A stretch of 64,000 bases of DNA from Auanema rhodensis (taxonomy: Eukaryota > Animalia > Nematoda). Every line of letters starts with the position of its first letter. The first letter of the stretch is position 1. Under the pieces are notes generated by a model. It saw only the letters and a program-made list of their open reading frames with translations. It searched no databases and was not told the origin of the DNA. The stretch spans positions 4,774,001-4,838,000 of the forward strand of contig OZ059896.1 of assembly GCA_964057225.1 (NCBI GenBank), written 5' to 3'. The position numbers were made by a program, and so were the translations under genes. This document shows positions 1 to 64,000 of this stretch, one piece after another.

Positions 1-3000
1 AGTGTATGTTGAGTTTCCATGTACACTCAACATTGCTTCCAAAAACATTTTGACAAACATTTTCCCGAAAAATTTCAGAATAAATTTACAAAAAGTAGAT
101 GTTTTTAGATTCCTTTTTTCAAGACAAAGACGATGGACATTGTCATTCAACAAAAAAATTAATTCTTCACGGTGAAAATCGAGGATATAAGTGTGAACCT
201 ATATCAGTTGATATCTCGGTGCATTTTCAAGCTAGCGCAAATCTGATAACACAGATCGACGCAGCTTAAAAATCCGCATCGAATGCACTATACTACATGG
301 AGAAACGCTCAATACAAAAATTAGTTATGATCGTTTGAAAAATGATGCATTAGTGTATGTTGAGTTTCCATGTACACTCAAAATTGCTTCCAAAAACATT
401 TTGACAAAAATTTTTTCGAAAAATTTGAAAATAATTTAGCAAAAAGTAGATGTTTTTAGATTCCTTTTTTCAAGACAAAGACGATGGACATTGTTATTCA
501 ACAAAAAAATTAATTCTTCACGGTGAAAATCGAGGATATAAGTGTGAACCTATATCAGTTGATATCTCGGTGCATTTTCAAGCTAGCGCAAATCTGATAA
601 CACAGATCGACGCAGCTTAAAAATCCGCATCGAATGCACTATACTACATGGAGAAACGCTCAATACAAAAATTAGTTATGATCGTTTGAAAAATGATGCA
701 TTAGTGTATGTTGAGTTTCCATGTACACTCAACAATGCTTCCAAAAACATTTTGACAAAAATTTTCCCGAAAAATTTCAAAATAATTTCACAAAAAGTAG
801 ATGTTTTTAGATTCCTTTTTTCAAGACAAAGACGATGGACATTGTTATTCAACAAAAAAATTAATTCTTCACGGTGAAAATCGAGGATATAAGTGTGAAC
901 CTATATCAGTTGATATCTCGGTGCATTTTCAAGCTAGCGCAAATCTGATAACACAGATCGACGCAGCTTAAAAATCCGCATCGAATGCACTATACTACAT
1001 GGAGAAACGCTCAATACAAAAATTAGTTATGATCGTTTGAAAAATGATGCATTAGTGTATGTTGAGTTTCCATGTACACTCAACAATGCTTCCAGAAACA
1101 TTTTGACAAAAATTTTCCCGAAAAATTTCAAAATAATTTCACAAAAAGTAGATGTTTTTAGATTCCTTTTTTCAAGACAAAGACGATGGACATTGTTATT
1201 CAACAAAAAAATTAATTCTTCACGGTGAAAATCGAGGATATAAGTGTGAACCTATATCAGTTGATATCTCGGTGCATTTTCAAGCTAGCGCAAATCTGAT
1301 AACACAGATCGACGCAGCTTAAAAATCCGCATCGAATGCACTATACTACATGGAGAAACGCTCAATACAAAAATTAGTTATGATCGTTTGAAAAATGATG
1401 CATTAGTGTATGTTGAGTTTCCATGTACACTCAACAATGCTTCCAAAAACATTTTGACAAAAATTTTCCCGAAAAATTTCAAAATAATTTCACAAAAAGT
1501 AGATGTTTTTAGATTCCTTTTTTCAAGACAAAGACGATGGACATTGTTATTCAACAAAAAAATTAATTCTTCACGGTGAAAATCGAGGATATAAGTGTGA
1601 ACCTATATCAGTTGATATCTCGGTGCATTTTCAAGCTAGCGCAAATCTGATAACACAGATCGACGCAGCTTAAAAATCCGCATCGAATGCACTATACTAC
1701 ATGGAGAAACGCTCAATACAAAAATTAGTTATGATCGTTTGAAAAATGATGCATTAGTGTATGTTGAGTTTCCATGTACACTCAACATTGCTTCCAAAAA
1801 CATTTTGACAAACATTTTCCCGAAAAATTTCAGAATAAATTTACAAAAAGTAGATGTTTTTAGATTCCTTTTTTCAAGACAAAGACGATGGACATTGTCA
1901 TTCAACAAAAAAATTAATTCTTCACGGTGAAAATCGAGGATATAAGTGTGAACCTATATCAGTTGATATCTCGGTGCATTTTCAAGCTAGCGCAAATCTG
2001 ATAACACAGATCGACGCAGCTTAAAAATCCGCATCGAATGCACTATACTACATGGAGAAACGCTCAATACAAAAATTAGTTATGATCGTTTGAAAAATGA
2101 TGCATTAGTGTATGTTGAGTTTCCATGTACACTCAAAATTGCTTCCAAAAACATTTTGACAAAAATTTTTTCGAAAAATTTGAAAATAATTTAGCAAAAA
2201 GTAGATGTTTTTAGATTCCTTTTTTCAAGACAAAGACGATGGACATTGTTATTCAACAAAAAAATTAATTCTTCACGGTGAAAATCGAGGATATAAGTGT
2301 GAACCTATATCAGTTGATATCTCGGTGCATTTTCAAGCTAGCGCAAATCTGATAACACAGATCGACGCAGCTTAAAAATCCGCATCGAATGCACTATACT
2401 ACATGGAGAAACGCTCAATACAAAAATTAGTTATGATCGTTTGAAAAATGATGCATTAGTGTATGTTGAGTTTCCATGTACACTCAACAATGCTTCCAAA
2501 AACATTTTGACAAAAATTTTCCCGAAAAATTTCAAAATAATTTCACAAAAAGTAGATGTTTTTAGATTCCTTTTTTCAAGACAAAGACGATGGACATTGT
2601 TATTCAACAAAAAAATTAATTCTTCACGGTGAAAATCGAGGATATAAGTGTGAACCTATATCAGTTGATATCTCGGTGCATTTTCAAGCTAGCGCAAATC
2701 TGATAACACAGATCGACGCAGCTTAAAAATCCGCATCGAATGCACTATACTACATGGAGAAACGCTCAATACAAAAATTAGTTATGATCGTTTGAAAAAT
2801 GATGCATTAGTGTATGTTGAGTTTCCATGTACACTCAACATTGCTTCCAAAAACATTTTGACAAAAATTTTCCCGAAAAATTTCAAAATAATTTCACAAA
2901 AAGTAGATGTTTTTAGATTCCTTTTTTCAAGACAAAGACGATGGACAATGTTATTCAACGAAAAAATTAAATCTTCAGGGTGAAAATCGAGGATATAAGT

Positions 3001-6000
3001 GTGAACTTATATCAGTTGATATCTCGGTTCATTTTTAAGTTAGCGCAAATCTGATAACACAGATCGACGCAGCTTAAAAATCCGCATCGAATGCACTATA
3101 CTACATGGAGAAACGCTCAATACAAAAATTAGTTATGATCGTTTGAAAAATGATGCATTAGTGTATGTTGAGTTTCCATGTACACTCAAAATTGCTTCCA
3201 AAAACATTTTGACAAAAATTTTTTCGAAAAATTTGAAAATAATTTAGCAAAAAGTAGATGTTTTTAGATTCCTTTTTTCAAGACAAAGACGATGGACATT
3301 GTTATTCAACAAAAAAATTAATTCTTCACGGTGAAAATCGAGGATATAAGTGTGAACCTATATCAGTTGATATCTCGGTGCATTTTCAAGCTAGCGCAAA
3401 TCTGATAACACAGATCGACGCAGCTTAAAAATCCGCATCGAATGCACTATACTACATGGAGAAACGCTCAATACAAAAATTAGTTATGATCGTTTGAAAA
3501 ATGATGCATTAGTGTATGTTGAGTTTCCATGTACACTCAACAATGCTTCCAAAAACATTTTGACAAAAATTTTCCCGAAAAATTTCAAAATAATTTCACA
3601 AAAAGTAGATGTTTTTAGATTCCTTTTTTCAAGACAAAGACGATGGACATTGTTATTCAACAAAAAAATTAATTCTTCACGGTGAAAATCGAGGATATAA
3701 GTGTGAACCTATATCAGTTGATATCTCGGTGCATTTTCAAGCTAGCGCAAATCTGATAACACAGATCGACGCAGCTTAAAAATCCGCATCGAATGCACTA
3801 TACTACATGGAGAAACGCTCAATACAAAAATTAGTTATGATCGTTTGAAAAATGATGCATTAGTGTATGTTGAGTTTCCATGTACACTCAACAATGCTTC
3901 CAAAAACATTTTGACAAAAATTTTCCCGAAAAATTTCAAAATAATTTCACAAAAAGTAGATGTTTTTAGATTCCTTTTTTCAAGACAAAGACGATGGACA
4001 TTGTTATTCAACAAAAAAATTAATTCTTCACGGTGAAAATCGAGGATATAAGTGTGAACCTATATCAGTTGATATCTCGGTGCATTTTCAAGCTAGCGCA
4101 AATCTGATAACACAGATCGACGCAGCTTAAAAATCCGCATCGAATGCACTATACTACATGGAGAAACGCTCAATACAAAAATTAGTTATGATCGTTTGAA
4201 AAATGATGCATTAGTGTATGTTGAGTTTCCATGTACACTCAACAATGCTTCCAAAAACATTTTGACAAAAATTTTCCCGAAAAATTTCAAAATAATTTCA
4301 CAAAAAGTAGATGTTTTTAGATTCCTTTTTTCAAGACAAAGACGATGGACATTGTTATTCAACAAAAAAATTAATTCTTCACGGTGAAAATCGAGGATAT
4401 AAGTGTGAACCTATATCAGTTGATATCTCGGTGCATTTTCAAGCTAGCGCAAATCTGATAACACAGATCGACGCAGCTTAAAAATCCGCATCGAATGCAC
4501 TATACTACATGGAGAAACGCTCAATACAAAAATTAGTTATGATCGTTTGAAAAATGATGCATTAGTGTATGTTGAGTTTCCATGTACACTCAACATTGCT
4601 TCCAAAAACATTTTGACAAAAATTTTCCCGAAAAATTTCAAAATAATTTCACAAAAAGTAGATGTTTTTAGATTCCTTTTTTCAAGACAAAGACGATGGA
4701 CAATGTTATTCAACGAAAAAATTAAATCTTCAGGGTGAAAATCGAGGATATAAGTGTGAACTTATATCAGTTGATATCTCGGTTCATTTTTAAGTTAGCG
4801 CAAATCTGATAACACAGATCGACGCAGCTTAAAAATCCGCATCGAATGCACTATACTACATGGAGAAACGCTCAATACAAAAATTAGTTATGATCGTTTG
4901 AAAAATGATGCATTAGTGTATGTTGAGTTTCCATGTACACTCAAAATTGCTTCCAAAAACATTTTGACAAAAATTTTTTCGAAAAATTTGAAAATAATTT
5001 AGCAAAAAGTAGATGTTTTTAGATTCCTTTTTTCAAGACAAAGACGATGGACATTGTTATTCAACAAAAAAATTAATTCTTCACGGTGAAAATCGAGGAT
5101 ATAAGTGTGAACCTATATCAGTTGATATCTCGGTGCATTTTCAAGCTAGCGCAAATCTGATAACACAGATCGACGCAGCTTAAAAATCCGCATCGAATGC
5201 ACTATACTACATGGAGAAACGCTCAATACAAAAATTAGTTATGATCGTTTGAAAAATGATGCATTAGTGTATGTTGAGTTTCCATGTACACTCAACAATG
5301 CTTCCAAAAACATTTTGACAAAAATTTTCCCGAAAAATTTCAAAATAATTTCACAAAAAGTAGATGTTTTTAGATTCCTTTTTTCAAGACAAAGACGATG
5401 GACATTGTTATTCAACAAAAAAATTAATTCTTCACGGTGAAAATCGAGGATATAAGTGTGAACCTATATCAGTTGATATCTCGGTGCATTTTCAAGCTAG
5501 CGCAAATCTGATAACACAGATCGACGCAGCTTAAAAATCCGCATCGAATGCACTATACTACATGGAGAAACGCTCAATACAAAAATTAGTTATGATCGTT
5601 TGAAAAATGATGCATTAGTGTATGTTGAGTTTCCATGTACACTCAACAATGCTTCCAAAAACATTTTGACAAAAATTTTCCCGAAAAATTTCAAAATAAT
5701 TTCACAAAAAGTAGATGTTTTTAGATTCCTTTTTTCAAGACAAAGACGATGGACATTGTTATTCAACAAAAAAATTAATTCTTCACGGTGAAAATCGAGG
5801 ATATAAGTGTGAACCTATATCAGTTGATATCTCGGTGCATTTTCAAGCTAGCGCAAATCTGATAACACAGATCGACGCAGCTTAAAAATCCGCATCGAAT
5901 GCACTATACTACATGGAGAAACGCTCAATACAAAAATTAGTTATGATCGTTTGAAAAATGATGCATTAGTGTATGTTGAGTTTCCATGTACACTCAACAA

Positions 6001-9000
6001 TGCTTCCAAAAACATTTTGACAAAAATTTTCCCGAAAAATTTCAAAATAATTTCACAAAAAGTAGATGTTTTTAGATTCCTTTTTTCAAGACAAAGACGA
6101 TGGACATTGTTATTCAACAAAAAAATTAATTCTTCACGGTGAAAATCGAGGATATAAGTGTGAACCTATATCAGTTGATATCTCGGTGCATTTTCAAGCT
6201 AGCGCAAATCTGATAACACAGATCGACGCAGCTTAAAAATCCGCATCGAATGCACTATACTACATGGAGAAACGCTCAATACAAAAATTAGTTATGATCG
6301 TTTGAAAAATGATGCATTAGTGTATGTTGAGTTTCCATGTACACTCAACAATGCTTCCAAAAACATTTTGACAAAAATTTTCCCGAAAAATTTCAAAATA
6401 ATTTCACAAAAAGTAGATGTTTTTAGATTCCTTTTTTCAAGACAAAGACGATGGACATTGTTATTCAACAAAAAAATTAATTCTTCACGGTGAAAATCGA
6501 GGATATAAGTGTGAACCTATATCAGTTGATATCTCGGTGCATTTTCAAGCTAGCGCAAATCTGATAACACAGATCGACGCAGCTTAAAAATCCGCATCGA
6601 ATGCACTATACTACATGGAGAAACGCTCAATACAAAAATTAGTTATGATCGTTTGAAAAATGATGCATTAGTGTATGTTGAGTTTCCATGTACACTCAAC
6701 AATGCTTCCAAAAACATTTTGACAAAAATTTTCCCGAAAAATTTCAAAATAATTTCACAAAAAGTAGATGTTTTTAGATTCCTTTTTTCAAGACAAAGAC
6801 GATGGACATTGTTATTCAACAAAAAAATTAATTCTTCACGGTGAAAATCGAGGATATAAGTGTGAACCTATATCAGTTGATATCTCGGTGCATTTTCAAG
6901 CTAGCGCAAATCTGATAACACAGATCGACGCAGCTTAAAAATCCGCATCGAATGCACTATACTACATGGAGAAACGCTCAATACAAAAATTAGTTATGAT
7001 CGTTTGAAAAATGATGCATTAGTGTATGTTGAGTTTCCATGTACACTCAACAATGCTTCCAAAAACATTTTGACAAAAATTTTCCCGAAAAATTTCAAAA
7101 TAATTTCACAAAAAGTAGATGTTTTTAGATTCCTTTTTTCAAGACAAAGACGATGGACATTGTTATTCAACAAAAAAATTAATTCTTCACGGTGAAAATC
7201 GAGGATATAAGTGTGAACCTATATCAGTTGATATCTCGGTGCATTTTCAAGCTAGCGCAAATCTGATAACACAGATCGACGCAGCTTAAAAATCCGCATC
7301 GAATGCACTATACTACATGGAGAAACGCTCAATACAAAAATTAGTTATGATCGTTTGAAAAATGATGCATTAGTGTATGTTGAGTTTCCATGTACACTCA
7401 ACATTGCTTCCAAAAACATTTTGACAAAAATTTTCCCGAAAAATTTCAAAATAATTTCACAAAAAGTAGATGTTTTTAGATTCCTTTTTTCAAGACAAAG
7501 ACGATGGACAATGTTATTCAACGAAAAAATTAAATCTTCAGGGTGAAAATCGAGGATATAAGTGTGAACCTATATCAGTTGATATCTCGGTTCATTTTTA
7601 AGTTAGCGCAAATCTGATAACACAGATCGACGCAGCTTAAAAATCCGCATCGAATGTACTATACTACATTAAGAAACGCTCAATACAAAAATTAGTTATG
7701 ATTGTTTGAAAAATGATGCATTAGTGTATGTTGAGTTTCCATGTACACTCAACATTGCTTCCAAAAACATTTTGACAAACATTTTCCCGAAAAATTTCAG
7801 AATAAATTTACAAAAAGTAGATGTTTTTAGATTCCTTTTTTCAAGACAAAGACGATGGACATTGTCATTCAACAAAAAAATTAATTCTTCACGGTGAAAA
7901 TCGAGGATATAAGTGTGAACCTATATCAGTTGATATCTCGGTGCATTTTCAAGCTAGCGCAAATCTGATAACACAGATCGACGCAGCTTAAAAATCCGCA
8001 TCGAATGCACTATACTACATGGAGAAACGCTCAATACAAAAATTAGTTATGATCGTTTGAAAAATGATGCATTAGTGTATGTTGAGTTTCCATGTACACT
8101 CAACAATGCTTCCAAAAACATTTTGACAAAAATTTTCCCGAAAAATTTCAAAATAATTTCACAAAAAGTAGATGTTTTTAGATTCCTTTTTTCAAGACAA
8201 AGACGATGGACATTGTTATTCAACAAAAAAATTAATTCTTCACGGTGAAAATCGAGGATATAAGTGTGAACCTATATCAGTTGATATCTCGGTGCATTTT
8301 CAAGCTAGCGCAAATCTGATAACACAGATCGACCCAGCTTAAAAATCCGCATCGAATGCACTATACTACATGGAGAAACGCTCAATACAAAAATTAGTTA
8401 TGATCGTTTGAAAAATGATGCATTAGTGTATGTTGAGTTTCCATGTACACTCAACATTGCTTCCAAAAACATTTTGACAAAAATTTTCCCGAAAAATTTC
8501 AAAATAATTTCACAAAAAGTAGATGTTTTTAGATTCCTTTTTTCAAGACAAAGACGATGGACAATGTTATTCAACGAAAAAATTAAATCTTCAGGGTGAA
8601 AATCGAGGATATAAGTGTGAACCTATATCAGTTGATATCTCGGTTCATTTTTAAGTTAGCGCAAATCTGATAACACAGATCGACGCAGCTTAAAAATCCG
8701 CATCGAATGTACTATACTACATTAAGAAACGCTCAATACAAAAATTAGTTATGATTGTTTGAAAAATGATGCATTAGTGTATGTTGAGTTTCCATGTACA
8801 CTCAACATTGCTTCCAAAAACATTTTGACAAACATTTTCCCGAAAAATTTCAGAATAAATTTACAAAAAGTAGATGTTTTTAGATTCCTTTTTTCAAGAC
8901 AAAGACGATGGACATTGTCATTCAACAAAAAAATTAATTCTTCACGGTGAAAATCGAGGATATAAGTGTGAACCTATATCAGTTGATATCTCGGTGCATT

Positions 9001-12000
9001 TTCAAGCTAGCGCAAATCTGATAACACAGATCGACGCAGCTTAAAAATCCGCATCGAATGCACTATACTACATGGAGAAACGCTCAATACAAAAATTAGT
9101 TATGATCGTTTGAAAAATGATGCATTAGTGTATGTTGAGTTTCCATGTACACTCAACAATGCTTCCAAAAACATTTTGACAAAAATTTTCCCGAAAAATT
9201 TCAAAATAATTTCACAAAAAGTAGATGTTTTTAGATTCCTTTTTTCAAGACAAAGACGATGGACAATGTTATTCAACGAAAAAATTAAATCTTCAGGGTG
9301 AAAATCGAGGATATAAGTGTGAACCTATATCAGTTGATATCTCGGTTCATTTTTAAGTTAGCGCAAATCTGATAACACAGATCGACGCAGCTTAAAAAGC
9401 CGCATCGAATGTACTATACTACATTAAGAAACGCTCAATACAAAAATTAGTTATGATTGTTTGAAAAATGATGCATTAGTGTATGTTGAGTTTCCATGTA
9501 CACTCAACATTGCTTCCAAAAACATTTTGACAAACATTTTCCCGAAAAATTTCAGAATAAATTTACAAAAAGTAGATGTTTTTAGATTCCTTTTTTCAAG
9601 ACAAAGACGATGGACATTGTCATTCAACAAAAAAATTAATTCTTCACGGTGAAAATCGAGGATATAAGTGTGAACCTATATCAGTTGATATCTCGGTGCA
9701 TTTTCAAGCTAGCGCAAATCTGATAACACAGATCGACGCAGCTTAAAAATCCGCATCGAATGCACTATACTACATGGAGAAACGCTCAATACAAAAATTA
9801 GTTATGATCGTTTGAAAAATGATGCATTAGTGTATGTTGAGTTTCCATGTACACTCAAAATTGCTTCCAAAAACATTTTGACAAAAATTTTTTCGAAAAA
9901 TTTGAAAATAATTTAGCAAAAAGTAGATGTTTTTAGATTCCTTTTTTCAAGACAAAGACGATGGACATTGTTATTCAACAAAAAAATTAATTCTTCACGG
10001 TGAAAATCGAGGATATAAGTGTGAACCTATATCAGTTGATATCTCGGTGCATTTTCAAGCTAGCGCAAATCTGATAACACAGATCGACGCAGCTTAAAAA
10101 TCCGCATCGAATGCACTATACTACATGGAGAAACGCTCAATACAAAAATTAGTTATGATCGTTTGAAAAATGATGCATTAGTGTATGTTGAGTTTCCATG
10201 TACACTCAAAATTGCTTCCAAAAACATTTTGACAAAAATTTTTTCGAAAAATTTGAAAATAATTTAGCAAAAAGTAGATGTTTTTAGATTCCTTTTTTCA
10301 AGACAAAGACGATGGACATTGTTATTCAACAAAAAAATTAATTCTTCACGGTGAAAATCGAGGATATAAGTGTGAACCTATATCAGTTGATATCTCGGTT
10401 CATTTTCAAGCTAGCGCAAATCTGATAACACAGATCGACGCAGCTTAAAAATCCGCATCGAATGCACTATACTACATGGAGAAACGCTCAATACAAAAAT
10501 TAGTTATGATTGTTTGAAAAATGATGCATTAGTGTATGTTGAGTTTCCATGTACACTCAACAATGCTTCCAAAAACATTTTGACAAAAATTTTCCCGAAA
10601 AATTTCAAAATAATTTCACAAAAAGTAGATGTTTTTAGATTCCTTTTTTCAAGACAAAGACGATGGACATTGTTATTCAACAAAAAAATTAATTCTTCAC
10701 GGTGAAAATCGAGGATATAAGTGTGAACCTATATCAGTTGATATCTCGGTGCATTTTCAAGCTAGCGCAAATCTGATAACACAGATCGACGCAGCTTAAA
10801 AATCCGCATCGAATGCACTATACTACATGGAGAAACGCTCAATACAAAAATTAGTTATGATCGTTTGAAAAATGATGCATTAGTGTATGTTGAGTTTCCA
10901 TGTACACTCAACATTGCTTCCAAAAACATTTTGACAAAAATTTTCCCGAAAAATTTCAAAATAATTTCACAAAAAGTAGATGTTTTTAGATTCCTTTTTT
11001 CAAGACAAAGACGATGGACATTGTTATTCAACAAAAAAATTAATTCTTCACGGTGAAAATCGAGGATATAAGTGTGAACATATATCAGTTGATATCTCGG
11101 TGCATTTTCAAGCTAGCGCAAATCTGATAACACAGATCGACGCAGCTTAAAAATCCGCATCGAATGCACTATACTACATGGAGAAACGCTCAATACAAAA
11201 ATTAGTTATGATCGTTTGAAAAATGATGCATTAGTGTATGTTGAGTTTCCATGTACACTCAACAATGCTTCCAAAAACATTTTGACAAAAATTTTCCCGA
11301 AAAATTTCAAAATAATTTCACAAAAAGTAGATGTTTTTAGATTCCTTTTTTCAAGACAAAGACGATGGACATTGTTATTCAACAAAAAAATTAATTCTTC
11401 ACGGTGAAAATCGAGGATATAAGTGTGAACCTATATCAGTTGATATCTCGGTGCATTTTCAAGCTAGCGCAAATCTGATAACACAGATCGACGCAGCTTA
11501 AAAATCCGCATCGAATGCACTATACTACATGGAGAAACGCTCAATACAAAAATTAGTTATGATCGTTTGAAAAATGATGCATTAGTGTATGTTGAGTTTC
11601 CATGTACACTCAACATTGCTTCCAAAAACATTTTGACAAAAATTTTCCCGAAAAATTTCAAAATAATTTCACAAAAAGTAGATGTTTTTAGATTCCTTTT
11701 TTCAAGACAAAGACGATGGACAATGTTATTCAATGAAAAAATTAAATCTTCAGGGTGAAAATCGAGGATATAAGTGTGAACCTATATCAGTTGATATCTC
11801 GGTTCATTTTTAAGTTAGCGCAAATCTGATAACACAGATCGACGCAGCTTAAAAATCCGCATCGAATGTACTATACTACATTAAGAAACGCTCAATACAA
11901 AAATTAGTTATGATTGTTTGAAAAATGATGCATTAGTGTATGTTGAGTTTCCATGTACACTCAACATTGCTTCCAAAAACATTTTGACAAACATTTTCCC

Positions 12001-15000
12001 GAAAAATTTCAGAATAAATTTACAAAAAGTAGATGTTTTTAGATTCCTTTTTTCAAGACAAAGACGATGGACATTGTCATTCAACAAAAAAATTAATTCT
12101 TCACGGTGAAAATCGAGGATATAAGTGTGAACCTATATCAGTTGATATCTCGGTGCATTTTCAAGCTAGCGCAAATCTGATAACACAGATCGACGCAGCT
12201 TAAAAATCCGCATCGAATGCACTATACTACATGGAGAAACGCTCAATACAAAAATTAGTTATGATCGTTTGAAAAATGATGCATTAGTGTATGTTGAGTT
12301 TCCATGTACACTCAAAATTGCTTCCAAAAACATTTTGACAAAAATTTTTTCGAAAAATTTGAAAATAATTTAGCAAAAAGTAGATGTTTTTAGATTCCTT
12401 TTTTCAAGACAAAGACGATGGACATTGTTATTCAACAAAAAAATTAATTCTTCACGGTGAAAATCGAGGATATAAGTGTGAACCTATATCAGTTGATATC
12501 TCGGTGCATTTTCAAGCTAGCGCAAATCTGATAACACAGATCGACGCAGCTTAAAAATCCGCATCGAATGCACTATACTACATGGAGAAACGCTCAATAC
12601 AAAAATTAGTTATGATCGTTTGAAAAATGATGCATTAGTGTATGTTGAGTTTCCATGTACACTCAACAATGCTTCCAAAAACATTTTGACAAAAATTTTC
12701 CCGAAAAATTTCAAAATAATTTCACAAAAAGTAGATGTTTTTAGATTCCTTTTTTCAAGACAAAGACGATGGACATTGTTATTCAACAAAAAAATTAATT
12801 CTTCACGGTGAAAATCGAGGATATAAGTGTGAACCTATATCAGTTGATATCTCGGTGCATTTTTAAGCTAGCGCAAATCTGATAACACAGATCGACGCAG
12901 CTTAAAAATCCACATCGAATGCACTATACTACATTGGGAAACACTCAATACAAAAATTAGTTATGATCGTTTGAAAAATGATGCATTAGTGTATGTTGAG
13001 TTTCCATGTACACTCAACATTGCTTCCAAAAACATTTTGACAAAAATTTTCCCGAAAAATTTCAAAATAATTTCACAAAAAGTAGATGTTTTTAGATTCC
13101 TTTTTTCAAGACAAAGACGATGGACATTGTTATTCAACAAAAAAATTAATTCTTCACGGTGAAAATCGAGGATATAAGTGTGAACTTATATCAGTTGATA
13201 TCTCGGTGCATTTTTAAGCTAGCGCAAATCTGATAACACAGATCGACGCAGCTTAAAAATCCACATCGAATGCACTATACTACATTGGGAAACACTCAAT
13301 ACAAAAATTAGTTATGATCGTTTGAAAAATGATGCATTAGTGTATGTTGAGTTTCCATGTACACTCAACATTGCTTCCAAAAACATTTTGACAAAAATTT
13401 TCCCGAAAAATTTCAAAATAATTTCACAAAAAGTAGATGTTTTTAGATTCTTTTTTTCAAGACAAAGACGATGGTCATTGTCATTCAACAAAAAAATTAA
13501 TTCTTCACGGTGAAAATCGAGGATATAAGTGTGAACCTATATCAGTTGATATCTCGGTGCATTTTCAAGCTAGCGCAAATCTGATAACACAGATCGACGC
13601 AGCTTAAAAATCCGCATCGAATGCACTATACTACATGGAGAAACGCTCAATACAAAAATTAGTTATGATCGTTTGAAAAATGATGCATTAGTGTATGTTG
13701 AGTTTCCATGTACACTCAAAATTGCTTCCAAAAACATTTTGACAAAAATTTTTTCGAAAAATTTGAAAATAATTTAGCAAAAAGTAGATGTTTTTAGATT
13801 CCTGTTTTCAAGACAAAGACGATGGACATTGTTATTCAACAAAAAAATTAATTCTTCACGGTGAAAATCGAGGATATAAGTGTGAACCTATATCAGTTGA
13901 TATCTCGGTGCATTTTCAAGCTAGCGCAAATCTGATAACACAGATCGACGCAGCTTAAAAATCCGCATCGAATGCACTATACTACATGGAGAAACGCTCA
14001 ATACAAAAATTAGTTATGATCGTTTGAAAAATGATGCATTAGTGTATGTTGAGTTTCCATGTACACTCAACATTGCTTCCAAAAACATTTTGACAAAAAT
14101 TTTCCCGAAAAATTTCAAAATAATTTCCCAAAAAGTAGATGTTTTTAGATTCCTTTTTTCAAGACAAAGACGATGGACATTGTTATTCAACAAAAAAATT
14201 AATTCTTCAGGATGAAAATCGAGGATATAAGTGTGAACTTATATCAGTTGATATCTCGGTGCATTTTTAAGCTAGCGCAAATCTGATAACACAGATCGAC
14301 GCAGCTTAAAAATCCACATCGAATGCACTATACTACATTGGGAAACACTCAATACAAAAATTAGTTATGATCGTTTGAAAAATGATGCATTAGTGTATGT
14401 TGAGTTTCCATGTACACTCAACATTGCTTCCAAAAACATTTTGACAAAAATTTTCCCGAAAAATTTCAAAATAATTTCACAAAAAGTAGATGTTTTTAGA
14501 TTCCTTTTTTCAAGACAAAGACGATGGACATTGTTATTCAACAAAAAAATTAATTCTTCAGGGTGAAAATCGAGGATATAAGTGTGAACTTATATCAGTT
14601 GATATCTCGGTGCATTTTTAAGCTAGCGCAAATCTGATAACACAGATCGACGCAGCTTAAAAATCCACATCGAATGCACTATACTACATTGGGAAACACT
14701 CAATACAAAAATTAGTTATGATCGTTTGAAAAATGATGCATTAGTGTATGTTGAGTTTCCATGTACACTCAACATTGCTTCCAAAAACATTTTGACAAAA
14801 ATTTTCCCGAAAAATTTCAAAATAATTTCACAAAAAGTAGATGTTTTTAGATTCCTTTTTTCAAGACAAAGACGATGGACATTGTTATTCAACAAAAAAA
14901 TTAATTCTTCAGGGTGAAAATCGAGGATATAAGTGTGAACTTATATCAGTTGATATCTCGGTGCATTTTCAAGCTAGCGCAAATCTGATAACACAGATCG

Positions 15001-18000
15001 ACGCAGCTTAAAAATCCACATCGAATGCACTATACTACATTGGGAAACACTCAATACAAAAATTAGTTATGATCGTTTGAAAAATGATGCATTAGTGTAT
15101 GTTGAGTTTCCATGTACACTCAACATTGCTTCCAAAAACATTTTGACAAAAATTTTCCCGAAAAATTTCAAAATAATTTCACAAAAAGTAGATGTTTTTA
15201 GATTCCTTTTTTCAAGACAAAGACGATGGACATTGTTATTCAACAAAAAAATTAATTCTTCACGGTGAAAATCGAGGATATAAGTGTGAACCTATATCAG
15301 TTGATATCTCGGTGCATTTTCAAGCTAGCGCAAATCTGATAACACAGATCGACGCAGCTTAAAAATCCGCATCGAATGCACTATACTACATGGAGAAACG
15401 CTCAATACAAAAATTAGTTATGATCGTTTGAAAAATGATGCATTAGTGTATGTTGAGTTTCCATGTACACTCAACAATGCTTCCAAAAACATTTTGACAA
15501 AAATTTTCCCGAAAAATTTCAAAATAATTTCACAAAAAGTAGATGTTTTTAGATTCCTTTTTTCAAGACAAAGACGATGGACAATGTTATTCAACGAAAA
15601 AATTAAATCTTCAGGGTGAAAATCGAGGATATAAGTGTGAACCTATATCAGTTGATATCTCGGTTCATTTTTAAGCTAGCGCAAATCTGATAACACAGAT
15701 CGACGCAGCTTAAAAATCCGCATCGAATGTACTATACTACATTAAGAAACGCTCAATACAAAAATTAGTTATGATTGTTTGAAAAATGATGCATTAGTGT
15801 ATGTTGAGTTTCCATGTACACTCAACATTGCTTCCAAAAACATTTTGACAAACATTTTCCCGAAAAATTTCAGAATAAATTTACAAAAAGTAGATGTTTT
15901 TAGATTCCTTTTTTCAAGACAAAGACGATGGACATTGTCATTCAACAAAAAAATTAATTCTTCACGGTGAAAATCGAGGATATAAGTGTGAACCTATATC
16001 AGTTGATATCTCGGTTCATTTTTAAGCTAGCGCAAATCTGATAACACAGATCGACGCAGCTTAAAAATCCGCATCGAATGCACTATACTACATTAAGAAA
16101 CGCTCAATACAAAAATTAGTTATGATCGTTTGAAAAATGATGCATTAGTGTATGTTGAGTTTCCATGTACACACAACAATGCTTCCAAAAACATTTTGAC
16201 AAAAATTTTCCCGAAAAATTTCAAAATAATTTTACAAAAAGTAGATGTTTTTAGATTTCTTTTTTCAAAACAAAGACGATGGACATTGTCATTCAACAAA
16301 AAAATTAATTCTTCACGGTGAAAATCGAGGATATAAGTGTGAACCTATATCAGTTGATATCTCGGTGCATTTTTAAGCTAGCGCAAATCTGATAACACAG
16401 ATCGACGCAGCTTAAAAATCCGCATCGAATGCACTATACTACATTAAGCAACGCTCAATACAAAAATTAGTTATGATCGTTTGAAAAATGATGCATTAGT
16501 GTATGTTGAGTTTCCATGTACACACAACATTGCTTCCAAAAACATTTTGACAAAAATTTTCCCGAAAAATTTCAAAATAATTTTACAAAAAGTAGATGTT
16601 TTTAGATTTCTTTTTTCAAGACAAAGACGATGGACATTGTCATTCAACAAAAAAATTAATTCTTCACGGTGAAAATCGAGGATATAAGTGTGAACCTATA
16701 TCAGTTGATATCTCGGTGCATTTTTAAGCTAGCGCAAATCTGATAACACAGATCGACGCAGCTTAAAAATCCGCATCGAATGTACTATACTACATTAAGA
16801 AACGCTCAATACAAAAATTAGTTATGATCGTTTGAAAAATGATGCATTAGTGTATGTTGAGTTTCCATGTACACACAACATTGCTTCCAAAAACATTTTG
16901 ACAAAAATTTTCCCGAAAAATTTCAAAATAATTTTACAAAAAGTAGATGTTTTTAGATTTCTTTTTTCAAGACAAAGACGATGGACATTGTCATTCAACA
17001 AAAAAATTAATTCTTCACGGTGAAAATCGAGGATATAAGTGTGAACCTATATCAGTTGATATCTCGGTGCATTTTTAAGCTAGCGCAAATCTGATAACAC
17101 AGATCGACGCAGCTTAAAAATCCGCATCGAATGCACTATACTACATTAAGCAACGCTCAATACAAAAATTAGTTATGATCGTTTGAAAAATGATGCATTA
17201 GTGTATGTTGAGTTTCCATGTACACTCAACATTGCTTCCAAAAACATTTTGACAAAAAGTTTCCCGAAAAATTTCAAAATAATTTCACAAAAAGTAGATG
17301 TTTTTAGATTCCTTTTTTCAAGACAAAGACGATGGACATTGTTATTCAACAAAAAAATTAATTCTTCAGGGTGAAAATCGAGGATATAAGTGTGAACTTA
17401 TATCAGTTGATATCTCGGTGTATTTTTAAGGTAGCGCAAATCTGATAACACAGATCGACCCAGCTTAAAAATCCGCATCGAATGCACTATACTACATTAA
17501 GAAACGCTCAATACAAAAATTAGTTATGATCCTTTGAAAAATGATGCATTAGTGTATGTTGAGTTTCCATGTACACTCAACATTGCTTCCAAAAACATTT
17601 TGACAAAAAGTTTCCCGAAAAATTTCAAAATAATTTCACAAAAAGTAGATGTTTTTAGATTCCTTTTTTCAAGACAAAGACGATGGACATTGTTATTCAA
17701 CAAAAAAATTAATTCTTCAGGATGAAAATCGAGGATATAAGTGTGAACTTATATCAGTTGATATCTCGGTGCATTTTTAAGCTAGCGCAAATCTGATAAC
17801 ACAGATCGACGCAGCTTAAACATCCGCATCGAATGCACTATACTACATGGAGAAACGCTCAATACAAAAATTAGTTATGATCGTTCGAAAAATGATGCAT
17901 TAGTGTATGTTGAGTTTCCATGTACACTCAACATTGCTTCCAAAAACATTTTGACAAAAATTTTCCCGAAAAATTTCAAAATAATTTCACAAAAAGTAGA

Positions 18001-21000
18001 TGTGTTTAGATTCCTTTTTTCAAGACAAAGACGATGGACAATGTTATTCAACGAAAAAATTAAATCTTCAGGGTGAAAATCGAGGATATAAGTGTGAATC
18101 TATATCAGTTGATATCTCGGTTCATTTTTAAGCTAGCGCAAATCTGATAACACAGATCGACGCAGCTTAAAAATCCGCATCGAATGTACTATACTACATT
18201 AAGAAACGCTCAATACAAAAATTAGTTATGATCGTTTGAAAAATGATGCATTAGTGTATGTTGAGTTTCCATGTACACTCAACATTGCTTCCAAAAACAT
18301 TTTGACAAAAAGTTTCCCGAAAAATTTCAAAATAATTTCACAAAAAGTAGATGTTTTTAGATTCTTTTTTTCAAGACAAAGACGATGGACATTGTTATTC
18401 AACAAAAAAATTAATTCTTCAGGGTGAAAATCGAGGATATAAGTGTGAACCTATATCAGTTGATATCTCGGTGCATTTTTAAGCTAGCGCAAATCTGATA
18501 ACACAGATCGACGCAGCTTAAAAATCCGCATCGAATGTACTATACTACATTAAGAAACGCTCAATACAAAAATTAGTTATGATCGTTTGAAAAATGATGC
18601 ATTAGTGTATGTTGAGTTTCCATGTACACACAACATTGCTTCCAAAAACATTTTGACAAAAATTTTCCCGAAAAATTTCAAAATAATTTTACAAAAAGTA
18701 GATGTTTTTAGATTTCTTTTTTCAAGACAAAGACGATGGACATTGTCATTCAACAAAAAAATTAATTCTTCACGGTGAAAATCGAGGATATAAGTGTGAA
18801 CCTATATCAGTTGATATCTCGGTGCATTTTTAAGCTAGCGCAAATCTGATAACACAGATCGACGCAGCTTAAAAATCCGCATCGAATGCACTATACTACA
18901 TTAAGCAACGCTCAATACAAAAATTAGTTATGATCGTTTGAAAAATGATGCATTAGTGTATGTTGAGTTTCCATGTACACTCAACATTGCTTCCAAAAAC
19001 ATTTTGACAAAAAGTTTCCCGAAAAATTTCAAAATAATTTCACAAAAAGTAGATGTTTTTAGATTCCTTTTTTCAAGACAAAGACGATGGACATTGTTAT
19101 TCAACAAAAAAATTAATTCTTCAGGGTGAAAATCGAGGATATAAGTGTGAACTTATATCAGTTGATATCTCGGTGTATTTTTAAGGTAGCGCAAATCTGA
19201 TAACACAGATCGACCCAGCTTAAAAATCCGCATCGAATGCACTATACTACATTAAGAAACGCTCAATACAAAAATTAGTTATGATCCTTTGAAAAATGAT
19301 GCATTAGTGTATGTTGAGTTTCCATGTACACTCAACATTGCTTCCAAAAACATTTTGACAAAAAGTTTCCCGAAAAATTTCAAAATAATTTCACAAAAAG
19401 TAGATGTTTTTAGATTCCTTTTTTCAAGACAAAGACGATGGACATTGTTATTCAACAAAAAAATTAATTCTTCAGGATGAAAATCGAGGATATAAGTGTG
19501 AACTTATATCAGTTGATATCTCGGTGCATTTTTAAGCTAGCGCAAATCTGATAACACAGATCGACGCAGCTTAAACATCCGCATCGAATGCACTATACTA
19601 CATGGAGAAACGCTCAATACAAAAATTAGTTATGATCGTTCGAAAAATGATGCATTAGTGTATGTTGAGTTTCCATGTACACTCAACATTGCTTCCAAAA
19701 ACATTTTGACAAAAATTTTCCCGAAAAATTTCAAAATAATTTCACAAAAAGTAGATGTTTTTAGATTCCTTTTTTCAAGACAAAGACGATGGACAATGTT
19801 ATTCAACGAAAAAATTAAATCTTCAGGGTGAAAATCGAGGATATAAGTGTGAATCTATATCAGTTGATATCTCGGTTCATTTTTAAGCTAGCGCAAATCT
19901 GATAACACAGATCGACGCAGCTTAAAAATCCGCATCGAATGTACTATACTACATTAAGAAACGCTCAATACAAAAATTAGTTATGATCGTTTGAAAAATG
20001 ATGCATTAGTGTATGTTGAGTTTCCATGTACACACAACATTGCTTCCAAAAACATTTTGACAAAAATTTTCCCGAAAAATTTCAAAATAATTTTACAAAA
20101 AGTAGATGTTTTTAGATTTCTTTTTTCAAGACAAACACGATGGACATTGTCATTCAACAAAAAAATTAATTCTTCACGGTGAAAATCGAGGATATAAGTG
20201 TGAACTTATATCAGTTGATATCTCGGTGCATTTTTAAGCTAGCGCAAATCTGATAACACAGATCGACGCAGCTTAAACATCCGCATCGAATGCACTATAC
20301 TACATGGAGAAACGCTCAATACAAAAATTAGTTATGATCCTTTGAAAAATGATGCATTAGTGTATGTTGAGTTTCCATGTACACTCAACATTGCTTCCAA
20401 AAACATTTTGACAAAAAGTTTCCCGAAAAATTTCAAAATAATTTCACAAAAAGTAGATGTTTTTAGATTCCTTTTTTCAAGACAAAGACGATGGACATTG
20501 TTATTCAACAAAAAAATTAATTCTTCAGGATGAAAATCGAGGATATAAGTGTGAACTTATATCAGTTGATATCTCGGTGCATTTTTAAGCTAGCGCAAAT
20601 CTGATAACACAGATCGACGCAGCTTAAACATCCGCATCGAATGCACTATACTACATGGAGAAACGCTCAATACAAAAATTAGTTATGATCGTTCGAAAAA
20701 TGATGCATTAGTGTATGTTGAGTTTCCATGTACACTCAACATTGCTTCCAAAAACATTTTGACAAAAATTTTCCCGAAAAATTTCAAAATAATTTCACAA
20801 AAAGTAGATGTTTTTAGATTCCTTTTTTCAAGACAAAGACGATGGACAATGTTATTCAACGAAAAAATTAAATCTTCAGGGTGAAAATCGAGGATATAAG
20901 TGTGAATCTATATCAGTTGATATCTCGGTTCATTTTTAAGCTAGCGCAAATCTGATAACACAGATCGACGCAGCTTAAAAATCCGCATCGAATGTACTAT

Positions 21001-23110
21001 ACTACATTAAGAAACGCTCAATACAAAAATTAGTTATGATCGTTTGAAAAATGATGCATTAGTGTATGTTGAGTTTCCATGTACACACAACATTGCTTCC
21101 AAAAACATTTTGACAAAAATTTTCCCGAAAAATTTCAAAATAATTTTACAAAAAGTAGATGTTTTTAGATTTCTTTTTTCAAGACAAACACGATGGACAT
21201 TGTCATTCAACAAAAAAATTAATTCTTCACGGTGAAAATCGAGGATATAAGTGTGAACCTATATCAGTTGATATCTCGGTGCATTTTTAAGCTAGCGCAA
21301 ATCTGATAACAAAGATCGACGCAGCTTAAAAATCCGCATCGAATGCACTATACTACATTGAGCAACGCTCAATACAAAAATTAGTTATGATCGTTTGAAA
21401 AATGATGCATTAGTGTATGTTGAGTTTCCATGTACACTCAACATTGCTTCCAAAAACATTTTGACAAAAAGTTTCCCGAAAAATTTCAAAATAATTTCAC
21501 AAAAAGTAGATGTTTTTAGATTCTTTTTTTCAAGACAAAGACGATGGACATTGTTATTCAACAAAAAAATTAATTCTTCAGGGTGAAAATCGAGGATATA
21601 AGTGTGAACTTATATCAGTTGATATCTCGGTGTATTTTTAAGGTAGCGCAAATCTGATAACACAGATCGACCCAGCTTAAAAATCCGCATCGAATGCACT
21701 ATACTACATTAAGAAACGCTCAATACAAAAATTAGTTATGATCCTTTGAAAAATGATGCATTAGTGTATGTTGAGTTTCCATGTACACTCAACATTGCTT
21801 CCAAAAACATTTTGACAAAAAGTTTCCCGAAAAATTTCAAAATAATTTCACAAAAAGTAGATGTTTTTAGATTCCTTTTTTCGAGACAAAGACGATGGAC
21901 ATTGTTATTCAACAAAAAAATTAATTCTTCACGGTGAAAATCGAGGATATAAGTGTGAACCTATATCAGTTGATATCTCGGTGCATTTTCAAGCTAGCGC
22001 AAATCTGATAACACAGATCGACGCAGCTTAAACATCCGCATCGAATGCACTATACTACATGGAGAAACGCTCAATACAAAAATTAGTTATGATCGTTTGA
22101 AAAATGATGCATTAGTGTATGTTGAGTTTCCATGTACACTCAACATTGCTTCCAAAAACATTTTGACAAAAATTTTCCCGAAAAATTTCAAAATAATTTC
22201 ACAAAAAGTAGATGTTTTTAGATTCCTTTTTTCAAGACAAAGACGATGGACAATGTTATTCAACGAAAAAATTAAATCTTCAGGGTGAAAATCGAGGATA
22301 TAAGTGTGAATCTATATCAGTTGATATCTCGGTTCATTTTTAAGCTAGCGCAAATCTGATAACACAGATCGACGCAGCTTAAAAATCCGCATCGAATGTA
22401 CTATACTACATTAAAAAACGCTCAATACAAAAATTAGTTATGATCGTTTGAAAAATGATGCATTAGTGTATGTTGAGTTTCCATGTACACACAACATTGC
22501 TTCCAAAAACATTTTGACAAAAATTTTCCCGAAAAATTTCAAAATAATTTTACAAAAAGTAGATGTTTTTAGATTTCTTTTTTCAAGACAAAGACGATGG
22601 ACATTGTCATTCAACAAAAAAATTAATTCTTCACGGTGAAAATCGAGGATATAAGTGTGAACCTATATCAGTTGATATCTCGGTGCATTTTTAAGCTAGC
22701 GCAAATCTGATAACACAGATCGACGCAGCTTGAAAATCCACATCGAATGCACTATACTACATTGAGAAACACTCAATACAAAAATTAGTTATGATCGTTT
22801 GAAAAATGATGCATTAGTGTATGTTGAGTTTCCATGTACACTCAACATTGCTTCCAAAAACATTTTGACAAAAATTTTCCCGAAAAATTTCAAAATAATT
22901 TCACAAAAAGTAGATGTTTTTAGATTCCTTTTTTCAAGACAAAGACGATGGACATTGTTATTCAACAAAAAAATTAATTCTTCACGGTGAAAATCGAGGA
23001 TATAAGTGTGAACCTATATCAGTTGATATCTCGGTGCATTTTCAAGCTAGCGCAAATCTGATAACACAGATCGACGCAGCTTAAAAATCCGCATCGAATG
23101 CACTATACTA
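1..23110 (+). repeat. SatA subfamily A1 domain
   Basis: Monomers carry aagacaaagacg and mostly ttcccga, tttcac and ttcacgg. The last A1-type sites are at about 22937 and 23014. Confidence 0.92.
216..282. other. Imperfect inverted repeat (potential hairpin or cruciform) in every SatA monomer; first copy given
   Basis: tcggtgc-attttYaagct-a-gcg-caa-atctg-[ataaca]-cagat-cga-cgc-agcttaaaaat-cc-gcatcga. The 11-bp core stem is perfect in monomers with atttttaagct. Confidence 0.75.
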
Positions 23111-26100
23111 CATTGAGAAAAGCTAAATACAAAAATTAGTTATGATCGTTTGAAAAATGATGCATTAGTGTATGTTGAGTTTCCATGTACACTCAAAATT
23201 GCTTCCAAAAACATTTTGACAAAAATGTTTTCGAAAAATTTCAAAATAATTTAGCAAAAAGTAGATGTTTTTAGATTCCTTTTTTCAAGGCAAAAACGAT
23301 AGACAATGTTATTCAACGAAAAAATTAATTCTTCAGGGTGAAAATCGAGGATATAGGTGTGAACTTATATCAGTTGATATCTCGGTGCATTTTCAAGCTA
23401 GCGCAAATCTGATAGTACAGATCGACGCAGCTTAAAAATCCGCATCGAATGCACTGAACTACATTGAGAAAAGCTAAATACAAAAATTAGTTATGATCGT
23501 TTGAAAAATGATGCATTAGTGTATGTTGAGTTTCCATGTACACTCAAAATTGCTTCCAAAAACATTTTGACAAAAATTTTTTCGAAAAATTTGAACATAA
23601 TTTAGCAAAAAGTAGATGTTTTTAGATTCCTTTTTTCAAGGCAAAAACGATAGACAATGTTATTCAACGAAAAAATTAATTCTTCAGGGTGAAAATCGAG
23701 GATATAGGTGTGAACTTATATCAGTTGATATCTCGGTGCATTTTCAAGCTAGCGCAAATCTGATAGTACAGATCGACGCAGCTTAAAAATCCGCATCGAA
23801 TGCACTATACTACATTGAGAAACGCTTAATACAAAAATTAGTTATGATCGTTTGAAAAATGATGCATTAGTGTATGTTGAGTTTCCATGTACACTCAACA
23901 TTGCTTCCAAAAACATTTTGACAAAAATTTTTTCGAAAAATTTCAAAATAATTTAGCAAAAAGTAGATGTTTTTAGATTTCTTTTTTCAAGGCAAAAACG
24001 ATGGACAATGTTATTCAACGAAAAAATTAATTCTTCAGGGTGAAAATCGAGGATATAAGTGTGAACTTATATCAGTTGATATCTCGGTGCATTTTTAAGC
24101 TAGCGCAAATCTGATAACACAGATCGACGCAGCTTAAAAATCCGCATCGAATGCATTATATTACATTGAGAAAAGCTAAATACAAAAATTAGTTATGATC
24201 GTTTGAAAAATGATGCATTAGTGTATGTTGAGTTTCCATGTACACTCAAAATTGCTTCCAAAAACATTTTGACAAAAATGTTTTCGAAAAATTTCAAAAT
24301 AATTTAGCAAAAAGTAGATGTTTTTAGATTCCTTTTTTCAAGGCAAAAACGATGGACAATGTTATTCAACGAAAAAATTAATTCTTCAGGGTGAAAATCG
24401 AGGATATAAGTGTGAACTTATATCAGTTGATATCTCGGTGCATTTTTAAGCTAGCGCAAATCTGATAACACAGATCGACGCAGCTTAAAAATCCGCATCG
24501 AATGCACTAAACTTCATTGAGAAAAGCTTAATACAAAAATTAGTTATGATCGTTTGAAAAATGATGCATTAGCGTATGTTGAGTTTCCATGTACACTCAA
24601 AATTGCTTCCAAAAACATTTTGACAAAAATTTTTTCGAAAAATTTGAGAATAATTTAGCAAAAAGTAGAAGTTTTTAGATTCCTTTTTTCAAGGCAAAAA
24701 CGATAGACAATGTTATTCAACGAAAAAATTAATTCTTCAGGGTGAAAATCGAGGATATAGGTGTGAACTTATATCAGTTGATATCTCGGTGCATTTTCAA
24801 GCTAGCGCAAATCTGATAGTACAGATCGACGCAGCTTAAAAATCCGCATCGAATGCACTATACTACATTGAGAAACGCTTAATACAAAAATTAGTTATGA
24901 TCGTTTGAAAAATGATGCATTAGTGTATGTTGAGTTTCCATGTACACTCAAAATTGCTTCCAAAAACATTTTGACAAAAATTTTTTCGAAAAATTTCAAA
25001 ATAATTTAGCAAAAAGTAGATGTTTTTAGATTCCTTTTTTCAAGGCAAAAACGATGGACAATGTTATTCAACGAAAAAATTAATTCTTCAGGGTGAAAAT
25101 CGAGGATATAAGTGTGAACTTATATCAGTTGATATCTCGGTGCATTTTTAAGCTAGCGCAAATCTGATAACACAGATCGACGCAGCTTAAAAATCCGCAT
25201 CGAATGCACTATATTACATTGAGAAAAGCTAAATACAAAAATTAGTTATGATCGTTTGAAAAATGATGCATTAGTGTATGTTGAGTTTCCATGTACACTC
25301 AAAATTGCTTCCAAAAACATTTTGACAAAAATTTTTTCGAAAAATTTCAAAATAATTTAGCAAAAAGTAGATGTTTTTAGATTCCTTTTTTCAAGGCAAA
25401 AACGATGGACAATGTTATTCAACGAAAAAATTATTTCTTCAGGGTGAAAATCGAGGATATAAGTGTAAACTTATATCAGTTGATATCTCGGTGCATTTTT
25501 AAGCTAGCGCAAATCTGATAACACAGATCGACGCAGCATAAAAATCCGCATCGAATGCACTATACTACATTGAGAAAAGCTAAATACAAAAATTAGTTAT
25601 GATCGTTTGAAAAATGATGCATTAGTGTATGTTGAGTTTCCATGTACACTCAAAATTGCTTCCAAAAACATTTTGACAAAAATTTTTTCGAAAAATTTCA
25701 AAATAATTTAGCAAAAAGTAGATGTTTTTAGATTCCTTTTTTCAAGGCAAAAACGATGGACAATGTTATTCAACGAAAAAATTAATTCTCCAGGGTGAAA
25801 ATCGAGGATATAAGTGTGAACTTATATCAGTTGATATCTCGGTGCATTTTTAAGCTAGCGCAAATCTGATAACACAGATCGACGCAGCTTAAAAATCCGC
25901 ATCGAATGCACTATACTACATTGAGAAAAGCTAAATACAAAAATTAGTTATGATCGTTTGAAAAATGATGCATTAGTGTATGTTGAGTTTCCATGTACAC
26001 TCAAAATTGCTTCCAAAAACATTTTGACAAAAATTTTTTCGAAAAATTTGAGAATAATTTAGCAAAAAGTAGAAGTTTTTAGATTCCTTTTTTCAAGGCA

Positions 26101-29100
26101 AAAACGATAGACAATGTTATTCAACGAAAAAATTAATTCTTCAGGGTGAAAATCGAGGATATAGGTGTGAACTTATATCAGTTGATATCTCGGTGCATTT
26201 TCAAGCTAGCGCAAATCTGATAGTACAGATCGACGCAGCTTAAAAATCCGCATCGAATGCACTATACTACATTGAGAAACGCTTAATACAAAAATTAGTT
26301 ATGATCGTTTGAAAAATGATGCATTAGTGTATGTTGAGTTTCCATGTACACTCAAAATTGCTTCCAAAAACATTTTGACAAAAATTTTTTCGAAAAATTT
26401 CAAAATAATTTAGCAAAAAGTAGATGTTTTTAGATTTCTTTTTTCAAGGCAAAAACGATGGACAATGTTATTCAACGAAAAAATTAATTCTTCAGGGTGA
26501 AAATCGAGGATATAAGTGTGAACTTATATCAGTTGATATCTCGGTGCATTTTTAAGCTAGCGCAAATCTGATAACACAGATCGACGCAGCTTAAAAATCC
26601 GCATCGAATGCATTATATTACATTGAGAAAAGCTAAATACAAAAATTAGTTATGATCGTTTGAAAAATGATGCATTAGTGTATGTTGAGTTTCCATGTAC
26701 ACTCAAAATTGCTTCCAAAAACATTTTGACAAAAATGTTTTCGAAAAATTTCAAAATAATTTAGCAAAAAGTAGATGTTTTTAGATTCCTTTTTTCAAGG
26801 CAAAAACGATGGACAATGTTATTCAACGAAAAAATTAATTCTTCAGGGTGAAAATCGAGGATATAAGTGTGAACTTATATCAGTTGATATCTCGGTGCAT
26901 TTTTAAGCTAGCGCAAATCTGATAACACAGATCGACGCAGCTTAAAAATCCGCATCGAATGCACTAAACTTCATTGAGAAAAGCTTAATACAAAAATTAG
27001 TTATGATCGTTTGAAAAATGATGCATTAGCGTATGTTGAGTTTCCATGTACACTCAAAATTGCTTCCAAAAACATTTTGACAAAAATTTTTTCGAAAAAT
27101 TTGAGAATAATTTAGCAAAAAGTAGAAGTTTTTAGATTCCTTTTTTCAAGGCAAAAACGATAGACAATGTTATTCAACGAAAAAATTAATTCTTCAGGGT
27201 GAAAATCGAGGATATAGGTGTGAACTTATATCAGTTGATATCTCGGTGCATTTTCAAGCTAGCGCAAATCTGATAGTACAGATCGACGCAGCTTAAAAAT
27301 CCGCATCGAATGCACTATACTACATTGAGAAACGCTTAATACAAAAATTAGTTATGATCGTTTGAAAAATGATGCATTAGTGTATGTTGAGTTTCCATGT
27401 ACACTCAAAATTGCTTCCAAAAACATTTTGACAAAAATTTTTTCGAAAAATTTCAAAATAATTTAGCAAAAAGTAGATGTTTTTAGATTCCTTTTTTCAA
27501 GGCAAAAACGATGGACAATGTTATTCAACGAAAAAATTAATTCTTCAGGGTGAAAATCGAGGATATAAGTGTGAACTTATATCAGTTGATATCTCGGTGC
27601 ATTTTTAAGCTAGCGCAAATCTGATAACACAGATCGACGCAGCTTAAAAATCCGCATCGAATGCACTATATTACATTGAGAAAAGCTAAATACAAAAATT
27701 AGTTATGATCGTTTGAAAAATGATGCATTAGTGTATGTTGAGTTTCCATGTACACTCAAAATTGCTTCCAAAAACATTTTGACAAAAATTTTTTCGAAAA
27801 ATTTCAAAATAATTTAGCAAAAAGTAGATGTTTTTAGATTCCTTTTTTCAAGGCAAAAACGATGGACAATGTTATTCAACGAAAAAATTATTTCTTCAGG
27901 GTGAAAATCGAGGATATAAGTGTAAACTTATATCAGTTGATATCTCGGTGCATTTTCAAGCTAGCGCAAATCTGATAGTACAGATCGACGCAGCTTAAAA
28001 ATCCGCATCGAATGCACTATACTACATTGAGAAACGCTTAATACAAAAATTAGTTATGATCGTTTGAAAAATGATGCATTAGTGTATGTTGAGTTTCCAT
28101 GTACACTCAAAATTGCTTCCAAAAACATTTTGACAAAAATTTTTTCGAAAAATTTCAAAATAATTTAGCAAAAAGTAGATGTTTTTAGATTCCTTTTTTC
28201 AAGGCAAAAACGATGGACAATGTTATTCAACGAAAAAATTAATTCTTCAGGGTGAAAATCGAGGATATAAGTGTGAACTTATATCAGTTGATATATCGGT
28301 GCATTTTTAAGCTAGCGCAAATCTGATAACACAGATCGACGCAGCTTAAAAATCCGCATCGAATGCACTATACTACATTGAGAAAAGCTAAATACAAAAA
28401 TTAGTTATGATCGTTTGAAAAATGATGCATTAGTGTATGTTGAGTTTCCATGTACACTCAAAATTGCTTCCAAAAACATTTTGACAAAAATTTTTTCGAA
28501 AAATTTGAGAATAATTTAGCAAAAAGTAGATGTTTTTAGATTCCTTTTTTCAAGGCAAAAACGATGGACAATGTTATTCAACGAAAAAATTAATTCTTCA
28601 GGGTGAAAATCGAGGATATAAGTGTGAACTTATATCAGTTGATATCTCGGTGCATTTTTAAGCTAGCGCAAATCTGATAACACAGATCGACGCAGCTTAA
28701 AAATCCGCATCGAATGCACTATATAACATTGAGAAAAGCTAAATACAAAAATTAGTTATGATCGTTTGAAAAATGATGCATTAGTGTATGTTGAGTTTCC
28801 ATGTACACTCAAAATTGCTTCCAAAAACATTTTGACAAAAATTTTTTCGAAAAATTTCAAAATAATTTAGCAAAAAGTAGATGTTTTTAGATTCCTTTTT
28901 TCAAGGCAAAAACGATAGACAATGTTATTTAACGAAAAAATTAATTCTTCAGGGTGAAAATCGAGGATATAGGTGTGAACTTATATCAGTTGATATCTCG
29001 GTGCATTTTCAAGCTAGCGCAAATCTGATAGTACAGATCGACGCAGCTTAAAAATCCGCATCGAATGCACTATACTACATTGAGAAACGCTAAATACAAA

Positions 29101-32100
29101 AATTAGTTATGATCGTTTGAAAAATGATGCATTAGTGTATGTTGAGTTTCCATGTACACTCAAAATTGCTTCCAAAAACATTTTGACAAAAATTTTTTCG
29201 AAAAATTTCAAAATAATTTAGCAAAAAGTAGATGTTTTTAGATTCCTTTTTTCAAGGCAAAAACGATGGACAATGTTATTCAACGAAAAAATTATTTCTT
29301 CAGGGTGAAAATCGAGGATATAAGTGTAAACTTATATCAGTTGATATCTCGGTGCATTTTTAAGCTAGCGCAAATCTGATAACACAGATCGACGCAGCAT
29401 AAAAATCCGCATCGAATGCACTATACTACATTGAAAAAAGCTGAATACAAAAATTAGTTATGATCGTTTGAAAAATGATGCATTAGTGTATGTTGAGTTT
29501 CCATGTACACTCAAAATTGCTTCCAAAAACATTTTGACAAAAATTTTTTCGAAAAATTTCAAAATAATTTAGCAAAAAGTAGATGTTTTTAGATTCCTTT
29601 TTTCAAGGCAAAAACGATGGACAATGTTATTCAAAGAAAAAATTAATTCTTCAGGGTGAAAATCGAGGATATAAGTGTGAACTTATATCAGTTGATATCT
29701 CGGTGCATTTTTAAGCTAGCGCAAATCTGATAACACAGATCGACGCAGCTTAAAAATCCGCATCGAATGCACTAAACTTCATTGAGAAAAGCTTAATACA
29801 AAAATTAGTTATGATCGTTTGAAAAATGATGCATTAGTGTATGTTGAGTTTCCATGTACACTCAAAATTGCTTCCAAAAACATTTTGACAAAAATTTTTT
29901 CGAAAAATTTCAAGATAATTTAGCAGAAAGTAGATGTTTTTAGATTCCCTTTTTCAAGGCAAAAACGATGGACAATGTTATTCAACGAAAAAATTAATTC
30001 TTCAGGGTGAAAATCGAGGATATAAGTGTGAACTTATATCAGTTGATATCTCGGTGCATTTTTAAGCTAGCGCAAATCTGATAACACAGATCGACGCAGC
30101 TTAAAAATCCGCATCGAATGCACTATACTACATTGAGAAAAGCTAAATACAAAAATTAGTTATGATCGTTTGAAAAATGATGCATTAGTGTATGTTGAGT
30201 TTCCATGTACACTCAAAATTGCTTCCAAAAACATTTTGACAAAAATTTTTTCGAAAAATTTGAGAATAATTTAGCAAAAAGTAGATGTTTTTAGATTCCT
30301 TTTTTCAAGGCAAAAACGATAGACAATGTTATTCAACGAAAAAATTAATTCTTCAGGGTGAAAATCGAGGATATAGGTGTGAACTTATATCAGTTGATAT
30401 CTCGGTGCATTTTCAAGCTAGCGCAAATCTGATAACACAGATCGACGCAGCTTAAAAATCCGCATCGAATGCACTATACTACACTGAGAAAAGCTAAATA
30501 CAAAAATTAGTTATGATCGTTTGAAAAATGATGCATTAGTGTATGTTGAGTTTCCATGTACACTCAAAATTGCTTCCAAAAACATTTTGACAAAAATTTT
30601 TTCGAAAAATTTGAGAATAATTTAGCAAAAAGTAGATGTTTTTAGATTCCTTTTTTCAAGGCAAAAACGATGGACAATGTTATTCAACGAAAAAATTAAT
30701 TCTTCAGGGTGAAAATCGAGGATATAAGTGTGAACTTATATCAGTTGATATCTCGGTGCATTTTTAAGCTAGCGCAAATCTGATAACACAGATCGACGCA
30801 GCTTAAAAATCCGCATCGAATGCACTAAACTTCATTGAGAAAAGCTTAATACAAAAATTAGTTATGATCGTTTGAAAAATGATGCATTAGTGTATGTTGA
30901 GTTTCCATGTACACTCAAAATTGCTTCCAAAAACATTTTGACAAAAATTTTTTCGAAAAATTTCAAGATAATTTAGCAGAAAGTAGATGTTTTTAGATTC
31001 CTTTTTTCAAGGCAAAAACGATGGACAATGTTATTCAACGAAAAAATTAATTCTTCAGGGTGAAAATCGAGGATATAAGTGTGAACTTATATCAGTTGAT
31101 ATCTCGGTGCATTTTTAAGCTAGCGCAAATCTGATAACACAGATCGACGCAGCTTAAAAATCCGCATCGAATGCACTATACTACATTGAGAAAAGCTAAA
31201 TACAAAAATTAGTTATGATCGTTTGAAAAATGATGCATTAGTGTATGTTGAGTTTCCATGTACACTCAAAATTGCTTCCAAAAACATTTTGACAAAAATT
31301 TTTTCGAAAAATTTGAGAATAATTTAGCAAAAAGTAGATGTTTTTAGATTCCTTTTTTCAAGGCAAAAACGATAGACAATGTTATTCAACGAAAAAATTA
31401 ATTCTTCAGGGTGAAAATCGAGGATATAGGTGTGAACTTATATCAGTTGATATCTCGGTGCATTTTCAAGCTAGCGCAAATCTGATAGTACAGATCGACG
31501 CAGCTTAAAAATCCGCATCGAATGCACTATACTACATTGAGAAACGCTTAATACAAAAATTAGTTATGATCGTTTGAAAAATGATGCATTAGTGTATGTT
31601 GAGTTTCCATGTACACTCAAAATTGCTTCCAAAAACATTTTGACAAAAATTTTTTCGAAAAATTTCAAAATAATTTAGCAAAAAGTAGATGTTTTTAGAT
31701 TCCTTTCTTCAAGGCAAAAACGATGGACAATGTTATTCAACGAAAAAATTAATTCTTCAGGGTGAAAATCGAGGATATAAGTGTGAACTTATATCAGTTG
31801 ATATCTCGGTGCATTTTTAAGCTAGCGCAAATCTGATAACACAGATCGACGCAGCTTAAAAATCCGCATCGAATGCACTATATTACATTGAGAAAAGCTA
31901 AATACAAAAATTAGTTATGATCGTTTGAAAAATGATGCATTAGTGTATGTTGAGTTTCCATGTACACTCAAAATTGCTTCCAAAAACATTTTGACAAAAA
32001 TTTTTTCGAAAAATTTCAAAATAATTTAGCAAAAAGTAGAGTTTTTAGATTCCTTTTTTCAAGGCAAAAACGATGGACAATGTTATTCAACGAAAAAATT

Positions 32101-35100
32101 ATTTCTTCAGGGTGAAAATCGAGGATATAAGTGTAAACATATATCAGTTGATATCTCGGTGCATTTTTAAGCTAGCGCAAATCTGATAACACAGATCGAC
32201 GCAGCATAAAAATCCGCATCGAATGCACTATACTACATTGAAAAAAGCTGAATACAAAAATTAGTTATGATCGTTTGAAAAATGATGCATTAGTGTATGT
32301 TGAGTTTCCATGTACACTCAAAATTGCTTCCAAAAACATTTTGACAAAAACTTTTTCGAAAAATTTCAAAATAATTTAGCAAAAAGTAGATGTTTTTAGA
32401 TTCCTTTTTTCAAGGCAAAAACGATGGACAATGTTATTCAACGAAAAAATTAATTCTTCAGGGTGAAAATCGAGGATATAAGTGTGAACTTATATCAGTT
32501 GATATCTCGGTGCATTTTTAAGCTAGCGCAAATCTGATAACACAGATCGACGCAGCATAAAAATCCGCATCGAATGCACTATACTACATTGAAAAAAGCT
32601 TAATACAAAAATTAGTTATGATCGTTTGAAAAATGATGCATTAGTGTATGTTGAGTTTCCATGTACACTCAAAATTGCTTCCAAAAACATTTTGACAAAA
32701 ATTTTTTCGAAAAATTTGAGAATAATTTAGCAAAAAGTGGATGTTTTTAGATTCCTTTTTTCAAGGCAAAAACGATGGACAATGTTATTCAACGAAAAAA
32801 TTAATTCTTCAGGGTGAAAATCGAGGATATAAGTGTGAACTTATATCAGTTGATATCTCGGTGCATTTTTAAGCTAGCGCAAATCTGATAACACAGATCG
32901 ACGCAGCTTAAAAATCCGCATCGAATGCACTAAACTTCATTGAGAAAAGCTTAATACAAAAATTAGTTATGATCGTTTGAAAAATGATGCATTAGTGTAT
33001 GTTGAGTTTCCATGTACACTCAAAATTGCTTCCAAAAACATTTTGACAAAAATTTTTTCGAAAAATTTCAAGATAATTTAGCAGAAAGTAGATGTTTTTA
33101 GATTCCTTTTTTCAAGGCAAAAACGATGGACAATGTTATTCAACGAAAAAATTAATTCTTCAGGGTGAAAATCGAGGATATAAGTGTGAACTTATATCAG
33201 TTGATATCTCGGTGCATTTTTAAGCTAGCGCAAATCTGATAACACAGATCGACGCAGCTTAAAAATCCGCATCGAATGCACTATACTACATTGAGAAAAG
33301 CTAAATACAAAAATTAGTTATGATCGTTTGAAAAATGATGCATTAGTGTATGTTGAGTTTCCATGTACACTCAAAATTGCTTCCAAAAACATTTTGACAA
33401 AAATTTTTTCGAAAAATTTGAGAATAATTTAGCAAAAAGTAGATGTTTTTAGATTCCTTTTTTCAAGGCAAAAACGATAGACAATGTTATTCAACGAAAA
33501 AATTAATTCTTCAGGGTGAAAATCGAGGATATAGGTGTGAACTTATATCAGTTGATATCTCGGTGCATTTTCAAGCTAGCGCAAATCTGATAGTACAGAT
33601 CGACGCAGCTTAAAAATCCGCATCGAATGCACTATATTACATTGAGAAAAGCTAAATACAAAAATTAGTTATGATCGTTTGAAAAATGATGCATTAGTGT
33701 ATGTTGAGTTTCCATGTACACTCAAAATTGCTTCCAAAAACATTTTGACAAAAATTTTTTCGAAAAATTTCAAAATAATTTAGCAAAAAGTAGATGTTTT
33801 TAGATTCCTTTTTTCAAGGCAAAAACGATGGACAATGTTATTCAACGAAAAAATTATTTCTTCAGGGTGAAAATCGAGGATATAAGTGTAAACATATATC
33901 AGTTGATATCTCGGTGCATTTTTAAGCTAGCGCAAATCTGATAACACAGATCGACGCAGCATAAAAATCCGCATCGAATGCACTATACTACATTGAAAAA
34001 AGCTGAATACAAAAATTAGTTATGATCGTTTGAAAAATGATGCATTAGTGTATGTTGAGTTTCCATGTACACTCAAAATTGCTTCCAAAAACATTTTGAC
34101 AAAAACTTTTTCGAAAAATTTCAAAATAATTTAGCAAAAAGTAGATGTTTTTAGATTCCTTTTTTCAAGGCAAAAACGATGGACAATGTTATTCAACGAA
34201 AAAATTAATTCTTCAGGGTGAAAATCGAGGATATAAGTGTGAACTTATATCAGTTGATATCTCGGTGCATTTTTAAGCTAGCGCAAATCTGATAACACAG
34301 ATCGACGCAGCATAAAAATCCGCATCGAATGCACTATACTACATTGAAAAAAGCTTAATACAAAAATTAGTTATGATCGTTTGAAAAATGATGCATTAGT
34401 GTATGTTGAGTTTCCATGTACACTCAAAATTGCTTCCAAAAACATTTTGACAAAAATTTTTTCGAAAAATTTGAGAATAATTTAGCAAAAAGTAGATGTT
34501 TTTAGATTCCTTTTTTCAAGGCAAAAACGATAGACAATGTTATTCAACGAAAAAATTAATTCTTCAGGGTGAAAATCGAGGATATAGGTGTGAACTTATA
34601 TCAGTTGATATCTCGGTGCATTTTTGAGCTAGCGCAAATCTGATAACACAGATCGACGCAGCTTAAAAATCCGCATCGAATGCACTATACTACATTGAGA
34701 AAAGCTAAATACAAAAATTAGTTATGATCGTTTGAAAAATGATGCATTAGTGTATGTTGAGTTTCCATGTACACTCAAAATTGCTTCCAAAAACATTTTG
34801 ACAAAAATTTTTTCGAAAAATTTCAAAATAATTTAGCAAAAAGTAGATGTTTTTAGATTCCTTTCTTCAAGGCAAAAACGATGGACAATGTTATTCAACG
34901 AAAAAATTAATTCTTCAGGGTGAAAATCGAGGATATAAGTGTGAACTTATATCAGTTGATATCTCGGTGCATTTTTAAGCTAGCGCAAATCTGATAACAC
35001 AGATCGACGCAGCATAAAAATCCGCATCGAATGCACTATACTACATTGAAAAAAGCTTAATACAAAAATTAGTTATGATCGTTTGAAAAATGATGCATTA

Positions 35101-38100
35101 GTGTATGTTGAGTTTCCATGTACACTCAAAATTGCTTCCAAAAACATTTTGACAAAAATTTTTTCGAAAAATTTGAGAATAATTTAGCAAAAAGTAGATG
35201 TTTTTAGATTCCTTTTTTCAAGGCAAAAACGATAGACAATGTTATTCAACGAAAAAATTAATTCTTCAGGGTGAAAATCGAGGATATAGGTGTGAACTTA
35301 TATCAGTTGATATCTCGGTGCATTTTTGAGCTAGCGCAAATCTGATAACACAGATCGACGCAGCTTAAAAATCCGCATCGAATGCACTATACTACATTGA
35401 GAAAAGCTAAATACAAAAATTAGTTATGATCGTTTGAAAAATGATGCATTAGTGTATGTTGAGTTTCCATGTACACTCAAAATTGCTTCCAAAAACATTT
35501 TGACAAAAATTTTTTCGAAAAATTTCAAAATAATTTAGCAAAAAGTAGATGTTTTTAGATTCCTTTCTTCAAGGCAAAAACGATGGACAATGTTATTCAA
35601 CGAAAAAATTAATTCTTCAGGGTGAAAATCGAGGATATAAGTGTGAACTTATATCAGTTGATATCTCGGTGCATTTTTAAGCTAGCGCAAATCTGATAAC
35701 ACAGATCGACGCAGCTTAAAAATCCGCATCGAATGCACTATATTACATTGAGAAAAGCTAAATACAAAAATTAGTTATGATCGTTTGAAAAATGATGCAT
35801 TAGTGTATGTTGAGTTTCCATGTACACTCAAAATTGCTTCCAAAAACATTTTGACAAAAATTTTTTCGAAAAATTTCAAAAAAATTTAGCAAAAAGTAGA
35901 TGGTTTTAGATTCCTTTTTTCAAGGCAAAAACGATGGACAATGTTATTCAACGAAAAAATTATTTCTTCAGGGTGAAAATCGAGGATATAAGTGTAAACA
36001 TATATCAGTTGATATCTCGGTGCATTTTTAAGCTAGCGCAAATCTGATAACACAGATCGACGCAGCATAAAAATCCGCATCGAATGCACTATACTACATT
36101 GAAAAAAGCTGAATACAAAAATTAGTTATGATCGTTTGAAAAATGATGCATTAGTGTATGTTGAGTTTCCATGTACACTCAAAATTGCTTCCAAAAACAT
36201 TTTGACAAAAACTTTTTCGAAAAATTTCAAAATAATTTAGCAAAAAGTAGATGTTTTTAGATTCCTTTTTTCAAGGCAAAAACGATGGACAATGTTATTC
36301 AACGAAAAAATTAATTCTTCAGGGTGAAAATCGAGGATATAAGTGTGAACTTATATCAGTTGATATCTCGGTGCATTTTTAAGCTAGCGCAAATCTGATA
36401 ACACAGATCGACGCAGCATAAAAATCCGCATCGAATGCACTATACTACATTGAAAAAAGCTTAATACAAAAATTAGTTATGATCGTTTGAAAAATGATGC
36501 ATTAGTGTATGTTGAGTTTCCATGTACACTCAAAATTGCTTCCAAAAACATTTTGACAAAAATTTTTTCGAAAAATTTGAGAATAATTTAGCAAAAAGTG
36601 GATGTTTTTAGATTCCTTTTTTCAAGGCAAAAACGATGGACAATGTTATTCAACGAAAAAATTAATTTTTCAGGGTGAAAATCGAGGATATAAGTGTGAA
36701 CTTATATCAGTTGATATCTCGGTGCATTTTTAAGCTAGCGCAAATCTGATAACACAGATCGACGCAGCTTAAAAATCCGCATCGAATGCACTAAACTTCA
36801 TTGAGAAAAGCTTAATACAAAAATTAGTTATGATCGTTTGAAAAATGATGCATTAGTGTATGTTGAGTTTCCATGTACACTCAAAATTGCTTCCAAAAAC
36901 ATTTTGACAAAAATTTTTTCGAAAAATTTCAAGATAATTTAGCAGAAAGTAGATGTTTTTAGATTCCTTTTTTCAAGGCAAAAACGATGGACAATGTTAT
37001 TCAACGAAAAAATTAATTCTTCAGGGTGAAAATCGAGGATATAAGTGTGAACTTATATCAGTTGATATCTCGGTGCATTTTTAAGCTAGCGCAAATCTGA
37101 TAACACAGATCGACGCAGCTTAAAAATCCGCATCGAATGCACTATACTACATTGAGAAAAGCTAAATACAAAAATTAGTTATGATCGTTTGAAAAATGAT
37201 GCATTAGTGTATGTTGAGTTTCCATGTACACTCAAAATTGCTTCCAAAAACATTTTGACAAGAATTTTTTCGAAAAATTTCAAGATAATTTAGCAAAAAG
37301 TAGATGTTTTTAGATTCCTTTTTTCAAGGCAAAAACGATGGACAATGTTATTCAACGAAAAAATTAATTCTTCAGGGTGAAAATCGAGGATATAAGTGTG
37401 AACTTATATTAGTTGATATCTCGGTGCATTTTTAAGCTAGCGCAAATCTGATAACACAGATCGACGCAGCTTAAAAATCCGCATCGAATGCACTAAACTT
37501 CATTGAGAAAAGCTTAATACAAAAATTAGTTATGATCGTTTGAAAAATGATGCATTAGTGTATGTTGAGTTTCCATGTACACTCAAAATTGCTTCCAAAA
37601 ACATTTTGACAAAAATTTTTTCGAAAAATTTCAAGATAATTTAGCAGAAAGTAGATGTTTTTAGATTCCTTTTTTCAAGGCAAAAACGATGGACAATGTT
37701 ATTCAACGAAAAAATTAATTCTTCAGGGTGAAAATCGAGGATATAAGTGTGAACTTATATCAGTTGATATCTCGGTGCATTTTTAAGCTAGCGCAAATCT
37801 GATAACACAGATCGACGCAGCTTAAAAATCCGCATCGAATGCACTATACTACATTGAGAAAAGCTAAATACAAAAATTAGTTATGATCGTTTGAAAAATG
37901 ATGCATTAGTGTATGTTGAGTTTCCATGTACACTCAAAATTGCTTCCAAAAACATTTTGACAAGAATTTTTTCGAAAAATTTCAAGATAATTTAGCAGAA
38001 AGTAGATGTTTTTAGATTCCTTTTTTCAAGGCAAAAACGATGGACAATGTTATTCAACGAAAAAATTAATTCTTCAGGGTGAAAATCGAGGATATAAGTG

Positions 38101-41100
38101 TGAACTTATATTAGTTGATATCTCGGTGCATTTTTAAGCTAGCGCAAATCTGATAACACAGATCGACGCAGCTTAAAAATCCGCATCGAATGCACTATAC
38201 TACATTGAGAAAAGCTAAATACAAAAATTAGTTATGATCGTTTGAAAAATGATGCATTAGTGTATGTTGAGTTTCCATGTACACTCAAAATTGCTTCCAA
38301 AAACATTTTGACAAAAATTTTTTCGAAAAATTTGAGAATAATTTAGCAAAAAGTAGATGTTTTTAGATTCCTTTTTTCAAGGCAAAAACGATAGACAATG
38401 TTATTCAACGAAAAAATTAATTCTTCAGGGTGAAAATCGAGGATATAGGTGTGAACTTATATCAGTTGATATCTCGGTGCATTTTCAAGCTAGCGCAAAT
38501 CTGATAACACAGATCGACGCAGCTTAAAAATCCGCATCGAATGCACTAAACTTCATTGAGAAAAGCTTAATACAAAAATTAGTTATGATCGTTTGAAAAA
38601 TGATGCATTAGTGTATGTTGAGTTTCCATGTACACTCAAAATTGCTTCCAAAAACATTTTGACAAAAATTTTTTCGAAAAATTTCAAGATAATTTAGCAG
38701 AAAGTAGATGTTTTTAGATTCCTTTTTTCAAGGCAAAAACGATGGACAATGTTATTCAACGAAAAAATTAATTCTTCAGGGTGAAAATCGAGGATATAAG
38801 TGTGAACTTATATCAGTTGATATCTCGGTGCATTTTTAAGCTAGCGCAAATCTGATAACACAGATCGACGCAGCATAAAAATCCGCATCGAATGCACTAT
38901 ACTACATTGAAAAAAGCTGAATACAAAAATTAGTTATGATCGTTTGAAAAATGATGCATTAGTGTATGTTGAGTTTCCATGTACACTCAAAATTGCTTCC
39001 AAAAACATTTTGACAAAAATTTTTTCGAAAAATTTCAAAATAATTTAGCAAAAAGTAGATGTTCTTAGATTCCTTTTTTCAAGGCAAAAACGATGGACAA
39101 TGTTATTCAACGAAAAAATTAATTCTTCAGGGTGAAAATCGAGGATATAAGTGTGAACTTATATCAGTTGATATCTCGGTGCATTTTTAAGCTAGCGCAA
39201 ATCTGATAGTACAGATCGACGCAGCTTAAAAATCCGCATCGAATGCACTATACTACATTGAGAAACGCTTAATACAAAAATTAGTTATGATCGTTTGAAA
39301 AATGATGCATTAGTGTATGTTGAGTTTCCATGTACACTCAAAATTGCTTCCAAAAACATTTTGACAAAAATTTTTTCGAAAAATTTGAGAATAATTTAGC
39401 AAAAAGTGGATGTTTTTAGATTCCTTTTTTCAAGGCAAAAACGATGGACAATGTTATTCAACGAAAAAATTAATTTTTCAGGGTGAAAATCGAGGATATA
39501 AGTGTGAACTTATATCAGTTGATATCTCGGTGCATTTTTAAGCTAGCGCAAATCTGATAACACAGATCGACGCAGCTTAAAAATCCGCATCGAATGCACT
39601 AAACTTCATTGAGAAAAGCTTAATACAAAAATTAGTTATGATCGTTTGAAAAATGATGCATTAGTGTATGTTGAGTTTCCATGTACACTCAAAATTGCTT
39701 CCAAAAACATTTTGACAAAAATTTTTTCGAAAAATTTCAAGATAATTTAGCAGAAAGTAGATGTTTTTAGATTCCTTTTTTCAAGGCAAAAACGATGGAC
39801 AATGTTATTCAACGAAAAAATTAATTCTTCAGGGTGAAAATCGAGGATATAAGTGTGAACTTATATCAGTTGATATCTCGGTGCATTTTTAAGCTAGCGC
39901 AAATCTGATAACACAGATCGACGCAGCTTAAAAATCCGCATCGAATGCACTATACTACATTGAGAAAAGCTAAATACAAAAATTAGTTATGATCGTTTGA
40001 AAAATGATGCATTAGTGTATGTTGAGTTTCCATGTACACTCAAAATTGCTTCCAAAAACATTTTGACAAAAATTTTTTCGAAAAATTTGAGAATAATTTA
40101 GCAAAAAGTAGATGTTTTTAGATTCCTTTTTTCAAGGCAAAAACGATAGACAATGTTATTCAACGAAAAAATTAATTCTTCAGGGTGAAAATCGAGGATA
40201 TAGGTGTGAACTTATATCAGTTGATATCTCGGTGCATTTTCAAGCTAGCGCAAATCTGATAACACAGATCGACGCAGCTTAAAAATCCGCATCGAATGCA
40301 CTAAACTTCATTGAGAAAAGCTTAATACAAAAATTAGTTATGATCGTTTGAAAAATGATGCATTAGTGTATGTTGAGTTTCCATGTACACTCAAAATTGC
40401 TTCCAAAAACATTTTGACAAAAATTTTTTCGAAAAATTTCAAGATAATTTAGCAGAAAGTAGATGTTTTTAGATTCCTTTTTTCAAGGCAAAAACGATGG
40501 ACAATGTTATTCAACGAAAAAATTAATTCTTCAGGGTGAAAATCGAGGATATAAGTGTGAACTTATATCAGTTGATATCTCGGTGCATTTTTAAGCTAGC
40601 GCAAATCTGATAACACAGATCGACGCAGCTTAAAAATCCGCATCGAATGCACTATACTACATTGAGAAAAGCTAAATACAAAAATTAGTTATGATCGTTT
40701 GAAAAATGATGCATTAGTGTATGTTGAGTTTCCATGTACACTCAAAATTGCTTCCAAAAACATTTTGACAAAAATTTTTTCGAAAAATTTGAGAATAATT
40801 TAGCAAAAAGTAGATGTTTTTAGATTCCTTTTTTCAAGGCAAAAACGATAGACAATGTTATTCAACGAAAAAATTAATTCTTCAGGGTGAAAATCGAGGA
40901 TATAGGTGTGAACTTATATCAGTTGATATCTCGGTGCATTTTCAAGCTAGCGCAAATCTGATAGTACAGATCGACGCAGCTTAAAAATCCGCATCGAATG
41001 CACTATATTACATTGAGAAAAGCTAAATACAAAAATTAGTTATGATCGTTTGAAAAATGATGCATTAGTGTATGTTGAGTTTCCATGTACACTCAAAATT

Positions 41101-44100
41101 GCTTCCAAAAACATTTTGACAAAAATTTTTTCGAAAAATTTCAGAATAATTTAGCAAAAAGTAGATGTTTTTAGATTCCTTTTTTCAAGGCAAAAACGAT
41201 GGACAATGTTATTCAACGAAAAAATTATTTCTTCAGGGTGAAAATCGAGGATATAAGTGTAAACTTATATCAGTTGATATCTCGGTGCATTTTTAAGCTA
41301 GCGCAAATCTGATAACACAGATCGACGCAGCTTAAAAATCCGCATCGAATGCACTATACTACATTGAGAAACGCTTAATACAAAAATTAGTTATGATCGT
41401 TTGAAAAATGATGCATTAGTGTATGTTGAGTTTCCATGTACACTCAAAATTGCTTCCAAAAACATTTTGACAAAAATTTTTTCGAAAAATTTCAAAATAA
41501 TTTAGCAAAAAGTAGATGTTTTTAGATTCCTTTTTTCAAGGCAAAAACGATAGACAATGTTATTTAACGAAAAAATTAATTCTTCAGGGTGAAAATCGAG
41601 GATATAGGTGTGAACTTATATCAGTTGATATCTCGGTGCATTTTCAAGCTAGCGCAAATCTGATAGTACAGATCGACGCAGCTTAAAAATCCGCATCGAA
41701 TGCACTATACTACATTGAGAAACGCTTAATACAAAAATTAGTTATGATCGTTTGAAAAATGATGCATTAGTGTATGTTGAGTTTCCATGTACACTCAAAA
41801 TTGCTTCCAAAAACATTTTGACAAAAATTTTTTCGAAAAATTTCAAAATAATTTAGCAAAAAGTAGATGTTTTTAGATTCCTTTTTTCAAGGCAAAAACG
41901 ATAGACAATGTTATTTAACGAAAAAATTAATTCTTCAGGGTGAAAATCGAGGATATAGGTGTGAACTTATATCAGTTGATATCTCGGTGCATTTTCAAGC
42001 TAGCGCAAATCTGATAGTACAGATCGACGCAGCTTAAAAATCCGCATCGAATGCACTATACTACATTGAGAAACGCTAAATACAAAAATTAGTTATGATC
42101 GTTTGAAAAATGATGCATTAGTGTATGTTGAGTTTCCATGTACACTCAAAATTGCTTCCAAAAACATTTTGACAAAAATTTTTTCGAAAAATTTCAAAAT
42201 AATTTAGCAAAAAGTAGATGTTTTTAGATTCCTTTTTTCAAGGCAAAAACGATGGACAATGTTATTCAACGAAAAAATTATTTCTTCAGGGTGAAAATCG
42301 AGGATATAAGTGTGAACTTATATCAGTTGATATCTCGGTGCATTTTTAAGCTAGCGCAAATCTGATAACACAGATCGACGCAGCTTAAAAATCCGCATCG
42401 AATGCACTATATTACATTGAGAAAAGCTAAATACAAATATTAGTTATGATCGTTTGAAAAATGATGCATTAGTGTATGTTGAGTTTCCATGTACACTCAA
42501 AATTGCTTCCAAAAACATTTTGACAAAAATTTTTTCGAAAAATTTCAAAATAATTTAGCAAAAAGTAGATGTTTTTAGATTCCTTTTTTCAAGGCAAAAA
42601 CGATGGACAATGTTATTCAACGAAAAAATTAATTCTTCAGGGTGAAAATCGAGGATATAAGTGTGAACTTATATCAGTTGATATCTCGGTGCATTTTTAA
42701 GCTAGCGCAAATCTGATAACACAGATGGACGCAGCTTAAAAATCCGCATCGAATGCACTATATAACATTGAGAAAAGCTAAATACAAAAATTAGTTATGA
42801 TCGTTTGAAAAATGATGCATTAGTGTATGTTGAGTTTCCATGTACACTCAAAATTGCTTCCAAAAACATTTTGACAAAAATTTTTTCGAAAAATTTCAAA
42901 ATAATTTAGCAAAAAGTAGATGTTTTTAGATTCCTTTTTTCAAGGCAAAAACGATAGACAATGTTATTTAACGAAAAAATTAATTCTTCAGGGTGAAAAT
43001 CGAGGATATAGGTGTGAACTTATATCAGTTGATATCTCGGTGCATTTTCAAGCTAGCGCAAATCTGATAGTACAGATCGACGCAGCTTAAAAATCCGCAT
43101 CGAATGCACTATACTACATTGAGAAACGCTAAATACAAAAATTAGTTATGATCGTTTGAAAAATGATGCATTAGTGTATGTTGAGTTTCCATGTACACTC
43201 AAAATTGCTTCCAAAAACATTTTGACAAAAATTTTTTCAAAAAATTTCAAAATAATTTAGCGAAAAGTAGATGTTTTTAGATTCCTTTTTTCAAGGCAAA
43301 AACGATGGACAATGTTATTCAACGAAAAAATTAATTCTTCAGGGTGAAAATCGAGGATATAGGTGTGAACTTATATCAGTTGATATCTCGGTGCATTTTT
43401 AAGCTAGCGCAAATCTGATAGTACAGATCGACGCAGCTTAAAAATCCGCATCGAATGCACTATACTACATTGAGAAACGCTTAATACAAAAATAAGTTAT
43501 GATCGTTTGAAAAATGATGCATTAGTGTATGTTGAGTTTCCATGTACACTCAAAATTGCTTCCAAAAACATTTTGACAAAAATTTTTTCGAAAAATTTCA
43601 AAATAATTTAGCAAAAAGTAGATGTTTTTAGATTCCTTTTTTCAAGGCAAAAACGATGGACAATGTTATTCAACGAAAAAATTAATTCTTCAGGGTGAAA
43701 ATCGAGGATATAGGTGTGAACTTATATCAGTTGATATCTCGGTGCATTTTCAAGCCAGCGCAAATCTGATAGTACACATCGACGCAGCTTAAAAATCCGC
43801 ATCGAATGCACTATACTACATTGAGAAACGCTTAATACAAAAATAAGTTATGATCGTTTGAAAAATGATGCATTAGTGTATGTTGAGTTTCCATGTACAC
43901 TCAAAATTGCTTCCAAAAACATTTTGACAAAAATTTTTTCGAAAAATTTCAAAATAATTTAGCAAAAAGTAGATGTTTTTAGATTCCTTTTTTCAAGGCA
44001 AAAACGATGGACAATGTTATTCAACGAAAAAATTAATTCTTCAGGGTGAAAATCGAGGATATAGGTGTGAACTTATATCAGTTGATATCTCGGTGCATTT

Positions 44101-45622
44101 TCAAGCCAGCGCAAATCTGATAGTACACATCGACGCAGCTTAAAAATCCGCATCGAATGCACTATACTACATTGAGAAACGCTTAATACAAAAATTAGTT
44201 ATGATCGTTTGAAAAATGATGCATTAGTGTATGTTGAGTTTCCATGTACACTCCAAATTGCTTCCAAAAACATTTTGACAAAAATTTTTTCAAAAAATTT
44301 CAAAATAATTTAGCGAAAAGTAGATGTTTTTAGATTCCTTTTTTCAAGGCAAAAACGATGGACAATGTTATTCAACGAAAAAATTAATTCTTCAGGGTGA
44401 AAATCGAGGATATAGGTGTGAACTTATATCAGTTGATATCTCGGTGCATTTTTAAGCTAGCGCAAATCTGATAGTACAGATCGACGCAGCGTAATAATCC
44501 GCATCGAATGCACTATACTACATTGAGAAACGCTTAATACAAAAATTAGTTATGATCTTTTGAAAAATGATGCATTAGTGTATGTTGAGTTTCCATGTAC
44601 ACTCAAAATTGCTTCCAAAAACATTTTGACAAAAATTTTTTCGAAAAATTTCAAAATAATTTAGCAAAAAGTAGATGTTTTTAGATTCCTTTTTTCAAGG
44701 CAAAAACGATGGACAATGTTATTCAACGAAAAAATTAATTCTTCAGGGTGAAAATCGAGGATATAGGTGTGAACTTATATCAGTTGATATCTCGGTGCAT
44801 TTTCAAGCCAGCGCAAATCTGATAGTACACATCGACGCAGCTTAAAAATCCGCATCGAATGCACTATACTACATTGAGAAACGCTTAATACAAAAATAAG
44901 TTATGATCGTTTGAAAAATGATGCATTAGTGTATGTTGAGTTTCCATGTACACTCCAAATTGCTTCCAAAAACATTTTGACAAAAATTTTTTCAAAAAAT
45001 TTCAAAATAATTTAGCGAAAAGTAGATGTTTTTAGATTCCTTTTTTCAAGGCAAAAACGATGGACAATGTTATTCAACGAAAAAATTAATTCTTCAGGGT
45101 GAAAATCGAGGATATAGGTGTGAACTTATATCAGTTGATATCTCGGTGCATTTTTAAGCTAGCGCAAATCTGATAGTACAGATCGACGCAGCTTAATAAT
45201 CCGCATCGAATGCACTATACTACATTGAGAAACGCTTAATACAAAAATTAGTTATGATCTTTTGAAAAATGATGCATTAGTGTATGTTGAGTTTCCATGT
45301 ACACTCAAAATTGCTTCCAAAAACATTTTGACAAAAATTTTTTCGAAAAATTTCAAAATAATTTAGCAAAAAGTAGATGTTTTTAGATTCCTTTTTTCGA
45401 GGCAAAAACGATGGACAATGTTATTCAACGAAAAAATTAATTCTTCAGGGTGAAAATCGAGGATATAAGTGTGAACTTATATCAGTTGATATCTCGGTGC
45501 ATTTTCGAGCTAGCGCAAATCTGATAGTACAGATCGACGCAGCTTAAAAATCCGCATCGAATGCACTATACTACATTGAGAAACGCTTAATACAAAAATA
45601 AGTTATGATCGTTTGAAAAATG
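23111..45622 (+). repeat. SatA subfamily A2 domain
   Basis: Monomers carry aaggcaaaaacg, ttttcga, tttagc, acaatg, caacga, cagggtg and attgag. The TAG in tttagc explains why the 63-aa ORF disappears after 22990. Confidence 0.92.
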
Positions 45623-48595
45623 CCTTGAAAAAAGGAATCTAAAAACATCTACTTTTTGCTAAATTATTTTGAAATTTTTCGAAAAAATTTTTGTCAAAAT
45701 GTTTTTGGAAGCAATTTTGAGTGTACATGGAAACTCAACATACACTAATGCATCATTTTTCAAACGATCATAACTTATTTTTGTATTAAGCGTTTCTCAA
45801 TGTAGTATAGTGCATTCGATGCGGATTTTTAAGCTGCGTCGATCTGTACTATCAGATTTGCGCTAGCTCGAAAATGCACCGAGATATCAACTGATATAAG
45901 TTCACACTTATATCCTCGATTTTCACCCTGAAGAATTAATTTTTTCGTTGAATAACATTGTCCATCGTTTTTGCCTCGAAAAAAGGAATCTAAAAACATC
46001 TACTTTTTGCTAAATTATTTTGAAATTTTTCGAAAAAATTTTTGTCAAAATGTTTTTGGAAGCAATTTTGAGTGTACATGGAAACTCAACATACACTAAT
46101 GCATCATTTTTCAAAAGATCATAACTAATTTTTGTATTAAGCGTTTCTCAATGTAGTATAGTGCATTCGATGCGGATTATTAAGCTGCGTCGATCTGTAC
46201 TATCAGATTTGCGCTAGCTTAAAAATGCACCGAGATATCAACTGATATAAGTTCACACCTATATCCTCGATTTTCACCCTGAAGAATTAATTTTTTCGTT
46301 GAATAACATTGTCCATCGTTTTTGCCTTGAAAAAAGGAATCTAAAAACATCTACTTTTCGCTAAATTATTTTGAAATTTTTTGAAAAAATTTTTGTCAAA
46401 ATGTTTTTGGAAGCAATTTGGAGTGTACATGGAAACTCAACATACACTAATGCATCATTTTTCAAACGATCATAACTAATTTTTGTATTAAGCGTTTCTC
46501 AATGTAGTATAGTGCATTCGATGCGGATTTTTAAGCTGCGTCGATGTGTACTATCAGATTTGCGCTGGCTTGAAAATGCACCGAGATATCAACTGATATA
46601 AGTTCACACCTATATCCTCGATTTTCACCCTGAAGAATTAATTTTTTCGTTGAATAACATTGTCCATCGTTTTTGCCTTGAAAAAAGGAATCTAAAAACA
46701 TCTACTTTTTGCTAAATTATTTTGAAATTTTTCGAAAAAATTTTTGTCAAAATGTTTTTGGAAGCAATTTTGAGTGTACATGGAAACTCAACATACACTA
46801 ATGCATCATTTTTCAAACGATCATAACTTATTTTTGTATTAAGCGTTTCTCAATGTAGTATAGTGCATTCGATGCGGATTTTTAAGCTGCGTCGATGTGT
46901 ACTATCAGATTTGCGCTGGCTTGAAAATGCACCGAGATATCAACTGATATAAGTTCACACCTATATCCTCGATTTTCACCCTGAAGAATTAATTTTTTCG
47001 TTGAATAACATTGTCCATCGTTTTTGCCTTGAAAAAAGGAATCTAAAAACATCTACTTTTTGCTAAATTATTTTGAAATTTTTCGAAAAAATTTTTGTCA
47101 AAATGTTTTTGGAAGCAATTTTGAGTGTACATGGAAACTCAACATACACTAATGCATCATTTTTCAAAAGATCATAACTAATTTTTGTATTAAGCGTTTC
47201 TCAATGTAGTATAGTGCATTCGATGCGGATTATTAAGCTGCGTCGATCTGTACTATCAGATTTGCGCTAGCTTAAAAATGCACCGAGATATCAACTGATA
47301 TAAGTTCACACCTATATCCTCGATTTTCACCCTGAAGAATTAATTTTTTCGTTGAATAACATTGTCCATCGTTTTTGCCTTGAAAAAAGGAATCTAAAAA
47401 CATCTACTTTTCGCTAAATTATTTTGAAATTTTTTGAAAAAATTTTTGTCAAAATGTTTTTGGAAGCAATTTGGAGTGTACATGGAAACTCAACATACAC
47501 TAATGCATCATTTTTCAAACGATCATAACTAATTTTTGTATTAAGCGTTTCTCAATGTAGTATAGTGCATTCGATGCGGATTTTTAAGCTGCGTCGATGT
47601 GTACTATCAGATTTGCGCTGGCTTGAAAATGCACCGAGATATCAACTGATATAAGTTCACACCTATATCCTCGATTTTCACCCTGAAGAATTAATTTTTT
47701 CGTTGAATAACATTGTCCATCGTTTTTGCCTTGAAAAAAGGAATCTAAAAACATCTACTTTTTGCTAAATTATTTTGAAATTTTTCGAAAAAATTTTTGT
47801 CAAAATGTTTTTGGAAGCAATTTTGAGTGTACATGGAAACTCAACATACACTAATGCATCATTTTTCAAACGATCATAACTTATTTTTGTATTAAGCGTT
47901 TCTCAATGTAGTATAGTGCATTCGATGCGGATTTTTAAGCTGCGTCGATGTGTACTATCAGATTTGCGCTGGCTTGAAAATGCACCGAGATATCAACTGA
48001 TATAAGTTCACACCTATATCCTCGATTTTCACCCTGAAGAATTAATTTTTTCGTTGAATAACATTGTCCATCGTTTTTGCCTTGAAAAAAGGAATCTAAA
48101 AACATCTACTTTTTGCTAAATTATTTTGAAATTTTTCGAAAAAATTTTTGTCAAAATGTTTTTGGAAGCAATTTTGAGTGTACATGGAAACTCAACATAC
48201 ACTAATGCATCATTTTTCAAACGATCATAACTTATTTTTGTATTAAGCGTTTCTCAATGTAGTATAGTGCATTCGATGCGGATTTTTAAGCTGCGTCGAT
48301 CTGTACTATCAGATTTGCGCTAGCTTAAAAATGCACCGAGATATCAACTGATATAAGTTCACACCTATATCCTCGATTTTCACCCTGAAGAATTAATTTT
48401 TTCGTTGAATAACATTGTCCATCGTTTTTGCCTTGAAAAAAGGAATCTAAAAACATCTACTTTTCGCTAAATTATTTTGAAATTTTTTGAAAAAATTTTT
48501 GTCAAAATGTTTTTGGAAGCAATTTTGAGTGTACATGGAAACTCAACATACACTAATGCATCATTTTTCAAACGATCATAACTAATTTTTGTATT
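43132..48595. repeat. Large interrupted palindrome (fold-back duplication) in SatA: arms about 43132-45622 and 45754-48595, 131-bp spacer
   Basis: Rare variants are mirrored. G45399 pairs with C45977 (coordinate sum 91376). After a one-monomer offset, G43262 pairs with C48465 (sum 91727). Confidence 0.9.
45621..45622. other. SatA orientation-switch breakpoint, 2-bp microhomology TG
   Basis: gtttgaaaaa[tg]ccttgaaaaaagg: TG fits both the forward (aaaaatgatg) and inverted (tttttgcctt) registers. Confidence 0.9.
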
Positions 48596-49743
48596 AAGCG
48601 TTTCTCAATGTAGTATAGTGCATTCGATGCGGATTTTTAAGCTGCGTCGATCTGTACTATCAGATTTGCGCTAGCTTGAAAATGCACCGAGATATCAACT
48701 GATATAAGTTCACACTTATATCCTCGATTTTCACCCTGAAGAATTAATTTTTTCGTTGAATAACATTGTCCATCGTTTTTGCCTTGAAAAAAGGAATCTA
48801 AAAACATCTACTTTTTGCTAAATTATTTTGAAATTTTTCGAAAAAATTTTTGTCAAAATGTTTTTGGAAGCAATTTTGAGTGTACATGGAAACTCAACAT
48901 ACACTAATGCATCATTTTTCAAACGATCATAACTTATTTTTGTATTAAGCGTTTCTCAATGTAGTATAGTGCATTCGATGCGGATTTTTAAGCTGCGTCG
49001 ATCTGTACTATCAGATTTGCGCTAGCTCGAAAATGCACCGAGATATCAACTGATATAAGTTCACACTTATATCCTCGATTTTCACCCTGAAGAATTAATT
49101 TTTTCGTTGAATAACATTGTCCATCGTTTTTGCCTTGAAAAAAGGAATCTAAAAACATCTACTTTTCGCTAAATTATTTTGAAATTTTTTGAAAAAATTT
49201 TTGTCAAAATGTTTTTGGAAGCAATTTTGAGTGTACATGGAAACTCAACATACACTAATGCATCATTTTTCAAACGATCATAACTAATTTTTGTATTAAG
49301 CGTTTCTCAATGTAGTATAGTGCATTCGATGCGGATTTTTAAGCTGCGTCGATCTGTACTATCAGATTTGCGCTAGCTTGAAAATGCACCGAGATATCAA
49401 CTGATATAAGTTCACACTTATATCCTCGATTTTCACCCTGAAGAATTAATTTTTTCGTTGAATAACATTGTCCATCGTTTTTGCCTTGAAAAAAGGAATC
49501 TAAAAACATCTACTTTTCGCTAAATTATTTTGAAATTTTTTGAAAAAATTTTTGTCAAAATGTTTTTGGAAGCAATTTTGAGTGTACATGGAAACTCAAC
49601 ATACACTAATGCATCATTTTTCAAACGATCATAACTAATTTTTGTATTAAGCGTTTCTCAATGTAGTATAGTGCATTCGATGCGGATTTTTAAGCTGCGT
49701 CGATCTGTACTATCAGATTTGCGCTAGCTTGAAAATGCACCGA

Positions 49744-49745
49744 GA
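49744..49745. other. SatA/SatB junction, 2-bp microhomology GA, no intervening sequence
   Basis: aaatgcaccga[ga]aaaccgcatctc: SatA would continue tatc, and SatB is normally preceded by tttt or ttat. Confidence 0.92.
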
Positions 49746-51105
49746 AAACCGCATCTCTTTATCTTTCACGTGAAGCGAGTTACATACCAAGTGCACATCA
49801 CGTGTACATTTAATTAGCATAAATTAAAGTTCACGTAAATTTCAAAGTCATGGTTACCATGCACCAATATCAATAAAATTTTGTTTTTAGACTAATATGG
49901 ACATGGGGAATCTAATTTTGAAAACCGCATCTCTTTATTCTTCACGTGAAGCGAGTTACATACCAAGTGCACATCACGTGTACATTTAATTAGCATAAAT
50001 TAAAGTTCACGTAAATTTCAAAGTCATGGTTACCATGCACCAATATCAATGAAATTTTGTTTTTAGACTAATATGGACATGGGGAATCTAATTTTGAAAA
50101 CCGCATCTCTTTATCTTTCACGTGAAGCGAGTTACATACCAAGTGCACATCACGTGTACATTTAACTAGCATAAATTAAAGTTCACGTAAACTTCAAACT
50201 CATGGTTACCATACACCAATATCAATAAAAATTTGTTTTTAGAGTAATATGGACATGGAGAATCTATTTTTAAAAACCGCATCTCTTTATCTTTCACGTG
50301 AATCGAGTTACATACCAAGTGCACATCACGTGTACATTTAATTAGCATAAATTAAAGTTCACGTAAATTTCAAACTCATGGTTACCATGCACCAATATCA
50401 ATAAAAATTTGTTTTTAGACTAATATGGACATGGAGAATCTAATTTTGAAAACCGCATCTCTTTATCTTTCACGTGAAGCGAGTTACATACCAAGTGCAC
50501 ATCACGTGTACATTTAATTAGCATAAATTAAAGTTCACGTAAATTTCAAACTCATGGTTACCATGCACCAATATCAATACAATTTTGTTTTTAGACTAAT
50601 ATGGACATGGGGAATCTAATTTTGAAAACCGCATCTCTTTATCTTTCACGTGCGAGTTACATACCAAGTGCACATCACGTGTACATTTAATTAGCATAAA
50701 TTAAAGTTCACTTAAATTTCAAAGTCATGGTTACCATGCACCAATATCAATAAAAATTTGTTTTTAGACTAATATGGACATGGGGAATCTAATTTTCAAA
50801 ACCGCATCTCTTTATCTTTCACGTGAAGCGAGTTACATACCAAGTGCACATCACGTGTACATTTAATTAGCATAAATTAAAGTTCACTTAAATTTGAAAG
50901 TCATGGTTACCATGCAGCAATATCAATAAAATTTTGTTTTTAGACTAATATGGACATGGGGAATCTAATTTTGAAAACCGCATCTCTTTATCTTTCACGT
51001 GAAGCGAGTTACATACCAAGTGCACATCCCGTGTACATTTAATTAGCATAAATTAAAGTTCACGTAAATTTCAAACTCATGGTTACCATGCACCAATATC
51101 AATAA

Positions 51106-51111
51106 AAATTT
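51106..51111. other. SatB orientation-switch breakpoint, 6-bp self-complementary microhomology AAATTT
   Basis: caatatcaataa[aaattt]acgtgaac: AAATTT fits both registers, and another AAATTT lies at 51066-51071. Confidence 0.92.
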
Positions 51112-54100
51112 ACGTGAACTTTAATTTATGCTAATTAAATGTACACGGGATGTGCACTTGGTATGTAACTCGCTTCACGTGAAAGATAAAGAGATGCGGT
51201 TTTCAAAATTAGATTCCCCATGTCCATATTAGTCTAAAAACAAAATTTTATTGATATTGCTGCATGGTAACCATGACTTTCAAATTTAAGTGAACTTTAA
51301 TTTATGCTAATTAAATGTACACGTGATGTGCACTTGGTATGTAACTCGCTTCACGTGAAAGATAAAGAGATGCGGTTTTGAAAATTAGATTCCCCATGTC
51401 CATATTAGTCTAAAAACAAATTTTTATTGATATTGGTGCATGGTAACCATGACTTTGAAATTTAAGTGAACTTTAATTTATGCTAATTAAATGTACACGT
51501 GATGTGCACTTGGTATGTAACTCGCACGTGAAAGATAAAGAGATGCGGTTTTCAAAATTAGATTCCCCATGTCCATATTAGTCTAAAAACAAAATTGTAT
51601 TGATATTGGTGCATGGTAACCATGAGTTTGAAATTTACGTGAACTTTAATTTATGCTAATTAAATGTACACGTGATGTGCACTTGGTATGTAACTCGCTT
51701 CACGTGAAAGATAAAGAGATGCGGTTTTCAAAATTAGATTCTCCATGTCCATATTAGTCTAAAAACAAATTTTTATTGATATTGGTGCATGGTAACCATG
51801 AGTTTGAAATTTACGTGAACTTTAATTTATGCTAATTAAATGTACACGTGATGTGCACTTGGTATGTAACTCGATTCACGTGAAAGATAAAGAGATGCGG
51901 TTTTTAAAAATAGATTCTCCATGTCCATATTACTCTAAAAACAAATTTTTATTGATATTGGTGTATGGTAACCATGAGTTTGAAGTTTACGTGAACTTTA
52001 ATTTATGCTAATTAAATGTACACGTGATGTGCACTTGGTATGTAACTCGCTTCACGTGAAAGATAAAGAGATGCGGTTTTCAAAATTAGATTCCCCATGT
52101 CCATATTAGTCTAAAAACAAAATTTCATTGATATTGGTGCATGGTAACCATGACTTTGAAATTTACGTGAACTTTAATTTATGCTAATTAAATGTACACG
52201 TGATGTGCACTTGGTATGTAACTCGCTTCACGTGAAGAATAAAGAGATGCGGTTTTCAAAATTAGATTCCCCATGTCCATATTAGTCTAAAAACAAAATT
52301 TTATTGATATTGGTGCATGGTAACCATGACTTTGAAATTTACGTGAACTTTAATTTATGCTAATTAAATGTACACGTGATGTGCACTTGGTATGTAACTC
52401 GCTTCACGTGAAAGATAAAGAGATGCGGTTTTCATAATTAGATTCTCCATGTCCATATTAGTCTAAAAACAAATTTTTATTGATATTGGTTCATGGTAAC
52501 CATGAGTTTGAAATTTACGTGAACTTTAATTTATGCTAATTAAATGTACACGTGATGTGCACTTGGTATGTAACTCGCTTCACGTGAAAGATAAAGAGAT
52601 GCGGTTTTCAAAATTAGATTCCCCATGTCCATATTAGTCTAAAAACAAAATTTTATTGATATTGGTGCATGGTAACCATGACTTTGAAATTTACGTGAAC
52701 TTTAATTTATGCTAATTAAATGTACACGTGATGTGCACTTGGTATGTAACTCGCTTCACGTGAAAGATAAAGAGATGCGTTTTTCAAAATTAGATTCCCC
52801 ATGTCCATATTAGTCTAAAAACAAATTTTTATTGATATTGGTGCATGGTAACCATGAGTTTGAAATTTATGTGAACTTTAATTTATGCTAATTAAATGTA
52901 CACGTGATGTGCACTTGGTATGTAACTCGCTTCACGTGAAAGATAAAGAGATGCGGTTTTCAAAATTAGATTCCCCATGTCCATATTAGTCTAAAAACAA
53001 AATTTTATTGATATTGATGCATGGTAACCATGACTTTGAAATTTAAGTGAACTTTAATTTATGCTAATTAAATGTACACGTGATGTGCACTTGGTATGTA
53101 ACTCGCTTCACGTGAAAGATAAAGAGATGCGGTTTTCAAAATTAGATTCCCCATGTCCATATTAGTCTAAAAACAAATTTTTATTGATATTGGTTCATGG
53201 TAACCATGAGTTTGAAATTTACGTGAACTTTAATTTATGCTAATTAAATGTACACGTGATGTGCACTTGGTATGTAACTCGCTTCACGTGAAAGATAAAG
53301 AGATGCGGTTTTCAAAATTAGATTCCCCATGTCCATATTAGTCTAAAAACAAAATTTTATTGATATTGGTGCATGGTAACCATGACTTTGAAATTTACGT
53401 GAACTTTAATTTATGCTAATTAAATGTACACGTGATGTGCACTTGGTATGTAACTCGCTTCACGTGAAAGATAAAGAGATGCGGTTTTTAAAATTAGATT
53501 CTCCATGTCCATATTAGTCTAAAAACAAATTTTTATTGATATTGGTATATGGTAACCATGAGTTTGAAATTTACGTGAACTTTAATTTATGCTAATTAAA
53601 TGTACACGTGATGTGCACTTGGTATGTAACTCGCTTCACGTGAAAAATAAAGAGATGCGGTTTTCAAAATTAGATTCCCCATGTCCATATTAGTCTAAAA
53701 ACAAAATTTTATTGATATTGGTGCATGGTAACCATGACTTTGAAATTTACGTGAACTTTAATTTATGCTAATTAAATGTACACGTGATGTGCACTTGGTA
53801 TGTAACTCGCTTCACGTGAAAGATAAAGAGATGCGGTTTTCATAATTAGATTCCCCATGTCCATATTAGTCTAAAAACAAAATTTTATTGATATTGGTGC
53901 ATGGTAACCATGACTTTGAAATTTACGTGAACTTTGATTTATGCTAATTAAATGTACACGTGATGTGCACTTGGTATGTAACTCGCTTCACGTGAAAGAT
54001 AAAGAGATGCGTTTTTCAAATATAGATTCCCCATGTCCATATTAGTCTAAAAACAAATTTTTATTGATATTGGTGCATGGTAACCATGAGTTTGAAATTT

Positions 54101-57100
54101 ACGTGAACTTTAATTTATGCTAATTAAATGTACACGGGATGTGCACTTGGTATGTAACTCGCTTCACGTGAAAGATAAAGAGATGCGGTTTTCAAAATTA
54201 GATTCCCCATGTCCATATTAGTCTAAAAACAAAATTTTATTGATATTGCTGCATGGTAACCATGACTTTCAAATTTAAGTGAACTTTAATTTATGCTAAT
54301 TAAATGTACACGTGATGTGCACTTGGTATGTAACTCGCTTCACGTGGAAGATAAAGAGATGCGGTTTTGAAAATTAGATTCCCCATGTCCATATTAGTCT
54401 AAAAACAAATTTTTATTGATATTGGTGCATGGTAACCATGACTTTGAAATTTACGTGAACTTTAATTTATGCTAATTAAATGTACACGGGATGTGCACTT
54501 GGTATGTAACTCGCTTCACGTGAAAGATAAAGAGATGCGGTTTTCAAAATTAGATTCCCCATGTCCATATTAGTCTAAAAACAAAATTTTATTGATATTG
54601 GTGCATGGTAACCATGAGTTTGAAATTTACGTGAACTTTAATTTATGCTAATTAAATGTACACGTGATGTGCACTTGGTATGTAACTCGCTTCACGTGAA
54701 AGATAAAGAGATGCGGTTTTTAAAAATAGATTCTCCATGTCCATATTACTCTAAAAACAAATTTTTATTGATATTGGTGCATGGTAACCATGAGTTTGAA
54801 ATTTACGTGAACTTTAATTTATGCTAATTAAATGTACACGTGATGTGCACTTGGTATGTAACTCGCTTCACGTGAAAGATAAAGAGATGCGGTTTTCAAA
54901 ATTAGATTCTCCATGTCCATATTAGTCTAAAAACAAATTTTTATTGATATTGGTGCATGGTAACCATGAGTTTGAAATTTACGTGAACTTTAATTTATGC
55001 TAATTAAATGTACACGTGATGTGCACTTGGTATGTAACTCGCTTCACGTGAAAGATAAAGAGATGCGGTTTTGAAAATTAGATTCCCCATGTCCATATTA
55101 GTCTAAAAACAAAATTTTATTGATATTGGTGCATGGTAACCATGACTTTGAAATTTACGTGAACTTTAATTTATGCTAATTAAATGTACACGTGATGTGC
55201 ACTTGGTATGTAACTCGCTTCACGTGAAAGATAAAGAGATGCGTTTTTCAAATATAGATTCCCCATGTCCATATTAGTCTAAAAACAAATTTTTATTGAT
55301 ATTGCTGCATGGTAACCATGACTTTCAAATTTAAGTGAACTTTAATGTATGCTAATTAAATGTACACGTGATGTGCACTTGGTATGTAACTCGCTTCACG
55401 TGAAAGATAAAGAGATGCGGTTTTGAAAATTAGATTCCCCATGTCCATATTAGTCTAAAAACAAATTTTTATTGATATTGGTGCATGGTAACCATGACTT
55501 TGAAATTTACGTGAACTTTAATTTATGCTAATAAAATGTACACGTGATGTGCACTTGGTATGTAACTCGCTTCACGTGAAAGATAAAGAGATGCGGTTTT
55601 TAAAAATAGATTCTCCATGTCCATATTACTCTAAAAACAAATTTTTATTGATATTGGTGCATGGTAACCATGAGTTTGAAATTTACGTGAACTTTAATTT
55701 ATGCTAATTAAATGTACACGTGATGTGCACTTGGTATGTAACTCGCTTCACGTGAAAGATAAAGAGATGCGGTTTTCAAAATTAGATTCTCCATGTCCAT
55801 ATTAGTCTAAAAACAAATTTTTATTGATATTGGTGCATGGTAACCATGAGTTTGAAATTTACGTGAACTTTAATTTATGCTAATTAAATGTACACGTGAT
55901 GTGCACTTGGTATGTAACTCGCTTCACGTGAAAGATAAAGAGATGCGGTTTTCAAAATTAGATTCCCCATGTCCATATTAGTCTAAAAACAAAATTTTAT
56001 TGATATTGGTGCATGGTAACCATGACTTTGAAATTTACGTGAACTTTAATTTATGCTAATTAAATGTACACGTGATGTGCACTTGGTATGTAACTCGCTT
56101 CACGTGAAAGATAAAGAGATGCGGTTTTTAAAATTAGATTCTCCATGTCCATATTAGTCTAAAAACAAATTTTTATTGATATTGGTGTATGGTAACCATG
56201 AGTTTGAAATTTACGTGAACTTTAATTTATGCTAATTAAATGTACACGTGATGTGCACTTGGTATGTAACTCGCTTCACGTGAAAAATAAAGAGATGCGG
56301 TTTTCAAAATTAGATTCCCCATGTCCATATTAGTCTAAAAACAAAATTTTATTGATATTGGTGCATGGTAACCATGACTTTGAAATTTACGTGAACTTTA
56401 ATTTATGCTAATTAAATGTACACGTGATGTGCACTTGGTATGTAACTCGCTTCACGTGAAAGATAAAGAGATGCGGTTTTCATAATTAGATTCCCCATGT
56501 CCATATTAGTCTAAAAACAAAATTTTATTGATATTGGTGCATGGTAACCATGACTTTGAAATTTACGTGAACTTTGATTTATGCTAATTAAATGTACACG
56601 TGATGTGCACTTGGTATGTAACTCGCTTCACGTGAAAGATAAAGAGATGCGTTTTTCAAATATAGATTCCCCATGTCCATATTAGTCTAAAAACAAATTT
56701 TTATTGATATTGGTGCATGGTAACCATGAGTTTGAAATTTACGTGAACTTTAATTTATGCTAATTAAATGTACACGGGATGTGCACTTGGTATGTAACTC
56801 GCTTCACGTGAAAGATAAAGAGATGCGGTTTTCAAAATTAGATTCCCCATGTCCATATTAGTCTAAAAACAAAATTTTATTGATATTGCTGCATGGTAAC
56901 CATGACTTTCAAATTTAAGTGAACTTTAATTTATGCTAATTAAATGTACACGTGATGTGCACTTGGTATGTAACTCGCTTCACGTGAAAGATAAAGAGAT
57001 GCGGTTTTGAAAATTAGATTCCCCATGTCCATATTAGTCTAAAAACAAATTTTTATTGATATTGGTGCATGGTAACCATGACTTTGAAATTTAAGTGAAC

Positions 57101-60100
57101 TTTAATTTATGCTAATTAAATGTACACGTGATGTGCACTTGGTATGTAACTCGCACGTGAAAGATAAAGAGATGCGGTTTTCAAAATTAGATTCCCCATG
57201 TCCATATTAGTCTAAAAACAAAATTGTATTGATATTGGTGCATGGTAACCATGAGTTTGAAATTTACGTGAACTTTAATTTATGCTAATTAAATGTACAC
57301 GTGATGTGCACTTGGTATGTAACTCGCTTCACGTGAAAGATAAAGAGATGCGGTTTTCAAAATTAGATTCTCCATGTCCATATTAGTCTAAAAACAAATT
57401 TTTATTGATATTGGTGCATGGTAACCATGAGTTTGAAATTTACGTGAACTTTAATTTATGCTAATTAAATGTACACGTGATGTGCACTTGGTATGTAACT
57501 CGATTCACGTGAAAGATAAAGAGATGCGGTTTTTAAAAATAGATTCTCCATGTCCATATTACTCTAAAAACAAATTTTTATTGATATTGGTGTATGGTAA
57601 CCATGAGTTTGAAGTTTACGTGAACTTTAATTTATGCTAATTAAATGTACACGTGATGTGCACTTGGTATGTAACTCGCTTCACGTGAAAGATAAAGAGA
57701 TGCGGTTTTCAAAATTAGATTCCCCATGTCCATATTAGTCTAAAAACAAAATTTCATTGATATTGGTGCATGGTAACCATGACTTTGAAATTTACGTGAA
57801 CTTTAATTTATGCTAATTAAATGTACACGTGATGTGCACTTGGTATGTAACTCGCTTCACGTGAAAAATAAAGAGATGCGGTTTTCAAAATTAGATTCCC
57901 CATGTCCATATTAGTCTAAAAACAAAATTTTATTGATATTGGTGCATGGTAACCATGACTTTGAAATTTACGTGAACTTTAATTTATGCTAATTAAATGT
58001 ACACGTGATGTGCACTTGGTATGTAACTCGCTTCACGTGAAAGATAAAGAGATGCGGTTTTCATAATTAGATTCTCCATGTCCATATTAGTCTAAAAACA
58101 AATTTTTATTGATATTGGTTCATGGTAACCATGAGTTTGAAATTTACGTGAACTTTAATTTATGCTAATTAAATGTACACGTGATGTGCACTTGGTATGT
58201 AACTCGCTTCACGTGAAAGATAAAGAGATGCGGTTTTCAAAATTAGATTCCCCATGTCCATATTAGTCTAAAAACAAAATTTTATTGATATTGGTGCATG
58301 GTAACCATGACTTTGAAATTTACGTGAACTTTAATTTATGCTAATTAAATGTACACGTGATGTGCACTTGGTATGTAACTCGCTTCACGTGAAAGATAAA
58401 GAGATGCGGTTTTTAAAATTAGATTCTCCATGTCCATATTAGTCTAAAAACAAATTTTTATTGATATTGGTGTATGGTAACCATGAGTTTGAAATTTACG
58501 TGAACTTTAATTTATGCTAATTAAATGTACACGTGATGTGCACTTGGTATGTAACTCGCTTCACGTGAAAAATAAAGAGATGCGGTTTTCAAAATTAGAT
58601 TCCCCATGTCCATATTAGTCTAAAAACAAAATTTTATTGATATTGGTGCATGGTAACCATGACTTTGAAATTTACGTGAACTTTAATTTATGCTAATTAA
58701 ATGTACACGTGATGTGCACTTGGTATGTAACTCGCTTCACGTGAAAGATAAAGAGATGCGGTTTTCATAATTAGATTCCCCATGTCCATATTAGTCTAAA
58801 AACAAAATTTTATTGATATTGGTGCATGGTAACCATGACTTTGAAATTTACGTGAACTTTGATTTATGCTAATTAAATGTACACGTGATGTGCACTTGGT
58901 ATGTAACTCGCTTCACGTGAAAGATAAAGAGATGCGTTTTTCAAATATAGATTCCCCATGTCCATATTAGTCTAAAAACAAATTTTTATTGATATTGGTG
59001 CATGGTAACCATGAGTTTGAAATTTACGTGAACTTTAATTTATGCTAATTAAATGTACACGGGATGTGCACTTGGTATGTAACTCGCTTCACGTGAAAGA
59101 TAAAGAGATGCGGTTTTCAAAATTAGATTCCCCATGTCCATATTAGTCTAAAAACAAAATTTTATTGATATTGCTGCATGGTAACCATGACTTTCAAATT
59201 TAAGTGAACTTTAATTTATGCTAATTAAATGTACACGTGATGTGCACTTGGTATGTAACTCGCTTCACGTGAAAGATAAAGAGATGCGGTTTTGAAAATT
59301 AGATTCCCCATGTCCATATTAGTCTAAAAACAAATTTTTATTGATATTGGTGCATGGTAACCATGACTTTGAAATTTAAGTGAACTTTAATTTATGCTAA
59401 TTAAATGTACACGTGATGTGCACTTGGTATGTAACTCGCACGTGAAAGATAAAGAGATGCGGTTTTCAAAATTAGATTCCCCATGTCCATATTAGTCTAA
59501 AAACAAAATTGTATTGATATTGGTGCATGGTAACCATGAGTTTGAAATTTACGTGAACTTTAATTTATGCTAATTAAATGTACACGTGATGTGCACTTGG
59601 TATGTAACTCGCTTCACGTGAAAGATAAAGAGATGCGGTTTTCAAAATTAGATTCTCCATGTCCATATTAGTCTAAAAACAAATTTTTATTGATATTGGT
59701 GCATGGTAACCATGAGTTTGAAATTTACGTGAACTTTAATTTATGCTAATTAAATGTACACGTGATGTGCACTTGGTATGTAACTCGATTCACGTGAAAG
59801 ATAAAGAGATGCGGTTTTTAAAAATAGATTCTCCATGTCCATATTACTCTAAAAACAAATTTTTATTGATATTGGTGTATGGTAACCATGAGTTTGAAGT
59901 TTACGTGAACTTTAATTTATGCTAATTAAATGTACACGTGATGTGCACTTGGTATGTAACTCGCTTCACGTGAAAGATAAAGAGATGCGGTTTTCAAAAT
60001 TAGATTCCCCATGTCCATATTAGTCTAAAAACAAAATTTCATTGATATTGGTGCATGGTAACCATGACTTTGAAATTTACGTGAACTTTAATTTATGCTA

Positions 60101-63100
60101 ATTAAATGTACACGTGATGTGCACTTGGTATGTAACTCGCTTCACGTGAAAAATAAAGAGATGCGGTTTTCAAAATTAGATTCCCCATGTCCATATTAGT
60201 CTAAAAACAAAATTTTATTGATATTGGTGCATGGTAACCATGACTTTGAAATTTACGTGAACTTTAATTTATGCTAATTAAATGTACACGTGATGTGCAC
60301 TTGGTATGTAACTCGCTTCACGTGAAAGATAAAGAGATGCGGTTTTCATAATTAGATTCTCCATGTCCATATTAGTCTAAAAACAAATTTTTATTGATAT
60401 TGGTTCATGGTAACCATGAGTTTGAAATTTACGTGAACTTTAATTTATGCTAATTAAATGTACACGTGATGTGCACTTGGTATGTAACTCGCTTCACGTG
60501 AAAGATAAAGAGATGCGGTTTTCAAAATTAGATTCCCCATGTCCATATTAGTCTAAAAACAAAATTTTATTGATATTGGTGCATGGTAACCATGACTTTG
60601 AAATTTACGTGAACTTTAATTTATGCTAATTAAATGTACACGTGATGTGCACTTGGTATGTAACTCGCTTCACGTGAAAGATAAAGAGATGCGTTTTTCA
60701 AAATTAGATTCCCCATGTCCATATTAGTCTAAAAACAAATTTTTATTGATATTGGTGCATGGTAACCATGAGTTTGAAATTTATGTGAACTTTAATTTAT
60801 GCTAATTAAATGTACACGTGATGTGCACTTGGTATGTAACTCGCTTCACGTGAAAGATAAAGAGATGCGGTTTTCAAAATTAGATTCCCCATGTCCATAT
60901 TAGTCTAAAAACAAAATTTTATTGATATTGATGCATGGTAACCATGACTTTGAAATTTAAGTGAACTTTAATTTATGCTAATTAAATGTACACGTGATGT
61001 GCACTTGGTATGTAACTCGCTTCACGTGAAAGATAAAGAGATGCGGTTTTCAAAATTAGATTCCCCATGTCCATATTAGTCTAAAAACAAATTTTTATTG
61101 ATATTGGTGCATGGTAACCATGAGTTTGAAATTTACGTGAACTTTAATTTATGCTAATTAAATGTACACGGGATGTGCACTTGGTATGTAACTCGCTTCA
61201 CGTGAAAGATAAAGAGATGCGGTTTTCAAAATTAGATTCCCCATGTCCATATTAGTCTAAAAACAAAATTTTATTGATATTGGTGCATGGTAACCATGAG
61301 TTTGAAATTTACGTGAACTTTAATTTATGCTAATTAAATGTACACGTGATGTGCACTTGGTATGTAACTCGCTTCACGTGAAAGATAAAGAGATGCGGTT
61401 TTTAAAAATAGATTCTCCATGTCCATATTACTCTAAAAACAAATTTTTATTGATATTGGTGCATGGTAACCATGAGTTTGAAATTTACGTGAACTTTAAT
61501 TTATGCTAATTAAATGTACACGTGATGTGCACTTGGTATGTAACTCGCTTCACGTGAAAGATAAAGAGATGCGGTTTTCAAAATTAGATTCTCCATGTCC
61601 ATATTAGTCTAAAAACAAATTTTTATTGATATTGGTGCATGGTAACCATGAGTTTGAAATTTACGTGAACTTTAATTTATGCTAATTAAATGTACACGTG
61701 ATGTGCACTTGGTATGTAACTCGCTTCACGTGAAAGATAAAGAGATGCGGTTTTCAAAATTAGATTCCCCATGTCCATATTAGTCTAAAAACAAAATTTT
61801 ATTGATATTGGTGCATGGTAACCATGACTTTGAAATTTACGTGAACTTTAATTTATGCTAATTAAATGTACACGTGATGTGCACTTGGTATGTAACTCGC
61901 TTCACGTGAAAGATAAAGAGATGCGTTTTTCAAATATAGATTCCCCATGTCCATATTAGTCTAAAAACAAATTTTTATTGATATTGCTGCATGGTAACCA
62001 TGACTTTCAAATTTAAGTGAACTTTAATGTATGCTAATTAAATGTACACGTGATGTGCACTTGGTATGTAACTCGCTTCACGTGAAAGATAAAGAGATGC
62101 GGTTTTGAAAATTAGATTCCCCATGTCCATATTAGTCTAAAAACAACATTTTATTGATATTGGTGCATGGTAACCATGACTTTGAAATTTACGTGAACTT
62201 TAATTTAAGCTAATTAAATGTACACGTGATGTGCACTTGGTATGTAACTCGCTTCACGTGAAAGATAAAGAGATGCGGTTTTTAAAAATAGATTCTCCAT
62301 GTCCATATTACTCTAAAAACAAATTTTTATTGATATTGGTGCATGGTAACCATGAGTTTGAAATTTACGTGAACTTTAATTTATGCTAATTAAATGTACA
62401 CGTGATGTGCACTTGGTATGTAACTCGCTTCACGTGAAAGATAAAGAGATGCGGTTTTCAAAATTAGATTCTCCATGTCCATATTAGTCTAAAAACAAAT
62501 TTTTATTGATATTGGTGCATGGTAACCATGAGTTTGAAATTTACGTGAACTTTAATTTATGCTAATTAAATGTACACGTGATGTGCACTTGGTATGTAAC
62601 TCGCTTCACGTGAAAGATAAAGAGATGCGGTTTTCAAAATTAGATTCCCCATGTCCATATTAGTCTAAAAACAAAATTTTATTGATATTGGTGCATGGTA
62701 ACCATGACTTTGAAATTTACGTGAACTTTAATTTATGCTAATTAAATGTACACGTGATGTGCACTTGGTATGTAACTCGCTTCACGTGAAAGATAAAGAG
62801 ATGCGGTTTTTAAAATTAGATTCTCCATGTCCATATTAGTCTAAAAACAAATTTTTATTGATATTGGTGTATGGTAACCATGAGTTTGAAATTTACGTGA
62901 ACTTTAATTTATGCTAATTAAATGTACACGTGATGTGCACTTGGTATGTAACTCGCTTCACGTGAAAAATAAAGAGATGCGGTTTTCAAAATTAGATTCC
63001 CCATGTCCATATTAGTCTAAAAACAAAATTTTATTGATATTGGTGCATGGTAACCATGACTTTGAAATTTACGTGAACTTTAATTTATGCTAATTAAATG

Positions 63101-64000
63101 TACACGTGATGTGCACTTGGTATGTAACTCGCTTCACGTGAAAGATAAAGAGATGCGGTTTTCATAATTAGATTCCCCATGTCCATATTAGTCTAAAAAC
63201 AAAATTTTATTGATATTGGTGCATGGTAACCATGACTTTGAAATTTACGTGAACTTTGATTTATGCTAATTAAATGTACACGTGATGTGCACTTGGTATG
63301 TAACTCGCTTCACGTGAAAGATAAAGAGATGCGTTTTTCAAATATAGATTCCCCATGTCCATATTAGTCTAAAAACAAATTTTTATTGATATTGGTGCAT
63401 GGTAACCATGAGTTTGAAATTTACGTGAACTTTAATTTATGCTAATTAAATGTACACGGGATGTGCACTTGGTATGTAACTCGCTTCACGTGAAAGATAA
63501 AGAGATGCGGTTTTCAAAATTAGATTCCCCATGTCCATATTAGTCTAAAAACAAAATTTTATTGATATTGCTGCATGGTAACCATGACTTTCAAATTTAA
63601 GTGAACTTTAATTTATGCTAATTAAATGTACACGTGATGTGCACTTGGTATGTAACTCGCTTCACGTGAAAGATAAAGAGATGCGGTTTTGAAAATTAGA
63701 TTCCCCATGTCCATATTAGTCTAAAAACAAATTTTTATTGATATTGGTGCATGGTAACCATGACTTTGAAATTTAAGTGAACTTTAATTTATGCTAATTA
63801 AATGTACACGTGATGTGCACTTGGTATGTAACTCGCACGTGAAAGATAAAGAGATGCGGTTTTCAAAATTAGATTCCCCATGTCCATATTAGTCTAAAAA
63901 CAAAATTGTATTGATATTGGTGCATGGTAACCATGAGTTTGAAATTTACGTGAACTTTAATTTATGCTAATTAAATGTACACGTGATGTGCACTTGGTAT
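51106..64000 (+). repeat. SatB 176-bp tandem satellite array, about 73 monomers, open at the window end
   Basis: Monomer atgctaattaaatgtacacgtgatgtgcacttgg...tttacgtgaactttaattt. ORF spacing 54645 to 55525 is 880 = 5 x 176. Occasional 173-bp monomers lack ctt. Confidence 0.99.

Follow-up and report, generated by a model that had tools for sequence, protein, structure and literature searches.

Fold-backs are a known scar of broken chromosome ends that copied backwards, and at the locus described here they stand on both sides of a single join between two satellite arrays. At fusion sites in telomerase mutants of C. elegans, inverted fragments of high identity lie at the fused ends. Their lengths range from 333 to 7110 bp, with most at 2-7 kb, and they were interpreted as the product of sister fusion followed by breakage and a further fusion; one of them starts 802 bp past the forward breakpoint (PMC8034613). 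Human fold-back inverted duplications with a disomic spacer consist of an inverted copy adjacent to its source across a single-copy spacer (766 bp to 70 kb, median 3.4 kb). Where spacer and inversion meet they show inverted microhomology of 2-8 bp, their far end is joined to other DNA, and the duplications span megabases and come with terminal deletions (PMC3907307). In the macro-dyads of Tribolium beetles, two satellite families are intermingled in megabase blocks with hairpin-capable, multi-kilobase inverted sub-arrays. The inversion points and transition zones there are conserved sequences that recur thousands of times, the subunits at the turn are degenerate, and the minor satellite is a cassette within the major satellite (PMC13081366, PMC12581902). 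A 2026 Tribolium paper describes macro-dyad symmetries as documented in Tribolium only.

The stretch of DNA analysed here (hereafter the window) comprises 64 kb from Auanema rhodense and was resolved by TRF into four blocks of two satellites. SatA, with a 351-bp monomer, runs forward from 1 to 45622 and inverted, on the minus strand, over about 4.1 kb (45621-49745). SatB, with a 176-bp monomer, runs inverted over about 1.36 kb (49744-51111) and then forward (51106-64000). The same order, A forward, A inverted, B inverted, B forward, had been proposed in a first-pass annotation, and the TRF coordinates agree with it nearly to the base. Within the window the left flank, 45.6 kb long, consists entirely of A, and the right flank, 12.9 kb long, entirely of B. 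By consensus BLAST, the forward SatA array contains about 130 monomers of 351 bp each, with two exceptions, a single 350-bp monomer and the first monomer, which is cut, and it is divided into a subfamily A1 up to about 22807 and a subfamily A2 from 23159. Adjacent forward SatA monomers differ by 7-9 mismatches per 351 bp, about 8 being typical, and this value serves as the background.

SatB is the AT-1 repeat of A. rhodense: the 28-nt AT-1 FISH probe published in the genome preprint has 73 exact matches in SatB in the window. According to the preprint, AT repeats form multi-megabase blocks that are eliminated from the soma and lie at both ends of all six autosomes, and somatic cells lose about 61% of genome DNA. 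Since SatB bears the AT-1 probe, the window lies within an autosomal terminal repeat block that is eliminated from the soma. In the accessible text of the preprint, no mention of the strand structure of satellite arrays was found. A centric (Robertsonian-type) fusion, which was suggested in the first-pass annotation, needs two centromeric arrays at a localised centromere. That suggestion is not borne out, as SatB is the AT-1 of terminal eliminated blocks on all autosomes and most nematodes studied are holocentric (PMC9071541).

The four blocks meet at three joins. J1 (45621-45622) leads from forward A at phase 351/1 to inverted A at phase 134 with a 2-bp overlap, TG. J2 (49744-49745) leads from inverted A at phase 222 to inverted B with a 2-bp overlap, GA, and J3 (51106-51111) leads from inverted B to forward B with a 6-bp overlap, AAATTT. 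Inserted bases are present at none of them, and the microhomology of 2-6 bp that had been claimed was thus found at all three. AAATTT is a palindromic hexamer of which each B monomer carries two copies, 34 bp apart. Calculated over all phase pairs, an overlap of at least 2 bp is expected by chance in about 20% of cases and one of at least 6 bp in about 0.65%. J3 (P about 0.0065) is accordingly the only join that is significant taken singly, and the overlaps of J1 (P about 0.21) and J2 are of a length that chance yields about 20% of the time. At the joins the monomers end in clean truncations and show no degeneracy. J2 is the sole A/B join in the window, and the 14-mers and 31-mers of J1, J2 and J3 each occur once in it. 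A window search for the A/B junction 14-mer and 31-mer found neither near 41982 nor at 52433, and because these k-mers are single, the A/B join is without a repeat at about 41982 or 52433.

Two simpler rearrangements were considered for this layout. A simple inversion over the A/B border would place inverted B before inverted A and would duplicate nothing; in the observed order both turns are duplications. Inverted triplications of the DUP-TRP/INV-DUP and ODIRA type share with the locus a forward, inverted, forward order and short inverted repeats at the turns, but they require the contiguous central block to be present forward on both flanks, with the A/B join repeated at about 41982 and 52433; the J2 k-mers are single, and the flanks are pure A and pure B. 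Both the simple inversion and the plain inverted triplication are excluded because of the block order and the single A/B join, as had been argued beforehand.

The SatA palindrome comprises a forward arm of 2.49 kb (43132-45622), delimited by exact mirrored runs and monomer types, and an inverted arm of 2.84 kb (45754-48595), delimited by a register scan and monomer types. Between them lies a single-copy loop of 131 bp (45623-45753) that is in phase with the inverted arm and corresponds to positions 1-134 of the SatA consensus on the minus strand, with 100% identity by BLAST. In the register scan, inverted 45754-46817 differed from forward 44559-45622 by one mismatch and inverted 46772-48595 from forward 43132-44955 by one mismatch, and the remaining registers gave 46-97 mismatches per 4.1 kb. 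The arms are set apart by one substitution and one whole monomer. The forward arm carries the monomer types T76 T77 T78 T79 T77 T80 T81, and the inverted arm carries, in mirror order, T81 T80 T78 T77 T80 T78 T77 T76, in which the extra monomer is the T78 at 46457-46807. Both changes sit in the forward arm: its T79 bears a private 274G, and it has lost one T78 monomer. The region was computed to fold as a hairpin with a 131-bp loop (z = -26.9). Each family had been described as folding back on itself within 1.4-4.1 kb of the single junction; of the 4.1 kb of inverted A, 2.84 kb mirrors the flank. The remaining 1.15 kb, 48596-49744, which consists of the minus-strand monomers T82, T83 and T84 and a 130-bp partial monomer, has no mirrored or exact partner anywhere in the window. 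Its T82-T84 region differs from the mirrored positions by 4, 12 and 10 mismatches per monomer and from its best matches in the window by 2-3 bases per monomer, and it shares the local subfamily markers of the arms (257G, 258T and 314C). Because this segment is unmirrored, at least one extra event has to be assumed.

In the SatB palindrome, an inverted arm of 7.5 monomers (49745-51071) faces a forward arm (51106-52432) across a single-copy loop of 34 bp (51072-51105) that is in phase with inverted B. Both loops are thus in phase with the inverted arms, which upholds the earlier statement that both spacers belong to the central 5.5-kb segment. Over 1327 aligned bp the arms show one mismatch, at 50166/52011, and seven distinct monomer signatures follow in mirror order across them. 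The region was computed to fold as a hairpin with a 34-bp loop (z = -19.4). The inverted arm ends exactly at J2, the forward array carries on in phase beyond 52432, and the monomer types of the forward arm are found again further right in the forward array (n = 2-8). It follows that inverted B copies the flank and that J2 is a new join.

Taken as a whole, the joins are built like fold-back inverted duplications, with inverted copies beside their sources, single-copy loops, microhomology and no insertions. C. elegans fusion sites offer a direct precedent from experiment, in that a holocentric rhabditid there carries a 0.3-7 kb inverted copy of its own end between that end and its partner (PMC8034613); here 4.1 kb (2.84 kb of it mirrored) and 1.36 kb of inverted DNA meet at J2. 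The loop is part of the inverted piece both here and in the 802-bp example (PMC8034613). The C. elegans cases, however, are laboratory telomerase mutants in which a one-sided fragment of unique subtelomeric DNA lies at a two-chromosome fusion (PMC8034613), whereas the A. rhodense locus comes from an inbred line with no known repair or telomere defect and has fragments on both sides, in satellites of eliminated DNA. Compared with the human fold-backs, the single-copy spacers are far smaller at 34 and 131 bp, the copies measure 1.4-4.1 kb, and two events stand face to face. The multi-kilobase inverted sub-arrays of intermingled satellites resemble those of Tribolium, but here each join occurs once in 64 kb and shows a clean truncation, and the arms reproduce variants that are private to their local flanks.

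In the reading we prefer, to which we assign a probability of roughly one half, the paired structure is a genuine and fairly recent repair scar in a germline-restricted autosomal block: one break at the A/B transition, after which both ends gained short inverted copies of themselves and the resulting stubs were joined by 2-bp microhomology. A chromosome break or collapsed replication fork at or near the transition from forward SatA to forward SatB would have left two ends, one of which gained about 4.1 kb of inverted A and the other about 1.36 kb of inverted B. Short inverted microhomologies may have primed the copying: on the A side TG, which closes a loop of 131 nt, and on the B side the AAATTT pair, which closes one of 34 nt. 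Both ends would have undergone fold-back or sister-chromatid fusion, the fused products would have been replicated, and each fused sister pair would then have broken within a few kilobases of its own axis, as might be expected if chromosomes are pulled along their whole length. The two inverted stubs would finally have been joined at J2. Later unequal exchange in the arrays may have dropped one monomer from the forward A arm, and further exchange probably deleted the forward partner of inverted A 48596-49744. That both loops share the phase of the inverted copies means that the template extended 131 and 34 bp past the retained flank ends, and this fits either a sister chromatid or a replicated hairpin of which the other arm was kept. 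The arms are about 45 times closer to each other than neighbouring monomers are (2 substitutions in 3818 aligned bp against about 8 in 351), and the divergences of the A arms (1/2491) and the B arms (1/1327) are compatible with a similar age and one event. J3 also counts for this route, since the 6-bp inverted repeat used there is significant and forms part of each B monomer. As to its cost, the route takes three breaks and three joins across two cell cycles. Also against it, both loops lie on the short arm, for which the prior is about 1/4 if breakage is random.

One-step replicative repair is the main rival, though distinctly less probable. A single 3' end undergoing serial template switching like that of MMBIR/FoSTeS would have copied forward A to 45622, moved to the opposite strand 131 nt ahead and run back about 4.1 kb, then jumped to the opposite B strand for 1.36 kb, turned at AAATTT and continued as forward B. 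Neither a dicentric-like intermediate nor a second break is required for such a path, and the three clustered microhomology joins, 2-6 bp long and free of insertions inside 5.5 kb, speak for it, as does the shortness of the kilobase-scale copied tracts. An error-prone, template-hopping polymerase in a tandem array would also account for the additional monomer and for the switch of template, in register, at 48595/48596. Promiscuous DNA synthesis commonly adds subtelomeric DNA to uncapped ends in C. elegans fusions (PMC9071541), and organelle genomes provide documented U-turn inversions at inverted repeats separated by less than 50 bp, a spacing also seen at J3 (PMC4417113). Those U-turns, which were defined from organelle reads, mostly land upstream, behind the 3' end (PMC4417113), whereas both switches here would land downstream, ahead of it, and would begin kilobase tracts. 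Hairpin formation or sister fusion with later breakage and rejoining would yield the same final structure as template switching, and the sequence does not separate the two. The earlier proposal that broken, hairpin-processed arrays had been joined is backed by the fold-back anatomy and the C. elegans precedent (PMC8034613) as far as the fold-backs go, and its hairpin step is not distinguishable from template switching by sequence.

The remaining explanations are weaker. It is improbable that the 5.5-kb central block is a real B-to-A border from elsewhere, mis-stitched into place through fold-back chimeras and false satellite overlaps, although satellites are the hardest sequence to assemble and, among the Logan contigs listed from four public runs for 45400-51300, which are unitigs of 60-90 bp, none crosses J1, J2 or J3. 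Such an artefact would require two independent fold-back chimeras 5.5 kb apart, and virtually no fold-back reads occurred in three PacBio samples, one of them HiFi gDNA (PMC12870357). The assembly was made from PacBio HiFi reads with hifiasm, and the preprint gives a coverage of about 29x for the repeat blocks, where reads map for the most part uniquely. As judged from the assembly, the locus also departs from the profile of long-read fold-back artefacts, which are molecule-symmetric, have identical arms to the read ends and come mainly from Nanopore: its arms are finite (2.5 and 1.3 kb) and differ by a monomer and substitutions, its loops are in-phase satellite rather than adapter, and its central block contains 1.15 kb unmatched elsewhere in the window. 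That same 1.15 kb, unmirrored and in the local subfamily of the arms, looks like an older resident and would suit an older inverted block kept identical by arm-to-arm gene conversion; but arm identity is continuous rather than patchy, extending through 2.5-2.8 kb of A and 1.33 kb of B, and past the A arm it drops abruptly to background (4, 12 and 10 mismatches per monomer) without any gradual fading of the mirror signal. Two chance fold-backs near the border fare no better, as two independent events within 5.5 kb would be an unlikely coincidence and the B arm fills the inverted B block exactly to J2, tying the B fold-back to the A/B join; we hold either version of an older or fortuitous origin to be quite unlikely. 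Very improbable, lastly, is a cassette of A, inverted A, inverted B and B that arose once and spread through the terminal blocks of many chromosomes. In its favour, AT repeats are common to both ends of all six autosomes (preprint), and the intermingled major and minor satellites of Tribolium have conserved inversion points and transitions (PMC13081366, PMC12581902). Against it, the junction k-mers are single in 64 kb, the join monomers are truncated cleanly, and the arms reproduce their immediate local flanks, private variants included.

On the reading of one break and two rejoined stubs, the locus offers a base-level anatomy of the joining of two satellite arrays in a genome that sheds about 61% of its DNA somatically. 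If the joins are real, near-perfect kilobase palindromes with loops of 34 and 131 nt persist in an animal germline, with an age of about 10^4 to 10^5 generations when a borrowed mutation rate is used, and they would bear on the replication and tolerance of such palindromic DNA. Paired and single fold-backs might even be a routine mode of break, turn and rejoining in the germline-only satellite blocks of A. rhodense, a suggestion that we put forward tentatively. If so, these blocks would have the hairpin-capable macro-dyad organisation so far documented only in Tribolium beetles, and, lying in DNA that every somatic cell discards, would be unusually tolerant of long short-loop palindromes. Recurrence of the pattern at other borders would extend macro-dyad satellites beyond Tribolium and would tie the turnover of satellites in eliminated DNA to one particular route of break repair, testable in a tractable nematode. 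The scar itself is probably without function. Two kilobase-scale, near-perfect, short-loop palindromes remain at the site, able to fold as hairpins or cruciforms.

The window is filled by two satellites, a 351-bp repeat (SatA) and a 176-bp repeat (SatB), which Tandem Repeats Finder divided into four blocks: SatA on the forward strand (1-45622), inverted SatA, or A' (45621-49745, minus strand), inverted SatB, or B' (49744-51111, minus strand), and SatB on the forward strand (51106-64000). The AT skew changes sign near 45.6 kb and the GC skew near 51.1 kb. Repeat blocks and skew flips agree, and the order A, A', B', B reported in the first-pass annotation is therefore real, with its coordinates right to within one base. 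The junctions are single in the window: the 14-mers given in that annotation and 31-mers centred on the joins each occur exactly once. A preprint on the genome of Auanema rhodense gives a 28-nt FISH probe for its AT-1 repeat (bioRxiv 10.64898/2026.08.27.747507), and SatB contains 73 exact matches to this probe within the window, each on the strand that the block orientation predicts. According to the same source, AT-1 and a second repeat form blocks of several megabases at either end of each of the six autosomes, and these terminal blocks are restricted to the germline and eliminated from somatic cells. SatA probably corresponds to the second of these repeats. Among sampled 31-mers of 45400-51300, 20-67% were also present in runs under four other coded organism labels, which places the satellites, or the strain, under more than one label or in closely related organisms.

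The SatA arms on either side of the A/A' join (J1) were compared by a register-by-register scan and by assigning each monomer to a type according to how it departs from the consensus. The forward side, read up to the turn, gave the types T49 T76 T77 T78 T79 T77 T80 T81, and the inverted side, read from the turn, gave T81 T80 T78 T77 T80 T78 T77 T76 T82 T83 T84; the types lie in mirror order across J1. T79 is T80 with one private change (274G), and T78 differs from T77 at a single site (330). In the scan, A' 45754-46817 matched forward 44559-45622 with one mismatch, as did A' 46772-48595 against forward 43132-44955. The arms measure 2.49 kb on the forward side and 2.84 kb on the inverted side, and they are set apart by a single true substitution and by one entire monomer. 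The inverted arm contains a clean three-monomer higher-order repeat at 46106-48211, (T80 T78 T77) twice, and the forward arm carries both changes, having lost one T78 and gained the private 274G. Adjacent forward SatA monomers differ at 7-9 bases per 351, and the A' block placed in any other register shows 46-97 mismatches per 4.1 kb; the mirroring of the arms is far beyond chance. The proposal that the entire 4.1-kb A' block folds back on its flank was borne out for 2.84 kb but failed for the 1.15 kb adjoining the A'/B' join (48596-49744, types T82-T84), for which no mirrored or exact partner was found anywhere in the 64-kb window. The best matches to this stretch in the window differ by 2-3 bases per monomer, and the monomers that stand opposite it in the mirror differ by 4, 12, and 10. 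Three markers of the local subfamily, 257G, 258T, and 314C, are common to this stretch and both SatA arms.

The SatB palindrome is simpler. Across 1327 bp, B' 49745-51071 and the mirrored forward SatB 51106-52432 differ at a single position (50166/52011), and the change is on the inverted side, at 50166. Seven monomers with distinct signatures, one of them a 173-bp deletion variant, follow in mirror order. B' stops exactly at the A'/B' join (J2), the only SatA/SatB join in the window, while forward SatB runs on in phase beyond 52432, and the arm's monomer types are met again in the forward array; this makes B' the copy and J2 a new join. The reading of J2 as an old border between the two satellites was rejected on the same observations.

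No bases are inserted at any of the three joins. The flanking sequences overlap by TG at J1 (45621-45622), by GA at J2 (49744-49745), and by AAATTT at the B'/B join (J3, 51106-51111). When every phase pair of the consensus monomers was enumerated, an overlap of at least 2 bp was expected by chance in about 20% of cases and one of at least 6 bp in about 0.65%, and only J3 is significant on its own. The hexamer AAATTT is palindromic, and all SatB monomers carry two copies of it at a spacing of 34 bp; the repeat thus comes with its own fold-back site. Each palindrome encloses a single-copy loop (45623-45753, 131 bp, in SatA; 51072-51105, 34 bp, in SatB), and single-strand folding predicted perfect stems around both (z = -26.9 and -19.4, respectively). 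Had each flank snapped back on its own 3' tail with no second template, the loops would be in phase with the flanks; they are in phase with A' and B' instead, which excludes this reading. The template thus extended 131 and 34 bp past the retained flank ends, implying a sister chromatid, the opposite strand of a fork, or a replicated hairpin whose other arm was kept.

Two chimeric molecules 5.5 kb apart would be required for the structure to be an artefact of assembly or library preparation, an explanation that we consider very unlikely. The A. rhodense assembly was made from PacBio HiFi reads of the inbred line APS4 with hifiasm 0.16.1, and repeat-rich regions have about 29x coverage, with most reads there mapping uniquely, according to the preprint (bioRxiv 10.64898/2026.08.27.747507). 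In a survey that covered three PacBio samples, of which one was HiFi genomic DNA, fold-back reads were virtually absent, and Nanopore genomic DNA showed about 0.6% (PMC12870357). Artefactual palindromes have identical arms that reach the ends of the molecule, whereas the arms here are finite and are distinguished by substitutions and one monomer, and 1.15 kb of the central block is absent elsewhere in the window. When public reads of four runs, taken from three studies, were overlaid on 45400-51300, nothing but unitigs of 60-90 bp was obtained, and among those listed none bridges a join. The evidence, which is indirect, favours a real structure.

Two further rearrangements are incompatible with the anatomy of the locus. 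A simple inversion across a SatA/SatB border would place B' before A'. An inverted triplication, including one formed by ODIRA, needs a central block that is one contiguous ancestral segment present also on both flanks, and the SatA/SatB join should then recur near 41982 and 52433; it is absent at both. The reading we favour, with a probability of about 0.5, is a cycle of break, fusion, breakage, and rejoining. A single break at or near a transition from forward SatA to forward SatB would have left two ends that folded back or fused with their sisters; after replication each fused pair would have broken within a few kilobases of its axis, and the two resulting ends, each with an inverted stub, would have been joined at the 2-bp microhomology. 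The annotation's picture of two broken, hairpin-processed satellite arrays joined together is a fair description of this course, and analogy with C. elegans fusion sites lends it support. The course has direct precedent in the fusion fragments of this holocentric rhabditid: in telomerase-mutant survivors, additional fragments, 333-7110 bp long and for the most part 2-7 kb, were found at 8 of 20 fused ends, in four cases out of five the fragment was an inverted copy of its own end, and one begins 802 bp beyond the forward breakpoint (PMC8034613). The authors of that study read the fragments as products of sister fusion, breakage, and then fusion (PMC8034613).

Serial template switching, in which one 3' end changes template three times, each time primed by microhomology, to give the order A, A', B', B, would yield an identical final sequence, and the two routes are not separable by sequence alone. 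A review views such fragments as copied on by promiscuous DNA synthesis (PMC9071541), and U-turn inversions are known at closely spaced inverted repeats; documented U-turns, however, mostly land behind the 3' end (PMC4417113), whereas both switches here land ahead of it, and we regard this route as unlikely. Under either the break-and-fusion cycle or template switching, both the absence of one monomer and the 1.15 kb that lacks a mirrored partner call for later unequal exchange or in-register template hopping, and one exchange near 43131/43132 would suffice. The suggestion of a centric fusion was not upheld: the SatB repeat lies in terminal eliminated blocks of all autosomes, according to the preprint, and most nematodes studied are holocentric (PMC9071541).

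The locus is of the same kind as fold-back inverted duplications that show a spacer and microhomology (PMC3907307) and as the stubs at nematode fusion sites (PMC8034613). What is new is the instance, which is two-sided, lies at the join of two satellite families in germline-only DNA, and comes from an inbred line in which no repair defect is known. In form it resembles the macro-dyad symmetries of intermingled satellites in Tribolium, stated as known only in that genus (PMC13081366, PMC12581902); the inversion points there are conserved, repeated, and degenerate, whereas the locus lacks such points, at least within 64 kb. That fold-backs are a routine mode of remodelling in these terminal blocks is possible but rather doubtful.

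The arms differ by two substitutions in 3818 aligned bp (d of about 5e-4). At a C. elegans-like mutation rate of about 2-3e-9 per site per generation, which is borrowed and not A. rhodense's own, the age would be roughly 1e5 generations, with a Poisson range of about 1e4 to 5e5. Should the differences be consensus errors, this estimate would be too high; should there be conversion between the arms, it would be too low. Divergence is compatible between SatA (1/2491) and SatB (1/1327), which fits a single event, with little power. In yeast, Mre11 opens hairpins and restrains palindrome formation. The preprint lists an MRE-11 paralogue with the few germline-restricted genes of A. rhodense (bioRxiv 10.64898/2026.08.27.747507); it might bear on the tolerance of these palindromes.

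SatA is extremely regular: among about 140 monomers, every uncut one is 351 bp long except for a single 350-bp monomer (108del) at 31934. The only other length variant combines an inserted A at 91 with a deletion at 96, for a net 351 bp, and recurs at 1, 1748, 7715, 8768, 9470, 11927, and 15788. The forward SatA array switches subfamily, in phase, at 22808-23159, with about 16 fixed differences between left and right and a hybrid monomer at 22808; a change of sign in the GC skew near 23 kb corresponds to this switch. Each 176-bp SatB unit (for example 52361-52536) contains two CACGTG palindromes in addition to its two AAATTT hexamers. A 173-bp form of the SatB monomer, which lacks 3 bp near position 43, occurs at 50521-50693 (minus strand), 51484-51656, and 62035-62207; its copies are irregularly spaced in the forward array, and one belongs to the mirrored arm.
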